From the IMG/VR virus record IMGVR_UViG_3300042900_000746, positions 1 to 64,000 of that record: DNA of 64,000 nt, one strand, 5' to 3'. A model generated the notes under the pieces. The model did no database searches. It was given only the letters and a program-made list of their open reading frames with translations, and was not told the origin of the DNA. The position numbers and the translations under genes are program-made. How positions within the stretch are numbered: position 1 is the stretch's first letter; each line of letters starts with the position of its first letter. Shown here one piece after another: positions 1 through 64,000 of the stretch. This DNA comes from a virus (taxonomy: Duplodnaviria; Caudoviricetes).

Positions 1-2
1 TC

Positions 3-743
3 CTATTTATAGTTATTTTGCACATAAACAGGATACGTTTCATCTATCTCATAATACTTTAGGGGAAATCTATCAAATGGATCTATTCCCTTTTCAATCC
101 TATGCTTAATAGTTTCTAAAGACTTGTATTCATTTTCATTATATTCTGTATGCGCAAATGATTCTATCTTATATATAATATTATTAATATCTGAAAAATA
201 AGAAAAGTGCCAACCAGCGTTGGGTACTCTTGGCAAAAGTGCTTCTCTCATTTTTTGTGGACTATTTTTTTTCAACTCCGAGTATTTCAACGCAACTGGT
301 CTAGCAGTTTGGTTGCAGTGATCTGGAACCTGCCAATTAAAATTCCAAAAATATTGCCTATTATCTAAAGCTACAGGTTTTTTTATATTTTTTAATTTCT
401 GTATAACAGATGATTTAATAATTTCATCCACATCAGATATTAAAATTATGTCATTCTTTTTAGCAAAAGATAAACCATCCATGATGGCGTTTCGTTGAAA
501 GTATTCTCTCTCCCAAGAAGTCATTTCATCTTTTGGAAAATCAACCTTTATTTTAATTATTTTATCCAAAAATGGATTTATCCATTCACCTATATCTTCT
601 AAATAGAAGGGCTTGCTATTGCCAGTAAAGGTTTTAGATGCCTCTACAATTACGAATGAATCAACACAAGAGTATAATTCGTGCAAGCGGATCTTTAGCA
701 TTTGTTCTTCATTAAAATACGTAAAGCAATCAAATATTTTCAT
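3..743 (-). CDS. Glycosyltransferase family 17-like (beta-1,4-GlcNAc transferase/MGAT3-like)
   Basis: N-terminal IFDCFTYFNE..L..RL.EL...VD.FVIVE...TFTG..KP, WERE..QRN, SDVDEI (DxD) and GWHFSY..K..SFAH are GT17 motifs. Confidence 0.85.
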   Translation of the reverse strand: MKIFDCFTYFNEEQMLKIRLHELYSCVDSFVIVEASKTFTGNSKPFYLEDIGEWINPFLDKIIKIKVDFPKDEMTSWEREYFQRNAIMDGLSFAKKNDIILISDVDEIIKSSVIQKLKNIKKPVALDNRQYFWNFNWQVPDHCNQTARPVALKYSELKKNSPQKMREALLPRVPNAGWHFSYFSDINNIIYKIESFAHTEYNENEYKSLETIKHRIEKGIDPFDRFPLKYYEIDETYPVYVQNNYK

Positions 744-1188
744 ACACTAATACATTCTCATTTTTAAACATTGAATATCTTTTAATTTCAGTTTCCACTT
801 GTGCGTTAATAGTTAGATATTTTCCAAGATCATTTGCCCAAACACCTGGATTTACCACCATTGCAAAACCGCCAGGTTTTAAAAAGCTTTTGATCTGACG
901 GGCTACCATATCTGTGTCGTCGTTCAAAAGTTCTGGATCATAATTAAATGAAATAAATAAATCACAAATTGATTCACCAAAATATGTACCGTTTATACCA
1001 GCTTCCCAGTACTTACACTCGTCGTTAGAGAGATAATTTCCTCTTTCAGTATGCATCATAAAAGCGCCAATACCATGTTTAGGCATGTGTAAAACATCTA
1101 ACAATTCTTTGCTATGGCCATAAAGAGTCGTAAATGTTCTTTGTGGAAACACATCTCTAATTATATGTGCTACGTAGTCCCAATCCAC
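730..1188 (-). CDS. Degenerate SAM-methyltransferase-fold protein, leaderless GTG start
   Basis: LKPGG motif after a helix, as in class I MTases; no clear GxGxG; TGTTATAAT lies 7 nt upstream of the GTG. Confidence 0.5.
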   Translation of the reverse strand: MDWDYVAHIIRDVFPQRTFTTLYGHSKELLDVLHMPKHGIGAFMMHTERGNYLSNDECKYWEAGINGTYFGESICDLFISFNYDPELLNDDTDMVARQIKSFLKPGGFAMVVNPGVWANDLGKYLTINAQVETEIKRYSMFKNENVLVYENI

Positions 1189-1195
1189 GATATGT

Positions 1196-1204
1196 ATTAT
1201 AACA
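1196..1204 (-). promoter_or_regulatory. Extended -10 promoter TGTTATAAT, leaderless
   Basis: Minus strand reads TGT TATAAT ACATATC GTG; the start codon falls at the expected TSS. Confidence 0.55.
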
Positions 1205-1736
1205 CAGGCTTACGGGCGTCGACTTTGAGCCAGCCCCATTCATCTCCACGCTTAACATCTAATATTTCAAAACCCATTTTTTCAAAGTCGTCTTGCAACA
1301 TTCTATGCGTTAAGCCCACAAAGTGAAAGTCAAAAGGATTAAGTTGTTCCGCAAAAAAGATTTGCTGCATTCTTCTGTCTCCATCGAGAGAGTCCATAGA
1401 GATTAATTGATTACAGGCTAGAATAAAGTCTGGGACTTCTATTCTGATCATGCCACCTGGCTTAACAATTCTACACCACTCAGCTAATACTGATTGATAT
1501 TCTTTCCAAGGAAAATGTTCTAGACATTCAGAGTTATAAACTATGTCAGCGTAATTATCTGGAAGATTGATTTTTCGTGCATCGCAAACTACGTCTACTG
1601 GGACAAAAGTTTTATTTACATGATCATATAATGGTGTTGGATCTATATCTATATGCATCCAGTCTGAACCTAGGTATGTTCTGGTACCAATTACGACTTT
1701 TATGCCATTACCTTGTGGTATTGTTTCTAATCTCAT
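1197..1736 (-). CDS. Class I SAM-dependent methyltransferase (Methyltransf_11-like)
   Basis: HIDID, CDARKINLPDNYAD, SECLEH, EWCRIVKPGG..RIEVPD. Confidence 0.85.
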   Translation of the reverse strand: MRLETIPQGNGIKVVIGTRTYLGSDWMHIDIDPTPLYDHVNKTFVPVDVVCDARKINLPDNYADIVYNSECLEHFPWKEYQSVLAEWCRIVKPGGMIRIEVPDFILACNQLISMDSLDGDRRMQQIFFAEQLNPFDFHFVGLTHRMLQDDFEKMGFEILDVKRGDEWGWLKVDARKPVL

Positions 1737-2597
1737 TTAAATTATTCTTCCTCGATAAAGATTTTGCCAACGTGGGACCTTGATAATATCTACTTCGCGC
1801 CCCAAAGCTGCTATATAAATTGTTTCTGGACTCTCATTTAACCCTTTAAGCTCAGGTTGCAACTGATACCATTCCTCCATGTAATGGGAAGTCCAATCTT
1901 CAAACCTAGTTACGTTAGGGCTATGGTAGGTTACATGCGGGCCTACAAAGTATTTATTCCATTTATTCACCCAGTTAACTACGCCTGCATTAATTCTTTC
2001 CTGTGCATCAGGATTTCTAGTGCTTGTGGCGTCGTGAGAGACTACTACTGATGGATCAGCTACTATCTTCCAGCCACCTAATCTTATTCTAGTCTGGAAA
2101 TCAACTTCTTCTTGATGCCCGATCTCTGTATCAAATCCACCGATTTCTTTGTATCGTTGACGATTTAAAATCCAACAAAATCCAACACCCCATAATATTT
2201 CCATATATCTTGTACGCTGTATAGGGTAAGCTCCACCATTAGGAAAAGCCATAGCGACTTCATGATTAGATTCTAGATAACTAGCCAATTTCTCATCCCA
2301 ACCACGAGTAATAGCATACGCATCGTTGTCAAGATAGCCGACATTGTTAGTCTCTGCCCACTCCAGTATTTGATTGACTGCTCCGACATATCCACTATTG
2401 TGATCTAGAAATCTTGGAATGATTCTTGAATCTTCACTAGCGTGTCTTTCAATAACTTCTCTGACACCTGGGTCAGTTGAGGCGTTGTCGACAACTAGAA
2501 AACGCCAATCAGAAGTAGAATTTTCTCTCATATTAATGAGCATCATATTTAACTTCTGAGGATTATTATAACTAGCAGTGCCCATATCTATTCTCAT
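1737..2597 (-). CDS. Glycosyltransferase family 2
   Basis: VVDNASTD, N.GY.GA.N, LDND (DxD), IGGFD, EEVDF; start moved to MRIDMG because of an ATGA overlap with the upstream stop. Confidence 0.85.
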   Translation of the reverse strand: MRIDMGTASYNNPQKLNMMLINMRENSTSDWRFLVVDNASTDPGVREVIERHASEDSRIIPRFLDHNSGYVGAVNQILEWAETNNVGYLDNDAYAITRGWDEKLASYLESNHEVAMAFPNGGAYPIQRTRYMEILWGVGFCWILNRQRYKEIGGFDTEIGHQEEVDFQTRIRLGGWKIVADPSVVVSHDATSTRNPDAQERINAGVVNWVNKWNKYFVGPHVTYHSPNVTRFEDWTSHYMEEWYQLQPELKGLNESPETIYIAALGREVDIIKVPRWQNLYRGRII

Positions 2598-3331
2598 GGC
2601 TTCACCCACCACTGTCCGTTTTCATGGCGTACAAAACCTATTCTTACTAACATAGGATCCCATTCCCATTCATATTTATTATTAATGGCTAGGTGCATCG
2701 GGATAGAATTTCCATGCTCAGCGTCGCCTATTCCGAATGCGTTATTAGGAATAAACACACCGTTTTTCTTTAGGCAATTAAAAATAGCTAAAGCCCATTC
2801 ATCTACGTTTACGACATGCTCGAGAAAATCTAGGGCGACAACACCGTCAAACTTATTGCTACCAATTGTTGGTGCAAAGCTATCAGTGAATAAAGTTTTG
2901 ATATCTAGATCAGGGCGCTTGCTAAATCGGTACTGTGCAAAGTTAGCTGTTTTACTATTTTCCAAATCATGGTATGTTGTCTTAATGCCCTGCTCGGCCA
3001 TTCGCAAACTAAGAGTTCCAATTCCATCACCAATGCTTAAAACATTCTTTTTTCCAGAATGAAATAAACCTAAGGAAATTCCCTCACACATACCCTTGTA
3101 ATTAAATCCCTCATCCAAGTGATACGCAGATAGTTCCCATATATATGAGTCTGTAGTTCTATACCAATTCAATAAAGAATTAGGATCGTCTACATTAGTG
3201 CTGTTGTCAATAAAATCTTTAGCCACTTCATGATGGTTCGCATGGAATCCAAGACTCAATCTATCTTTTGCATCTTTTAAACTTATTCCTAGAAATCCTG
3301 AAATAAGTTCTGCCTGGTTATCTATATTCAT
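2594..3331 (-). CDS. Class I SAM-dependent methyltransferase
   Basis: VLSIGDGIG motif I, FDGVVALDFLEHV, LKKNG; start MNIDNQ by ATGA overlap. Confidence 0.85.
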   Translation of the reverse strand: MNIDNQAELISGFLGISLKDAKDRLSLGFHANHHEVAKDFIDNSTNVDDPNSLLNWYRTTDSYIWELSAYHLDEGFNYKGMCEGISLGLFHSGKKNVLSIGDGIGTLSLRMAEQGIKTTYHDLENSKTANFAQYRFSKRPDLDIKTLFTDSFAPTIGSNKFDGVVALDFLEHVVNVDEWALAIFNCLKKNGVFIPNNAFGIGDAEHGNSIPMHLAINNKYEWEWDPMLVRIGFVRHENGQWWVKP

Positions 3332-4188
3332 TTTTTCACTTTCTCCCATAATAAATATGAGGACATTAATCCTTCTTCGTAGGAATCTATATACAATGAC
3401 TTACACCAAGTTGTATCTTTAGGTCTTGGAGCAATACCTTTAAAGTGCTCGTGAGATACACCTTTGATTATAGGGTTAATGCATCCGTGTACATTATACT
3501 TTAAATCTCGTGCTATAGCAAATCTGCTACACTTTATCGGAATGCCTAAATGAACTATTTTTTCTTTAGCGTTCTTAAAATCTAAAGCTCTATTCCAAAG
3601 AATCTTTGCGGCATCTTGTGCAAACAGTGGAGAAAAAAATCGATCATCAACTTGGAGCTGCACTTCATCTTCTATCATTGATTCTAAAGGATTCTTGCGA
3701 CCAATATCTTGGAAAGGTCTTACTCCAATTACGAAAGTTAATCTACATATTTCTGTATTTTGATGAGCTAAAACTATATGTTCAGCAGTTAGTTTTTGTT
3801 TTCCATAATGAGTTAGAGGATGCGCTATATCAGTAGTATTGTAGCATGAGTTATCTCCGCTAAAAATACCCTGAGTACTTCCTTGTATCAAGTACTTATT
3901 ATTCTTCGTTACCCATGTGCATAATGTTTTAACTAAATCAACATTTACGCTTACATATTTTTGTGGATCCGATTCAACTACATCAACTCTATTCTCTCCA
4001 GCTAAATTGATAATTACATCTGGATTTATAATGTCTAAATCTTTCCGAACATCTTGATGATCAACATCTATCCCATACCATCCGGGACTAGAAGTCTTTC
4101 TTGAATAAATTACTTCAACATCTTTTGGCTCATTAATTTTCATATGCTGACCGACAACACCGCCAGCACCTAATATAAGAACTTTCAT
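3328..4188 (-). CDS. RmlD-like NDP-sugar reductase (dTDP-4-dehydrorhamnose reductase family SDR)
   Basis: MKVLILGAGGVVG Rossmann motif, PDVIINLA, YGKQK (YxxxK), PRP; RBS AAGGA before ATG 4188. The longer ORF-track start overlaps the tRNA. Confidence 0.8.
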   Translation of the reverse strand: MKVLILGAGGVVGQHMKINEPKDVEVIYSRKTSSPGWYGIDVDHQDVRKDLDIINPDVIINLAGENRVDVVESDPQKYVSVNVDLVKTLCTWVTKNNKYLIQGSTQGIFSGDNSCYNTTDIAHPLTHYGKQKLTAEHIVLAHQNTEICRLTFVIGVRPFQDIGRKNPLESMIEDEVQLQVDDRFFSPLFAQDAAKILWNRALDFKNAKEKIVHLGIPIKCSRFAIARDLKYNVHGCINPIIKGVSHEHFKGIAPRPKDTTWCKSLYIDSYEEGLMSSYLLWEKVKK

Positions 4189-4212
4189 ATTTCCTTCTTT
4201 AAAAATAGTATT

Positions 4213-4306
4213 TGGCGGAGAGGGTGGGATTTGAACCCACGGACATTTTTTCAAACGTCGACATCTTAGCAGGATGTTCCATTCAACCGAACTCTGGCAC
4301 CTCTCC
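4213..4306 (-). tRNA. tRNA-Ser (anticodon GCT), CCA encoded
   Basis: Acceptor GGAGAGG/CCTCTCC-G-CCA, anticodon arm ACATC-CTGCTAA-GATGT, long variable arm, T arm GTGGG-TTCAAAT-CCCAC, G discriminator. Confidence 0.93.
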
Positions 4307-4314
4307 TAAATTTA

Positions 4315-5073
4315 TTAGGAAACTATACCAGGTTTTTCCACATCTTCTGACATTCTAGTTCTACTCCATGCTCCGCATGAGTTGCAGTACCACTGTTGGT
4401 ACGTTGCTACTTGAGTGTATCGTTGTCCACGACGCTGCAAATCATCTGATCCACATATTGGGCAACAGCTTTCTCCTGAATATACATTGAGATTTGGATG
4501 ATTAGCCATCCATGGTCTCAGCTTCATGTAAACATTTCTCAATAGATCCACATCTTGTTTGGCATACTTTGTCATAGTCTTCCATGCCTTCATGTCTCCA
4601 CGCATGCATCCAGCCCATGTAGCAAAGCCGCCCGTATCCACCTTGGCACCTACGCCCAAGTGCTTGCCTAAGTTATCTAGTTTATTACTATTGAACATAA
4701 AGTATCTTCTAGCAGATTTTAATGTATCAATTTGTTTTACTGGCGAGACCGGTCCTAGATTGTGGTAAACAAATCTTGCATTTGCTTTACGCATATCGAA
4801 TCTATCTCCATTATGAGCAATAACGATATCAGCTTCATCTAAGAGGTCCCATAACTTCTTTGCAACATGTATATCATTTTCTGGGTCTTTAGCATAGGTG
4901 TCTGGGAAATCTACGAGAGCACAGACTTGTGTTTTATTTTCATGTTCCCATCTATATGAGACGCACAGTAAATACCATTCGCGTTCATGTTCAATAACAT
5001 TTTGTTCAAAGTGACCCCAAACATAACTCAAGTTTGGTGCAGTTTCTATATCATAATAAAGTATCTTTGCCAT
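4315..5073 (-). CDS. DnaQ/RNase H-like 3'-5' exonuclease with C-terminal Zn ribbon
   Basis: YDIET (ExoI), AHNGDRFD (ExoII), YAKQDV (ExoIII), CPICG...CNSCG. Confidence 0.85.
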   Translation of the reverse strand: MAKILYYDIETAPNLSYVWGHFEQNVIEHEREWYLLCVSYRWEHENKTQVCALVDFPDTYAKDPENDIHVAKKLWDLLDEADIVIAHNGDRFDMRKANARFVYHNLGPVSPVKQIDTLKSARRYFMFNSNKLDNLGKHLGVGAKVDTGGFATWAGCMRGDMKAWKTMTKYAKQDVDLLRNVYMKLRPWMANHPNLNVYSGESCCPICGSDDLQRRGQRYTQVATYQQWYCNSCGAWSRTRMSEDVEKPGIVS

Positions 5074-5117
5074 ATGTACCTGTTTCAGTCTGGCTTATGT
5101 ATTTAATCGCTGTAATC

Positions 5118-5126
5118 ATTATAACA
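5118..5126 (-). promoter_or_regulatory. Extended -10 promoter TGTTATAAT
   Basis: Intergenic, about 45 nt upstream of the exonuclease start. Confidence 0.55.
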
Positions 5127-5130
5127 CAAA

Positions 5131-5169
5131 TGGTGGTGCAGTGCTCTCTAAAGTCACACCACACCACCA
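5131..5169 (-). terminator. Stem-loop, probable terminator
   Basis: Minus strand TGGTGGTGTGGTG...CACTGCACCACCA forms a 13-bp stem with two G-U pairs, followed by TTTG, just after the 5185 stop. Confidence 0.45.
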
Positions 5170-5184
5170 CTTTATAATAGTAAT

Positions 5185-5394
5185 TTATTTATTAACTGTT
5201 TTTAAAATTAAAAAGAATAATTTCTGTAGTTGTTCTTCGGTAGTGCTGAAAATCATTTCTTGATTATCTCCAAACGTCAATTTTATCACATGCCCCTTGA
5301 TTAATCCGCCCTCTGTTGTTATCATTGAAGTTGATGGAGTAATTTCTATATTCTTCATTGCTGGCATAAAACCAGCAAAGGTCATATCATCCAT
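5185..5394 (-). CDS. Hypothetical protein
   Basis: 69-aa ORF coupled to the upstream gene by TAATG overlap. Confidence 0.7.
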   Translation of the reverse strand: MDDMTFAGFMPAMKNIEITPSTSMITTEGGLIKGHVIKLTFGDNQEMIFSTTEEQLQKLFFLILKTVNK

Positions 5395-5666
5395 TATTTT
5401 TTCTTCTTAAGAGTTGATACATTTCTTGGAGCTTGCCCTTTAGCCCCTTTGACTGGCGTGCCTTGTGCTCTTTTTCTTTGTACTGCACTCTTTCTTTGTG
5501 CGGGCGAAAGCGCATTTGCTTTTGCTACCGGTAAACACTTAGCATATCCGCCACCCTTACCAGAGGTTCCACAGGGTTGCCACTTACCATTCTTCTTAGG
5601 TGCACCAATGTTAACCCATTTTTGATTAAACCATTTAGTTAAGCCTACACCTTTTGGGCCAGCCAT
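5394..5666 (-). CDS. Small basic protein (phage family with L.KWF...WV, PCG, KCLP motifs)
   Basis: Lys-rich, ends KKKK; motif pattern recalled from aquatic phage hypothetical proteins. Confidence 0.75.
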   Translation of the reverse strand: MAGPKGVGLTKWFNQKWVNIGAPKKNGKWQPCGTSGKGGGYAKCLPVAKANALSPAQRKSAVQRKRAQGTPVKGAKGQAPRNVSTLKKKK

Positions 5667-5672
5667 ATTATA

Positions 5673-5849
5673 TCATTTCTTTTTTCTGGGAGCTGAAGTA
5701 GTTTTCCACGACCCGCCCATTGCTTTGTATTTTTTAGCCGCCCAAGCATTTGCATATGCTGAAGGATAGACATCAAACTTTGATTTTGCTTGCGACTTAG
5801 CTTGACTCCATAGCTTTGGATTCTTTGGAACATTTCTTTTCTCTGCCAT
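5673..5849 (-). CDS. Small basic protein, 58 aa (MAEKRNVPKNPKLWSQAKSQAKSKFDVYPSAYANAWAAKKYKAMGGSWKTTSAPRKKK); not in ORF track
   Basis: Translated by hand; YPSAYA..W..K.YK..GG.W motif recalled from aquatic phages (DUF5872-like); TAATG overlap with upstream stop. Confidence 0.75.
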   Translation of the reverse strand: MAEKRNVPKNPKLWSQAKSQAKSKFDVYPSAYANAWAAKKYKAMGGSWKTTSAPRKKK

Positions 5850-5965
5850 TACTTTTTTCTTTTCTTTAAATTTTTTTCATAATCATCTTTATAAAACTGA
5901 CCTTTGTTTTTTTTATCTTTTTCAATTTCTTTTTTAATTTTATCAGATGCTTTTTTGGCTGTCAT
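5849..5965 (-). CDS. Small charged protein, 38 aa (MTAKKASDKIKKEIEKDKKNKGQFYKDDYEKNLKKRKK); not in ORF track
   Basis: Fills the gap between flanking genes exactly and is translationally coupled to the downstream gene. Confidence 0.6.
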   Translation of the reverse strand: MTAKKASDKIKKEIEKDKKNKGQFYKDDYEKNLKKRKK

Positions 5966-5967
5966 AA

Positions 5968-6273
5968 TTAGCTTCTATCTTGATCGTAAATCTGATATCC
6001 GCTATCTGTAGGCTTTGTTTCCTTGTCCTTCAAACCGTTTGCTGCGAGAACTCCTGACAAACATCCGGAAAGGAATAGAACTATTGGAACTAACAAGGAA
6101 TCAATAAAAGCTTTGTCATTGGGACTCTGTTGGTCAATCGGCTGAGTAACGAATACTAAAGCATACATTACGCCACAAACAATGACTGTAAATGTAAATG
6201 CTAAAGTCGCACCCACAAATAAAACCATACGAGCTTTTATTTCACTATTTGTATATCTTTTCTTTTCATTCAT
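5968..6273 (-). CDS. Two-TM membrane protein
   Basis: Two hydrophobic helices; start MNEKKR by ATGA overlap with the lipoprotein stop. Confidence 0.75.
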   Translation of the reverse strand: MNEKKRYTNSEIKARMVLFVGATLAFTFTVIVCGVMYALVFVTQPIDQQSPNDKAFIDSLLVPIVLFLSGCLSGVLAANGLKDKETKPTDSGYQIYDQDRS

Positions 6274-6461
6274 TGAGGTACACTCCCGTATATATCTTCT
6301 GGACATGTTCCAGAAGCTGTACAAATTGGTGGTTTACAATCCGCACTCTCCCAATTAGCTGGATCTTGACATGGATATCTATACGAATCGTTACATCCGC
6401 TTAATAATCCCATGCAAAATGCACCTAACACAGCTGCTAATAGTAAAATTACTTTACGCAT
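6270..6461 (-). CDS. Small Cys-rich lipoprotein
   Basis: MRK + hydrophobic stretch + lipobox LSGC, four further Cys; TGATG overlap with the endolysin stop. Confidence 0.7.
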   Translation of the reverse strand: MRKVILLLAAVLGAFCMGLLSGCNDSYRYPCQDPANWESADCKPPICTASGTCPEDIYGSVPQ

Positions 6462-7273
6462 CAGCCAAACATCTTCTTCCAAGTAACGGGACCCACAGAG
6501 CCGTCAGCAGTTAAGCCGTTAGCAGTCTGCCATGCCTTAAGTGAGGCAACAGACTTGGGTCCGAAATCACCATCAGCTTTTGCTCCGATGACTGCCTGAA
6601 CGAGCATAGCAGATGCGCCTTTTGAGCCGAGTCCAACTGGAGTTCCTGGGTATTCAAATACCATTGGGCCAGCTTCTACTGCGCCACCAGATGGCTTTAA
6701 AGCCTCTGCTGAAACTTGCACAGAGCCATCAGGCGAAGCGTCACCTAGTGCATACTGCCAGTGCCAAGCTTCGAATTCTTTAGAGGCTGCGTTATTACCT
6801 TGTAGGTAGAAACCATACTTTGGTGCATTGGCGCACATCCACTCAAAACATTTTCCACCCATTGAGGTGAGTTTGCCATTGGCGTCATAGCCAAGGTCAA
6901 TTGCTAGTCCCCAGCCGTGATTGGAACCCTTAAGGCCAGTTGGGTCTGGGGCAGCTGAGGGAGCTTTGCCCTTCTTCAACCACCAAGTCTTACCCTCATA
7001 TTGACGAGTAACACCAGTGCCAGTGTCAGTTGTTACATAGCGATCCATAAACATTGACAACTGACCCTGGAATGAGCGGTAATCTCCAACGTTTTTAAGC
7101 TTAAAACCAGCAGCTAACGCAGCGTCGTACATCTTATTAAATTGTGCTGCGACTGGTGCATACATTTTTCCTCCAGTTTTTACTGAAGCGAGGACGCTTT
7201 CCGCTAATTGGCCATTCTTGTATTGCTTAAGGGCAGTTGGGACAACTAGTTTTATGTAAGGGTATTGACTCAT
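6461..7273 (-). CDS. Endolysin: M15 (VanY-like) Zn peptidase + C-terminal peptidoglycan-binding domain
   Basis: YRS..Q, SNHGWGLAID (SxHxxGxAxD), EAWH; DGDFGPKS...WQ..NGLTADG.VGP.TW (PG_binding_1). Confidence 0.9.
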   Translation of the reverse strand: MSQYPYIKLVVPTALKQYKNGQLAESVLASVKTGGKMYAPVAAQFNKMYDAALAAGFKLKNVGDYRSFQGQLSMFMDRYVTTDTGTGVTRQYEGKTWWLKKGKAPSAAPDPTGLKGSNHGWGLAIDLGYDANGKLTSMGGKCFEWMCANAPKYGFYLQGNNAASKEFEAWHWQYALGDASPDGSVQVSAEALKPSGGAVEAGPMVFEYPGTPVGLGSKGASAMLVQAVIGAKADGDFGPKSVASLKAWQTANGLTADGSVGPVTWKKMFG

Positions 7274-7315
7274 GTATTAATCTCCTATTTTCTTATTTAA
7301 TATAATAGTAATGTC

Positions 7316-7948
7316 TTATTTGAAACTTGGCCAGCCACCATTTATAAACCTAAAAGTTTTAAAAGCTTTATTAAAGTTTGATATCATTAAAGATCCGTTG
7401 TCTGCCATTGCAGGACTTACCTCTATATGTATATGACTAGCTCCAATGGTTTTCCCACCGTGAGCTAGATGGGCACTCGCGTCCCAAATTTTCCACCCAT
7501 AAAAATTTTCTGCTCCTTCTACTGGAGGCTTATTGGCTTGTCTGTCACATCGATAGCCAGCTCCAAACATATTTCTTTCCGTATATATTTCTGGAGGATC
7601 AGAAGTAGGGCGTACAAAATATGGAATAGCTGGTGTTTTAGTTCCTGGAACATATACTCCACAGTAATCATGTATTTCTTCTATGCCCAAACTATCTGGA
7701 ACACCTGATAAAAATCTTAACAAATTTATATTTAGATATCTAAAATCACCATCTGCTGGAACTATAGGGCCAACATCAAAAGCTCTACCCGTATAATGCA
7801 CAGACTTTATGTTAGTATTGAGTGTACCAAGAGGTTGCATTTGAAAATAATAGCAAATTCGATCATAGAGAGCTCGCACTCCAGGCCTAGATTTTTGTTT
7901 GCCAACTTTTACATCACTTGTACCAGTATAGGGTCTATTCTTTTTCAT
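7316..7948 (-). CDS. Hedgehog/DD-peptidase (M15-like) fold protein
   Basis: SVHYTGRAFD and HIHIE Zn-ligand pattern. Confidence 0.65.
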   Translation of the reverse strand: MKKNRPYTGTSDVKVGKQKSRPGVRALYDRICYYFQMQPLGTLNTNIKSVHYTGRAFDVGPIVPADGDFRYLNINLLRFLSGVPDSLGIEEIHDYCGVYVPGTKTPAIPYFVRPTSDPPEIYTERNMFGAGYRCDRQANKPPVEGAENFYGWKIWDASAHLAHGGKTIGASHIHIEVSPAMADNGSLMISNFNKAFKTFRFINGGWPSFK

Positions 7949-8154
7949 TTTTTCTTATTTTTATTAGTAATCTTTTTTAAAGTCTTCGCAAAATTTGCCT
8001 GTTGTACAGTTAATTTGCTGTACTTACCTGGATTTTTAGTAACTGCCGTAGCAAAACCTGCTGGAGTTTTACCAGCTTTTTTAGCTTTGGCAGTGAATGC
8101 TCCAGGTCTTTTAATGGCTTTTTGAATCCATTTTTTATCAGCTGGCTTTGCCAT
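7945..8154 (-). CDS. Small basic protein (KWIQKAIKRPGAF family)
   Basis: 69 aa, Lys/Ala-rich, ends KNKKK; ATGA overlap with the downstream gene. Confidence 0.75.
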   Translation of the reverse strand: MAKPADKKWIQKAIKRPGAFTAKAKKAGKTPAGFATAVTKNPGKYSKLTVQQANFAKTLKKITNKNKKK

Positions 8155-9553
8155 ATTTTCTAGTCCTTCGATTCAATATAAATATTGCTATACCTATAGT
8201 AATCAAAAACGCGCCGATACTCATAGATGAACTACCGTCTTGCCCTGTCGTTGGAAGTGGGCTCTGCGGAGTATCTTGTGACCCATGATCATGACTACTG
8301 TGGTCGTGAACTGTTGTTGTGGTTTCCTCCACGATTATTTGTGGCACTGTTGTAACATTCATAATAGTAGTTGTAGTTTCGGGTTCAGTTACGATAGGGG
8401 CTTGAGTTGTAGTTGTTTCGGGAACTGTAGTTAGGGGGATAGTAGTGGGAGCAATCGTCGTTGTTGCAATAGTCGTAGTAGGCGCTGGCGCATCCCATAA
8501 AACCGTAATTGAGACAACTTTCACTACACCATTAACCGTTGCACTAGCGGTATAAACTGCCGTGCCCTGCGATGCCGTGTTGACAGTGATGTTAGCTATA
8601 CCACTTGCATCAGTTGTTGCGGTAAAGGTTTGCCCTAAATCTGGACCAGAGAAAACTGTCATTGATACTGTGACTCCAGACTGTGGTACTCCAGCTAAAG
8701 TTTGAGCCGTTGCTGTAATAGTAATTGGCTCACCTGCACGAGGGGTTGCAGGACTATATGATAGTACAAAAGAACTAGGAAGAGATACACTGCCACCTCC
8801 AATGGAAACAGCCTTTCTAGAGTCGGATGCTTCTGGATATGGGTAGTCGACAAGAGTCTTTAATGTTCCTACATTGCCGGTGAAATACCCATGCCAGCAC
8901 GCAGCTACAAGTGTATTTGTTAAACCAAAATCATTTACCCCATCAGTTGTAGCTTCTGGTCCACCATTGCACCCTCCATTATTATAGATAGCGCCAGGTA
9001 AAAGTGCAGTCAGCCAACCGTACGATCCCATATTTGCAAACAGACCGCCACCACCATTAACAAAGTCAGCTATCTTTTCTGCATTGGCTGTAAATATTGC
9101 TTCAGTGCCGGATGAACGACTCCAGTTATCTGGTATCCATAATACAGCTGGAGGATTAGACGTAATTGTAGTACTAAAAAAATTGCTTATTTGTGAATCT
9201 GTAATATAAAAATCAATTATAGGAGCAGTGGGAAATTCAACTAAAAACTGTGCACTTAATTGACTGGCCCAGTTAGCCCCACATGAAGTGGTTGTTGCGT
9301 TAGATCCGACAATTGCAATATGGCCATTGTTTAGATTTCGCGCACCATCATGTACCTTCTTAAGAACCTTGGCTATATATTGTCCAGTACTTTCCCATCC
9401 AGAGTGACAAACTGGATCCATTCCATCTAATACGATTGGTCCACCACCGCCACTAGTAGCCAATGCTACTGATGAGTTACTAACTGGATTTAAAAACAAT
9501 CCAATACCTATTGTTATTAGCAATACTGATAAAATATTTTTGAATTTAGACAT
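8138..9553 (-). CDS. Secreted LPXTG cell-wall-anchored protein with Ig-like (Big_1) domain and Thr/Pro-rich stalk
   Basis: Signal peptide; ..TTDASGIANIT.. Big_1-like strands; T/P-rich linker; HDHSSHDH; LPTTG + TM helix + RRTRK tail. Confidence 0.8.
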   Translation of the reverse strand: MSKFKNILSVLLITIGIGLFLNPVSNSSVALATSGGGGPIVLDGMDPVCHSGWESTGQYIAKVLKKVHDGARNLNNGHIAIVGSNATTTSCGANWASQLSAQFLVEFPTAPIIDFYITDSQISNFFSTTITSNPPAVLWIPDNWSRSSGTEAIFTANAEKIADFVNGGGGLFANMGSYGWLTALLPGAIYNNGGCNGGPEATTDGVNDFGLTNTLVAACWHGYFTGNVGTLKTLVDYPYPEASDSRKAVSIGGGSVSLPSSFVLSYSPATPRAGEPITITATAQTLAGVPQSGVTVSMTVFSGPDLGQTFTATTDASGIANITVNTASQGTAVYTASATVNGVVKVVSITVLWDAPAPTTTIATTTIAPTTIPLTTVPETTTTQAPIVTEPETTTTIMNVTTVPQIIVEETTTTVHDHSSHDHGSQDTPQSPLPTTGQDGSSSMSIGAFLITIGIAIFILNRRTRKYGKAS

Positions 9554-9605
9554 ATCTCCCTCAATTTTTTAACTTGTCCGCGGGAGATATAGTAATGACA
9601 CAAAT

Positions 9606-9641
9606 AAAAAAAGGGCTATGACATGTAGCCATAGCCCTTTT
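9606..9641. terminator. Rho-independent terminator (bidirectional form)
   Basis: AAAAGGGCTATG-9nt-CATAGCCCTTTT with A/T tracts on both sides. Confidence 0.8.
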
Positions 9642-9657
9642 AATTAAAACGATTAAA

Positions 9658-9792
9658 TTACATCTTCTTCTTTTTCTTAGCTATTGCAGCCTGGATAAAA
9701 GGTGGAAGTTTCTTTTGTGCCGCTGTAAGACCAGCTGTCTTTTTTGAAGCTGTCTTCTTAGGTGCAGCTGCTTTCTTTTTCATCATTGCCAT
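9658..9792 (-). CDS. Histone-H1-like Lys/Ala-rich peptide, 44 aa (MAMMKKKAAAPKKTASKKTAGLTAAQKKLPPFIQAAIAKKKKKM); not in ORF track
   Basis: Hand translation; RBS GAGGGGG; ends just before the terminator. Confidence 0.7.
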   Translation of the reverse strand: MAMMKKKAAAPKKTASKKTAGLTAAQKKLPPFIQAAIAKKKKKM

Positions 9793-9794
9793 AA

Positions 9795-10061
9795 TTACAC
9801 CCCCTCTACTTTCTTCTTTCCTTCAGTAGATTTCTTGTAATGCCACATCATGTGACCCTGCATTTGGTCATCAACTTTGTCGACCTGCTCATCTACATGA
9901 TCTATCTTTAAGTGGAGGTCAATGATTTGGTCTTTAACCTCTAGTAAGACAGAAGCTACTGTGTTATGATCATTTTTATTTTCTTTACGACTTCTCTGGA
10001 TGAGAACAACTAGTGGCCCCAAAATTACAGCTGAAATTATTGTAGACCAGAAAGCTGACAT
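9795..10061 (-). CDS. N-terminal TM + coiled-coil protein (lysis-accessory-like)
   Basis: One TM helix then a heptad-like region ending H..WH, a pattern common near actinophage lysis genes. Confidence 0.65.
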   Translation of the reverse strand: MSAFWSTIISAVILGPLVVLIQRSRKENKNDHNTVASVLLEVKDQIIDLHLKIDHVDEQVDKVDDQMQGHMMWHYKKSTEGKKKVEGV

Positions 10062-10064
10062 AAG

Positions 10065-10352
10065 TCACCATTTCACTTTATTGGCCCAGAAGGCTGCAGA
10101 CAGCTTGCCCTTGGCAATGTTGGCTGCGTGCCTTGCCTTAAAGGACTTTCTTCTTGCTGCGTCAGAAGCGGATTCACCCTTTTTCGCGGGAGATCCAGAT
10201 ACACCTTGCTGTCCAAAGCGAATGGTTTTAACTTGATTTCCAGACTTAGCCACAACTACATGTGACTTAGTGGGATGACTGGGCGTACGCTTAGGTTTAT
10301 TGTAGCCAGTAACCCCAGCTTTAGTTAGACGTGAATCTTTTTTTGTGGGCAT
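10065..10352 (-). CDS. Small basic protein (KTIRFGQQG...RRKSFKARH...SAAFWANKVKW family)
   Basis: Motif set recalled from aquatic viruses; very basic composition. Confidence 0.75.
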   Translation of the reverse strand: MPTKKDSRLTKAGVTGYNKPKRTPSHPTKSHVVVAKSGNQVKTIRFGQQGVSGSPAKKGESASDAARRKSFKARHAANIAKGKLSAAFWANKVKW

Positions 10353-10379
10353 TGTTGTTCCTGAATAAATAAGATAGAG

Positions 10380-10493
10380 TTATTTCTTTTTTTTCTTTTT
10401 CTTTGGCGCTTTAGATATAACGGGACCACCACTGTTTTGGTTGCTGGTTCCCATTCTAGGTCCACTTATATAGACAAATTTCTTTATTGCCAT
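10380..10493 (-). CDS. Basic peptide, 37 aa (MAIKKFVYISGPRMGTSNQNSGGPVISKAPKKKKKKK); not in ORF track
   Basis: Hand translation; starts 2 nt after the upstream stop. Confidence 0.55.
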   Translation of the reverse strand: MAIKKFVYISGPRMGTSNQNSGGPVISKAPKKKKKKK

Positions 10494-10495
10494 GG

Positions 10496-10645
10496 TTACT
10501 TTTTATTCTTGTAAGCCGTCCACTGACTTGAATAATGTCCACCTTTACGTGGAGTATCGATAACGTTCATTACTGAATCTTTCAATAATTTATAATAATT
10601 GTTGTCTGAAGAAGTCTTGCTTCCCCAACCTTTATCCTTAGCCAT
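10496..10645 (-). CDS. Small basic protein, 49 aa (MAKDKGWGSK...QWTAYKNKK); not in ORF track
   Basis: Hand translation; RBS AAGGTGG upstream. Confidence 0.6.
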   Translation of the reverse strand: MAKDKGWGSKTSSDNNYYKLLKDSVMNVIDTPRKGGHYSSQWTAYKNKK

Positions 10646-10662
10646 AATGACCCACCTTAAAA

Positions 10663-10713
10663 TAATAGACTAGTTATATAGTAGTGTAAAAACCCTATAT
10701 AACTAGTCTATTA
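10663..10713. repeat. Perfect 19-bp inverted repeat with 13-nt spacer
   Basis: TAATAGACTAGTTATATAG-tagtgtaaaaacc-CTATATAACTAGTCTATTA. Confidence 0.9.
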
Positions 10714-10730
10714 AAGACGATTTAGTTGTG

Positions 10731-11042
10731 TTATTTTTTATTTGGATTACTTTTTGGTGCAACCTTTTTTGCAGGCTTAGTGCCACCATGATTCTTGGAC
10801 ACTTGTCCCTTTGGTCTACCTGGCTTCTTAGCTGCAGTAGTAGGGCTGACGGTCTTATCCGCTGGATTAGCGGGTGTAATTTTTATATCTTTAGGGGTTG
10901 AATTAACCGACGTGGTTGGAGTCATCCAAATAATCGGCTCGTCTTCCTTGACATTAGTTTTATCATCTAAGTCATATCCACCAATTTTTGTTTTCTTTTT
11001 AAATAGAATTTTTCTTGCTATTTTTCTAATTAGTTTCATCAT
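10731..11042 (-). CDS. Basic low-complexity protein with AT-hook-like motif
   Basis: KKPGRPKG plus a Lys/Pro-rich tail. Confidence 0.6.
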   Translation of the reverse strand: MMKLIRKIARKILFKKKTKIGGYDLDDKTNVKEDEPIIWMTPTTSVNSTPKDIKITPANPADKTVSPTTAAKKPGRPKGQVSKNHGGTKPAKKVAPKSNPNKK

Positions 11043-11085
11043 TATTTTTTATCCTTTTCAATATTTGTTAGCTAACTATTGTTTA

Positions 11086-11406
11086 TTATTTTCCTTGTTG
11101 TGATTCTTTAATTAACTGATATCTTTCGCCTGTTTCTTTTGAAACAATTGAAAAGCCATATGAAGCTGCAGCTTCGATCATTTCAGTTAACTTATCTTTA
11201 TCTTCCAAAGAAACTTCATTCAATGGCAAAGTAATACCTGCGTATACGTCGATATTCTCAAAATTACCAATGTTAATTTTTCTATTTACTCCACATATAA
11301 ATACTGGATTAGTTGAAATAGATATTTCTGAACTCAAAATATTCACCACCTGATCTATGGGAGAGTCTAATGACTGCTCCATTGCTGTTTTTGATATCTT
11401 AGGCAT
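11086..11406 (-). CDS. Hypothetical protein
   Basis: 106-aa ORF overlapping the upstream stop; RKINIGNFENID motif. Confidence 0.7.
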   Translation of the reverse strand: MPKISKTAMEQSLDSPIDQVVNILSSEISISTNPVFICGVNRKINIGNFENIDVYAGITLPLNEVSLEDKDKLTEMIEAAASYGFSIVSKETGERYQLIKESQQGK

Positions 11407-12190
11407 ACACGTCCGTAAAAGTTTGAACTAAATTTGTAGTAGCTAATGCTTGTTCCGCTATGTTTAAGTTGTCGGTGTTAATTATAGCAGAGGCTTTTTC
11501 TTTTATCAAATCAATTTCTTGTTCTGATCTATGATTCATTTGCTCGGGAGTCATGGCATGTCCGTCTCTACGCATCATTCTTTCATTTCTAATCTCATCA
11601 GACGCTTCGTAGCAAATGATTAATCCATTGGGTTGATCAAGTATTTTCTTAGCTTCATTCTCAAATCTAACATCAGAGATAATGATAGCCATCGGCATAT
11701 CTTGATCCTCAAACTCTGGAGTTCTCATATGGGATCTAAATAATTTATTAGCTTTTAGTATGCCCCACTTAGAAAAGCAGTCTTCATCGTATGCCCTACA
11801 CAAGTCTCCTGCCTTTTGTAGGAAAGATCTTGGCTTATAGCCTTCAGGCTCTATGGGTAGATTGTAGATATCTTTCACTAGCTGGCAAAACATATCATAA
11901 TCAGGAATAGTGCCTAAGGCATTAGAGCCAAAAATGTCATACACAACCTCATGGATAGAAAATAACTGACGATCTTTCTGCCTAAAACCCAATGAGTTTT
12001 TTCTTATAGATGCCAACTCATATAATGGTAGTGCAAAAAACAAATGATCCCATTTAACGTGATTTGACACAGGACTGACTTCTGCTTTAGGGACTATCTT
12101 TTCTGCAACTGATGTTTTCCCAGTCGCTGCCTTACCTGCTAGGCCAATAACTATCGGATAATCTTTATAAAATTTTTTATCTTTAATCAT
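11399..12190 (-). CDS. Deoxynucleoside monophosphate kinase (T4 gp1-like)
   Basis: IGLAGKAATGKT P-loop, FALPL, R.FLQ..G, IISDVRFENE, HRSE; likely leaderless start 6 nt after TGGTATAAT. Confidence 0.8.
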   Translation of the reverse strand: MIKDKKFYKDYPIVIGLAGKAATGKTSVAEKIVPKAEVSPVSNHVKWDHLFFALPLYELASIRKNSLGFRQKDRQLFSIHEVVYDIFGSNALGTIPDYDMFCQLVKDIYNLPIEPEGYKPRSFLQKAGDLCRAYDEDCFSKWGILKANKLFRSHMRTPEFEDQDMPMAIIISDVRFENEAKKILDQPNGLIICYEASDEIRNERMMRRDGHAMTPEQMNHRSEQEIDLIKEKASAIINTDNLNIAEQALATTNLVQTFTDVYA

Positions 12191-12196
12191 ATCCAT

Positions 12197-12205
12197 ATTA
12201 TACCA
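12197..12205 (-). promoter_or_regulatory. Extended -10 promoter TGGTATAAT, leaderless
   Basis: Minus strand TGG TATAAT ATGGAT ATG. Confidence 0.55.
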
Positions 12206-12206
12206 T

Positions 12207-12641
12207 TCATATCCTATTTATTTTCTCTTTTCTTACTTCTAATTCATCTAAAAATTTATTTGCCAAGGCGTCTGGTTCCCAAACAAATGTTCTTTTAACT
12301 TGAATAACCCGAAAATTAAATTCATCTCTGATTTCCTCAATAGTCATCAGTAATGGGATTAGGGCTGCACTCTTGCATTTCCACTTACCGTTAACCTGAT
12401 TAGCCACAACAGCTGAGTCTGTATATATAATTGGGTCTATAAGATCAGCCATAGAACATATCAGCAGTCCTGCTATTACAGCTTCATATTCTGCTTCATT
12501 ATTAGTTCTAGGACCTAATCCTCTGGCAAACTGTGCTATCTTTTTTCTGTTGCGATAAACAACGACAGAACAGGCAGCTTCTCCGATTTTCTTTTGACCC
12601 TGCCCTCTAGATGCTCCGTCACAAAATACTTCTATGTTCAT
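12207..12641 (-). CDS. rnhA: Ribonuclease HI (actinobacterial/archaeal type)
   Basis: DGASRG, TNNEAEYEA, TDS..V.NQVNG.WK.K, DALAN. Confidence 0.88.
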   Translation of the reverse strand: MNIEVFCDGASRGQGQKKIGEAACSVVVYRNRKKIAQFARGLGPRTNNEAEYEAVIAGLLICSMADLIDPIIYTDSAVVANQVNGKWKCKSAALIPLLMTIEEIRDEFNFRVIQVKRTFVWEPDALANKFLDELEVRKEKINRI

Positions 12642-12678
12642 AAATAAAAAGCCAATCTTAAAAACTTAAACACTTTTT

Positions 12679-12885
12679 TCAATCAACCTTTACATCATAA
12701 TCTATATTAAATCTTTTTGCTACTTCTGTTAGATTTTTTTTAAGACTTGATGATATTTGAATTGTTTTTGTTAATAGATATTTATTACTTTTATATTCAA
12801 CTTGTGTTGGAAAATTGAGATCTTCTTTTTCTGTAGAATAAAATTCTTCAGATGTATTAACACTTTTGTAATGACCGATAAACAT
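12679..12885 (-). CDS. Hypothetical protein
   Basis: 68 aa with RBS AAGGA. Confidence 0.6.
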   Translation of the reverse strand: MFIGHYKSVNTSEEFYSTEKEDLNFPTQVEYKSNKYLLTKTIQISSSLKKNLTEVAKRFNIDYDVKVD

Positions 12886-12897
12886 ATTTCTTGTCCT

Positions 12898-13413
12898 TTA
12901 GTAGGTACTAAAATCCGATTCCAAATAGGAACCTTTTTCTTCTCTAAACGCAGCTACTTGCATGGACTGCATTTTGTCCATTAGCTTTCTAGCTGATTCT
13001 GATGCTATTCTAGCTGACGTTTCCATTGCTTCAGCTAGACTCATGATTGCCTCACAGGTAATCATTTCAGTGTGCTGTGACTCTGCTGCTGCCATGGCTG
13101 AAGCTTCTCTTTCAGCTTCATTCTTTCCGGCTCTATTTGATTTATAGACTCTTTTATAATTACCTTCTATAATCTTATATTGTGCTCTAGACATTCCAGC
13201 AAAGCGCGCTGCTCTACCATAGACATTAGACGTGCGGGCAACTAGCGATGCAATAGTCTCTATGCCTAGATCTATAATGTCGACCTCTGGAATTTCTACA
13301 AAATATTTACTACTTTTTTCTACGTCAGCGTATGCTTCGATAACCTCTTTTAATTGAGGTCCAAGAAAATTCTGCAATAGTTCTTGCAGTTTTTCCATTG
13401 ATTGTAGGTTCAT
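12898..13413 (-). CDS. Hypothetical helical/coiled-coil protein
   Basis: Coupled to the sigma factor gene by TAATG overlap; Ala/Glu-rich helices. Confidence 0.7.
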   Translation of the reverse strand: MNLQSMEKLQELLQNFLGPQLKEVIEAYADVEKSSKYFVEIPEVDIIDLGIETIASLVARTSNVYGRAARFAGMSRAQYKIIEGNYKRVYKSNRAGKNEAEREASAMAAAESQHTEMITCEAIMSLAEAMETSARIASESARKLMDKMQSMQVAAFREEKGSYLESDFSTY

Positions 13414-14273
13414 TAATTCTTCTCCATATTAATTAGCATTGCGTATTCACTGAGATCATTTTCTATAATTAAATCTTTTACTTTATTTTTAATCTTAGAC
13501 AAATGCTCTCTAACTGTATTTGGATGTTCATTAACTTTCTGAGATATTTCGCTGGATCGTTGTCCATCTACATATCTCCATTTTAGAAGTTGTCTTTCTT
13601 GCACTGTTAGTCTATCAAATGGCGCAATATTTTTCTCGCCCAAAACCCAAAATTCATCAATTTTATCTGCAGCCAATAACTGTTCCATACTATATTCCAC
13701 TGGATCTGCTTTGAAACCAATCACATAGTTCTCATCACCCTCATCATTAGTGGCATCGTCGTCTAATAATGGGAATGTCTTCCTGCCTAATTGATCAATA
13801 AGGAATGTATCTACGTTCTTTTTTAGTAAATAAAAAAAATAGCTATACAAGAAACCACTAAAGGGGATTGGACCTTTAGCTGAATCTTTTCTTTCGTATC
13901 GTCCTATGCACTGAAAGAAGGTCATATATACCGTTTGTCTGATGTCCTCCTCGTCCCCATATCTTTTTGCCATATAATGAATACCTCTCATGCATTCATT
14001 TATCACTCGCATGTTAGATCCATTCATTTTATTCTTCATTAGGGCAAACCTTGTGCCAGAATCTTTGATAAATAAAGAGATAAACCTTCGTATGTCATAA
14101 TCATTGAGATTAAATTTTCCATAATATAATAGTGAAATATACTTTGTTAAGAAATTACTGAATACTTTTAAGAGTTCTTCTTGTGCTTTTGCTGAACCTT
14201 TTTTAGCTTTAGCGATTAGGTCTTGCATTTCATTCTCTTCTAAAGAGTAATATTGCTCCTTGTAAGCTGTCAT
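13413..14273 (-). CDS. Phage RNA polymerase sigma factor (sigma70 family)
   Basis: LIAKAKKG..KAQEELL (region 1.2/2), EEDIRQ....FF..I.RY, F.GFL, LT.QERQLL.WRYVDG.R..EIS......NTV (region 4 HTH). Confidence 0.85.
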   Translation of the reverse strand: MTAYKEQYYSLEENEMQDLIAKAKKGSAKAQEELLKVFSNFLTKYISLLYYGKFNLNDYDIRRFISLFIKDSGTRFALMKNKMNGSNMRVINECMRGIHYMAKRYGDEEDIRQTVYMTFFQCIGRYERKDSAKGPIPFSGFLYSYFFYLLKKNVDTFLIDQLGRKTFPLLDDDATNDEGDENYVIGFKADPVEYSMEQLLAADKIDEFWVLGEKNIAPFDRLTVQERQLLKWRYVDGQRSSEISQKVNEHPNTVREHLSKIKNKVKDLIIENDLSEYAMLINMEKN

Positions 14274-14836
14274 TTTTTACCTTCCCAGTTAACTATGTAC
14301 TGACTATAAAAAACCTTTATGTCTTCGTAGAAGACAATTTGAGGAACTTCTATCTCAGCCATAAAATTCTTTGCGTCGTTTGAGTATTTACTTATGACGC
14401 ATGTCATTTTTTTGAATTCATCAGGATAATACCTTTTAAATCTTTTTAATTTAATTTTACTTTTATCATCTAGATAGCCTTTAATCTCTACCCATTCACC
14501 ATTTCGTTCTAGAAAAAAGTCAGGAGTATAACCCTTTGTTCCCCTTTTTATTGGGAAAGAAAAAACAGTAGGCTCAAATTTAAATTCTATTTTATAGATA
14601 TTTAGGATTCTAACAAAGTTAGCTTCCCAGCTGGATCTAACATTAAGTTCTATATCTTTCCTGAATCCAGTCTTAGTGTATTGGTACGCGTTACCCTTTT
14701 TTCTTGTGAAGACCCCATCATCCTCTAGGATTACTTTATCGATCTGCCTGTTTCTGATGTTATTCAAATTAGGTTGTTTTTTAAAAGAAGATTTTTCCAA
14801 AAAAAAGTCTTCTGCCTTGACAACATGTAGTTCCAT
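14270..14836 (-). CDS. PD-(D/E)XK endonuclease (T7 endonuclease I/resolvase-like)
   Basis: RSSWEANF, YTPDF, VEIKGY; start MELHV after RBS AAGGA. Confidence 0.75.
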   Translation of the reverse strand: MELHVVKAEDFFLEKSSFKKQPNLNNIRNRQIDKVILEDDGVFTRKKGNAYQYTKTGFRKDIELNVRSSWEANFVRILNIYKIEFKFEPTVFSFPIKRGTKGYTPDFFLERNGEWVEIKGYLDDKSKIKLKRFKRYYPDEFKKMTCVISKYSNDAKNFMAEIEVPQIVFYEDIKVFYSQYIVNWEGKK

Positions 14837-14904
14837 TATGATATCCTTAATGCCTGTAAGCGTATATATATTATACACTATAAAATAAAAATATGCAAAA
14901 CAAC

Positions 14905-14933
14905 TTGCATTACCACTCAGGAAGCAGTATACT
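14905..14933 (+). promoter_or_regulatory. Housekeeping-sigma promoter TTGCAT-N17-TATACT, leaderless
   Basis: 17-nt spacer; the ATG at 14941 follows 7 nt after the -10. Confidence 0.75.
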
Positions 14934-14940
14934 AATCACC

Positions 14941-15105
14941 ATGAACACACTAACACACATCATCAACACAGCAATTGAAACAATTAACGACGAAATTATC
15001 GAGGACTTGGTTGTAGACCTCGGTTACGACTACGGCGACGCTGTCAAGGTAGTCACAGAGTTCAATGATTTTGATTTTGCTATCGATACAGACTCAGATT
15101 TCTGA
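14941..15105 (+). CDS. Small highly acidic protein, 54 aa; only credible plus-strand gene
   Basis: Own promoter and terminator; 14 D/E versus 1 K. Confidence 0.75.
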   Translation: MNTLTHIINTAIETINDEIIEDLVVDLGYDYGDAVKVVTEFNDFDFAIDTDSDF

Positions 15106-15127
15106 TTCTTTTTTTTAAAAACTACGC

Positions 15128-15163
15128 ATAGAAAAGGGGCTGGGAAACCAGCCCCTTTTCTAT
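15128..15163. terminator. Bidirectional terminator between convergent genes
   Basis: 16-bp perfect stem ATAGAAAAGGGGCTGG-GAAA-CCAGCCCCTTTTCTAT. Confidence 0.88.
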
Positions 15164-15963
15164 TTTCTATAACTATTGTTTTTATTTCTGTAAACACCAG
15201 TTGGACAAGCACCTGATTTGGCGTGATCACAGTAAGAGCATACTCTGCTATTGGCAGTGGGCGTAAAGTTTTGATCAACCATTATTTTTTGGATAGTGTC
15301 AATAAGCTTATTCTTAACTTCATCTATATCTTCTTGAGTAAACAAATGGCCTTTTCTTTTTCCAGATCTTAAATAATAAAGTTCAGCGTATATTTCTTTT
15401 TCTGGAAATATATTATGAAGCGCAAGGGCATATATGCCTAGCTGCAGATTTGAGTGCACATGCTTCTGTGCAACTTCCCATTTACCAGTTTTATAGTCTG
15501 TTATGTTGACTCTATCTCCAATAATATCTACCCTATCTATAAAGCCAATTATTCTGTACGACCCTATAATATAAGAGAAAGACATTTCTTTATCGTATAT
15601 GGAGAATTCTTTATCCACATTTTGATCGTAGAATTCATTGAGTATAATTGATCCAACTGAAATAAGATCTGGAGTTATTTCTTGATTTGGATCCCAAATA
15701 GGAATATTATTTTTATATTCTTCCTGAAGTTCGTTTAAATCTAAAACTTTATTATTATCTAAAGTATTTTCAAGAACTGCATGAACAATGTTTCCAAGAG
15801 CTGCTGGTGCATTAAACTGTCTTGGTTCTTTCTTAATATAAGAATAGAAATATCTTGATGGACATTGGTCGTACGTATCTATTCTAGAATATGAAAAATC
15901 TACTAAACTTAATTTTTCTAAATCACTTAAGCTATCATAATTTTTAATTAATATAGAACTCAA
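15160..15963 (-). CDS. RecB/Cas4-like PD-(D/E)XK exonuclease with Fe-S Cys pattern
   Basis: SYSRIDTY.QCP, G..VH..LE, GFIDRVD, DYKTG, QL.IY, CSYC...C. Confidence 0.88.
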   Translation of the reverse strand: MSSILIKNYDSLSDLEKLSLVDFSYSRIDTYDQCPSRYFYSYIKKEPRQFNAPAALGNIVHAVLENTLDNNKVLDLNELQEEYKNNIPIWDPNQEITPDLISVGSIILNEFYDQNVDKEFSIYDKEMSFSYIIGSYRIIGFIDRVDIIGDRVNITDYKTGKWEVAQKHVHSNLQLGIYALALHNIFPEKEIYAELYYLRSGKRKGHLFTQEDIDEVKNKLIDTIQKIMVDQNFTPTANSRVCSYCDHAKSGACPTGVYRNKNNSYRK

Positions 15964-15971
15964 AAATATTC

Positions 15972-16139
15972 CTACTGTTCTTCATTAGGATCGTATATTA
16001 GTCGACCATTTTCATCGAATTCTCTTCCGATTTCATCTATAGTATGATTATTAATCTTATTAATATAAGCGCCCTGGCCGATTGCAACCCAACCAGTTTC
16101 ACCTATCTCCATATGATCATCTTCTTCATAGGGCCACAT
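15972..16139 (-). CDS. Small acidic protein, 55 aa (MWPYEEDDHM...DPNEEQ); not in ORF track
   Basis: Hand translation; fills the intergenic gap. Confidence 0.6.
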   Translation of the reverse strand: MWPYEEDDHMEIGETGWVAIGQGAYINKINNHTIDEIGREFDENGRLIYDPNEEQ

Positions 16140-16356
16140 CTTCGCCCCCTATCGATACCTTGACATCAGTAATGTCATCAGCATTGAGATAATAGCCAAC
16201 TACTGTGTACAAGTCTTTGAGTTCTTTTTGCGTTAGATAGAATCCAACACAGGTGCACTGTAGGAATAATTTGTCGTCATAATTGTAAGTTGAATCAGTA
16301 TATTCAGTTAATTTAATATTACCTTTTTCAACAACTGCTGGAAAGTTCTCGCTCAT
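16126..16356 (-). CDS. Hypothetical protein
   Basis: Start MSENF after RBS GAGG. Confidence 0.65.
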   Translation of the reverse strand: MSENFPAVVEKGNIKLTEYTDSTYNYDDKLFLQCTCVGFYLTQKELKDLYTVVGYYLNADDITDVKVSIGGEDVAL

Positions 16357-16358
16357 TT

Positions 16359-16724
16359 TTAATCCTCGTAATAAGTTATAGGATCCCATTTGGGATCATT
16401 TAATTTTTCTCTCATATCTTTAACATATGAGTCCCAATCGCGTTCATCCCCAGATTTCTTTTCATACTTAACTTCACTCTTAAATGGGTTGGATTTGAAC
16501 CTAGCCATTACAAGTCTACCCTGCTGGGTTTTCCATCTAAGAGTTCCGTTTTTGCAATCACAGAAATCTTCGTTATCTGCTTTAATGATAAGTTCTGGGT
16601 CGTATCGACCTGAGCACCCGTTGCATTTTGTATATCTTCCTTTATCCTGGCATCTATTGCACGATGGGCAGAACACCCAGCACCATTTATCTGTAGGATT
16701 AACTGAAGGTCTATCTGCTGACAT
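16359..16724 (-). CDS. Cys-rich putative Zn-finger protein
   Basis: CPSCNRC..CNGC..CDC; abuts dnaE. Confidence 0.7.
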   Translation of the reverse strand: MSADRPSVNPTDKWCWVFCPSCNRCQDKGRYTKCNGCSGRYDPELIIKADNEDFCDCKNGTLRWKTQQGRLVMARFKSNPFKSEVKYEKKSGDERDWDSYVKDMREKLNDPKWDPITYYED

Positions 16725-19700
16725 TTATTGCTCCAATTCAATTAATTGTCTAATTGCATCTTCCACTTTAGGGGATGCTTCTATCTTATATTTGTAAATA
16801 AATTTATGTTTACCATCCAATACCTGTAGGAATATTGGACGATCACCTCGTGACGAATCAATTATATCATAAATTTTATCAATAGTCGAAGTAGATATAT
16901 TCTTTTTTACATTAAAAATTATTGCTTTACCAGTGGCATATAGGTGCGCATCTACTTTCTCGCACGAAGAAAAAAATAATTTACATGTGGAATTTTCTTC
17001 TTCACCTTCTTTATTTAAGGTTCCAGATATGATTACTACATCACCTTTAGTAAAGTAGTCATCCGCTATATTCTTTGCATTGTTTGGAAAAACAATTACT
17101 TCAACATCTGAGGAAATATCTTCTATTGATATCTTGAACATCTTTTGACCTTTTTTGGTCATTATCTTTTTGGAGGCTGTAATTATTCCCCCTACTTTAA
17201 TATTTGATCCGACTTGATATTCAGATAATTCAATGATTTCGCAATCAACTTTTTTAGATAATATATCCCATATTCCCATGATAGGATGGCTTGTTACATA
17301 TATCCCAAGTTCTTCTTTTTCTTTTTCTAGCATTTCTATTTCTTGAAGTCTAGGATATTCCCCTGGATCTAGATCTACCAGTTCATCAAATGCCCCAGCG
17401 GCTGCTAAATGCTCTAGTGTACTCTTCTTTAGAATCACAGGATCGCATCTTCTCAGGAAATCTACAATGCTTGTATATGGCTCTTCAGTATTTCTGCAGT
17501 TAACTATTGCATCAGCTATAGACTGTCCAATGCCACTTACGGCAGACAGTCCAAAAACGATTGATGAATCTCCTACTACTTCAAAGTCAATTCCAGATTT
17601 ATTAATTGATGGTGGAGAAACTTCTATATTTAATTTTCTACAGTCCGCTAAGTAAAATGCTTGCTTCTCTTTATTGCCAACTACTGATGACATAAGCCCT
17701 GCCATATATTCTGTTGGATGATTTGATTTAAGATAAGCTGTAACGTAGCTGATCATTGCATAGCTTGCGGCGTGTGCTCTGTTGAATCCATAACCACCAA
17801 AGTATTCAATATCAGAGAAAATTTTATTAGCTAAAGTTTCTGACATATCAGACGTCTGCATGCACCCCTGCACGAACAGGGAGCGCATCTTGGCAATTTT
17901 TTCCATTAATTTTTTACCAATAACTTTTCTTAAATCATCAGCTTCTGCGGAGGTAAATCCTGCCAGCTCTCTAGCTACTCCTAAGACGTCTTCCTGATAC
18001 AGCATGATTCCCAGAGATGGTGCCAACACCTTAGCTAACTTGGGGTGTTCGTATTTGATTTGACTACGACCGTGTTTGCGATCAATATATTCCTTATCCA
18101 TTCCAGAGCCCATTGGACCTGGTCTATATAATGAAATTAATGCCATGATATCTTCTACATTGCGTGGCTGTAGCTGCATCATAAGCTGTCTCATCCCTGA
18201 TGATTCAAGTTGAAAGACTCCAGCACAGTTACCTTTACATAACTCATCATAAGTTTTTGCGTCGTCAAGCGGAATTTTATCAACATCAATAAGTTCACCT
18301 TTGCGCTTATGCACTAACTTAATACAGGAATCAATAACCCCAAGGTTTCTTAATCCAAGAAAGTCAATTTTCAAAAGACCACACTGCTCAACCCTACCCA
18401 TATCCCATTGTGTAATGATTGGATTATCTACACCCTTTCGCATGATGGGGAGATATTCGGTTAGTGCATCTCTAGATATGACTATACCAGCAGCATGTAT
18501 GCCAGTCTGTCTCACCAGGCCCTCTAGACCGAATGCTGTGTCTACAATAGTCTTAGCGTCTGAGTCTTTATCATATAGCTGCTTAAATTCTTCAACCTCC
18601 ATGCACTCTGAAAGGTTTTTTGAGATACCTAATACTGGCGGAGGAACAAGTTTGGCCACTACGTCTCCTCCAGCAAAATCATAACCTAGGGCTCTGGCGG
18701 CGTCTCGAATAGATTGTCTGGCACCCGTCTTATTGAACGTACAGATATGGGCAACGTGGTCAGATCCATATTTAGTTCTGGCATAGTTGATTACTTCATC
18801 ACGATATCTATCATCAAAGTCAAGGTCAATGTCAGGCATTGATTTTCTACCTTCAACAAGAAATCGTTCAAACATTAATCCGAATTTAATTGGATCTAGA
18901 TTTGTAATTTTAAATGCGTAAGAGAGAATGCTGCCTGCTGCGGAACCTCTTCCCCAACCAACTCTGACATTATTATTCTTAGCCCAATTTACTAGATCCG
19001 ATACGACTAAGAAATACTCAGTAAATCCCATTTCTTTTACGACACGTATTTCGTGATTAGCTCTATCCACTATATGAGGAGGTAGAGGGTCACCATATCT
19101 TTCCTTCAAGCCGCTCCAAGCTAACCTATCAAAGTAGTCCATGGGTGCTTCTAGAGTTGGAATAGGGAAGTCTGGGAAGTGAATGTCACCAAAAGAAAGA
19201 TTTAGATCAATCATGTCACAAACATCCATGCTATTTTTTAACCAGTCTGGATTAAATTTAGATGACATTTCATCATACGATTGAAGATAAAACTCTTCTC
19301 CAGTAAATGAAAATCTATTTGGAGTGTGTATATTTGCGTTAGTTGCTACGCATAACATAATGTCATGGGATCTCGCATCACTCTTGTGGACATAATGGCA
19401 ATCGCCACTTGGGACCACTTTTGCGCCGATAGTTTCTGCTATTTGCACTAGTTGATTAAATACTTTTTTCTGTTCTCCAAGACCATGATCTTGAACTTCA
19501 ATAAAGTAGTTTTCCTTGCCAACAATATCTTGCATTTTTTTTGCTGATGCAAGAGCAAAAGCATAATCATCTCTCAGCAATGCTTGGCAAACTTCACTGT
19601 TTAAACAGCCAGAGAGAACAATAATTCCTTCGGAATGTTCTGCTATTAAATCATGATCAATGCGTGGCTTTACGTAATAACCTTCTAGGAAAGATCTAGA

Positions 19701-20048
19701 AGATATTTTAATAATATTATTATAACCAACTTTGTTTTTGGCTAGAATAGTTATATGATAAGGACCTCTTTGCTCCCATTCATTTTGTGATGGTCCTGAT
19801 CTTTCTTCAGGATCTCTATCAAATCTAGTTTTTCTAGCTTGATAGAACTCTGAACCAAGAATTGGCTTAACCCCAATAGAAGTTCCAGCGTCATAGAAGT
19901 CTAACCACGAATGTATATTTCCGTGATCAGTAGTAGCTAAGCCTTTCATTCCTAAGGATTTAGCTCTAGTTAAGTACTGCTCTATGTCGCCGTGACCGTC
20001 TAACATTGAAAAGACTGTATGGTTATGGAGGTTAGTCCAATTCTTCAT
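16725..20048 (-). CDS. dnaE: DNA polymerase III alpha subunit (family C)
   Basis: PHP HNHT..SMLDG, TDHG, GRGSAAGS, MPDIDLDF, HAAG, KIDFLGL, YGFNRAH, C-terminal OB fold; no intein. Confidence 0.97.
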   Translation of the reverse strand: MKNWTNLHNHTVFSMLDGHGDIEQYLTRAKSLGMKGLATTDHGNIHSWLDFYDAGTSIGVKPILGSEFYQARKTRFDRDPEERSGPSQNEWEQRGPYHITILAKNKVGYNNIIKISSRSFLEGYYVKPRIDHDLIAEHSEGIIVLSGCLNSEVCQALLRDDYAFALASAKKMQDIVGKENYFIEVQDHGLGEQKKVFNQLVQIAETIGAKVVPSGDCHYVHKSDARSHDIMLCVATNANIHTPNRFSFTGEEFYLQSYDEMSSKFNPDWLKNSMDVCDMIDLNLSFGDIHFPDFPIPTLEAPMDYFDRLAWSGLKERYGDPLPPHIVDRANHEIRVVKEMGFTEYFLVVSDLVNWAKNNNVRVGWGRGSAAGSILSYAFKITNLDPIKFGLMFERFLVEGRKSMPDIDLDFDDRYRDEVINYARTKYGSDHVAHICTFNKTGARQSIRDAARALGYDFAGGDVVAKLVPPPVLGISKNLSECMEVEEFKQLYDKDSDAKTIVDTAFGLEGLVRQTGIHAAGIVISRDALTEYLPIMRKGVDNPIITQWDMGRVEQCGLLKIDFLGLRNLGVIDSCIKLVHKRKGELIDVDKIPLDDAKTYDELCKGNCAGVFQLESSGMRQLMMQLQPRNVEDIMALISLYRPGPMGSGMDKEYIDRKHGRSQIKYEHPKLAKVLAPSLGIMLYQEDVLGVARELAGFTSAEADDLRKVIGKKLMEKIAKMRSLFVQGCMQTSDMSETLANKIFSDIEYFGGYGFNRAHAASYAMISYVTAYLKSNHPTEYMAGLMSSVVGNKEKQAFYLADCRKLNIEVSPPSINKSGIDFEVVGDSSIVFGLSAVSGIGQSIADAIVNCRNTEEPYTSIVDFLRRCDPVILKKSTLEHLAAAGAFDELVDLDPGEYPRLQEIEMLEKEKEELGIYVTSHPIMGIWDILSKKVDCEIIELSEYQVGSNIKVGGIITASKKIMTKKGQKMFKISIEDISSDVEVIVFPNNAKNIADDYFTKGDVVIISGTLNKEGEEENSTCKLFFSSCEKVDAHLYATGKAIIFNVKKNISTSTIDKIYDIIDSSRGDRPIFLQVLDGKHKFIYKYKIEASPKVEDAIRQLIELEQ

Positions 20049-20260
20049 TAAATTCCTCTACTCTTGTCTGAACCTTCTAAAGAGCTATCTCTTACTTCGC
20101 GATATGTAATAATTACCACTCCACCGCAATACTTGCACGGTACTGGCTTACCTTCTTGAGCGAAGGGACTATTGTACATATATCTTTCGGGCTGATCTGA
20201 TTTACATTCAGAGCAGACGCCAATAACATCATCTGTATCTTCTATCTCAGGCATGTTCAC
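20048..20260 (-). CDS. Small Zn-ribbon protein
   Basis: CSEC...CKYC. Confidence 0.65.
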   Translation of the reverse strand: MNMPEIEDTDDVIGVCSECKSDQPERYMYNSPFAQEGKPVPCKYCGGVVIITYREVRDSSLEGSDKSRGI

Positions 20261-21449
20261 CTCCTTTATCCATTAGTTTATAAGCAAAACGCACTGGAGA
20301 TGGAGAAGACTGCTCTTGTGTTTCAACATACTTGTCCCCTATCTTTACCCATTTATTTTTTTTCTCTAGCGAACATTCTCCACATCCAACACCCGCAGAA
20401 TTAGCTCTTTCGCATGTGTATGGTCTTCCGCCGATTCCCAATTCTCTTCTTTTTATCCAATCGTTTACATGACTATTAGTTTTTTCAACATTATAGTCTG
20501 AACAATTACTTAAGATACCATGAAGAAATTTTATTGATTCTTCATTATAAGTTAAAATTGAACATAGGAATAGTCTTGCCTCATGTTCTAGATATTTTTT
20601 TTCAATAGCTTGTTGTTGGAGTCTAGCTATTGATGTACAGCTTTTTAGTAATTTGTCAGGAGTGAATTCTTTTTCTTTAACATCCACTTGTTTAAATGCA
20701 GTTGATCCATACTTATTGAAATAGCCCATAAAATCTTTTGATTTTTCTTTTTCTATTTCCATATTATAGGTAAATTCTCTAAACCATTCATTGGCCTTGG
20801 CATTGAAGTTCTGTTCTGATACTTCATTGGGAGAGGGCACTGTGCAATAATCAGTTATTCTATCCATACCCTGAGAGAGAGTATCTTCTGGTATTAAATT
20901 TTTATATAGATTTGTATCTTGATGCTTACTGCCTTCTAGGCGCCACATTCTTCTAGCATCATACACACTGAAATCTAGTGATTCTAACTTGAGTTTATCT
21001 TTTAGAGTTGAAGCTATGAATCTAAAAATATTAGGAAGATTATTGGATGGATTAATGCCTAGAGTAATGGCTTCACATTCTATATGAAAGCCTTTTTTAC
21101 CAGTAAAATATACCAGTACAGCAGACTTTGGAATATAATTAATAAGATAATTATATAACTTCATGCAATCAATATATGATTCATGTGGATCTTTGTTGTC
21201 TATATCAAAATATAATGATCCTAATCTAATAGCTTTATCTAGATCAGTGGAATTATAATGCCAGATAGAAGTATAGAGGCCAATATTTCCATTCTGTTGA
21301 CGAAAAAATTCTTTATCCTTTGCTTCTATAAATAGAGTATTGTCTCCGTCTTTTTGACGAATAACTCTACCCAAGCTTTGCACATACTTTGCTGTCTCTA
21401 GGTATTTCCAAGATGACAAAAATTTATCTGGATCATTTGGGATTATCAT
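20247..21449 (-). CDS. Archaeo-eukaryotic primase (AEP) with PriL-like Fe-S C-terminal domain
   Basis: YFDID (DxD), FTGKKGFH, D.SVY..RR.WRL.GS; C-terminal C..I..L...L.H.ARL, PYTC, C..C, SP. Confidence 0.8.
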   Translation of the reverse strand: MIIPNDPDKFLSSWKYLETAKYVQSLGRVIRQKDGDNTLFIEAKDKEFFRQQNGNIGLYTSIWHYNSTDLDKAIRLGSLYFDIDNKDPHESYIDCMKLYNYLINYIPKSAVLVYFTGKKGFHIECEAITLGINPSNNLPNIFRFIASTLKDKLKLESLDFSVYDARRMWRLEGSKHQDTNLYKNLIPEDTLSQGMDRITDYCTVPSPNEVSEQNFNAKANEWFREFTYNMEIEKEKSKDFMGYFNKYGSTAFKQVDVKEKEFTPDKLLKSCTSIARLQQQAIEKKYLEHEARLFLCSILTYNEESIKFLHGILSNCSDYNVEKTNSHVNDWIKRRELGIGGRPYTCERANSAGVGCGECSLEKKNKWVKIGDKYVETQEQSSPSPVRFAYKLMDKGGEHA

Positions 21450-21607
21450 AGTATCTTTGCCTTAGACTCTTTATCGGAAATACTGGCGATTACAATACGA
21501 TTTTCTTTTTTCAAATTAAATGAATTATTTCTATAGTAGACTGATTCTTTAATTATGTCTTCTAGTATAGAAATAATATAAATTCTCTTTGATATTCTGC
21601 TATTCAT
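21446..21607 (-). CDS. Hypothetical protein, 53 aa (MNSRISKRIY...KAKIL); not in ORF track
   Basis: Overlaps both neighbours (ATGA with the primase) and fills the gap. Confidence 0.5.
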   Translation of the reverse strand: MNSRISKRIYIISILEDIIKESVYYRNNSFNLKKENRIVIASISDKESKAKIL

Positions 21608-22268
21608 TTGTCCATCTGTCATTAATCAATTGACTATCCTCGATTATAACATGCACTTTACTAGCTATATTGTCAGCTAAATGCACAATATAATCCATAT
21701 AAGTTATCGGATATGTTTCTGGAACTGGTGACCATGGACCCAAATGACATCTCACTAGTCTCAAGATGCTTTGCACATTTTCTTCAGAAATAAACAACGT
21801 AGATGAATGACTGTCATTGGCATATTCCTTATCATATCGAATGCAGTCTGATACAAATTTATTAACAGTGTAGGGGTGCATTGGATCATACTGAAACATC
21901 CCGACTTCTTCAGATGGAATACCCTTAGTAATATCATGTAGCAGGCATGCTGCAATTATAAGATCTCTTTCCTCTATGCTTAATGCATAGGAGTCTGATA
22001 TCACTTCTGCAACTCTAACAACTCTTTTAGTATGTAGCACATTCCCACCAGGGCCATGTTCATCCGGTGGATGATATCTCCCGGAAAAACTAGATGGTAT
22101 TTCCCAAAATGTACTAGCTTTTAGCAAAAGTGATCTGACAAATGATTTGATTCCTTCATCATCTATCTGTCCAATTTCTCCTAATAAGGGAGCCAAGTAT
22201 TCATCTTCTTGAGTAATTTGATTACTTGTATCTTCTTTCAGAATATCATCTAAAATACTCTTACCCAT
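21600..22268 (-). CDS. HD-domain phosphohydrolase (YhaM-like)
   Basis: S.RYH....GG..LHT, LLHDI.K, HLGPW, VHLAD; start MGKS by TAATG overlap. Confidence 0.8.
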   Translation of the reverse strand: MGKSILDDILKEDTSNQITQEDEYLAPLLGEIGQIDDEGIKSFVRSLLLKASTFWEIPSSFSGRYHPPDEHGPGGNVLHTKRVVRVAEVISDSYALSIEERDLIIAACLLHDITKGIPSEEVGMFQYDPMHPYTVNKFVSDCIRYDKEYANDSHSSTLFISEENVQSILRLVRCHLGPWSPVPETYPITYMDYIVHLADNIASKVHVIIEDSQLINDRWTNE

Positions 22269-23044
22269 TATTTCCATCCAATCCATTTAGAACATGCGTC
22301 ATCGTGCGGACACTTTTTGCAGTAAGCTGTTAATCCTCTTCTTGGGACAAAAGTTTCCTTATGACACATTGTATCACACCAGTATTCCAAAGAGTCAATG
22401 TCTTCTGTACTAATTTCATATTCTATAAAATCTAAACTATTTGACATTAGATCAATATAACCAAAGTTAGTTTCATTAACTCGACTTGGATGACGAAGTT
22501 TAAATCCCATATACATAGCAGAGAAATCAACTTGATACATGTGTCTATGATTAGTCTTATAATTAAAAAGAAGTTTTGTTACATAATTTTTATTATCTTT
22601 TCTAATTATTAAATCAAATTTGTCTACTATCTTAATTTCTTTGTTGATAATTGCTATATACTCTTCGGATATAGCTAGAGGAATCATATCTACGTCTGAA
22701 TAAGTTTCGTGAAATGTAAGTAGTATGCTTGCTGCCTTTGTGGTCAAGCTAGCCATATTTCCATACATGCTCTCGTGTTGTTCGGTAGCTATATCGTAAT
22801 GATCTACATTCTTTGGGAACCATAATTTTTCCCACCTATTTAACAGCGAGGCATAGGACGGACTAATGCCTGCTTGTTTTTTGAACCAAAAGAAATAGAT
22901 AATATTCTTAATAGTTGATTCAAATTTAGCAGTGTAAATATCTCTTGAATATACTTTTTCAGGAAGTTTATCACGATATCTAAAATCGTATAATCTTTCA
23001 CAAGTTTGAAAATCTTTAATTGCTTCTACGTTTAATTCTAGCAT
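22268..23044 (-). CDS. RecB/Cas4-like PD-(D/E)XK-fold protein, probably degenerate
   Basis: N-terminal ..F.TC, DKFDLI, C-terminal CKKCP...C; lacks DYK. Confidence 0.6.
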   Translation of the reverse strand: MLELNVEAIKDFQTCERLYDFRYRDKLPEKVYSRDIYTAKFESTIKNIIYFFWFKKQAGISPSYASLLNRWEKLWFPKNVDHYDIATEQHESMYGNMASLTTKAASILLTFHETYSDVDMIPLAISEEYIAIINKEIKIVDKFDLIIRKDNKNYVTKLLFNYKTNHRHMYQVDFSAMYMGFKLRHPSRVNETNFGYIDLMSNSLDFIEYEISTEDIDSLEYWCDTMCHKETFVPRRGLTAYCKKCPHDDACSKWIGWK

Positions 23045-24504
23045 TAGTCAAAACCTTCTCCACTTAATAGTTCTTGAAGATCTGTTGACTCTGAGTATGA
23101 TTGATCACTAATGACTTCATAATCTTCATAGATTTTTTTTGCATCGTTATATCTCACTAAAGGTGGATCATACATAAATGCAGAACCAGTAATTCTGTTC
23201 TTAGGTATTTGAAGCTGCATTATATTTTCATCTTCTGTTTCATCATTTGAAGCCAAACGTTTTTCTGTGATGAAAATTGTAACTGCGCACTTTTGCTGGA
23301 TGGCCAAAGATCCACCTGTATCTGACTGCTGAACAACTTCTCTTTTTTCTTTCATTCTGTTTGAGTTTTCTTGAGCTGTGATGATCATGGCGCAGTTCAT
23401 ATCTCTAGCAAGCTTTTCTAATCTAACCATCATTTCTTCAAACTCGCCCCATCTTGGCTTACCTTTGCCACTGCCACGAGTAAACATAGATTGGATAGTG
23501 TCAATGATAACTACGTCTGGCATGTCTCCAGTATGACCTATCAAATCTCTTAACCAAAATTCAAGATCTTCAAAATATGGAGTTTCAGGATCATGGCGGA
23601 CCATCAATCTATCCCCCCACTCTTCAAGTTTTGATTTAAATTTAGCCAAATAAAACTGTTTCTTTTCTTCGCTCCATTTATGAGCTTCTGAATAAACATT
23701 TTCACCAATGATTTGGGTCATAAGAATTCTCTCCCAGTGACCTAAGGCTTCTTCAAAGTTTACATATAAAACTCTATAGCCAGTATCCAGCCAATTATTA
23801 GCTAGGCACTTAGCAAAGGTACTCTTACCCTTGCCTGAGGGTGCGATAATTGCGTGTACAGCGCCCTTAAAGAATCCACCCTCATCTGTGTACCCCATAG
23901 CCCTATTGAGGGCTTTAAATTGCGTTGGCACAAAATCAGGTATGTCCAGCAAACGATCAGCTCTATTTAGAATGTCATTAGCTGTAGTCAATTTACTAAA
24001 GGGGTCGTACTTAATTTGATTTTCAAGATCCTTAATTAAGGATGTCAAATCATTAATTCGATTAATATCTTCTTGTGATTTCAAACCTTTTTTGTTAATA
24101 AGTATTTGAAGTTCTTGAAGATTAAGAATTTGTTTACGCTTATTTGCTTTATGCTTTATTAATTCAACAACTGATTCTTTTGTAGAAGAATCCAGACTAA
24201 GAATATAATCTATCATTATACCTACGCCAGAAGAACCGCCAAGTGCGTCATAGATATCTGTCTCGCTAGACAGCCATGACTTAAAAGCTATTGGATCAAC
24301 TATGTCTAAATTAGTTGCTCGATAAAAACCAAGGAGCGCACCATAAAATTCATGGATTCCTTTTTCCCCATGAATCATACCAACTATATCTTGTGAAAGA
24401 TTCTCGTCAAAATAGGATATCGCACCTTGCTCTTTCAAGCAGAGTGCGAATGCCTGGTATTCTAGTGGAGTTTCTTGTGATTCTTCTATATCTTCAAGTG
24501 CCAT
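23044..24504 (-). CDS. dnaB: Replicative DNA helicase, DnaB-like (SF4)
   Basis: APSGKGKS Walker A, YVNFEE, VIIDTIQ, LARDMN...TAQ.N, KNR. Confidence 0.85.
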   Translation of the reverse strand: MALEDIEESQETPLEYQAFALCLKEQGAISYFDENLSQDIVGMIHGEKGIHEFYGALLGFYRATNLDIVDPIAFKSWLSSETDIYDALGGSSGVGIMIDYILSLDSSTKESVVELIKHKANKRKQILNLQELQILINKKGLKSQEDINRINDLTSLIKDLENQIKYDPFSKLTTANDILNRADRLLDIPDFVPTQFKALNRAMGYTDEGGFFKGAVHAIIAPSGKGKSTFAKCLANNWLDTGYRVLYVNFEEALGHWERILMTQIIGENVYSEAHKWSEEKKQFYLAKFKSKLEEWGDRLMVRHDPETPYFEDLEFWLRDLIGHTGDMPDVVIIDTIQSMFTRGSGKGKPRWGEFEEMMVRLEKLARDMNCAMIITAQENSNRMKEKREVVQQSDTGGSLAIQQKCAVTIFITEKRLASNDETEDENIMQLQIPKNRITGSAFMYDPPLVRYNDAKKIYEDYEVISDQSYSESTDLQELLSGEGFD

Positions 24505-25139
24505 CAATTTTTAGAGCCTTTTAGTTTGCGGTAAAGATTCTTTTTATACTCTGAATTTTTCTTTTTCATTTCTTGATAATAATTAGAAGTTGTAATACTT
24601 GCTTTATTATTATCTTTCTTGCTATCTGGACTATTTCTAATAGCTTCCAGCATCCTATTATACACGCTGCTCTCAGTTAAAGAGTCATTATAGCGGAAAA
24701 CAATTAACGCAATTCCATTATCCTTGCACCACTGTGCCTTAATGATATCTCTTCTTTGCGCTTCTTCAAATTCATATTTTGATTCAAAAAATCTAGATGT
24801 ATAAAAGAAGTGTTGACGGCCATGATATTCAGCAGCTATTCCATACGAGGGGCAATAGACATCTAGTCGAAGTTTCTCGCCAATATGAAATTCATTAACT
24901 ACGTCTTCTCCTGGCAAAAGTTTCTTCATTATCATTGTCAGAGCAGTTTGACCACGTGACATTTTCTTTTTAGAATCTTTTAACCAATTTAATCCAAGAT
25001 AATTAATCTTTTTATTTATCTCAGATATTGGAACGTCAAGTTCTTTTGCTATTTGATTTATTGAATAATTAGTATCAAATAAAAGATCTATTAAGAATTC
25101 AATATCATCATCTTGTATTTTTTTATAATTATCTTTCAT
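24504..25139 (-). CDS. HTH + Vsr/DUF559-like endonuclease
   Basis: SINQIAKELDV HTH; RLDVY, AEYHGRQH, RD..K..WC..NGI.L. Confidence 0.75.
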   Translation of the reverse strand: MKDNYKKIQDDDIEFLIDLLFDTNYSINQIAKELDVPISEINKKINYLGLNWLKDSKKKMSRGQTALTMIMKKLLPGEDVVNEFHIGEKLRLDVYCPSYGIAAEYHGRQHFFYTSRFFESKYEFEEAQRRDIIKAQWCKDNGIALIVFRYNDSLTESSVYNRMLEAIRNSPDSKKDNNKASITTSNYYQEMKKKNSEYKKNLYRKLKGSKN

Positions 25140-25776
25140 TAGTACTGTTATGAAATGCAGCCTTGCTCAATGACAAAGTTTTACCAGTATCAATTATGGA
25201 CATGTTTAAATTATCCCACATCTTATTCATCAAAGCTAAACCAAAAACACCACAATCCAAAAGGCAGTAATCTACTTCCTTTTCCATTTCGGCTAATTGA
25301 GCGTAAACGCTATCTAGCTTTTCATGGTAATTATTGTAGGGAATATTTATGATATGAGTATCAAATCCAAAGTGGCGTTGAGCTAGTTTCTTATCATGAA
25401 GTGTAACAATAACTTTTGGAGTATTTCTAATATAGAAATCAATTACTGAATTATACGCATCTTTGTTATTTAGATAAAAGTATTCGAATACGTTTGAGTA
25501 GTAATACTCAAAATTCTTATTCAATCCAATCTTAAAGTGTCTTCCATTTTCAATATCAGAAACTAAAGTATGTGAGATTGCTTTCATGATTTTCTTATCA
25601 TTATTCTTTAATGAAGAAATAATATTTTTAGCAAAATTAGCTGGAAATGGATTCTCGCTATTTTTGCTTAGGGCAACTATAGATGACTTAGGAACATTGA
25701 TATAACTAAATTTTTCTTTTTTACCCATTGCTAGAGTAAGATTTTTTAGTGAATCTGTTGGATTAAGAAATGTCAT
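25129..25776 (-). CDS. Hypothetical protein, possible GT-D/DUF1792-like fold
   Basis: C-terminal P.NN....D..Y, DYCLLDCG..G..L, IIDTG resembles the GT-D C-terminal half; lies next to a GT2 gene. Confidence 0.4.
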   Translation of the reverse strand: MTFLNPTDSLKNLTLAMGKKEKFSYINVPKSSIVALSKNSENPFPANFAKNIISSLKNNDKKIMKAISHTLVSDIENGRHFKIGLNKNFEYYYSNVFEYFYLNNKDAYNSVIDFYIRNTPKVIVTLHDKKLAQRHFGFDTHIINIPYNNYHEKLDSVYAQLAEMEKEVDYCLLDCGVFGLALMNKMWDNLNMSIIDTGKTLSLSKAAFHNSTNER

Positions 25777-25787
25777 TTTATCTCCTA

Positions 25788-26480
25788 TTAAATTCCAAAT
25801 GATCCCCAGTTTATTAGAACTGGTTTTTCATCTATGATTGAATTGATATGGTCTAATTGATGGAAAGCTCCACCGTCTAATTGTGAATATCGCTGATGCT
25901 TAGAGATCTTATCTTCATCTCTAATGTAACCTAAATGTTGCATTATGAGCTTAGAGTCTACCCAATAGTTTTTTCTAGCGATCATGTCTGCTACATATGT
26001 AGGTTCAGATCCGCAGGCTAGTTGCCTATTTTTGAATCCACCATTTTCCACATACCTAAATATTCTAGTACTATTATTTGGTGTCCATAATTTGTCAACT
26101 CTATATTGAGTTTCGTTCCACATATGATAGAAGCGCACATTAACTACATCAAAAGGAGATGTATTCAAAACGTCCCTAATTGACGCGTCATCCGAGTGAT
26201 AAAGTTTTTCATCGCAGTCAATAGCTACGACCCAATCTCCAACACTGGCAAACTTTTCTAAATTGCCCCACGCAAATGCTCTCAATTTTCCTTCATGAAC
26301 ATTAAATAATTGTTCAGGGGTTTGAAAAACTTCAGCGTATTTTGCTGCTATTTCAGCAGTATCATCCGTAGAGCAGTCGTCTGTGAATATTATCTTATCA
26401 ACTTGAGTTGATAATCTTTGTAGTACATCTTCTAAAAATCTAGAAGATTCATTTCTACCAATCATTTGTGCAATGATCAT
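25788..26480 (-). CDS. Glycosyltransferase family 2
   Basis: RNE...LE..L, DDCSTDDT, W.VAIDCDE, HLGY. Confidence 0.85.
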   Translation of the reverse strand: MIIAQMIGRNESSRFLEDVLQRLSTQVDKIIFTDDCSTDDTAEIAAKYAEVFQTPEQLFNVHEGKLRAFAWGNLEKFASVGDWVVAIDCDEKLYHSDDASIRDVLNTSPFDVVNVRFYHMWNETQYRVDKLWTPNNSTRIFRYVENGGFKNRQLACGSEPTYVADMIARKNYWVDSKLIMQHLGYIRDEDKISKHQRYSQLDGGAFHQLDHINSIIDEKPVLINWGSFGI

Positions 26481-26502
26481 TTTTCTTTCCTTACCTTTAA
26501 AT

Positions 26503-26534
26503 GAAATCGAGGGGGTTTTACCCCCCTCAATTTC
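26503..26534 (-). terminator. Rho-independent terminator
   Basis: Minus strand GAAATTGAGGGGG-loop-CCCCCTCGATTTC followed by ATTT. Confidence 0.7.
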
Positions 26535-26570
26535 TGTCCAATAATTACTTAGAGACTTTATTGACGAAGG

Positions 26571-26762
26571 TCAGTCGACCATCTGTTCACGAGCCTCAGC
26601 AGCCGAGATTCGCTCAGTGTCTACTTCTCTGTAGAGCATCTCACCAAGAGTTGAGCGACGATTGCTTGAGCTTGTTGCAATCTTCTCTGCGTCTGCTTTA
26701 TTGTTAGCCTTCACGAGCGAAGTTGTAGTCACTGTGAAATACTTGAACTTGTTATCTGACAT
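26571..26762 (-). CDS. Hypothetical protein
   Basis: 63 aa, RBS GAAAGG, followed by a terminator. Confidence 0.7.
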   Translation of the reverse strand: MSDNKFKYFTVTTTSLVKANNKADAEKIATSSSNRRSTLGEMLYREVDTERISAAEAREQMVD

Positions 26763-26777
26763 TGGTATTACCTTTCA

Positions 26778-27182
26778 TTAATTTGATGGATAATTGGTTG
26801 CGATATATTCTATCGCATCTTGCATTGTTGATGCAAGTTTTGTTGCCATATACTTTAGGTAGACTCTATTCTTATTAGAGTCACAGCAAAAGACTACTGC
26901 TGGCTGATTATTAAACTTAGCCCAAGCTAACTCAAAATCAGTACCTATATATGCGCGATCTTGTAACATATATTCTACCAGAATAATATCTGCTCTGCGT
27001 TGCATGAACAAATTTTTCTCAACAATTTCTTCTGGCGTTTCATAGCCTTCACCAACAATAGTAGTTGGATCTAACACATCATATCCAGCAAGGTGCAATC
27101 CTTTAGTTGCTGATTTGCGCCAAAAACGACCATAATCTTCAACTCCTTCGATTGCTCCTGAAAGAAATACTTTAAGCGGCAT
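26778..27182 (-). CDS. Nucleoside 2-deoxyribosyltransferase-like protein
   Basis: VFLSG.I, WR, VLDP, ADIILV, GTDFEL.WA. Confidence 0.8.
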   Translation of the reverse strand: MPLKVFLSGAIEGVEDYGRFWRKSATKGLHLAGYDVLDPTTIVGEGYETPEEIVEKNLFMQRRADIILVEYMLQDRAYIGTDFELAWAKFNNQPAVVFCCDSNKNRVYLKYMATKLASTMQDAIEYIATNYPSN

Positions 27183-27591
27183 ATGATACTCCTGGCCAAT
27201 AATATTCTAAATCATTTGGTTCGTCAAAATATTGTGAATAATATCCAAAATCTTTACGAAGAAGATTTGATCTATGTGATCTATGGAATTCATCAATGCC
27301 AAACCATGCTGGCATGACTACTGAGTTTGGTTCTATTTCCTCAAAGGACATATTATTCTTATATCCTCTGCGGGACCATTCGCGGATAGTCATATTCTGA
27401 TACAACTTTAAAGCGGATTCATAACCAGTCCACATCAGTGTTACTGGATGATTTCTCCAGCCTTTTGTTGGTGTTCTTTCTAAGAGTATATTGAGAACTT
27501 GAAATGTCTCAACGCGCTGTTTTCCAAGACGACGATAATCTAATACTTCTACAGATTTTTGAAAGTCTGCATATGGTAGAAATGTCTGCAC
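27172..27591 (-). CDS. MSMEG_6728-family / pyrimidine-dimer glycosylase (DenV)-like protein
   Basis: MQTFLPY.DF..S...LD.RRLGKQRVE..Q, GW.NHP...MW.G, EW.RRGY, H.SHRSNLLRKD, Y.WP. Confidence 0.85.
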   Translation of the reverse strand: MQTFLPYADFQKSVEVLDYRRLGKQRVETFQVLNILLERTPTKGWRNHPVTLMWTGYESALKLYQNMTIREWSRRGYKNNMSFEEIEPNSVVMPAWFGIDEFHRSHRSNLLRKDFGYYSQYFDEPNDLEYYWPGVSYAA

Positions 27592-27592
27592 T

Positions 27593-27991
27593 TTAATCCT
27601 TTTTAAATTCGGTGAATGTTTTGTCGCCTACGCCAAAGTATTCTCTAGCAAGACCAGATGCTATTATAGCATCATTTAGGCACTCTCCGGCTTGATTCCA
27701 TACTCTTGCTAGCACTCTTCCATACTTTTCATTCTTGTCAATAATAGTTTCTATCTTAACCTTATGGCTAGCGGCTGTTAACCATTGATCAGTAAATTCT
27801 TTTGCTGCTAAGCCCATTTTCTTTTCTTCGAGATTCGTAGTGCGACTCTCGGGAGTATTTACTCCATAAAGACGAACTCTACCCTTTTTCAGGGTGTCAA
27901 ATCCTAAGTCAATAACAATATCAAATGTATCGCCATCAACAACTTTTTTTACTTCTGCGTTATATATCCATGGATTTAATTTATCTGACAT
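27593..27991 (-). CDS. Thermonuclease (staphylococcal nuclease-like)
   Basis: VVDGDT, DLGF, RVRLYGVNTPE, KYGRVLA. Confidence 0.9.
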   Translation of the reverse strand: MSDKLNPWIYNAEVKKVVDGDTFDIVIDLGFDTLKKGRVRLYGVNTPESRTTNLEEKKMGLAAKEFTDQWLTAASHKVKIETIIDKNEKYGRVLARVWNQAGECLNDAIIASGLAREYFGVGDKTFTEFKKD

Positions 27992-27992
27992 T

Positions 27993-28784
27993 TTAATCTC
28001 TTTCTATTCCAATGTAGTCGCATGCTTTGCGAAATATTGCTTGACTTTCTTTGAATTTAGAATCCGCTTCTCCACCAACCGGTGAAGATTTGTGCCAGCT
28101 ATGGCCAATGGAAACAGTTCCATCATACACCACATTATAGCCTAGATGTCTTGCAAAATATGAACACCACGTCTCTTCGTAATAGTGGGGAGTGGGGAGG
28201 AATGCGCCTGTTGCTCCAGGATACATCTCTTGATACTTAGGATGATTTGTTAATGTGTCCCAAACTTCTCTGCGGATAAAGTAGGCTGAGCCTGAGACCG
28301 TAACACATGGAACTCTATCTTTATAGAGCTGGTCGTCAAAATCACTTTGTCTCCAACCACGATGAGCTGGAGCTGTATTGGTGCCAACAATTCCCGCATG
28401 CGTTATTAATCCATTTTCATCTCTTTGCTTAGGACCAAGAATATGAATATCTGGATTCTCATCAAAAATTTGTTGAGCTCTTACCATCGACGCACTAGTC
28501 ATCCATACGTCTGCATTTAACAGTGCGATTATATCGGATGATCCTTCTCCAGCTAATTGATTGCAGGCTCCAGAGTATCCTATATTGTCATTATCATAGA
28601 ATTTATTAATTCTATATCTTTGATAATTATATTTCAACCAATCAACACTATCATCTTGTGAGCCGTTATCTGCTATGTATAGATTCCAGACCTTAGCAGT
28701 CTCATGCAAATCGCTATGAAGGCAATCTAAAAATCTATTCAGTAATGATCTTGTATTGTAGTTAATTACGCAGAGGTCTATCAA
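27993..28784 (-). CDS. Glycosyltransferase family 2
   Basis: INYN, DNGSQD, NIGY..ACN, LLNAD, VSGS...IRR, YYEET. Confidence 0.88.
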   Translation of the reverse strand: MIDLCVINYNTRSLLNRFLDCLHSDLHETAKVWNLYIADNGSQDDSVDWLKYNYQRYRINKFYDNDNIGYSGACNQLAGEGSSDIIALLNADVWMTSASMVRAQQIFDENPDIHILGPKQRDENGLITHAGIVGTNTAPAHRGWRQSDFDDQLYKDRVPCVTVSGSAYFIRREVWDTLTNHPKYQEMYPGATGAFLPTPHYYEETWCSYFARHLGYNVVYDGTVSIGHSWHKSSPVGGEADSKFKESQAIFRKACDYIGIERD

Positions 28785-29035
28785 TTTATTTCTCCAAATT
28801 CAATTACCGCATCAAAAGCGGATGTAGGACTTAATCCGAATTCTACTAAGGATAGGAATTCTTGTTCTATATCAAACAATATATCAGAGTCATAAAACTC
28901 TTTTAATCTATTTTTATATTGATATACAGTTGGATCTTTTTTCTTGGGTTTTAAAGAATTCATAGATTTATTTCTAGCAATTGAAACACCCAAAATAAAA
29001 GAGCTAATCAAGAAAGTAATTTTACCATTCTTCAT
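28781..29035 (-). CDS. Hypothetical protein with N-terminal hydrophobic segment
   Basis: Coupled ORF; start uncertain. Confidence 0.55.
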   Translation of the reverse strand: MKNGKITFLISSFILGVSIARNKSMNSLKPKKKDPTVYQYKNRLKEFYDSDILFDIEQEFLSLVEFGLSPTSAFDAVIEFGEIN

Positions 29036-29240
29036 ATTCATCATCTGATTCATCATAGTGATTTTCATTAGCTTGAAATCTTATGTGATCTGCTATTTCC
29101 CTAAATGAATCTGAATGTTCATCTTGATGTTCAGTTGCTAAATAATCATATGTTTCGGCTATGTGCATAGCTAATTCATGATTGATGACGATTGCAGTTT
29201 CGCCTACATTTAGTTTAACTGAGATTTTCTTCTTACTCAT
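29022..29240 (-). CDS. Hypothetical acidic protein
   Basis: Coupled ORF; start uncertain. Confidence 0.6.
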   Translation of the reverse strand: MSKKKISVKLNVGETAIVINHELAMHIAETYDYLATEHQDEHSDSFREIADHIRFQANENHYDESDDEYEEW

Positions 29241-29454
29241 TTTCTTCCTTGTCATTACTTTCTTGCTCATTACTTACTTTGTATAAACACATATTATCAG
29301 TGTCTGGTTCAAATGTTACGAAAAATATGTTCTTATCTTCTAATGACATCCCTTCGGGGGGAGGGCTATCAAGTGCTATTTTCTTAGATGAACATCCGTA
29401 AACTTGACTATGATTTTTATATACTACCATATAATTTAGTTTAGCCGCTGGCAT
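29233..29454 (-). CDS. Hypothetical protein
   Basis: Start MPAAK after GAGG. Confidence 0.6.
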   Translation of the reverse strand: MPAAKLNYMVVYKNHSQVYGCSSKKIALDSPPPEGMSLEDKNIFFVTFEPDTDNMCLYKVSNEQESNDKEENE

Positions 29455-29902
29455 TATTAACCTCGAATACATTGATTGAACATTCTGATAAAAATTTCTT
29501 TACATTATCCCAATCCTTATAGGATTCATCATATATGTAATAGACATTTTTTATTGTTGAATTAGCTATTAGCTTAGCGCAAGAAAAACATGGAGGACCA
29601 TTTATATATATGTTTTCTGGTCTACTAGAATAATCCGAATGGAGAAGAGCATTAGCTTCAGCGTGAACTGCTATGCAGTTATCATAATTTGATCCACTAG
29701 GTGACTTCTCAGCTAATCTAGGGCATCCACCGTCTTCACAGTGCTGCTTTCCCTTAGGTCCACCGTTATATCCGACTCCGACTATGTGCCCCTGTGTATC
29801 TACTAGGACAGCTGAATATTTTCTTTTTCCACAAGTAGAAAAAATATTAGCCACGGAAATACACATCTGCATGTATTGGGTATCTTTTCTTGTAACTGTC
29901 AT
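29441..29902 (-). CDS. dCMP deaminase
   Basis: STC, GYNG.P.G..HC, HAEANA, PCFSCAK. Confidence 0.92.
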   Translation of the reverse strand: MTVTRKDTQYMQMCISVANIFSTCGKRKYSAVLVDTQGHIVGVGYNGGPKGKQHCEDGGCPRLAEKSPSGSNYDNCIAVHAEANALLHSDYSSRPENIYINGPPCFSCAKLIANSTIKNVYYIYDESYKDWDNVKKFLSECSINVFEVNNASG

Positions 29903-30060
29903 AGAACTAATATAGCTGCTATCGCTGAAGCTAGTATGGATATGGCAATTATTATTTTTCTATTCTTTGTATTAGTTGCAGATTGAGACATAGAATGCAT
30001 CGTAAATGCCCAATTAATAAATACTACAAATAGAATTACTCTAATTGCATCTACTATCAT
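29899..30060 (-). CDS. Small two-TM membrane protein, 53 aa; not in ORF track
   Basis: MIVDAIRVILFVVFINWAF...IIIAISILASAIAAILVL; ATGA overlaps at both ends. Confidence 0.65.
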   Translation of the reverse strand: MIVDAIRVILFVVFINWAFTMHSMSQSATNTKNRKIIIAISILASAIAAILVL

Positions 30061-30770
30061 GATACACCAGTCAACAAAGGTATCGATACAGGAAATTTAT
30101 CAATAATTAAATCTTTGACAGCGCGGGCGTAGTCTTGGATCTCTTTCTGAGAGTCTTCTTCAAGGCGTTGGTTAAGGAATAGGGCTACTGATTGTAGGCT
30201 GCATGACCATCTGTATATGACATACATGCCGTATGCCGGGAGAAACAATCTTGCCTGTTCAGCTGCCACACCATTTTGCATAGCCATGTTGTAAAGAGCT
30301 TCACCCTGCTGGATGTAATCTTCCAATTGCTGAGACAGCAATGTTCCAGTCCAGGGATCAAGAGGTCCTCCAGACCCCTGCTTCTTATTGTCTGGTGCCA
30401 GTCTCCACTCTTCTTTTAAGGGAATATAAAATTCAGGCTCAGAAGTTACATATCTTCTACTAGATTCATTCCAAGAATCCATAGTATGATCTGAACCAAT
30501 TACATACTTCCAATGTTGGCGAGCAACCATCAATGGTGCCTTAAATTCAAATGTCATAAACGCATGTCTGAAAGGCGACATATGATTTTCTCTCGCTAAA
30601 TAATCAATCAATCTTGCATCGGCCGCTGATAGTTCAATTGATTCTTTTGCAAAAGATGCTCGTGCGGCGTTTGCCACACTAAGATCCGAACCCATTATAT
30701 CAACTAATCTTACATAACCTTTGTCTAAAACTTTTTTAATGGAGGGTTCATTAACTGAATCATATTCCAT
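30057..30770 (-). CDS. thyX: Flavin-dependent thymidylate synthase
   Basis: GYVRLVD.MGSD..VANAARAS, H.SPF.H, PL.VARQ, WNESSRRY, A.EQAR.FLP, Q.EI..YA. Confidence 0.93.
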   Translation of the reverse strand: MEYDSVNEPSIKKVLDKGYVRLVDIMGSDLSVANAARASFAKESIELSAADARLIDYLARENHMSPFRHAFMTFEFKAPLMVARQHWKYVIGSDHTMDSWNESSRRYVTSEPEFYIPLKEEWRLAPDNKKQGSGGPLDPWTGTLLSQQLEDYIQQGEALYNMAMQNGVAAEQARLFLPAYGMYVIYRWSCSLQSVALFLNQRLEEDSQKEIQDYARAVKDLIIDKFPVSIPLLTGVS

Positions 30771-31119
30771 TTTCATCTCCTTCATCGTCTATGTCTAAAT
30801 CAGAGTAATATTCTATCATACATTCGTTAAAGTCTTCAGATATTTTATAGAGTGAAGACAATAAACTACTGTAAATGTTATCTCCATTAGTTATTAATTG
30901 TTCTTCTCCATCAACTGAATTTATTAAAACTTCAGATATATGACTCATAGCATCTGATAGCGATTGCTGGATTAAAAGGAGTTCTTTTAATCCAAGCTTT
31001 ACATCTTTTTCAAAATGATCTGACATATCTTTTAATTCATCTGAACTAACAATTTCAGTAAATATCTTTTCAAAATCTTCATTGTCAAAGTCTTCTTTTT
31101 CAGGCATGATATTTGTCAC
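30760..31119 (-). CDS. Hypothetical acidic protein
   Basis: Coupled between nrdJ and thyX. Confidence 0.65.
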   Translation of the reverse strand: MTNIMPEKEDFDNEDFEKIFTEIVSSDELKDMSDHFEKDVKLGLKELLLIQQSLSDAMSHISEVLINSVDGEEQLITNGDNIYSSLLSSLYKISEDFNECMIEYYSDLDIDDEGDENGI

Positions 31120-33050
31120 TTAATCGGACAAGCTCCGCCTTCACACTCAAGGTTATCTAATAAATCTATATTGCTTGAGTCGGCAAAATTGATTCCATCT
31201 TTAATTTTTGACTTTAACTTATTATATGTATCCAATGTAATTTCTTCATATGGAGCCATAATAAAACCATGATCACTATGAAGAAGGAATGAAACTGACT
31301 TTACCTTATTTTTATAGTTCTTTTTCATCCACTCTTGAATTTCGGGAAGCTCTTCTTTACGATAATATACCGTAACACTTACATTATTGTCTGCCCAACT
31401 TGTTTGGGCACGAACTACCCATTCTAGTTGCTCTATAGCAGTCAGTTCCTTTGCCAGGGTAGCGTGTTCGGGCGTTTCGCATGGGAACTCCACTACACAA
31501 ATTGTATGATTTTCCTTGCCATCTAGCCCAATATCGTATTGAACTTTATGACCTTTTTCTCTACAATAATTAACCAATGGATCATTGCTTCCCATGCGTA
31601 CACGGCGAATATAATATTGCGCGTACGCAGGATGAATGCCGGGAGTAACTCCAGCTAGAAGACTTAATGTTCCACTAGGCTTAACCGTTGTTAATTTAAT
31701 TGATTTATTAATTTTAATTTCATTTGACCACTTTTCGTCAACAGCTTTAAGATTTTTATAAGCGTCGTCAACCCAAGACAATTGTTCTTCCGTGGCTTGG
31801 AGCCAGCCAGTAATGCCTTGACCTAATCTTCTATTTCGCTCAATTACATCTCGGCTCTTTTTGTATGGGTAAGCCAATGTTGTAATAGCTTTTTGCGTCT
31901 TATAGAGAAGTGCACTAACATCAAATAGTTCTTCTTTAGAAGAAATATTAGGTAAGAAAATCTCAGCTAAGTTACAAGGCTCGCCGTCTTCTAGGCCAAT
32001 TTCTCCACATGGATTAGTTCCAATAACTTTATTGTCATTGACCTTTTCGCCAAGTCTACCATTCTTGCGAATTAAATTACGGTTAATCAAACCATACGGC
32101 TCACCAGATCCATCATAACCCTTCCAGAATTCATCAATTATTTCGTCATATGAATCTGCGTAGATTGAGTTATTAGAGTTTGCACGCCAAGCTGGGATAT
32201 CTCCCTTGCCCCAATTCTTAGCCTTTAAGAAGAGGAAGTCATCAGGATCTCCAATGGCGATTTGAGCAGAACGGCGAGCAGAGCCAGCTACTACTATTTT
32301 GCCTATTATGTTAGCGATATCTAGGGCATCGATGGAACGAATTTTCTTTCCAACTCTAGCATTAAGAATGTCGCATATATTTAGAATTCCCTCAATCAGA
32401 ACTTCAGGGCCTGATGCTGTTCCCCCAAATGTCTTGAGAGTTGCGCCATATCCACGAACTAGAATAGTGCTATAAGTAAAAGATTCTCCAGTTTCAAAGT
32501 AACTCTTAAGAACTTTACCAAGCAGAGCTGACCAACCATTGCGTGAATCACCTACAATAAAGTCAGCATCGTTAGTTTTTTCATGGCGAACATATCCCAC
32601 ATTTTGTACTTTAGGGAAATCGTGGACGCTAGCTCTTTCGACTGTAAAACCGACTCCACCGCCAACCATTAAATGATCCATTAGGAATTGAAAATCTTCA
32701 ACCTTTGAGATTGTTGTCATCCAACAGTTCACTAAAGAAACACCACTCATTTTTTCCACCAAGGGTGTCCCTAATTGCCACAAGCAGCGCCCAGCAAAAA
32801 TACCCTTAAGGTTAAAGATGTAATCAAATAATCTTTCGGCTTCTTCTTTCGTGTAATTCGCCCCAATTGCTTGTGCACCGTTAATACAGCGTTCGATTGT
32901 TTCATGCCAGTATTCTTTGCGACCAAGGGATTCAATATCTCTTGAATAAGTTCTGCGATAGACTATTTCCCCTAAACCATTAAAGCCCCAAGGTGCTTTT
33001 TTATCTGCGTATGAATTAACGAATTCTTTTGAAAGAATAATATTTTCCAT
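31116..33050 (-). CDS. nrdJ: Class II (adenosylcobalamin-dependent, monomeric RTPR-type) ribonucleotide reductase
   Basis: Y.RTYSR, NC, GGGVGF, GTNPCGEI, CNLAE, TTVKPSGT.S, C-terminal CEGGACPIK. Confidence 0.93.
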   Translation of the reverse strand: MENIILSKEFVNSYADKKAPWGFNGLGEIVYRRTYSRDIESLGRKEYWHETIERCINGAQAIGANYTKEEAERLFDYIFNLKGIFAGRCLWQLGTPLVEKMSGVSLVNCWMTTISKVEDFQFLMDHLMVGGGVGFTVERASVHDFPKVQNVGYVRHEKTNDADFIVGDSRNGWSALLGKVLKSYFETGESFTYSTILVRGYGATLKTFGGTASGPEVLIEGILNICDILNARVGKKIRSIDALDIANIIGKIVVAGSARRSAQIAIGDPDDFLFLKAKNWGKGDIPAWRANSNNSIYADSYDEIIDEFWKGYDGSGEPYGLINRNLIRKNGRLGEKVNDNKVIGTNPCGEIGLEDGEPCNLAEIFLPNISSKEELFDVSALLYKTQKAITTLAYPYKKSRDVIERNRRLGQGITGWLQATEEQLSWVDDAYKNLKAVDEKWSNEIKINKSIKLTTVKPSGTLSLLAGVTPGIHPAYAQYYIRRVRMGSNDPLVNYCREKGHKVQYDIGLDGKENHTICVVEFPCETPEHATLAKELTAIEQLEWVVRAQTSWADNNVSVTVYYRKEELPEIQEWMKKNYKNKVKSVSFLLHSDHGFIMAPYEEITLDTYNKLKSKIKDGINFADSSNIDLLDNLECEGGACPIK

Positions 33051-33053
33051 TTG

Positions 33054-33764
33054 TTATGCTCCTATTTTATTTTCTATTTTTCTTATGTATTTAGGGTTTA
33101 TTTTAGCTATCTCTGTTGATTTTATCTTGCATATTTGATCTAATGTATACACTTTGTGTATTTGCTTTTCAAAAAAGTATCCACTTCGCCAATTGAATAC
33201 TTTATTTACAAATACTTTATGATTTACAAACATATTACATATTACTGCTCCACCATAGGCTTTGACAATATTCTTAAATTTATTTTCAATATCCTCACGA
33301 TTACTATCGTTTATGCAGTCATGACTTACTGCTGACTCATATAGCCAGTTATAAGCCTGCCTAGTCATTGGTGCTATATCAATTGGCTCTACAATACCAA
33401 GGGTTATTATTTTATTTCTATTCTTAGATATTTCGAGATCTTCTTTTAGAACATCTATAAATATCTTAAACCAATCATCTCTGTAGAACTGTTTCCACGC
33501 AGTACACCAAAATAATAGATTACTAGGCGGGTCTGGTATGGGCGTATTTTCCACTAGAGGAAGTATAGTAGCGCAAGCTACTGCTCGTTTAATGTGGTCT
33601 TTTGCTTCAGTTTCGTTACTAAATTTGTTCATTGAGTTTTTCCACAGAGCAGCTATGTGTTCTGACCAATTTATATCTGCTATGTACAGTTTCAAGTACT
33701 TTTCTGCAACAGAAAGTGGAAGGCTATTGCTACTAATGGCTTCTTCTATTTCTTTCATTGACAT
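33054..33764 (-). CDS. Hypothetical protein (first gene of the nucleotide-metabolism operon)
   Basis: 236 aa, RBS GAAGGA. Confidence 0.75.
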   Translation of the reverse strand: MSMKEIEEAISSNSLPLSVAEKYLKLYIADINWSEHIAALWKNSMNKFSNETEAKDHIKRAVACATILPLVENTPIPDPPSNLLFWCTAWKQFYRDDWFKIFIDVLKEDLEISKNRNKIITLGIVEPIDIAPMTRQAYNWLYESAVSHDCINDSNREDIENKFKNIVKAYGGAVICNMFVNHKVFVNKVFNWRSGYFFEKQIHKVYTLDQICKIKSTEIAKINPKYIRKIENKIGA

Positions 33765-33827
33765 TTAAAATCCTTCATAAAATCGGATAAACACACTAAA
33801 AGGTATAAAAGGCTGGCATGAATAAGA

Positions 33828-33852
33828 CAACCCCGCCATTAAGGCGGGGCTG
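33828..33852 (-). terminator. GC-rich stem-loop, probable terminator
   Basis: Minus strand CAGCCCCGCC-TTAAT-GGCGGGGTTG followed by TCTTATT. Confidence 0.7.
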
Positions 33853-33882
33853 CTTATAGTATTTACTTCCTGCATACACATC

Positions 33883-33891
33883 ATTATAGCA
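33883..33891 (-). promoter_or_regulatory. Extended -10 TGCTATAAT flanked by ACACAT/ATGTGT inverted repeat
   Basis: Sequence ACACAT-cattatagc-ATGTGT at 33876-33896. Confidence 0.5.
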
Positions 33892-33923
33892 TGTGTTACT
33901 GGAGACTTGTGTGAGATTACGGA

Positions 33924-34121
33924 TTATTTGATTGTTGCTGCACTTTCGGGATCGCCCATTTTTGTTGCGACCAAACCTTTAACAACACTTATTGCTGCTG
34001 CAACCGCAGCTGTGGCAGCTGATTTGATTTCATCAACACCACCTACGGTATATACGGCTATAAAAGCTTGCGCTGCTGTCCAAATAGCTCTTTCTAAAAT
34101 ATCTTTTTGTAATTTATTCAT
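33924..34121 (-). CDS. Holin, r1t-like family
   Basis: KD.LERA..T.AQA.IA...A.AA.ISV.K, as in Gram-positive/actinophage r1t holins. Confidence 0.8.
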   Translation of the reverse strand: MNKLQKDILERAIWTAAQAFIAVYTVGGVDEIKSAATAAVAAAISVVKGLVATKMGDPESAATIK

Positions 34122-34131
34122 AATACCTACC

Positions 34132-34380
34132 TTAGGAAAAATTCTTTCTAATTAGCTTCTCTATAAGAAGATGAAAAGTTAAACCTAGCCACACTCCTGT
34201 GAATATACTTCCTGTTATTTTATTTTCTGTATGCCTCCAAAAAGCTCGAGTTAGTGTCTCGATTTTTTTGGACTTTATAGCATATATATCATACACTATA
34301 ATACCAAGGGCTAAACCGCCCCAAGCTATAGCCCCACTTTTTTTATCATCTTTTTCTAAGATGAGTGGGGTGCCAAACAT
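34132..34380 (-). CDS. Two-TM membrane protein
   Basis: AWGGLALGIIVYD...ETLT...W.GLTFHL, resembling actinophage membrane proteins; start MFG 1 nt after the upstream stop. Confidence 0.65.
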   Translation of the reverse strand: MFGTPLILEKDDKKSGAIAWGGLALGIIVYDIYAIKSKKIETLTRAFWRHTENKITGSIFTGVWLGLTFHLLIEKLIRKNFS

Positions 34381-34381
34381 T

Positions 34382-35011
34382 TTAGAGAGCTTTAGCGGAA
34401 GCAACTCCGTTAAATTCCTTAACCTTTTCACGACCATAATCTCCAGTAGTATTTGCTTGACCGTAACCACTAGTGAATACTACGGTACTGGGAACACCTT
34501 TGAATTCATTTGGTTGGAAGAACCCGAAAGACGAGGGAGCTCCCTGCGCTTCCGTACGCTGAGCGTGGCCAGTGTTGGCAAAAATGTTAGCTGAGGGGAC
34601 ACCGTCAAATATGTAATTATCATATAAGGCGTAGTCATTGCTTCTATTGATTGCATGTCCAAATGTTGAAGGGAATGCAGATGCGCCAGCTAAGCCTTTG
34701 AATTCCTGTGGTCTGAATCTTGCACCATCATACTGTGCGCCGTCTTGGAAGGTTCCAGATAGTGGGTGAATATACAGAGTGGTACCATTGAATAACTGGG
34801 ACAGGAATCTGTTTCCAGGGAACTGACCGGTGCCAGGAGCAAAATGATTGTCAGGAGCGCCATCTAAAACATGGCTTGTGCTATATAGCGGATAGAAAGA
34901 ATAAGTGCCAGTGCCCTTAGCCTTTCCTGTCATTGATGTATATGGATTAACCATTCCAGCAGTGGTTCTACCCTTTAAAACTGGTCTAGGTCCTACGTAA
35001 AAAGTGGCCAT
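34382..35011 (-). CDS. Putative virion protein (Gly/Phe-rich, internal repeats)
   Basis: Strong RBS AAGGAG; repeated P.EFKG segments; sits at the end of the structural block. Confidence 0.65.
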   Translation of the reverse strand: MATFYVGPRPVLKGRTTAGMVNPYTSMTGKAKGTGTYSFYPLYSTSHVLDGAPDNHFAPGTGQFPGNRFLSQLFNGTTLYIHPLSGTFQDGAQYDGARFRPQEFKGLAGASAFPSTFGHAINRSNDYALYDNYIFDGVPSANIFANTGHAQRTEAQGAPSSFGFFQPNEFKGVPSTVVFTSGYGQANTTGDYGREKVKEFNGVASAKAL

Positions 35012-35073
35012 TTATTTTCTCCTTATGAAAACTACGTGACTTTATAGTACAGAAAAATTTCCTTTTTTAAACA

Positions 35074-36327
35074 TTACTCATAATTAATAATTAAATCAGT
35101 TAACGTTGGGGCTGTTTTATCATCTAACATATTCAATGTAACCTCTATCCACACTGAGTTAGAGGCGCCAGGATTACTTAAGGTGTAGGTGCCAGAATCG
35201 TTATAGATGACTCTATAACTAAAGGCACTACTCATAAGGCTTGAGGGGACATTGTATATTTTAGGAGTGACGTTAGTCACATTTTCAATAACGTCACCGT
35301 CTGGTGCAGTGAACTTAATAATTGTTCTGCCACTTGATAAGAACTTTTCATATCTGATATCCAGGTCTGATAATCCATATGTGTAGATAGCTTTTCCGAG
35401 TTCAGTAAAATAATTTCTTTGAATAAACTTGATTCTTATTGCAGTTATATCAGTATCTGGGAAAGTGAATGCTACGGGTGGACAATTTCTTATGGTGTCA
35501 GCGCCTGTTGTGGACCAACCTCCTGGTGGTACTTTGCCTATGGCTTCTGTAGTTCCATCGTAGTATGCTTTTTTGTTTAAGGGAGTCCATCCATCAGAAT
35601 CAGCTAGTGCTGGATTCTGCTTAGAACTGTATTCAATGCTGACTAGATCTACACCAAAAGCAGGATAGGGGTTTATCTTAATCATATTAGTTTTTAGCGA
35701 CCCCGCTGCTTCTGCAGGTATTTTTACATAGAGCATCATCTGTGCTCCAGCCATAGATGTTGACTCAACTATTACATTTCTTTTCCAAACTTTATCAGGA
35801 GCATCTAGAATAGCATTATAAATTGGTGTAGTATCAATAACTGCACCGTTTCCATCTACCCCTGCAAAATTTGTATCTATTTTAGCCTTAAAAAACTCTG
35901 GCACTACTTGACCGGCAGTCGGGCTAGTGAATTTTAATTTAGAAAATGAACCGCTAGAAACTTTTGGTAAAGAAATGGTATTATATATAGGATCAAAGCT
36001 AAGAAGTTCCGTTCCAGATACAGCGAATGAGGAACCAACTAGAGTCGAATAATCTATTTGACTAAAGGAGTGCAGCGAAATAGTATTGGATGTAGCCTCT
36101 AAAGCGCTTACTCTATTGGTAAGATCTTCTACAGCTGAGGATAAGAATTTATGATCTTTAATAACTCTTTCAAAAGCCTGGGATAATTTATTATCAATAA
36201 TGTTAGATTTGTTATAGAGATAAACTAAATCTTTATAATTTTCTTCTACTCTTTCATTGTAATCAGAACTTTCGACAGGACCGTTATATTGATAGTCTCT
36301 TTTTTTAGTGTTAAGTATGTCAGCCAT
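35074..36327 (-). CDS. Putative virion structural protein
   Basis: In structural operon; N-terminal Y.GP..S..YN coiled coil followed by beta-rich domains. Confidence 0.7.
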   Translation of the reverse strand: MADILNTKKRDYQYNGPVESSDYNERVEENYKDLVYLYNKSNIIDNKLSQAFERVIKDHKFLSSAVEDLTNRVSALEATSNTISLHSFSQIDYSTLVGSSFAVSGTELLSFDPIYNTISLPKVSSGSFSKLKFTSPTAGQVVPEFFKAKIDTNFAGVDGNGAVIDTTPIYNAILDAPDKVWKRNVIVESTSMAGAQMMLYVKIPAEAAGSLKTNMIKINPYPAFGVDLVSIEYSSKQNPALADSDGWTPLNKKAYYDGTTEAIGKVPPGGWSTTGADTIRNCPPVAFTFPDTDITAIRIKFIQRNYFTELGKAIYTYGLSDLDIRYEKFLSSGRTIIKFTAPDGDVIENVTNVTPKIYNVPSSLMSSAFSYRVIYNDSGTYTLSNPGASNSVWIEVTLNMLDDKTAPTLTDLIINYE

Positions 36328-36328
36328 A

Positions 36329-36724
36329 TTAATTGCCATTCTCTAATCTTTGTATTTTATTTAGTAAACGAGAAAGTTTAGAACTGATCTTATTCATTAC
36401 ATCTATTTCTAAAGCTTCTTCCACTGAACCATCTTTGTCTATAAAAATATTTACATCATCTATAGAGTAAGTTAATCCATCATTTAAATTTACTGCATTA
36501 GTGACATCTGCAGGTTCTCCGATAAGGTAACTTAATTTATTTAAAATATCTATATCTATAGATTCTAGCTCATTTAATATTCTAGTTAAATCTAATTGTA
36601 GAAAATTAGTTTCCAAATTTTCACATTGACTTTCTCTACTTCCTCTAAATCTTACCCTATTTACTTGAAATAGTGGTTCCCTAATTCTTTGGGTAATTTT
36701 TGGATTATTATAAGTTGTAGCCAT
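36329..36724 (-). CDS. Putative virion protein
   Basis: RFRG.RES..EN motif resembles the N-terminus of the next gene; RBS GAGG. Confidence 0.65.
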   Translation of the reverse strand: MATTYNNPKITQRIREPLFQVNRVRFRGSRESQCENLETNFLQLDLTRILNELESIDIDILNKLSYLIGEPADVTNAVNLNDGLTYSIDDVNIFIDKDGSVEEALEIDVMNKISSKLSRLLNKIQRLENGN

Positions 36725-36735
36725 TTTTCCTCTTA

Positions 36736-38862
36736 TCAACTATCATTATGTTTAAATTTAACTCTAATAGAATCTATTAAAGGAGTTTGAAGTGGATTTT
36801 CATACCTTATTAAATCTGCCCTATATCTTACGGCGGTAACCGTATCTAACGCATTCGAATAGTAATTAAGCAAAGATTTTCCAGAGATTTCTCTTGAAGA
36901 CAAAATTTCTCTTCTTGTATAAAAGGGAGCTATTGTGAATAAATTAGCGCTTATATCTGATCTTCTTTTGAATTCCATGGGATCTAAATATGAGAAATAA
37001 TTCAAGAACATAGTTCCATAGTCAATCAAATTTTTATTAGACATTAAATCAAAATTAATAAGTCCGGAAAAATTCTTATCATAAGTGACAACTATATTAT
37101 TAATTCCAGTAATAAAGTTCCATTCAATAGTAGAAGAAATTACACCGGACGGCAGGTCAGCTATCAGATTACCATTTAAATATATTGCTAAATTAAAATC
37201 ATCTCTACTTTTTGTAACTTTGTGAGATACTTTATATTCTTTAGTTGTTAATAATTTTGTTTCCATTAAACCAACTCTTACACCATATATCCCTGGTGCT
37301 ATATTGCTAATTTGATCTTTTACAATATCTGTATTTAATTCATTAACATCATTAATGGCTATTTTTTCTGTCCAAATATTTAAAGATTTATAATATTCTA
37401 CATTTGAATTTCCAGGTGTTATATGATAGTGCTTATAGCAATTTAAATCAGCTAAAATATATGGATCTATAAATTGATCGCTAGCATTGACGGCCTCAAT
37501 GCGGTACACTTCTTTATCGGTACCAGGCAGAATTGTTGGATTAGCCTCATTAACATTTTCTGGATTAGGATTAATCGGAATAGAGCTTGAATCCTCACCC
37601 GGAACACCTATGTATCTTGATTGTACACTTGAACCACTAAGGTTGACAATTTTTTGTGCAGTGGCGTTAGTCGATGAAGTTGGTTCGATAGGTATCCAAT
37701 TGAACTCAGCAATTTGTTTAGCGCTTGTGGTATCGGCTGCAACGTAATATTTTATATCTGTTCCAGACAATATTTGATCTTTCGTTTCAATTGAAACTGA
37801 ATTGATTGTCAATTTATTATTGTCTGAAACTGGAATTGAAATTGGAGCAGAAACTATTACTGCTGATTTATCATAGTAGTCTGCATTTATTACTAACTCT
37901 CTAATCCCAAATTTATATGTATAGGGATTTATTGAATTATTTTCTATTTGATCTGGTTCAGTTTTATAAATAATTATCATTATTTTACTATAAAAATCAG
38001 CTGGGATAGTAAAAGAGAATCTATTATAATCTGTTTTTGAGGTTTGTGATCTCATTTGCTCCGGCTTATTTGTGTCCGTCGGCGTTGCCGTTACATAGAT
38101 CGCGCATGGTGCTGATGTCAATAATGATCCGCTAATTTTAGACAAATTATATGAAGTATTAATTGGTATATTTAATGTCATCACGACCACTGATGGTTCT
38201 GGGGAGTTATGAGTATAAGACCAGTATGTATCATTAAGTCCATCAAAAACAGATTCAAAATCTTGAACATCGACGTTATTGACTACGGGTTGATTATTTG
38301 ACATAATACTATACGTCGCATTTGAGGACGTTATGGTACTTGTTGTGAGCGCATTAGAAATACTGTTGGTTATTTTAGGTATACTAACATTGCCATATAG
38401 TGTATCAATATATGCGGACGTCATATCCATATCAATTGTATCTAAGTTAGAAAAACCTTCTAAATAAGAATAAAAATATCCATCTGAATTTGAGTTTGCA
38501 AATATTAAATCATCTATTTTATTTTCTAATATTTTTCTTTTACTTTTAAGATTATCTAATCTATTATTTAAAGCTGTAACAATAGAAAATATTTCTTGGT
38601 TATTTTCATTCACACAATCATATAATACTTCAACATTAAAAAGTGTATTTGCCATTAACTCATTTATTAGATTTACATCTGTTTTAGCTACTATGTCTAG
38701 CTTTGTGTAGTCTAATGGAATCGGATTTCCAAATTTATATATAGAAAAATACTCTCCAAAAACTTTTTTAATTTCTAGTTCAGAAGGTTTTTTTCCTTGA
38801 GAATATAAAATTTTATATATATTTCCTAAAAATTTTCTTTTTTGGATAGATGATATATTCAT
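36736..38862 (-). CDS. Putative baseplate/virion structural protein
   Basis: Coiled-coil N-terminus plus beta-rich body; IVSAPI...IKYYV and TP.I.S.RVK motifs resemble those of its neighbours. Confidence 0.7.
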   Translation of the reverse strand: MNISSIQKRKFLGNIYKILYSQGKKPSELEIKKVFGEYFSIYKFGNPIPLDYTKLDIVAKTDVNLINELMANTLFNVEVLYDCVNENNQEIFSIVTALNNRLDNLKSKRKILENKIDDLIFANSNSDGYFYSYLEGFSNLDTIDMDMTSAYIDTLYGNVSIPKITNSISNALTTSTITSSNATYSIMSNNQPVVNNVDVQDFESVFDGLNDTYWSYTHNSPEPSVVVMTLNIPINTSYNLSKISGSLLTSAPCAIYVTATPTDTNKPEQMRSQTSKTDYNRFSFTIPADFYSKIMIIIYKTEPDQIENNSINPYTYKFGIRELVINADYYDKSAVIVSAPISIPVSDNNKLTINSVSIETKDQILSGTDIKYYVAADTTSAKQIAEFNWIPIEPTSSTNATAQKIVNLSGSSVQSRYIGVPGEDSSSIPINPNPENVNEANPTILPGTDKEVYRIEAVNASDQFIDPYILADLNCYKHYHITPGNSNVEYYKSLNIWTEKIAINDVNELNTDIVKDQISNIAPGIYGVRVGLMETKLLTTKEYKVSHKVTKSRDDFNLAIYLNGNLIADLPSGVISSTIEWNFITGINNIVVTYDKNFSGLINFDLMSNKNLIDYGTMFLNYFSYLDPMEFKRRSDISANLFTIAPFYTRREILSSREISGKSLLNYYSNALDTVTAVRYRADLIRYENPLQTPLIDSIRVKFKHNDS

Positions 38863-41309
38863 TACTTTTTGACCTTTGCTATTAACTCGTAAGAATAAAT
38901 TAATGGAGTTATATTTGTATTTTTATTCTTTATCATTTCTATTTTAACATAAATTTTATTAACAATATTTGGGACCTTAGGACTATTCAAATATGCTACA
39001 CCGGGAATTTGATATGAATCAGGAATATTTTTATTAAAAACAATCACCTCTGCTATACCCTGGGTGTCTAATTGGACTGGAGAAATTTTCATCCAGTTGC
39101 TTCCATCAGCTGAAATATAATAATTAATATTTATTTTATTAGAAAAAGTATTATCAATATTTGTCTCAACAGATAACATTATTGCCTCTACGGGGGCATC
39201 AAATAGGTATGGTGTAGAGACTATTTCTGCCTGATCAGCGTATGTCTCATAGCTAACGCTTATATCCCTTATTCCTATGGCCAATCTTTTAGCTCTATAC
39301 ATCTCTGTTTCTGCTGTAATTGGAACCACTGGTTCCAAAGTTCTTCCTAGACCAGTATGCGTAATGTATTCAACAGCGGGATTTATGATATTAAGAAGCT
39401 CAGAAGCGGTGGGTAATGATGATGAACTTATGCTAACAAAATTAGTTCTAGATATTCCTGTCACAGTTCCAGGCACTGGGGGCGTTCCACCGGTAACGGT
39501 GTATTTGATGCTAGTTGAACTAGTAATTTCAGACACTCTTACTGACTGAGGTGTTCCACCAAATAATTTTCCAGTACCATCTGTTGCAGTAATATAAGCT
39601 CCAACTTCGAGAAGTTGTACGTCTGTCATTCCAGTTATGGTAGCCGTCCATGGGCCAGCTCCTGCGACTGAACTGACGGTACCAGTAGTACTTATTGGTT
39701 GCTTTATACCATTGATAAATGATATAACAGATTGATAATCTTGATTAGCATCGCTTTCTGATTGAAAATACTTTACTGGTCTTGGATCATCTGCATTTGG
39801 GGGTGCTTCAAAATCTGGAGATTCCTTCCATTGAATGTATCTATCTGGGTCATTTAAATCTGTAGTCCAATTCTGGAAATATACTTTTTCACCATCAATA
39901 TCAAAAGTGATAATGTAGGCATTATACACAACTGGCTTTTTCTTAAGTGTTACTTTAATCGAGCCAGGATTGTTTGTATTTGCCTTGAACTTATTGGGTT
40001 GATGTAAAGGAGGAATTATTATATCTTTATTATATGTCACCTCTTCATAAATGTCCCTACTGAGGACATCTGGATTAAATCTACTTAACCCATAAAATGG
40101 GCTTTCTGTTTCTTCATCTTGAGGATAATTTGGTTTCCAATATAGGTGCTTAATATCTATATCTTGTATTGAATCTTGTTCAAAAATTACTTCAACTTTT
40201 AGTATTTTTCTTTCAGAGAATTTAACTGTAGCTTTATTGTAAAAATAGTTTTGTGCTGATTCAATAGTTAGTGGAGCAAATGATGAACCGATAAATATGG
40301 CTTTATCCAATATGTCTTCTGAGGTACCATCTTCTTTGAATATTCTAATTTGATTGACTTTAACGAAGTTAGACGAACCAAAGTAGGGGACTATATCAAT
40401 AGAGTTTGCATTTGTAGCAACATTTGATTCCATAACAACGGTTAGAACTAATGGCTTAGTTAAGTCATAGTTAGACCAATTAGTTAGAGAACCTGCGCCC
40501 TGAGTTACATCTGATCGAGTTCCAGTTACGTAAGAAAACTCATTATCCGATACTGTATTCTTATTTACTGGACCACTATCCCTATCTACATTTAAGGCTT
40601 CATACTCAAAGTAAGTTAATGGATTTGAATCCATTATACCAGCTACAGAACTAATTGTTGGATTTGATTCAAAAATATACCTATATGAAGATGTCCCATC
40701 TGAACTGGTAGACCTAATAACTTGATGATTGTTTCCCATAAATCCATCAGATGAAGTAATGCTTACCCGATTAGGCGACCATAAACGACTTTTTACTATA
40801 GGTAAAGAAAAGGAACCATTGTATATCTGTGGATTAAAATTAATCTTAACCCTATTGAAATCTACTTGATCTGCGTTATCAAAAGAGTCACCTAAATACA
40901 CAACATCATTTGATGGACTTTGGGTGTACATCTGTAAAATTTTTGCTTTTGAAGCTATTCTTTCGGCGTATCTTTTTTCATTTTCTATCTCAGTAGAAAA
41001 AAGATTGAATGTATTAATTGTTTTAGCGACAAGGTAATCTACATGTTCGGCAATTACATTCATATCATTTGCTAGGTCTTTAGAAAATTTATTAATTTTA
41101 GAGGAGATGGGTGGTTCACCCTTTATGTATGGATCAAATTTAGTCATTGGTCCAGAAATGCCCTGATATATTTCAGACAAAAGTTGATTGTATTTTTCAA
41201 TTCTTTCTTCATTTGTTTTAAAAGAATTTGTTTTTTCTAAGATCATAAAATCTCTAATCTTTAAAAAGATTTGATCATATGCCATTAGGTTTGATGAAAC
41301 TTGTGCCAT
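38862..41309 (-). CDS. Putative baseplate/virion structural protein
   Basis: GIRDI....Y...AEIVS.P, I.YYIS.DG..W..ISP, TP.I.SY; start MAQV after AGGA. Confidence 0.7.
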   Translation of the reverse strand: MAQVSSNLMAYDQIFLKIRDFMILEKTNSFKTNEERIEKYNQLLSEIYQGISGPMTKFDPYIKGEPPISSKINKFSKDLANDMNVIAEHVDYLVAKTINTFNLFSTEIENEKRYAERIASKAKILQMYTQSPSNDVVYLGDSFDNADQVDFNRVKINFNPQIYNGSFSLPIVKSRLWSPNRVSITSSDGFMGNNHQVIRSTSSDGTSSYRYIFESNPTISSVAGIMDSNPLTYFEYEALNVDRDSGPVNKNTVSDNEFSYVTGTRSDVTQGAGSLTNWSNYDLTKPLVLTVVMESNVATNANSIDIVPYFGSSNFVKVNQIRIFKEDGTSEDILDKAIFIGSSFAPLTIESAQNYFYNKATVKFSERKILKVEVIFEQDSIQDIDIKHLYWKPNYPQDEETESPFYGLSRFNPDVLSRDIYEEVTYNKDIIIPPLHQPNKFKANTNNPGSIKVTLKKKPVVYNAYIITFDIDGEKVYFQNWTTDLNDPDRYIQWKESPDFEAPPNADDPRPVKYFQSESDANQDYQSVISFINGIKQPISTTGTVSSVAGAGPWTATITGMTDVQLLEVGAYITATDGTGKLFGGTPQSVRVSEITSSTSIKYTVTGGTPPVPGTVTGISRTNFVSISSSSLPTASELLNIINPAVEYITHTGLGRTLEPVVPITAETEMYRAKRLAIGIRDISVSYETYADQAEIVSTPYLFDAPVEAIMLSVETNIDNTFSNKININYYISADGSNWMKISPVQLDTQGIAEVIVFNKNIPDSYQIPGVAYLNSPKVPNIVNKIYVKIEMIKNKNTNITPLIYSYELIAKVKK

Positions 41310-41320
41310 AATATTTCCTG

Positions 41321-43930
41321 TCAACTATTCTTAGCTACTGATGTTAATCTGTCATAATTCGAATCAAATGTTGCTGTCTTAATTTTCAACAGAACTGAGT
41401 CAGCCTTAGCGGGGATGTCTAAGTTGGGGATATTCTTTCTCATAATTAATCTGAATCGTAAATTATAAGGAACATATTCATACAAAACTCTAAAATTGGA
41501 ATTAATAACTTTATTGAAAGTAATATTTTTTCCACTTTGAATAAATAAAGTTAAATTAGTATCGTAGAATTTTGCGCTGTATTGACTATTGGTATAATTC
41601 GTCATATTTATTGCGTATGTTCCATCTGACAATAATATTTTAACAGGATTATACCCGGTTCCTGCGCTTCTGAATATAGTGCCTATTGTCGATCCATACG
41701 TAGCATCATTTAAATATCTCTCATTTATATATGGAGTATATTCTAAACTAATTGATCTATTCGAATCATTTTTAGCAAAAGCCTGACCTGGGCCAGAATT
41801 ATCGCCATAATTTTTTGTTATATCTTCATACAAATTATATTTAATAAAATCTATTTCATATGGATCATACATTACTGTATCCAATGAATACGATACGCAG
41901 AAAATACTTGCTGGCCCAAAAAGAGATCTATCCGTAATGGTAACTTTATTTGACACTACGTTAAATGAGTACTGATTAGTATTACATCTAAGGCCATCTT
42001 TAAATAGTACTAGAGATCCGCTCAATGCTCTAAATCTTAATTTAGCTGAAAAATCTGTAGTGTCAAAAAATATTACTTCAGAATCAATTGAAGTTTCAGA
42101 ATTAAATGCTATAGGCACCCAATCTAGTTCATTGTTAGGACTTTCTTTATTTGAAATAGAAAGTTCATAAGATAACAAGTTGTTTAGATTAAAACTTGCT
42201 GCCTCATTATTAACTGAACTTTTAATAACTTCAGCTTTACTTTTTACTGCTAATATCTGACCATTTACTGGAATTTTTCTACTGACAAAACAAGACTTAG
42301 CGACATTTAAAGAATCACTTTCTAAAAATTCTATTGATTTTAGAGAAAAAATATACTCATAACAATCTGGAGCTTCCTTGGTTAGAAGATCTAATACTGC
42401 GTCCTGCGCAGTTCCATGCGAACTAGCTTGTGTATAGAATTGATATTTTTGATCTGACATATTATTGCTATTGCCTTGCAATATATTTCCAGGGTAAGCT
42501 AGTGTTTGTTGTGGGTTTTTGGTTATTGATGATTCTACAAAGTAATTAGAATACATATTAGAATAATTAGTATCTAAATTAGATACTATATTGTAAAAGA
42601 GATTTTTAAATATTGGCGAATTAAATAATTTACCTCTGTCGCTTAAATCAAAATTATTTGCCTTAAATATTTCATCCGAGATCATCTTAGAATATTCATC
42701 AAGATCTTTAGGAAATCTATAGCTATAATATTCGTTTTCTACGTTTTTATTTTTAGACAAACCATTAACTGTATTATTTCTTTTGAAATGCCAATAAACC
42801 AAGTCTTGCATTAAGCTAAATTTTTTACTTCTTTCATTTAATCTTTCGTTAATAAATGACTGAATATTTTTTGAATTTAGTTCAGAAGTTATTGGTGCCA
42901 GTTTAGTTCTGATATAAGATGATTGATTAAAGATAAATATAAATTTATTAATTATTCTTTTGTCAAAAGATATTTCTAATCTTGAATCAAGATTTTTTGG
43001 TGTAGACAATAATAAATTGTACGACTCCGCCGCATTTAGATTCGATGAGTTTGTATTTGGCGGATTAAAAGCAACGATCTGCAGCAGTTGCAATCCGTTT
43101 CCGAGGTTTGGATTTAGTCTTATCGTATCAATGTTAATCCCAGAAACAAGCTCTACTTCGACAGCTGTTTGTGCTCCGTTAATTCTACTATAATCATAAT
43201 TTAAATATTTTAAATAATTAATTATATTTGAAGTTAAAACTATTGGACTTTTAATAGTTAAATTCCAAGAATCTTTTAGATTATCATTAAATAAATTATT
43301 GAAATTACTATCAGTAGTTATATAATTTGCATAGTTAGAAGCTATATTAATTGATTTAATATTGTTCATTATATTTTTATTAGAATAAGAATTTCCCATT
43401 TTAAGAATTCCACTAACAGTATCTATGAAATAATTCCCACCATTCACAAACGGCGCATTATCTCTATCTGGAATAGTAAAGTTAGACCCGTCATAAGAGT
43501 AATCATATAGGCTGTTATCAAATTTTTCAATATAATTAGCATTATATAAATCATCTTTACCTGAAATATATTCGTAATTGTTAATAAAAATTTCTAGATC
43601 ATTGATATCTTTGTGAATTTTTTCTATTTCAGAAGAAAGGACATCTATCATGGAATTTAGTGCAAGTCCAGCTGAATTGGCTCCATTATATAAATTGTTT
43701 AAACGCAAAGAAGAATCTCTGAAAAGCTCAACTAAGACTTCTTTATTTAAAGTGGTCAAACTTCCAATAGAAGCTGCTGCAAAATTATTTCCGGCAGTGA
43801 AACCAGATAATCTTTTGATTAAAGAACCAATCTCAATTTTATTAACCTTCATGTTTTTAATTAAAGAAGTTACAGTAGTTTTACTGAAACTGGAAAATGA
43901 ATTAATTGTGTCAGGTAAATTTCTCAGCAT
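41321..43930 (-). CDS. Putative baseplate/virion structural protein
   Basis: Asn-rich; architecture paralogous to its neighbours (YEY.FSLK.I, FVS.KI, W.PI). Confidence 0.7.
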   Translation of the reverse strand: MLRNLPDTINSFSSFSKTTVTSLIKNMKVNKIEIGSLIKRLSGFTAGNNFAAASIGSLTTLNKEVLVELFRDSSLRLNNLYNGANSAGLALNSMIDVLSSEIEKIHKDINDLEIFINNYEYISGKDDLYNANYIEKFDNSLYDYSYDGSNFTIPDRDNAPFVNGGNYFIDTVSGILKMGNSYSNKNIMNNIKSINIASNYANYITTDSNFNNLFNDNLKDSWNLTIKSPIVLTSNIINYLKYLNYDYSRINGAQTAVEVELVSGINIDTIRLNPNLGNGLQLLQIVAFNPPNTNSSNLNAAESYNLLLSTPKNLDSRLEISFDKRIINKFIFIFNQSSYIRTKLAPITSELNSKNIQSFINERLNERSKKFSLMQDLVYWHFKRNNTVNGLSKNKNVENEYYSYRFPKDLDEYSKMISDEIFKANNFDLSDRGKLFNSPIFKNLFYNIVSNLDTNYSNMYSNYFVESSITKNPQQTLAYPGNILQGNSNNMSDQKYQFYTQASSHGTAQDAVLDLLTKEAPDCYEYIFSLKSIEFLESDSLNVAKSCFVSRKIPVNGQILAVKSKAEVIKSSVNNEAASFNLNNLLSYELSISNKESPNNELDWVPIAFNSETSIDSEVIFFDTTDFSAKLRFRALSGSLVLFKDGLRCNTNQYSFNVVSNKVTITDRSLFGPASIFCVSYSLDTVMYDPYEIDFIKYNLYEDITKNYGDNSGPGQAFAKNDSNRSISLEYTPYINERYLNDATYGSTIGTIFRSAGTGYNPVKILLSDGTYAINMTNYTNSQYSAKFYDTNLTLFIQSGKNITFNKVINSNFRVLYEYVPYNLRFRLIMRKNIPNLDIPAKADSVLLKIKTATFDSNYDRLTSVAKNS

Positions 43931-43931
43931 C

Positions 43932-46900
43932 TCAGTTCCAACTGTTCCCATCCATGTCTTGAAGCTCGTAAGCTATACCAGCTGTTAGATTATTGGATAT
44001 AATATTGTAAATTTCTTTTTGGTCTACAAAATAATCTTTAACTTCTTTTGGTATTCTAATTATAACATACCCACCCTTATTGTAGGCTTTGCCAGATGGG
44101 GCATAGACGTCCCAGAAAGATAGTACCTCGGGAATTGCTTCTAATAACTCATAATTTGTTTTATCTACAGTTATCCCTCCACCCTTTAACCTTAGGTCTA
44201 CAGTCTCTGGCGCTACGCTATATGGATTATTGGTTACGTAAATAGTTGCTATTGGTAGAGCGAACGGATCATATTCGGACGATCTATTGTCAAAAATGGC
44301 TGTATCGTATGTGAAGTTAATGGCGGAATCATATAAATAATCATCAATTTTAATTAAATTATTTGTATTATTTTGAATATTTTGTTTTTTATAGATATTT
44401 TTTGGAAGTACATAAATATACAATGGTTGATTATAATAAATATTATTAGAATTTAAAACAGGATTCAATGGAATTGGCACTCCATTTATGTGATTAAGCA
44501 GAATATCCCTATTGACTGTCGTGTAGTTAACTTTAACCAATTGAGAATCTTGAGGTATCATATTCTTATTGAATTCTACTAAACCACTATAGCAATCAAT
44601 ATCTCTAATTTGTGAATATGCAATCTCTACCCATTGCGAAGATACGGATTCTCTAGTGTAAATTTTAATTTGAGGTTTAATAATTCCAACTATTGAATTT
44701 CTATTATTCGTAGGATGATTCCAAGCTAAAATCGGCGTGGAGCTTACCTGAATTTTATTAGAGCTAAGTATCAATGGAGATTCATTAACAATGTCCTGAT
44801 GTCCGAAACCAAATAGTTCTGAGGAGGGGGGTTCAAATTCATTAACTGTTGTGTACTCTGCGTTTAATTCTTGATCAATATAATTCGCTTTCCATCCAGT
44901 CCATTTACGTTCAGAAGAAATAGAAATCTTTTTCCAGAAACTTCCGGTAGTTAACCGCAGTGGCCACGCATCAAACTTAGATAAATTGTCATTGATTTTT
45001 CCTACTTTAATAGCAGAATTAGAATTAGTTTTGACAGAATATACTGGGACTATTGTTCTAAGTGGAACATTTACTGGCTTGAACGTTGTGTTTAATGTTG
45101 GACCAATGTATTCATTTTTATTTTGAGTATTGCCGTCCGCATCTATCGCGCAGACTCCAATAAATATATTGTTGACACCTCTAGATAGAATATCTATATA
45201 AGTTATTTGATTTCCTAAAAATTCTTTTTCTAGAATATCATAAAAACCATAAATGAATCCATCTTGGTTTTCTATTTCATTTTTTACTATAAATGAACCG
45301 TATCTTAAATCTATCTCTTCACTATTTATTGAAGATATTCCTGTTAATTGCGTATTGATTTCAGCTGAGGTCGGTAGTCCATAAGGCGATCCACTTTGAT
45401 TGCATAGCAATAAAATTCCATCATTCACATCTACTGAGTTTCTTGAATCAGAAAAAATACGACCGTCAATTGTCCTAAGTTTGTACCCAGTTGCTAAAGA
45501 ATTGGTAATATTAAATATTTGACTTCCACTATAATAAGTAGCTGACGTAGTTAAGCTATACTGGTTACCTGATGCTGTTAACGTTACAGGGTTTCCCGTA
45601 ACAGTAATCCCGTTAGAAGTTACTGTAGTGATAGCTGCACTATTTAGTGTTACTGATGTTGGCGCACTTGCAAAATTTATCATCAGATTATCAAAAGTAT
45701 GAGTTTCATTATCATCTAGCTTATATTCACCATTTGCAAAAGTCTCAGTTTTAGTTCCCTCAAATATTTGTGGATCAGAATAGGTGATCGAACTAACATA
45801 AGAAGCACTCCTAGTTAGGTTAGAGGTAGTATATGTCTTGCTGGCATCCAAGGCAGTTGTTACGTTATTGTGAGTCTCTTCAGAGACTACTATTGCAGTT
45901 ACAAGAGTCTCTCGAGCAGGCACAGTAACCGTCTGATCGCCAGGATCGACGTCCTTAATGGTAGTTCCATAAGCTTCAATTGCCTTAATGCCAAAACCTT
46001 CGCCATAGCCGTAATACGCAACTGATCTTCCAACAACCGACACCCACATGTACTTACAGTCTTCTGCTGGCATTCCGCCCATCTGAATAACAACATCTCG
46101 ATTGAATGCATTTGCGTTTATAGAACGCAAATTTGTTTTGAATATATCTTTCCCGAAAGAAGAGGACCATCCATACCCAACAATACTAAAATTTTTCCAA
46201 AGTGGATTATCATCGGCTTGAATTTCTATTGAATTTACAATCTTTAATTTTGAAGTATCTACTTCAAAGAATATAATATCTCTAGCTTCACTTGGCCCGC
46301 CAAATCCTGTAAAAGTTATTTTCCTATATGTTTGATTGCTTTCGAGACCTGACGCAACAACGGTAGCACGAGCTGCTTGCATGTACTTAATAACTTCTGG
46401 AACTTTAGTTACATCTCTAGCCCAAGTTATCCAATTATCAAAATTAGCTTCATTCTTCCAAAACTTAGTTAAATACCATTTAGTTTCACTATCAACTTTG
46501 CCATCTTCGTATAATTGCTCGTTGTCTATTTGGAATTTTTTTACTGCCGCCTCAGTAAGTGGACCATAGATGCCATCAACTACTGATTTATATGAGCCAT
46601 GAGCAGCCAGGGTAAACTGTATATATTTTACATATTCACCAGTTGGTGTCCGATCAGATGTCCATATCTTAGTGTCTTTATGAATATCTATATCGCCAGT
46701 ATATGGGAAAACATTATTTGCATTGGAAGTATCCGTTGGCCTCAAGAATCTTAGATCATCAATAGCTGATTCAAAATTTATGCAGCTGGCACTAGTTGAT
46801 ACTATTTCTCCACTGGGTAGGGTAGGATTAGTGGGGGTTAATCTTACCGATTTTAGTTGGGCACTGAATGTAGCCGTTAATCCAGTACTTAAAGTTACAT

Positions 46901-49343
46901 CAAATGCTACGGGCTTATCTACTGCTCTAGCATAGTTATATTTAGATGTTAAATTAAATGGATAAGATCTAAAAGAATTTAATACATTTAATTCATTATT
47001 TAATCTTCGTGTACCAGAAGTACTATATTGACTATCAATAACTGCGTAGGCGCCAAAATTACTTGGTATTGTTAGCTGCGGCGAAACTTTATCTGTATAC
47101 GCGTAACATTTAATATTTGGATCTGTTACTTTAAATAAATAATAAGATGAAGGTATATTTTCATTATTAATATTTGTACTGGTATTGACTACTGTCGTAT
47201 TACTTATTATGACATCAGGATTTGTGACCTCTATGAATATTTCAACATTAGATGACGATAAACTTTGAATTATTTCCCTTTGTGCAAGTGGCAAAAAACT
47301 ACTTAAGGATGATTTATAAAAATCAAATATAGAGCTATTATTATTGATAATAGCTCTAGCATATTTAGATTCTAAATTATTAATTAATACCTGTGTAAAA
47401 TACTGTTCTTTTTCATCATCAAACAACGCATTTTGATCCATAGTCCATGACGAATCCCACTGCGTAATAAAATTATATAAAGAACTTCTGATATCTATTG
47501 AACGAGTTGCTTGACTCCTGCAATATAAAGCGTAGGAAACTATATTGTACAATAATTTAAAAGGACCCTCAACGATACCAGAATACAATGTAGTTCCACT
47601 TAGATCCGCTGCAGTGGGGCCATAGTTCGAATCGGCTACTTGCTCCGGACTATTTATGCTATAAATAGAGTTGCAATATGGCATTAGTGGGAAGGTTGTT
47701 CCAATAATATTGCCTCGAGATAATGAATCTCCACTATTCGGATAGGCCAATACTACACCTGCGCTATATGTGGATGTAGAACTCGCGCCTAAATTTAGGA
47801 ATGAGTTTACTGTTGCTGCATTATTGAAATATTTATAGTTCTTATAGGCGTTTCCCCTATATGAATAATTGGATCCATATATTCCATAGTTGTCTTTTTC
47901 AAAGATACCATCTTGTATTGTCCATCCACCATTTTTAGTATTATCTAATAAAACATTAGTATCTACAGTATCTATATAGTTGGATGAAGTTGTTGCTGAA
48001 CTTAAGCTTAATTGTGGATTTAGTACTGTGGCATTGCATGTCCCACTGCTCATATCAAGAATTAAAGTTCCATTTTTTCTTAGAAATTCTTGAATTTTGG
48101 CGTTTTGATTTGCTGTTATTGATACTGGTGGAGACCAAGCTAAAACATCAAAATTATTAAGATCATCAATAGAATCTATATCGACCTTCCAATAAGAGGC
48201 CAATGTTTTGTCTGTGCCTGTTGCGTTGGGATTAACGAATGTATATTTAGCCAAATTAAACGGAGAGTTTTGCAACCTTGCAAAAACATATGGGTTAACA
48301 GTAGAATTATTTTCTTGAGTTGATGAGCTATATAAAACTCCTACCTTAACAGTTTTTTGTACAATAGTGCCAGAAGAATCTACTTCTGAACCATAGTTAA
48401 CTTGATCAAAATTAATATTATTTCTTGTCCTGGCAATCATTCGCCAGTTAAAAACTTCAAAACTTCTATAATCTTTAATGGCTTTTGACGGTACAACTAT
48501 TTGATATCCACTTTGTTGGTTTACTTGGGAAATTAAAGTGCGATATTTATGATCTATTTTTGTAATAGAAAAATTATTTTTATCTTTATAGTTATCATCT
48601 ATAACAAATGACTCTTCTGGAATTTCGTAAAAGTATGGAATGGCATTAATTGTTTCAGTATAATTTATATTTAGATTAAATATGTTTGCGTTGTCATCGC
48701 ATTCTACTTTGTCGTATACTAATTTCAAATTATTAGGTTCATCTGAATCAAGAAGCACTATAATTCTATAGGGAAATTGATTGTTTGCAAAATTATTTAA
48801 AGTTTTAAATGGTTCTAAAAGAATTCTGTATTTTTTGATATTAGTTATTGGGTCTACATATTCTTTGTTGTCTGCACCCAAAACTTTTATATTAAGATCT
48901 TTAATTGATTCAAACGGAACATATTGCTTTAAGGATATTAAAGATATATTTGCCGGACCAGTAATAAAATATCTACTGATGTACATATAGTGAACAAAGT
49001 CACTTGCGTCCGTTTTGGTAATATCTATTTTTTCTGTGTCTGTTGGTCTGTTTAAGAATATATTTCCAACAGTAATATCATTACTTGGAAAGTTATAACT
49101 TCCATCTATTTTTTTTAAGAAACCTAGCTCGTCAGCAAAGACTATGGTTGCCTTTAATCCGTCTTCATTTGTAATTCTATTTTCTTGTATACTTCCAGAT
49201 ATATCAACCATAGAGATGTTGCTGCGTGGGCTTACCTTCGATGAGGAAAACCATGATATACCAGCAGCTTCCGTGGGAATATTTTTGCCAATTTTAACTG
49301 ACTTTTCATTGCCATCTGTTGTTAAATTTTCAAACTTTTTCAT
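43932..49343 (-). CDS. Giant virion protein (1803 aa) with internal peptidoglycan-binding domain
   Basis: VKYIQ..L...VDGIYGPLTEAAVKKFQ...DGKVD.ET (about 46470-46640); C-terminal D.R..GGG. Confidence 0.75.
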   Translation of the reverse strand: MKKFENLTTDGNEKSVKIGKNIPTEAAGISWFSSSKVSPRSNISMVDISGSIQENRITNEDGLKATIVFADELGFLKKIDGSYNFPSNDITVGNIFLNRPTDTEKIDITKTDASDFVHYMYISRYFITGPANISLISLKQYVPFESIKDLNIKVLGADNKEYVDPITNIKKYRILLEPFKTLNNFANNQFPYRIIVLLDSDEPNNLKLVYDKVECDDNANIFNLNINYTETINAIPYFYEIPEESFVIDDNYKDKNNFSITKIDHKYRTLISQVNQQSGYQIVVPSKAIKDYRSFEVFNWRMIARTRNNINFDQVNYGSEVDSSGTIVQKTVKVGVLYSSSTQENNSTVNPYVFARLQNSPFNLAKYTFVNPNATGTDKTLASYWKVDIDSIDDLNNFDVLAWSPPVSITANQNAKIQEFLRKNGTLILDMSSGTCNATVLNPQLSLSSATTSSNYIDTVDTNVLLDNTKNGGWTIQDGIFEKDNYGIYGSNYSYRGNAYKNYKYFNNAATVNSFLNLGASSTSTYSAGVVLAYPNSGDSLSRGNIIGTTFPLMPYCNSIYSINSPEQVADSNYGPTAADLSGTTLYSGIVEGPFKLLYNIVSYALYCRSQATRSIDIRSSLYNFITQWDSSWTMDQNALFDDEKEQYFTQVLINNLESKYARAIINNNSSIFDFYKSSLSSFLPLAQREIIQSLSSSNVEIFIEVTNPDVIISNTTVVNTSTNINNENIPSSYYLFKVTDPNIKCYAYTDKVSPQLTIPSNFGAYAVIDSQYSTSGTRRLNNELNVLNSFRSYPFNLTSKYNYARAVDKPVAFDVTLSTGLTATFSAQLKSVRLTPTNPTLPSGEIVSTSASCINFESAIDDLRFLRPTDTSNANNVFPYTGDIDIHKDTKIWTSDRTPTGEYVKYIQFTLAAHGSYKSVVDGIYGPLTEAAVKKFQIDNEQLYEDGKVDSETKWYLTKFWKNEANFDNWITWARDVTKVPEVIKYMQAARATVVASGLESNQTYRKITFTGFGGPSEARDIIFFEVDTSKLKIVNSIEIQADDNPLWKNFSIVGYGWSSSFGKDIFKTNLRSINANAFNRDVVIQMGGMPAEDCKYMWVSVVGRSVAYYGYGEGFGIKAIEAYGTTIKDVDPGDQTVTVPARETLVTAIVVSEETHNNVTTALDASKTYTTSNLTRSASYVSSITYSDPQIFEGTKTETFANGEYKLDDNETHTFDNLMINFASAPTSVTLNSAAITTVTSNGITVTGNPVTLTASGNQYSLTTSATYYSGSQIFNITNSLATGYKLRTIDGRIFSDSRNSVDVNDGILLLCNQSGSPYGLPTSAEINTQLTGISSINSEEIDLRYGSFIVKNEIENQDGFIYGFYDILEKEFLGNQITYIDILSRGVNNIFIGVCAIDADGNTQNKNEYIGPTLNTTFKPVNVPLRTIVPVYSVKTNSNSAIKVGKINDNLSKFDAWPLRLTTGSFWKKISISSERKWTGWKANYIDQELNAEYTTVNEFEPPSSELFGFGHQDIVNESPLILSSNKIQVSSTPILAWNHPTNNRNSIVGIIKPQIKIYTRESVSSQWVEIAYSQIRDIDCYSGLVEFNKNMIPQDSQLVKVNYTTVNRDILLNHINGVPIPLNPVLNSNNIYYNQPLYIYVLPKNIYKKQNIQNNTNNLIKIDDYLYDSAINFTYDTAIFDNRSSEYDPFALPIATIYVTNNPYSVAPETVDLRLKGGGITVDKTNYELLEAIPEVLSFWDVYAPSGKAYNKGGYVIIRIPKEVKDYFVDQKEIYNIISNNLTAGIAYELQDMDGNSWN

Positions 49344-52300
49344 TACTGTTCCTCATAATCTGGATGAGAATTCTCTAAGGTTGTTATATATTCTGGAGTT
49401 GATCCAAATAGCTTTAATTGATATTGATCAAATTTTCTTAATGGAACCCATTTTTCTGGAATCCAATTTGGTGTAGCGCCATTTGCAATAACGCTAGAAG
49501 AATCTGAATGCTTATACACGAAATTAGGAGTTGCAGTTAGATCTGAACCAGCCTGCTTGCTGTGGATGAATGAACCAGGTAAAGGCAGTCCTTCGCTAGC
49601 ATACTGCACGTTATCATAAGCTTCATTCCAATAAACGATATCACCAGATATAGTAACGGCAGTTAGTGATAAATCTTCCCCATCATTTATTAATAAGTTT
49701 CTGACTATAGTTGGATCATCAATCTCAATCTTAAGGAACCAGTGACCAGGATTGGTATTCGATTCAGAAGTAATATTATTGTTTATTGCAAAAGTGCCGT
49801 CAGAATTGGTTGTTATACTATCTGCGGGAGTTCCGTCAAAGAGGTCTAACAAAGTTCTTTCCTTAATCCAATTTAGATCTATTACGTGTTCAAATGGTCT
49901 ATTTTTCCAATAAACCCTACCTACAATTGATACATTTGTTAGCCCGTCAGCTTGGATCGAATACCTTACTGGTGTTGCTTTTACCTGTAAATGAAATTTA
50001 TTATTCATATGTATTTTAAATGGTATGACTTTTTGATATCCAGCGGTTGGTGTATCTGTAATGCCAGAAATCAATATCGAACTTTCATCCAATGTGGCAG
50101 GTATGGAGCCAGTGTATCTAACTATAGTAGTTGCAAAACCATTATCGTTTGTTTGGACTTGAGGGTCTTCAGCGTCAATCTCTGTGCTATAAATGTCAAA
50201 CGACATATTTGGTTTTAAGTTTCCGTTAATATCATAAGATACTATTGATAAATACATTAAATCTTCTGCTGAATCAGTTATATGTGCTGGTGATAGGTAG
50301 GCGTCTATCGATCCATATTCATATTCATTAGTATCAATGTAAACATAGCCTTCTTCTAAGGGATTACTAACTTGATTTATATCAAGGTCTATATTGTTAT
50401 GGTTATTCATATAATCTGATTCATAGATTATCTCATAAGAAGGAGTAGGTGACACAGTTGAAGGGGTAGTGGACAAGTATAAGTTAGCTACGTAAGAATC
50501 TTTTGCGCTGGAATAGACATCTTTATCTACATAAAAAGCGTTATTAACATAATATACGACTTCGTATTCTCTACCCTGGACTGATGGGGTAGCCTCTGAG
50601 AATGGCGAAATAACATTAGTTGCCGTACTCAAATTATTATATAAAGTTTTTCCTGTATATAAATCTTTTACAGATATTTTAGATATATTTTCATATGCCA
50701 GATATAAAGAGTTGCCACTATTTCCAAGAATATTTTCAGTATTATAAAAACTTGCCTTACCTGGTGTAGCTGAATCGGTAAATATTAAATTTCTATACTG
50801 AACAGCTGGTGTAGCTGAATCATTGGCGACATTTACTATTATAGGTGCACCGAATCTAGGTATAGAAGTTAATTCAATATTAAAAAACTTTCCAGTATGA
50901 TTTTGGGTTACTGGATTAGCATAAATATAGTGTTGGTCTTGATCAAGATATAACCAGCCGGTATTTAATCCAGTAAGATATGAACTCTCATTTAGATTAG
51001 TTCTCTTGGCATTGACGTTCACATATGTTTTTTCACTTGACGATATTGAGGAGTTTAAGCTATCTAGTAGTACCTCGGGATTATCTACATAAGCTTCTAT
51101 GCTGTTCGGTGTTGCTGCAAGTTTGACATAATTGATATCATATATATCTTCTAAATCTAAATTAAAAGAAGTTCTATTTAAATCAATAGTCTGCAAAAAT
51201 TTATCTTGATTATAGAAATAATTTTTTGATTCATTTATCTTATTGTAAGTATTATTATTTTCATCAATATAACCACTAAATACATTGGGCGTTGTGGTGG
51301 CAGTGAATATATCATTAGTAATCTTATCGAATGGATAATGAGACGAAGGGGTTGCAGCGTCAACGAGTATATAATTAGGAGTAGTAGAAGAGAAGTTAAT
51401 TGTTGCAGATGTTAGATAGTCTTTAGATCCTATCAAAGTGTTATTTGATGCATAAAATCCATACTTAATATTTGGAGATGATGGAACCAAGTATGAGTTT
51501 TGGGTATATGGATCTATTGCATATCCGCCATGAGAAGAATATGATCCAGAGCGATAAAGATCTTGTATTGCTGGAGTAGCTGCATTTATGTATAGATAGT
51601 TTAGGGATGAACCTGGTGGATATATGATCTTATCTAATAAATCATCTTTAAAAGATATAATTTTATTTTCTTTGCCGGAAGCAGATATATCATTTACGGA
51701 GTTTAATACAATATTAGAAGTTAATACATCAGAATTTTTTACCTCTTGCTTAGTTTCATAAACAGTGGATCCAATTCGTAGATTTGCATTTGTATAGTCT
51801 ATATTTGGTGATGTTAATGTGGTAGAGGTGCTAGGGCTTGGGTCGGATACATATGCTATGGGTGATGTGTTAAAAGAAGCTCTATAACCAGCAACTTCGA
51901 TTGTATCGTATGACTGTGTTCCCTGATTCCATCTAACACTATACGTAGTCTTAACGCTGGCTGCGTCATAGACACTAATTGAATTTGATGCTGGGGTAGC
52001 CTCTGTATTATAATACACGTCATTTGTTACTTTATTTCTAAACTCAAGATCGGTTAAAGTTAATCCATCTTGGTCAAATATTTTTATCAGACTAAATTCT
52101 GGACTTGCAGAGTGAGTAGATAAGAATCTATTTCCAACGTACATATCATCTCTATCTAGATAAGATAGATTGGTATAAAAAGTATTTGTTGCTGCATAGT
52201 TATCGTGGGGCGGTATAACAATTTCGTATGCTACTGCTACTCCTATGCTTTCGAACGGAACGGCAGTAAAAGACCGCACTGGACGCACGCGGATCGTGGG

Positions 52301-54433
52301 GGTCATCTTGTCGATGTTGGCGGACTGATTGCCGTTGGAGAAATTCTTGTACCACGCGAAGACGTTGCCGTTCTCAGAAGAACTCCAATAGGTGAAAGTA
52401 GAAAAATCGTCGCCAAGAGCAACACGGTTTGTATAAATTTCGGCAAGTTCATCTTTCGACGGCAAGAACCAATCTGATTGTCCGCCAGAAACTAGTTCAC
52501 TACAATACACTGCGGCCGATGTTGCTGCCACATTTCCTGATTGAGCAACAATATCAATAGTATTTTGTGCACCCGTACCAATCGCTGTACCGTCAGCGCC
52601 AGAAGCTGCCGAATACTGGTTCGCGCCAGTAGACCAAGTTCTTTGTACTTGTGTTGATACTGGAGCTACCTCAAAATATCTACCCGTAGAGTTTCCTGCC
52701 GTAGATGGGGTAATAAAAATCTTGCCACCACCAGGACCAATATCCCCAATTGCGTAGGATCCGGTACCAGCTTTTCTTCTGGGGGCTTCGTAATCTGAAA
52801 CTGTTCTAGTATAATTTAAATACCAAGAATAATGGATGTCTACTGGAGAATATACATACGAGGGGGTACTACTTATTTTTGTTCCGCCAATTTCAATATG
52901 TCCAGAAAATGATACCGTTGCTGATTCAACTGGATCTATCATTAACTTAGCGTCGTCAAAATCACCAACACCTGGTTGATAGTACTCAGCTGGCAGATCT
53001 GTATCTGTATCGTAAATTGCTGCAATTCGGCTTATACCTTCACCTAGTGTTCCAGCATAATCCCATACTCCATCGCCCCAATTAACATATCCTAAATTAC
53101 TTGGATATTTAATATTCAATTCTTCTACTAACTGCTTAAAGGCTGGAAGTGGCTTACCATCTTCGGAGAAATAATCTGCTGAAGATTCAATATCAGATAT
53201 TTCTAAAATCTCTGGAGTTGCGCCTGAATAATCAGAATCCGGCGTGGAACCGTATGCTCTCCATAGGTCTAACTCTCTTCTAAGAGTTTTCTTGTAGGCG
53301 TCCATAGAGACACCAGGAATGTTCTTAGTGACATCTAAAATTCTTTTTCTATAATTAGAGTTTGACTCTAGATTAAGTCTCGGCAGGCTGACTCGAGCAC
53401 CAAATTCATCAAAGTCATTATATATATTTAAAGGGTCTTGACCATATGTGGTGTTATTAACTTTTAATATTGAAAAATTTCTCATTGTTATTATTTGACG
53501 ATCCACCGCATTATAATAAAATACATAATCTGTAGATCGAGAACTAAAGAATTCCAATAAAGAAGAAACTCTACTCAACGGTATATCATCGCCAACTATT
53601 GTATTGATATTAGCTGGAACATTATATGATACATAACACCATGCTAGTTCATTGATATCTGCGCTATTGATATAGGCATTAATTCCATATAGATCAATCT
53701 TACCGGATATATAATCTAAATTTTCTCCAACTAGGGCATTTAGAAATGCACCGCCAGTTGAGTTGGGGGTCGCTAGACTCGGCGTAGCATCGGCCATTGA
53801 GTCTTCGAATAATGCTGTCCAAGAAGGAAATCTTTTAAGAATATTTCTTACAGAATTAGATATTACTGGAGAAATTGGATTATAAATTCCTATTTCTAAA
53901 TAAAATACTAAACCAAGTTGATTGATGTTTATTTCATCAGCATATATTTCAAGTTCTACTTTTATATATGGCTTTGCATTTCTGATAAAAATAGCGTTGG
54001 TATCTCCACGAAGGGAAGATTTTAGCCACGGTCCATCTTCATCATCTGACTCATACATCTGAATATTAAAAGTGGGAGATATAGTTCCTGGTATATTTGT
54101 AAAAATATGCCTATAACTTAGAATATCTATTCTTGAAGAAGTGTCTATAAACCTTTGAACGTTAGGAGTGGCTTCTTCGTATATTATTTCTCCAATGTCT
54201 GTCATATATATAGCGTTGGAGGTTAGCGGAGTATGGCCACCCAATGTAGATGGTGAAGTCAATTCTGTTCCGACGAATGTTTTATCACCTATCAAATCTA
54301 AGCCAGATGGTGACCTTATAGATGAGTAGTTCTTATACTGATTATTGCTATATAAATTTATAGAGTCAGTTGTCCATATATTGCCAGATTTATTAAAATC
54401 AGAACTTTTTAAAAGTAACAAATATTGCTTCAT
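49343..54433 (-). CDS. Baseplate wedge-like protein (1696 aa) with inserted C-type lectin (Lcl/DUF1566-like) domain
   Basis: FDEFG..VSLPRL.LESN.NYRKRI (wedge gpI/gp7-like), follows baseplate J; aa about 560-722: YAIGDIGPGGG.IF, DWFLPSKDEL, YWSSSE, VRPVRSF. Confidence 0.75.
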   Translation of the reverse strand: MKQYLLLLKSSDFNKSGNIWTTDSINLYSNNQYKNYSSIRSPSGLDLIGDKTFVGTELTSPSTLGGHTPLTSNAIYMTDIGEIIYEEATPNVQRFIDTSSRIDILSYRHIFTNIPGTISPTFNIQMYESDDEDGPWLKSSLRGDTNAIFIRNAKPYIKVELEIYADEININQLGLVFYLEIGIYNPISPVISNSVRNILKRFPSWTALFEDSMADATPSLATPNSTGGAFLNALVGENLDYISGKIDLYGINAYINSADINELAWCYVSYNVPANINTIVGDDIPLSRVSSLLEFFSSRSTDYVFYYNAVDRQIITMRNFSILKVNNTTYGQDPLNIYNDFDEFGARVSLPRLNLESNSNYRKRILDVTKNIPGVSMDAYKKTLRRELDLWRAYGSTPDSDYSGATPEILEISDIESSADYFSEDGKPLPAFKQLVEELNIKYPSNLGYVNWGDGVWDYAGTLGEGISRIAAIYDTDTDLPAEYYQPGVGDFDDAKLMIDPVESATVSFSGHIEIGGTKISSTPSYVYSPVDIHYSWYLNYTRTVSDYEAPRRKAGTGSYAIGDIGPGGGKIFITPSTAGNSTGRYFEVAPVSTQVQRTWSTGANQYSAASGADGTAIGTGAQNTIDIVAQSGNVAATSAAVYCSELVSGGQSDWFLPSKDELAEIYTNRVALGDDFSTFTYWSSSENGNVFAWYKNFSNGNQSANIDKMTPTIRVRPVRSFTAVPFESIGVAVAYEIVIPPHDNYAATNTFYTNLSYLDRDDMYVGNRFLSTHSASPEFSLIKIFDQDGLTLTDLEFRNKVTNDVYYNTEATPASNSISVYDAASVKTTYSVRWNQGTQSYDTIEVAGYRASFNTSPIAYVSDPSPSTSTTLTSPNIDYTNANLRIGSTVYETKQEVKNSDVLTSNIVLNSVNDISASGKENKIISFKDDLLDKIIYPPGSSLNYLYINAATPAIQDLYRSGSYSSHGGYAIDPYTQNSYLVPSSPNIKYGFYASNNTLIGSKDYLTSATINFSSTTPNYILVDAATPSSHYPFDKITNDIFTATTTPNVFSGYIDENNNTYNKINESKNYFYNQDKFLQTIDLNRTSFNLDLEDIYDINYVKLAATPNSIEAYVDNPEVLLDSLNSSISSSEKTYVNVNAKRTNLNESSYLTGLNTGWLYLDQDQHYIYANPVTQNHTGKFFNIELTSIPRFGAPIIVNVANDSATPAVQYRNLIFTDSATPGKASFYNTENILGNSGNSLYLAYENISKISVKDLYTGKTLYNNLSTATNVISPFSEATPSVQGREYEVVYYVNNAFYVDKDVYSSAKDSYVANLYLSTTPSTVSPTPSYEIIYESDYMNNHNNIDLDINQVSNPLEEGYVYIDTNEYEYGSIDAYLSPAHITDSAEDLMYLSIVSYDINGNLKPNMSFDIYSTEIDAEDPQVQTNDNGFATTIVRYTGSIPATLDESSILISGITDTPTAGYQKVIPFKIHMNNKFHLQVKATPVRYSIQADGLTNVSIVGRVYWKNRPFEHVIDLNWIKERTLLDLFDGTPADSITTNSDGTFAINNNITSESNTNPGHWFLKIEIDDPTIVRNLLINDGEDLSLTAVTISGDIVYWNEAYDNVQYASEGLPLPGSFIHSKQAGSDLTATPNFVYKHSDSSSVIANGATPNWIPEKWVPLRKFDQYQLKLFGSTPEYITTLENSHPDYEEQ
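52268..52390 (-). other. Candidate DGR variable region (VR)
   Basis: Between YWSSSE and VRPVRSF, 19 of 28 codons end in C and none in A; local GC is sharply higher than in the flanks. Confidence 0.7.
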
Positions 54434-54445
54434 GCAAAAACCTTT

Positions 54446-55615
54446 TTAATAATTAGAAGATCCTATTATAACAGAATATATATTCACACTTCCAGCTGTA
54501 ACGTATTCTTTTATACTATTTGGCATAAAATCTCTTAATGGTAGCTCTTTGCCATCAGCTGTAAATGTATTAATAGTGACGCCTCTTACAAGATCGGAAG
54601 AAAGCTTTATTTGTTGTTCTATTTCAGATAATGAAACAGTATTTCCAATAGTCATAGAATTTAAATATCGCTTAACAAACATCGCTGCCTGATTTCGCAC
54701 TCCATTAATTATAGTATCTGAGTTACCTGAGGGAATGGTTATTGTAGCTGAAACGTTAATGCTAATTTTCTCTGCTACTCTTACATTGAATCTGACACCA
54801 ACAGGCTTAACAGCACTGATTGCACTTAGAATTGCTTGTGGCAAAGCTTTGATCGCAGATGAAACCTCAGGAACTACAATGACGTCACATGACCCTATTC
54901 CATAAGAGGCTTCACGTATCCTTACGTCTTTCACTCCTTTAACCGAAAGGGCTGCAAATCTTACGGATTCGACTGTGCCTGGAGCCTTAGTCTTCATGGA
55001 AGCTAGTATTCTTCTACGATAATTATCATCAGACTCTGATGTAATATTGGAGTAAATTTCCTTGGGGTTATTGGAGAAAACAACTACTGTTGGCGGTGCA
55101 ATAAAATTATGTTTAGTGAGCGAATTTTTAGGGGCAACATATGAGTTATCTGAGAAATTTGGTTCAGCCCTACCATAGGATCTTGTAGCGCCAGCTGGTA
55201 TAGAAACAGTCGAAGATAATTTGTAGCTATATTGTTTAGTGGTAAAATTAGACACGTCATTGTATAATAATGTACCAGCTGGTATTGTTATTCCTGCGCT
55301 GTGGGGTTTATCTATGAAAAATTCTACGTTAAAAGATTGTCTTTCTTCTGCGACAAAATTTGTAACGGACTTTCTTGAGACACCATATAGATCTCCAATT
55401 AAGTCTAAATTCCTACCAGACGCTGTACTTAAGTTACTTTGCGAAACAGTAAATCTAAATGCCTCATAAAGATCAGATATCTCCGCACTAACTGACTCTG
55501 CGAAGGCTCTAGCAATAGAGCCTGGATAAATGGCTGTAATACCAGCATTTTTTTCAAGCCCATTAAGTATGGAGACTAGGATTTCTGATTTATTTTTAAC
55601 ACCGTAAATAGCCAT
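54446..55615 (-). CDS. Baseplate J-like protein
   Basis: GSIARA..E, ASGR.LDLIG..YGV.R, IPAGT, ESDDNYRRRI, GT..SV..AAL.V.GV. Confidence 0.9.
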   Translation of the reverse strand: MAIYGVKNKSEILVSILNGLEKNAGITAIYPGSIARAFAESVSAEISDLYEAFRFTVSQSNLSTASGRNLDLIGDLYGVSRKSVTNFVAEERQSFNVEFFIDKPHSAGITIPAGTLLYNDVSNFTTKQYSYKLSSTVSIPAGATRSYGRAEPNFSDNSYVAPKNSLTKHNFIAPPTVVVFSNNPKEIYSNITSESDDNYRRRILASMKTKAPGTVESVRFAALSVKGVKDVRIREASYGIGSCDVIVVPEVSSAIKALPQAILSAISAVKPVGVRFNVRVAEKISINVSATITIPSGNSDTIINGVRNQAAMFVKRYLNSMTIGNTVSLSEIEQQIKLSSDLVRGVTINTFTADGKELPLRDFMPNSIKEYVTAGSVNIYSVIIGSSNY

Positions 55616-55996
55616 TTATGCTCCTAAAGTCTGACTAACAGATAGAACTACTGGTTGATCAATATCTGAAATTATATGAACATCAAAACGAATAGTATCC
55701 TTACTGGTAGGAACTGAATCTATTTTAATATTTCTACCCTTAAAAATACCTTCTCTTTGCAATCCTGTTTGAATTAGCTTTTTGCCAAATTCTCCGGTTT
55801 CTGCAGACTGGGGCATTCCATATAGTAAAGATAAATCAATGCCTAACAGTGGATATATGTAAAAATCTCCAGGCTCTGTCATTAGCCTAATATAAGCCTG
55901 TTGTACATCGCTCTGCATGGAGGAGTTAGTTAAAACGATATCCTTATTGCCACCAATTAATATGTCTCCATTTAGTGTAAAATATAAATCACTCAT
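55616..55996 (-). CDS. Baseplate wedge gp25/W-like protein
   Basis: D....GD, Q....RL.TEPG.F..YP..G..L; directly upstream of J. Confidence 0.75.
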   Translation of the reverse strand: MSDLYFTLNGDILIGGNKDIVLTNSSMQSDVQQAYIRLMTEPGDFYIYPLLGIDLSLLYGMPQSAETGEFGKKLIQTGLQREGIFKGRNIKIDSVPTSKDTIRFDVHIISDIDQPVVLSVSQTLGA

Positions 55997-56642
55997 TCAT
56001 TTCCCTTAATGCCCTTAGGTGAGATTGGTCAAAAGTAAGACCTTCTCTAATGTATTTTACCATTAGATCGATATGCTCTTTCGAATAATTGGAAGAGTAT
56101 GCTTCTAGCAGTCCAACTTGTTCAAAAGTTAAATCGGACAAGTTATCCTCCGAAGTATACGTCTGCTGAGGTATTATCTGCTCTTGATTAAAACCATAGT
56201 CACCAGATATAGTAATGGTCTTTTGATTTTCCTGATCTTCTAAATCGTTCATCCTATCTAAATAATATGAAATACCATTTTGAGCTGAATGAATATTCTT
56301 ATAGTTTAGTTTGACCAACGTAGGTTCCGAGTAATCAGATGAAGAATAGTTAAAATTATAATTATTCCACCTAAGTCCGTCCTCGTTACAGTGCATTCTA
56401 ATTTGATCTCCGAATAAGGATATACTCTTAGATCTACCACTGATGACTATTCCAACTCCGGGGGCAGCAAAGATCTCTATATCTCCCTGATCATTTAATC
56501 GTATAAAACTAGATAAATCAGGGTGAGTTAATCCAACTTCTCTATCAGAAAATTCTTTTCTTTTTTGGACTTCTGATTCAACTGGAAAATTCATTTCCTG
56601 TTTATTCCGTCTATTCATAGCTCCAGTATCTAAGATATCCAT
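55989..56642 (-). CDS. Putative baseplate spike-associated protein
   Basis: SFIRLNDQGDIEIFA..G.GI.I beta-strand repeats typical of the gp5/V region; operon position. Confidence 0.55.
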   Translation of the reverse strand: MDILDTGAMNRRNKQEMNFPVESEVQKRKEFSDREVGLTHPDLSSFIRLNDQGDIEIFAAPGVGIVISGRSKSISLFGDQIRMHCNEDGLRWNNYNFNYSSSDYSEPTLVKLNYKNIHSAQNGISYYLDRMNDLEDQENQKTITISGDYGFNQEQIIPQQTYTSEDNLSDLTFEQVGLLEAYSSNYSKEHIDLMVKYIREGLTFDQSHLRALREMNE

Positions 56643-57010
56643 TAGTGCACCATAAATCTAGGTATTCCAGTATTTACTACAGAATTTCTTATGTAAAATT
56701 TATTAGTTGCAACATCATCAAAAAAATTAAGTATATATGGATTTGATTCATTTGTATCTCTAAACCCTATTAAGCATCTTGTCCCTAGGGTGGGTGAAAC
56801 TGATTGAACTCCTTTGACTAATGGGCAGGGTACATTTTTTAAAACGTTTCCCATATTTTCAGAGTATTGTTCATCTAAGATAACATCAGCTGTACTACTT
56901 GCCCTATTGTAACTGACTATAATTCCAGGTCTTGTCCTGGACTTTTGCATAGATACGTTGTCTATTTGATCTTGTATTTTTTTATCAAATTTTGGATAAT
57001 TACCTGGCAT
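56642..57010 (-). CDS. Baseplate spike N-terminal OB-fold-like protein
   Basis: G.IVSY....TADV, L.NVP, P..GT.CLI.F...P.I pattern. Confidence 0.6.
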   Translation of the reverse strand: MPGNYPKFDKKIQDQIDNVSMQKSRTRPGIIVSYNRASSTADVILDEQYSENMGNVLKNVPCPLVKGVQSVSPTLGTRCLIGFRDTNESNPYILNFFDDVATNKFYIRNSVVNTGIPRFMVH

Positions 57011-57025
57011 TTTTATTTAGTCCTC

Positions 57026-59203
57026 TCATAGTCTTCCTGTGAACATTTCGCCGTTCATCCATCTCTCTATTACTGGAGCAGATCTGGATGTGGCCCCATT
57101 GCCTGCAAAGGCAAAATATCTTCTTACCCACGCCTTTAAGGTTTCTTCTGTTTGATTCGTATTTCTTAGATAAACCCCTACAGCGTCTGACCATTTAACA
57201 TTACTAATTGGGCCATAAGTAGGTGCCCCGCTTCCTGGAGCGCCCCCATAATCCCCCCATGGCTGAAGTACATGTTGCATTTCTGGAATTTGTCCTAATT
57301 TCTGGTCTGCTGGAAGTGGATAAACTGGATCTCGACCACTAGCCATTTTATACAGCATGAATGCTTGATTTATCGGTATCCACAATCGATCACTAGTTGA
57401 ATTTCTACTATCCGTTATATAAGCTGGAGTTTTTTCATTGGCTTTAGATTTAGCTATACTCGTGAAAAAAGATTCCCATTGATCAAAGTTTGTCAGTCCA
57501 AAATATTCCCACGCTGTTGCAGCCAATTTCCAACCTTCTGTAATTGCTACCGTTGGGAGTGGTGTCATATATGTTTTTTTTCCGTGAGCTAACAAATTAA
57601 TTTGAAAACAACCAAAAGAATAATCTCTGCTATTAAGTATTCTTGGGTTCCAACTGCCGACATTGCCTTCTCTAGCAGTTATTGCAGTAAATAGAGCTGC
57701 CAATTCTGGGTAAGCTATTGTCCCTGCGAGAAGTTGGAAAATTTCATCTTGACTTAATTCTCCAGTATTAGGTACTTTATAGCTTTTAGTATATTTGGAA
57801 TCAAGAATATTTCCTGGAGTTATACCTATACCAAAGCCGAAGTCAATAGTTGAACCTGGCACTGTGGCGGGTGTTGCTGGAGGACCAGTAGTAAAAGCTC
57901 CTCCTGGTCCAGTGTATATCCCTGACCTTGCGGGGGAAAATGCAATATGGAGGTGATTTCTATGACCGCTGTCTGGAAACCATCTAACGTGTTTTAAGTT
58001 AGGAAATCTTAGTTTTATCGCTGCGTCGTCTGCGTCTTTGTCCTCACTAACTCCATATTCAGTTTTTAGTCGATCATCAAAACCTAACAGGTCTGGAATT
58101 AGATGCATGGGGAATGAGTTTATAGCAGTTAGGAACATGTCCATAAAGCCTCTAAATGTATCTAAATTTAGGCTTTCCAGATCGTAGAATGTTCCGGATA
58201 GAGATGTTCCGTTCATAAGATCGAATGCTCTACCAAAACCATGTGCAGAAAGTGTATTACCCTCTGTCATACTGTTCTTTCCTGGACTATCTGACCACCT
58301 AGTCATTCCAAAACCGCCACTAAACTTAATTTTTGTACTTAGTAAAATAAAAAATTCAATTATTGCTGGACAAATATACGCCGTTTGCGGATCAGCGTCG
58401 ATAATTTCTGGTGGAATTATAATGATATTTGAACTTTGATCCACAAGAGGGAATTCAGTTCCTCCATCTTTAGTTCCCAAGTCACGTAATCCATTTGGAA
58501 TATCAAAAGGCCAACCAGATTTTAGATAACTACTATTACCCGCGTATCCTATATTGGCTAAAACGAGTGCTCTTTCAGCGTGCCATGCCCGTTCTTCTAC
58601 TGTGCTGTTATTAGTTAACATAACCATTCTTCCTCCAGCACTTGGATTTCCTGAATCAGTATTGGGTGGCGTATCTCCATGATTTTCTGTGCCAGCTTCT
58701 TTTGATTGGGTTTCAAAAGACACATAATTATCGTACAGGTTTCCTTCCGCTTCTTCAATAAAAGAACTGCCGCCTTGTTTCCCTACAATACTTTCTGCAA
58801 GTATCCTAGCAAACGCAGCACCTCCCCTAAGCTTCGCAGTCTCTGTGGCTCCATCAGCATTTGTATAAGTACCACCTTCTGGATTTTCAATTACTAGAGT
58901 TGAAGTTGAATCAAAAGTTGATTCCGAGCCGGCGGTGATTAGGGAGTTTAAAGAACTCCCAATCGATTTATTATAAAAAGTAGTTGCAAATTTTGGGGAC
59001 CTATATAAAACATCTCCAGATATAGCCTCTGATATGGTTCGGCTAGTAAGAGTTTTGCCAGAAACTCCATTTTTGCCAAAAGTTGTATTTTCAACAACAA
59101 TTTTTCCATTTGGAAAATTTTTACTTTTTGGATAATAACTATCAAAAATAGCATTTGTTATCGACTTAGAGTTTGCCATTTGGCTTTTGTCAATGTTAAC
59201 CAT
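57026..59203 (-). CDS. Tail-associated peptidoglycan hydrolase (M15-like peptidase + lysozyme/SLT-like domain)
   Basis: SAHGFGRAFD...HRNHLHIAF; AITAREG...YSFGCFQIN...PIN.A...W. Confidence 0.7.
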   Translation of the reverse strand: MVNIDKSQMANSKSITNAIFDSYYPKSKNFPNGKIVVENTTFGKNGVSGKTLTSRTISEAISGDVLYRSPKFATTFYNKSIGSSLNSLITAGSESTFDSTSTLVIENPEGGTYTNADGATETAKLRGGAAFARILAESIVGKQGGSSFIEEAEGNLYDNYVSFETQSKEAGTENHGDTPPNTDSGNPSAGGRMVMLTNNSTVEERAWHAERALVLANIGYAGNSSYLKSGWPFDIPNGLRDLGTKDGGTEFPLVDQSSNIIIIPPEIIDADPQTAYICPAIIEFFILLSTKIKFSGGFGMTRWSDSPGKNSMTEGNTLSAHGFGRAFDLMNGTSLSGTFYDLESLNLDTFRGFMDMFLTAINSFPMHLIPDLLGFDDRLKTEYGVSEDKDADDAAIKLRFPNLKHVRWFPDSGHRNHLHIAFSPARSGIYTGPGGAFTTGPPATPATVPGSTIDFGFGIGITPGNILDSKYTKSYKVPNTGELSQDEIFQLLAGTIAYPELAALFTAITAREGNVGSWNPRILNSRDYSFGCFQINLLAHGKKTYMTPLPTVAITEGWKLAATAWEYFGLTNFDQWESFFTSIAKSKANEKTPAYITDSRNSTSDRLWIPINQAFMLYKMASGRDPVYPLPADQKLGQIPEMQHVLQPWGDYGGAPGSGAPTYGPISNVKWSDAVGVYLRNTNQTEETLKAWVRRYFAFAGNGATSRSAPVIERWMNGEMFTGRL

Positions 59204-59204
59204 A

Positions 59205-62200
59205 TTATACAGTTCCTCCTACTACGATTGGCATTGCGGCTGATTCTTCAGCAGTCGTTACAGAATCTGATTCTGCTTGAAGATCTGCAACGTAGACTCT
59301 AGCTAAGTTATTGACTACTAGTTCCCAGTTTAGTGTGTATGGATGTCCATCTTCATAATATTCATCCCAGCTAACTTGAGGCCATTCTGAAACTACGTTA
59401 TAAATTTCTTCTAATATTTTCATATAAACTAAAATATTATATTTCTTTACATATTGTTCGGACAGTCCGTGTAATGGATCTAGATTATCTAAATCATCAA
59501 AATAGTCTTCTTTTACAGTATTAGCTATCTTGCTATAAATTTCATTAAATTTGACTCTAAAAGGCGATTCATCATACATAGAATCTTGCACTTTTGTTTG
59601 CACAGTATCCAAAGATTCTTGATTGCTTCTAAATAAATTTCTAATATTTATTTTATGTTTTTCTATATTTACTTCTGGTAGATAATAGAATATTGTTCCA
59701 ATTGTTCTTTGAAATACATCTCTCACATAATTTGCATCAATATTTTGAGATGCTCCAGCCTCATAGTCCTGTTCTAATACAGCGGTCTTTCCAACTCTAG
59801 TTGGATTAACTCTAAGAACAAAAATTTTATCTGTCAAAGCTTTTGTTGTAAACAGTTTAGCTTTACCACCAGGAGTGGAAAGATCTAATAAACTAATAGT
59901 ATCATTCGCAGTTATTGGATTTGCTGGAGTATCTGGATATCCAACTTTACCTTCCATGGTATTAATTTCAGATGTATTCATTCCATCAAAACGAACTTTA
60001 AAAGTAGCTCCAGATAATACGTCTTCTACTTCAATTGTGTCACCGTCCACGAAGTGAATTACTTTACACAGTACTTTAAATTGTGGTTCAAGCCCAGCTT
60101 TTTCTGGACCAAGTCCTGCCATCTTAAGAACGCGCGCGTGCACTAGAGCGTTTTCATAACTTACATATCTAACCAGGTCTGTAATTTGACTTTCATTCCA
60201 TCCAAGACTCTTGAATAGATCATCGCTTCTAATATACGCATTCCCTTCTGGCGTTCTGACTTTAGCTCTAACGCCAAGTATTCCCGGAAGAAGTGCCTTA
60301 GAATGATACTTTCCGACAACCATTCCCTGATTATAAGAGAGCCCTGCGTCCATTGGTTGACCGTTTTTACTTAAATATTGAACATAACAACCATGCTGAT
60401 CAAGAACTTTATCCCTAATCCAACTCCACCCTTTCCATGCAAGTTGCCCGACTAGAGGCCCACCTATTGCTGCGCCGACTAAACCTATTGGGGTTACTGC
60501 TCCTAGAAGGGCACCTGCTGCTAGGCCACCGGCCAACATTTTAAACCCTACACCTGCACCTCCTCCATTAGCTGAGGCAAGGGCTATTAGCTGATCCTTG
60601 GCGTCTGGCAAACTTTGCGCAGTTTGGTTAGCCATAACATCTTTCACTAAAGCGCTCGAACCATGAGTGAATTGCAATCCGCCTAATAGTTGAGGGGACA
60701 GTGCTTCTCCAAGGGCATCCATAGATACATTTCCGCCAACAGATACTCCTGAGTTTCCCGATCTAATTCTACTTAAATACATTCTAGTATCATTTCGAAT
60801 TGTTTGAACGTTCATCCAAGAATGAATCCAAGATGTCATAAACCATCTTGCTGGGTCATTTACTGTAACTAGAGCATTAGGTGTTATTGACGTTATGTAC
60901 CCTAATTCTGCTGTAAAGTGATGAACGACTTGTTCAACTTCGAATATGCCATACATTCTCTCATAAACGTCAGCCAAATAAATTAAATCGTGCGGTCTAA
61001 TATCTGAGTTTCCAATAACTATTAATTCTCCACCATAAATATCTTTAATTGATTCTTTTAAGTGAGACAGTGCAACTCTTCTTGCAGATAATTCATCAGG
61101 AGCTCCTTGGACATTTTTTGCAATTCCGCTGATTGTTTCGAGCGGGTGCATTAACGGGTGTAGAAATCCAGTAAATCCAGAACCAGTCATATTGTCAAAG
61201 TATAGTCCAGTTTCAATAGTTTTCTCGACTTGCCTTTCAGCTGGAGCACCCTTATCTAAAGCTACAGTGACAGGATATTTTCCGTCTGATACGGCTGTAA
61301 CAGTTGTTGCAACGCCGTTGATATTTTCTTGTATTTCATTAGACAAGATGTGGGAGAAAGAACTTATGTAATGAAGTCTCTGGAATGGTTCACGCACCTC
61401 TATAACTGGTTCTCCATATTCTCTAGTAAATGGATTATCTACAGCTCTAAGAAGTGTTCCAGGTCTTCCTAGCGAATAATAAATGGAATCGTTAAGTGCT
61501 TTATTCAAAATGTTTGCTTGCTTTTTAAAGTTACCTGCTTCGGACAGGGCGTAGCCCATTTGTTGCATAGACAATTGAAACATTGACATTAGGCCTGTTA
61601 AACCATCTCCTATAGCGGTAAAGATTGGTCCTACGTTTGCGTTCCAAAAATCATTAATTCCGTCGGCGCTTTCCCCAACGATATTAGTTGAACTATTCCC
61701 TTCGCCTTTTGTCGCAGCTAATAATTTCAAAAATTTATCATTTTTACCCGGCTTAGCGTAATCGCTATATGGATCAATAAACGCTCTAAATATTTTATCC
61801 ACTGGTTTAAAGCTCCATTGATCATCCCCAGTTTTCTTTCTATCTGGCTTAAGCACTAGCCAAGCTCTTGCATACGGATCTTCCCACATTCTTTGTCTAA
61901 AGATGCCAACCATTAATAAAAATAGTTGTTTTGGTGTTTTAATTTTTTTAGCCAACTCAGATTTTAGTGTTGGGTTATCTGTATCTGCGGAAAGACTAAA
62001 GCTCAATACGTTATTAACAGTGGCATTGTCTAAGAAGTTCTTGTTAATTGAAGTCAATGACTTAACAACAACTGCATTAAAGTATTCTACTATTCCACCT
62101 TTATCTATACTGGTATCAATATAATTTGCTCTAGCAAACTCAATAGCTTCCTTAAAGTTTTGGTTGGAAGTACTATCTGCACTAGATTCACTGGAAGAAT

Positions 62201-64000
62201 TATTTGTACTTTGTAAATTATTTACAAAATCTGAACCCAATAGAATTGAGAACTCATCTAAAGCTCCAGCTGAACCATTTCCAGTAGTATCATTGAATTT
62301 TGCGATAGGATTTGCAATAATTCCAGATCCAGTAAGTATATTTTTATAAAACTCTGGAAATTCATTTTCGTTATCAGGGTCTAAACTAAACGCATCAAAA
62401 AATATTTGTTTAACACTTTCATAATTATGATAACCAAATCTAAATTGATCCCAGATATCTTCAGCCTGCCTTAAGGTTCTGCCATCTCCAGCAATGACTG
62501 ACACTGAGGCATCAAAGTTTTCATCATAATATGATCTAGCCTCAACGCTAACTATATCTAACGGAGAATAAACTGGAGCAAATGAAACTCTTCCAGTTCC
62601 AGAATCACCTCCCGTTGTAGTTAATTCATCATCTAGTATTTCATAGAGATTATCTCTTTTTAGACTATCATAGTCATCGCCAGTAGCATCTATGACGGCC
62701 TGGAAATAAGTTTTTTGATCACCTTCTTTTACGACATTTAATGCATTACCGCCGTATTGCAAACCTTCGACATTTGATACCATATTAGTATCCAATGGCT
62801 TATACGCATTTAATGAATCATTTATGGCGATAGCTCTTCTTTCTATCGTATCTGCCGAACCACTTCTATCTCCTGATGCTGTTCTTTGTATTGCATAATT
62901 TACATCACCTTCTTTTGGTTTAAAGGATCCAAAACCAATTAACTGAACTTCATCTCCCTCAATTTTTTCTCCATTTTCACCCTTTAATGAGAAGTCTGAC
63001 ACTGGTGCAACTGCATCTGCTATAACTCCAACAGGAACATTATCCGGAACAAATGCCATAAAGCATTCTTGCATAATGGGATAAGGTCTAAATCCAGAAT
63101 TTCTCCAGTTATTCATATCTCCACCACCACCCTGTGCTGCCCTAGAGACGACCATGTCTTCTTCTTTAGAATTTCGTGTAATTACACCTAAGTAATAAGC
63201 TGCATCTGGCGACACTACTGCATCAGACAATTGATAATCCTTAGCGGTGCCGTCACTATCAACTCCACTAATTGTTTTTTGACTACCCCATAAGAAGTAT
63301 GCTGGACGACAAACCACCGCTCTTCTATTGGTAGGGTTGTAAACTAAAACTTTTCTAGATTTATAATCTTTTACTGTTCCATATAGATCTTCAAAATCAT
63401 AATTAGATTTAAATTGACTAATAGTATCTTCATCTGCGCCAGTTCTATTGGTTTCACTCTGGGAGACTGGGTTATATGGCCATCTCATGGCTATATAGAA
63501 TTGTTCGTCTTCAGCTGTAGCTGGAGTACCCCATTCCTTATAGGTTAATTCTCCATAATTATCTGATTGATATTCAAAAGAAAAATCATCATCAACATTT
63601 TCTTTTTTTATTACACCTGAACCAATAGACCCTGCTGCATTAGTCGAGAGATCTATTCTTGGCAGCGGGACCATTACTTTTCGTGCTTCTGGATATAATT
63701 TTATTGCTTCTTGATTAAGTTGTCCAAAATTTAATGGATTATCAAGATTAATGGTGTCATCAGACGGGATCAGTGTTTGTTTTGTTTCTTCAAAGAAAAT
63801 ATATTCTAAACTTTGAAGTTTTAATAAATTATTATAATAGTCCTTATTACCTTCAGTTATATGATCTCCATCACTGTCGTCCATATGATCTTTGATATCA
63901 CGTGCCAAAGAAATAAACGGAGCATTAATTAATTGATCGTCAGGGAGATCTTCATTTGCGGTAAAGTATGGGAAACTGTATCTTGGCGGAAGATTGGGCA
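59205..64000 (-). CDS. Giant tail/baseplate hub-like protein with C-terminal thermonuclease domain; 5' end beyond the window
   Basis: Frame is open from 64000. Hub-like G.L.VIGN.DIRPHD.IY..D....MYG.FEV..V.H.F; SNase-like VDGDTIEV..VRFDGMNTSE..G..AK..D.F.R. Confidence 0.75.
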   Translation of the reverse strand, partial: PNLPPRYSFPYFTANEDLPDDQLINAPFISLARDIKDHMDDSDGDHITEGNKDYYNNLLKLQSLEYIFFEETKQTLIPSDDTINLDNPLNFGQLNQEAIKLYPEARKVMVPLPRIDLSTNAAGSIGSGVIKKENVDDDFSFEYQSDNYGELTYKEWGTPATAEDEQFYIAMRWPYNPVSQSETNRTGADEDTISQFKSNYDFEDLYGTVKDYKSRKVLVYNPTNRRAVVCRPAYFLWGSQKTISGVDSDGTAKDYQLSDAVVSPDAAYYLGVITRNSKEEDMVVSRAAQGGGGDMNNWRNSGFRPYPIMQECFMAFVPDNVPVGVIADAVAPVSDFSLKGENGEKIEGDEVQLIGFGSFKPKEGDVNYAIQRTASGDRSGSADTIERRAIAINDSLNAYKPLDTNMVSNVEGLQYGGNALNVVKEGDQKTYFQAVIDATGDDYDSLKRDNLYEILDDELTTTGGDSGTGRVSFAPVYSPLDIVSVEARSYYDENFDASVSVIAGDGRTLRQAEDIWDQFRFGYHNYESVKQIFFDAFSLDPDNENEFPEFYKNILTGSGIIANPIAKFNDTTGNGSAGALDEFSILLGSDFVNNLQSTNNSSSESSADSTSNQNFKEAIEFARANYIDTSIDKGGIVEYFNAVVVKSLTSINKNFLDNATVNNVLSFSLSADTDNPTLKSELAKKIKTPKQLFLLMVGIFRQRMWEDPYARAWLVLKPDRKKTGDDQWSFKPVDKIFRAFIDPYSDYAKPGKNDKFLKLLAATKGEGNSSTNIVGESADGINDFWNANVGPIFTAIGDGLTGLMSMFQLSMQQMGYALSEAGNFKKQANILNKALNDSIYYSLGRPGTLLRAVDNPFTREYGEPVIEVREPFQRLHYISSFSHILSNEIQENINGVATTVTAVSDGKYPVTVALDKGAPAERQVEKTIETGLYFDNMTGSGFTGFLHPLMHPLETISGIAKNVQGAPDELSARRVALSHLKESIKDIYGGELIVIGNSDIRPHDLIYLADVYERMYGIFEVEQVVHHFTAELGYITSITPNALVTVNDPARWFMTSWIHSWMNVQTIRNDTRMYLSRIRSGNSGVSVGGNVSMDALGEALSPQLLGGLQFTHGSSALVKDVMANQTAQSLPDAKDQLIALASANGGGAGVGFKMLAGGLAAGALLGAVTPIGLVGAAIGGPLVGQLAWKGWSWIRDKVLDQHGCYVQYLSKNGQPMDAGLSYNQGMVVGKYHSKALLPGILGVRAKVRTPEGNAYIRSDDLFKSLGWNESQITDLVRYVSYENALVHARVLKMAGLGPEKAGLEPQFKVLCKVIHFVDGDTIEVEDVLSGATFKVRFDGMNTSEINTMEGKVGYPDTPANPITANDTISLLDLSTPGGKAKLFTTKALTDKIFVLRVNPTRVGKTAVLEQDYEAGASQNIDANYVRDVFQRTIGTIFYYLPEVNIEKHKINIRNLFRSNQESLDTVQTKVQDSMYDESPFRVKFNEIYSKIANTVKEDYFDDLDNLDPLHGLSEQYVKKYNILVYMKILEEIYNVVSEWPQVSWDEYYEDGHPYTLNWELVVNNLARVYVADLQAESDSVTTAEESAAMPIVVGGTV

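Follow-up and report, generated by a model that had tools for sequence, protein, structure and literature searches.

In Bordetella phage BPP-1, the variable region (VR) rewritten by a diversity-generating retroelement (DGR) is located at the C-terminus of its target protein, the cassette is adjacent to it, and a hairpin located downstream serves as a cis element. In the sections of the literature on which we draw, DGRs are thought to act within their own replicon on a C-terminal VR, an arrangement that spares the cis elements coding constraint (PMC8144416, PMC5758913), and joint inheritance is regarded as unexpected for a target and a cassette on separate replicons (Wu et al., PMC5758913). The sections of this survey used here also delineate the CLec2 target class (DUF1566-DUF823-Fib_succ_major), e.g. 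Legionella LdtA, and mention an internal CLec2 VR in one case among 372 DGRs (Wu et al. 2018, PMC5758913). DGRs of the Treponema denticola type are described, in the corresponding parts of two sources, as having several remote targets (PMC5758913, PMC4891356). Our search for literature on the writing of phage VRs by host DGRs found none; comparable VRs, orphan or internal, may be present in the supplementary tables that accompany Wu et al. and Roux et al.

The VR analysed here is like the CLec2/LdtA class in its position at the C-terminal end of a DUF1566 fold, in the logic of its AAC-rich template repeat (TR), in its constant ends and in a family cassette composed of bAvd, TR and RT; unlike that class, it is internal, belongs to a phage structural protein, and has no cassette in the same 134-kb record. 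The window, i.e. the whole stretch of 64,000 nucleotides analysed, comes from a 133,870-base record (63% complete) of a lake phage whose genome is about 210 kb. The gene that carries the insert (49343..54433, minus strand) was called as an ORF and encodes a virion structural protein of 1696 aa that belongs to the baseplate module, with a match to phrog_21059 'virion structural protein' at aa 223–392. Its upstream neighbour on the same strand (54446..55615) is a Baseplate_J/baseplate wedge subunit (gp6-like; phrog_6, E 8.7e-39; PF04865, E 2.8e-15), and the order of a phrog_6 gene followed by a VR-bearing gene is also present in contig L024. An earlier note on this DNA, made from the letters alone, had called the 1696-aa product itself a baseplate wedge protein; this name, like the baseplate placement, is based on synteny with the Baseplate_J gene only: no similarity to a known wedge subunit (T4 gp7-like) was found, and the PHROG matches of the protein are phrog_21059 and the phrog_4245 of its domain only. 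Orthologues of the gene occur in five viral contigs and in L026, and tblastn of the protein against 50,697 phage records gave four weak matches, to 'structural' or 'hypothetical' proteins.

The lectin domain noticed in the middle of this protein is real. The Lcl_C/DUF1566 C-type-lectin-like insert occupies aa 557–731 (52241..52765, minus strand), bounds that were set by a clean indel against the orthologues L003–L006, which are without it; Pfam Lcl_C (PF07603) matches aa 632–720 above its cut-off (37.3 bits against 34.9; E 3.9e-9) and phrog_4245 matches aa 558–723. A search of the PDB with the domain profile found the C-terminal domain of Legionella pneumophila Lcl (8q4e, E 9.6e-15), which is also the best PDB match by Foldseek of the predicted structure of the insert (pLDDT 86.4; E 4.6e-6, TM 0.67 on target), while blastn of the domain DNA against the 50,697 phage records gave no match. 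Pfam family and fold are thus in common with Lcl; as described in the part of the source used here, Lcl is a trimeric glycosaminoglycan adhesin whose domain is C-terminal and non-hypervariable (PMC11162425), whereas the insert analysed here is internal, with 976 aa downstream of the VR, as had been noted. The most likely role of the insert is that of a tip which binds a receptor or a glycan.

The TR-homologous VR comprises codons 677–720 (52274..52405, minus strand) and aligns to the TR of L097, L112 and L161 from 'TTT TC..' to the final CGG. Codon endings and GC3 set off a core of C-ending codons within it (codons 687–720; 52274..52375, minus strand), which is the string quoted by the earlier note. 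The quotation was exact and none of the first 28 codons ends in A, but the string has 34 codons rather than 28 and the counts given for it were slightly off: 19 codons end in C, 11 in G, 3 in T and 1 in A (CCA), with 18 C-ending codons among the first 28. The GC3 of the core (0.87 for codons 691–720) contrasts with 0.25 for the whole gene, which indeed favours A/T at third positions elsewhere, and with values of at most 0.37 in its other 30-codon bins. A 3' boundary element (52263..52288, minus strand) can be delimited as a candidate IMH-like cis site on the basis of a 15-mer common to TRs and most VRs. The last 15 VR bases, GTGCGTCCAGTGCGG, are identical in the TR, in canonical VRs and in most VRs, and the next 11 in-frame bases (S-F-T-A) stand in for the stop codon plus spacer of canonical targets. 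The TCTTTTACTGC that follows the 15-mer is also found in the rewritten internal VRs of L084 and L087, and the bases after the 15-mer read TCTTTT in the window and GGTTTT in the TR, as in IMH versus IMH*.

We searched for the VR family with a scaffold pattern that was made from the window's VR, placing N at positions 1 and 2 of its NNC codons. This pattern matched 5 viral, 73 metagenome and 25 genome stretches, in which 80 distinct VR 58-mers and 4 distinct TR 58-mers were present. Third positions are common to these VRs codon by codon while positions 1 and 2 vary, and the VR ends YWSSSE and VRPVR are constant. The AAC-rich TR that had been predicted exists almost as guessed; it sits between bAvd (PF22296, 1e-16) and an RVT_1 RT (4.9e-19), after a target that combines collagen and Lcl_C, so that a cassette with the matching template is organised as target-bAvd-TR-RT. 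The cellular DGR target of L162, with its collagen repeats plus Lcl_C, has this layout in common with Legionella Lcl. When the window's VR was compared with the family TR (that of L097, L112, L131, L161 and L185), the mismatches in codons 687–720 gathered on TR adenines (18 of 40, against 3 of 56 other bases; Fisher p 6e-6), and two further non-A mismatches were seen upstream of codon 687 in an alignment made by eye. The proposed DGR origin is strongly supported by this distribution, and judged by sequence, codons 677–720 are a genuine DGR variable region ending a C-type-lectin-like module. Like Mtd of BPP-1, as presented in the part of the survey used here (PMC5758913), it concerns a lectin-fold tip of a phage that is varied at TR adenines and a GC-rich 3' VR end shared with the TR; unlike BPP-1, the window's VR is without a stop codon, without a significant hairpin (z 0.42) and without a cassette.

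Counted from GAG to CGG, the window's VR comprises 34 codons, and each of the five distinct TRs found comprises 32. No 34-codon TR over that span was found anywhere, and a 5' scaffold pattern able to catch one gave 32-codon TRs only; a 3' pattern specific to the 34-codon VR found, among viral contigs, the sister contig only. A cognate TR was found for none of the 15 odd-length VRs, the window's among them. Because of the two extra codons and the non-A mismatches, the window's own TR variant counts as unfound, and it could be phage-borne.

The matching cassettes are cellular and not phage-borne. Chromosomal context was examined for one of them, in a freshwater Actinomycetota MAG (G041:C63), where the cassette comes after nuo genes and genes for an ABC transporter and for acetyl-CoA synthetase. 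The GC content of cassette or TR-bearing loci is 47–50%, whereas that of window-type loci, the lowest of all matches, is 35.7%. In 2.9 million viral contigs, RTs with more than 52% identity to that of the cassette were not found, and the low-GC viral DGRs have templates that differ from the family template. Bin G038, with 85 RVT_1 matches, was set aside as a mixed bin. Avd and RT were absent within 2 kb for 37 of the 41 VRs with at least 1.9 kb of downstream sequence. One cassette family with many non-adjacent VRs resembles the Treponema denticola type, but targets of that type share the chromosome of their cassette, while in this case a phage carries the target and cellular DNA carries the matching cassette.

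That no RT or template repeat is nearby, as the earlier note had stated for the surroundings of the VR, holds across the whole 133,870-base record. In this record blastn with the VR gave the self match only, the best result of an adenine-tolerant scan for a TR had 26 non-A mismatches in 102 bases, RVT_1, PF05635 and bAvd (PF22296) were not detected, and tblastn of the cassette RT and Avd gave nothing better than E 4; within the 64-kb window, no repeats involved the VR. RT, Avd and TR were likewise not found in the 69-kb sister contig, in the records of four orthologue relatives (L005 was left out), in 10 records of domain relatives, or in 17 further relatives that were picked via marker genes and include four genomes 97–100% complete; these four complete relatives (202–216 kb) are also without the lectin domain. 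A contig with 99% identity, which extends the record at its left end by about 12.7 kb, has no RVT_1. An adenine-tolerant search in 77 viral loci, with 80 candidate VRs and up to 6 kb away from the domain, found no TR, the best result having 24 non-A mismatches in 105 bases. Of the idea that a remote cassette serves this VR, the lack of a cassette nearby stands, and a cassette borne by the phage was not found in the 134 kb, the sister contigs or the four complete relatives.

The rest of the domain outside the VR is only 34% identical to the domain of the cellular target and has a GC3 of 0.23–0.37, which argues for a VR that was overwritten rather than inherited along with the domain. Between the window and the sister phage, codons 557–654 of the insert differ by 16%, mostly synonymously, against 0.8–0.9% in the flanks, and this mosaic suggests that recombination within the domain is frequent. 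The VR of the sister phage has five differences, all at TR-adenine sites and all nonsynonymous, where 0.29 nonsynonymous changes are expected (P 1.3e-5); the same pattern would be expected from an active DGR or from selection that acts on the binding face. Most non-A substitutions are common to the window and sister VRs, which argues against independent rewriting since the two split. The phage is present in at least 20 lake metagenome runs, and contigs from four lake runs show no difference from the window's VR; 'static' is here a statement at the consensus level only, because rare variants are lost in Logan contigs and run X1 may represent the sample from which the record came. In runs X17, X18 and X20, parts of the compared stretch are without cover. 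The fallback proposed earlier, a captured and now frozen VR, fits these population data at least as well.

The reading that we favour, with modest confidence, is that the VR was written by a DGR, is now an orphan on the phage and is essentially static in the sampled population. RNA of the AAC-rich TR would have been copied by an error-prone RT (A-to-N) to give the VR sequence, and such copying would account both for the C-ending codons and for the adenine-linked substitutions. The lectin module would have been spliced in frame into a loop of the 1696-aa baseplate-module protein, and the writer would lie off this phage, matching cassettes being found only in DNA of about 48–50% GC. If the writer is not on the phage, the VR may have come by trans retrohoming within a cell that bears the cassette, or by a short recombination patch with an already written VR. 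The VR would presently be inactive, with drift or selection acting at former adenine sites only. As a counterpoint, all 19 C-ending codons are intact although the GC3 of the genome is 0.25, and their undecayed state argues for recent writing.

Undecayed third positions are also what would be seen if the phage had its own DGR, with a 34-codon-TR cassette that still diversifies the internal VR from the unassembled 37% or so of the genome, over 49 kb away to one side of the VR or over 79 kb away to the other. Since the record is only 63% complete, a cassette could sit in the missing 75 kb or so; the sister-phage differences confined to TR-adenine sites, the family rule of non-adjacent targets (Avd/RT in the locus for only 4 of 41 VRs) and the TR variants of other lengths that must exist outside the sample agree with such an arrangement. 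We nevertheless regard it as rather improbable, because RVT_1 is missing from the phage's own 134 kb, the sister's 69 kb, the contig extending past the left end and the four complete relatives (relatives that also lack the domain), because the viral contigs gave no close relative of the cassette RT, and because all TR-bearing loci have 47–50% GC rather than the 35.7% seen here. According to the section of the survey used here, moreover, non-adjacent targets associated with phages almost never lie farther away than 50 kb (Wu et al. 2018, PMC5758913). A DGR would not be needed at all if the patch had been acquired by ordinary horizontal transfer or gene conversion, the donor being GC-rich, or if it were a mere local oddity of codon usage, and both the mosaic insert and the RecA encoded by the phage are compatible with this; this explanation is very hard to maintain, however, as the patch agrees with the TR at non-A positions and deviates at adenines, as third positions are common to about 80 VRs while positions 1 and 2 vary, and as even the cassette genes have a lower GC3 (0.51–0.54) than the patch (0.87).

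A third explanation, unlikely but somewhat less so than a DGR of the phage's own, is that chromosomal cassettes of a freshwater Actinomycetota host, or of a co-resident element, repeatedly rewrite in trans the baseplate-module lectin tips of infecting phages. Support comes from the phage contigs L014 and L024, in which a Baseplate_J-like gene is followed by a VR-bearing gene: they share 96.6% identity across 7.7 kb but have 36 differences within a 78-base VR stretch. Their internal VRs are fully rewritten, so such phage VRs do get rewritten. Compared with the cellular TR, their VRs are changed at 21–22 of 40 A sites with 2 non-A changes within the VR; no RT was found in the records of L024 and of L015 (99.99% identical to the L014 contig), and their boundary is the same as the 15 + 11 bases of the window save one base. 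The matching cassette is chromosomal, and canonical family VRs are present in the same lake runs as the phage. On the other side, the L014 and L024 contigs are only 15–39% complete and may hold a cassette of their own, and two possible clues to the host of the window's phage came out negative: the phage has no WhiB gene, and its GC-richer end has no DNA matches in nine VR-bearing MAGs. The GC difference between the phage (35.7%) and cassette DNA (about 48–50%), the VR unchanged in contigs of four runs, the non-A substitutions shared with the sister and the lack of a cognate 34-codon TR among the TRs found also speak against a live target written in trans.

If rewriting in trans is nevertheless true, an RT-less phage would borrow the hypermutation machinery of its host to retune a receptor-binding site (cross-replicon mutagenic retrohoming), and host-encoded retroelements could drive the evolution of phage host range. 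Surveys in which an RT beside the VR is a requirement would then miss a whole class of targets, internal VRs without canonical downstream elements would be explained, and the minimal cis requirement for retrohoming would be below that assumed. If the VR is a fossil, it would still record that hypervariable lectin tips are captured as modular inserts in baseplate proteins.

We also considered a downstream hairpin as a cis element and rejected it, because this feature fails to discriminate. No significant hairpin was found downstream of the window's VR (z 0.42), and the other internal VRs, including the rewritten L084 type, are likewise without one (z −0.56 and 0.77). The strong hairpins downstream of canonical VRs (z −4.9 and −3.2) look like terminators.

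Codons 691–720 of the gene for the 1696-aa protein have a GC3 of 0.87 versus 0.25 for the whole gene, and every other 30-codon bin stays at or below 0.37. The codon string quoted in an earlier note, which had read this region as a remote internal target of a diversity-generating retroelement (DGR), is exact, but its counts were off: there are 34 codons rather than 28, with 19 C-ending and one, rather than none, A-ending. A protein search with the domain matched 77 viral loci, and in a subset of these the run of C/G-ending codons starts directly after YWSS[ST]E and ends at VRPVR. A scaffold pattern of 58 IUPAC letters, 27 of them specified, was built from the invariant bases and matched 5 viral, 73 metagenome and 25 genome stretches; these comprised 80 distinct 58-mers of variable regions (VRs) and 12 entries resembling a template repeat (TR), which represent four distinct sequences, and the AAC-rich TR predicted in that note was recovered among them.

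Because the TR reaches 5' through the YWSSS codons, we set the window VR at codons 677–720 (52274–52405). Over codons 687–720 it mismatches the TR at 18 of 40 TR adenines and at 3 of 56 other bases (Fisher p 6e-6); it has two codons more than the TR, and two further non-A mismatches, read by eye off the alignment, lie upstream of codon 687. At non-A positions the VR scarcely differs from the TR, and the rest of the domain has a GC3 of 0.23–0.37 and shares 34% identity with the cellular target's domain. To judge from the sequences, the VR is evidently overwritten, not co-inherited with the lectin domain, and we consider its DGR origin close to certain. Counted from GAG to CGG, the window VR has 34 codons and all five distinct TRs recovered have 32; TR variants outside this sample exist, because 15 of 82 VRs classed by length have lengths other than 32 codons, a further entry being a parsing artefact. 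A pattern specific to 34 codons matched the sister contig (L002) alone, among viral contigs and all 260 loci collected.

In several loci the TR lies 724 bases past a C-terminal VR. The complete cassette in an Actinomycetota MAG (L162) has the order target (433 aa, collagen repeat and Lcl_C), bAvd (PF22296, 1e-16), TR and RT (RVT_1, 4.9e-19); upstream, the rest of this contig, the one cassette contig checked, encodes an aldehyde dehydrogenase, a PLP enzyme, seven nuo-type genes, an ABC transporter and acetyl-CoA synthetase, and contains no phage genes. Avd/RT were present in the locus for only 4 of the 41 distinct VRs having at least 1.9 kb downstream, and RVT_1 in 2 of 10 genomes with VR contigs, namely in the cassette and in a bin that was set aside (85 matches). 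GC content is 47–50% in TR-bearing loci and 35.7%, the lowest among all scaffold matches, in window-type loci. The matching cassette is cellular, and none is present in the known part of this phage. At L161, a locus with both repeats, the first six codons of the TR variable part (2720–2740) resemble its own VR (1996–2016), not the consensus TR, which could reflect reverse information flow, recombination or an assembly mix of both repeats. The 2.3-Mb MAG G035 has at least eight contigs each bearing a different canonical VR of the family (L163, L165, L169, L170, L172, L176, L179 and L183), and no RVT_1 was found in its 2.3 Mb; its label, gut Bifidobacterium, conflicts with the Actinomycetota/acIV labels of other matches.

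In an alignment of six orthologues of the 1696-aa protein, an insert of about 175 aa (aa 557–731) is present in the window and the sister contig (99% identical). Comparison of orthologues with and without it, as proposed in the earlier note, revealed clean absence in contigs L003 (93–95%), L004/L005 (85–91%) and L006 (44–60%). The full-length orthologue in L026 (50% identical) bears an insert at the same site, and the compositional signal is absent from the part equivalent to the VR (GC3 0.37). The protein accommodates spliced-in modules, because the L004/L005 orthologues (3001–9162) bear two other large inserts, of about 180 and 330 aa, at different sites, and it looks like a possible platform for swappable modules. 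These two inserts contain repeated 'GSGSGAVFTI..GGSNYQVGNTITIPG' units and match no Pfam family. The window's insert is an Lcl_C/DUF1566 domain (Pfam 37.3 bits versus a cut-off of 34.9), also matched by phrog_4245, and a 26-sequence profile of it hits PDB 8q4e (E 9.6e-15). Its AlphaFold model (pLDDT 86.4, pTM 0.82) has as best Foldseek match the Lcl C-terminal domain (E 4.6e-6), described as C-type-lectin-like (PMC11162425), with weaker matches to intimin/invasin and other C-type-lectin-like domains. A 1210-aa viral protein (L011, 2989–6621) carries three tandem DUF1566 domains, of which only the last has a VR of C-ending codons (GC3 0.58 versus 0.33–0.35 in the other two).

The host gene (49343–54433, minus strand) lies directly downstream of a Baseplate_J/wedge subunit gene (54446–55615; phrog_6, 8.7e-39; PF04865, 2.8e-15). 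The designation as a baseplate wedge protein, made in the earlier note, agrees with this synteny, but no similarity to a wedge protein was found; it is a synteny-based reading, because the protein's own matches are phrog_21059 ('virion structural protein', aa 223–392, the sole match outside the lectin domain), phrog_4245, Lcl_C and, by tblastn against 50,697 phage records, four weak matches to structural or hypothetical proteins of large Bacillus and Moorella phages. The next gene downstream (43932–49343, minus strand; 1803 aa) has a peptidoglycan-binding domain (PF01471, aa 902–954) and endolysin-like PHROG matches (aa 876–993), which suggests that its product may be a virion-associated wall-degrading protein.

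Two other phage contigs, L014 and L024, have a phrog_6 baseplate gene followed by a protein of about 600 aa with an internal VR, after which comes the in-frame TCTTTTACTGC also seen in the window. Although the two contigs share 96.6% identity across 7.7 kb, a 78-base VR stretch differs between them at 36 positions; versus the TR, changes affect 21–22 of 40 A sites and, within the VR, 2 non-A positions. From this pair, internal VRs of phages evidently do get rewritten. No RVT_1 was found in the records of L024 and of L015 (99.99% identical to the L014 contig), whose completeness is just 39% and 15%, respectively. The last 15 bases of the window VR equal those of the TR, and the bases after them differ from the TR's, as an IMH/IMH* pair should. 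Downstream of canonical, C-terminal VRs one finds a stop codon, CTATTTA-like repeats and a strong hairpin (z -4.9, -3.2); in such loci (e.g. L090, 420–530, minus strand, and L161, 2075–2185) two to four repeats past the stop are succeeded by a strong hairpin that has a TTCG-type loop and a T run, kept across dozens of contigs. No strong hairpin follows the internal VRs of the window (z = 0.42), L084 (-0.56) or L086 (0.77), and since an L084-type VR was rewritten without it, the hairpin is dispensable or merely a terminator. C-terminal placement of VRs has been attributed to cis-element constraints in a survey that by its own statement was unable to detect remote targets (Roux et al., 2021, PMC8144416). 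Wu et al. (2018, PMC5758913) assign DUF1566 VRs to class CLec2, for which they report a single internal case, and argue that phage DGRs should not have remote targets. Our literature search, with supplements outside its scope, found no paper on phage genes written by host cassettes.

The reading that we favor, at somewhat better than even, is that the window VR is an orphan, now static, which would have entered the phage gene by trans retrohoming or through a patch of recombination. A non-DGR origin, to be set against the concentration of mismatches at TR adenines, is highly improbable. That the VR is a still-live target written in trans is doubtful: internal VRs related to it have been rewritten, and short contigs with canonical VRs of the family occur in the same lake-water runs as the phage (twenty runs contain the stretch; 20 studies, possibly few campaigns), but in contigs of all four runs compared, one of which may be the window's source sample, the VR is identical to the window's, the sole differences being at 52847 and 52865; this constancy is a consensus-level result, because contigs drop rare variants. 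Window and sister differ at 93 bases. Divergence is 0.8–0.9% in the flanks (codons 1–556 and 721–1696; 29 synonymous, 10 nonsynonymous codon changes), 16% in the N-terminal part of the insert (codons 557–654; 30 and 8), which points to a probable recombinant patch, and 3.8% in the VR (codons 677–720; 0 and 5). The five nonsynonymous VR changes, against 0.29 expected (P 1.3e-5), all fall at TR-adenine positions, one within an inserted codon; selection on the binding face would fit them as well as weak DGR action. The two VRs share most non-A substitutions and therefore descend from one written ancestor, without independent rewriting.

Writing by a remote cassette of the phage's own is rather improbable. 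The own record (133,870 bases, the window being its first 64 kb) is judged 63% complete, relatives with direct terminal repeats reach 202–216 kb, and the 1696-aa gene lies 49 kb from one record end and 79 kb from the other. Across this record, as the earlier note had found nearby, there is neither RT nor TR: the VR matched itself alone, an adenine-tolerant TR scan of both strands gave nothing, RVT_1, PF05635 and bAvd were absent, and tblastn with the real cassette's RT and Avd gave nothing better than E 4. RVT_1 was likewise absent from the sister's 69-kb record and three other orthologue records (L005 excluded), ten records with related domains and 17 further relatives reached via marker genes near the record ends; four of the 17 are 97–100% complete and one 99%-identical contig extends about 12.7 kb beyond the left end, and they tell rather little about the insert-bearing lineage because none has the lectin domain. 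In 2.9 million viral contigs, a search that catches close relatives only found no RT exceeding 52% identity to that of the cassette, and DGR-bearing low-GC viral contigs have templates other than that of the window family.

The last 8 kb or so of the own record (126000–133870; L198, 6000–13870) has a GC content of 47–50% versus about 35% elsewhere, and none of its ORFs, one of them 808 aa long, matched a Pfam family. This end is not chimeric, because the 808-aa ORF has an orthologue (94%) in a 196-kb relative; genes for a ClpB-like AAA protein and RecA immediately precede the GC-richer stretch (about 120.5–123.6 kb in the own record). Two viral contigs of about 30% GC, L186 and L187, carry complete phage-borne DGRs with a VR–TR spacing of 681–683 bases and with 20 of 20 and 22 of 24 mismatches, respectively, at TR adenines; their VRs are of a different class, ending ..GFSVRCLRN, and L187 has a long repeat array of 18-base period upstream.
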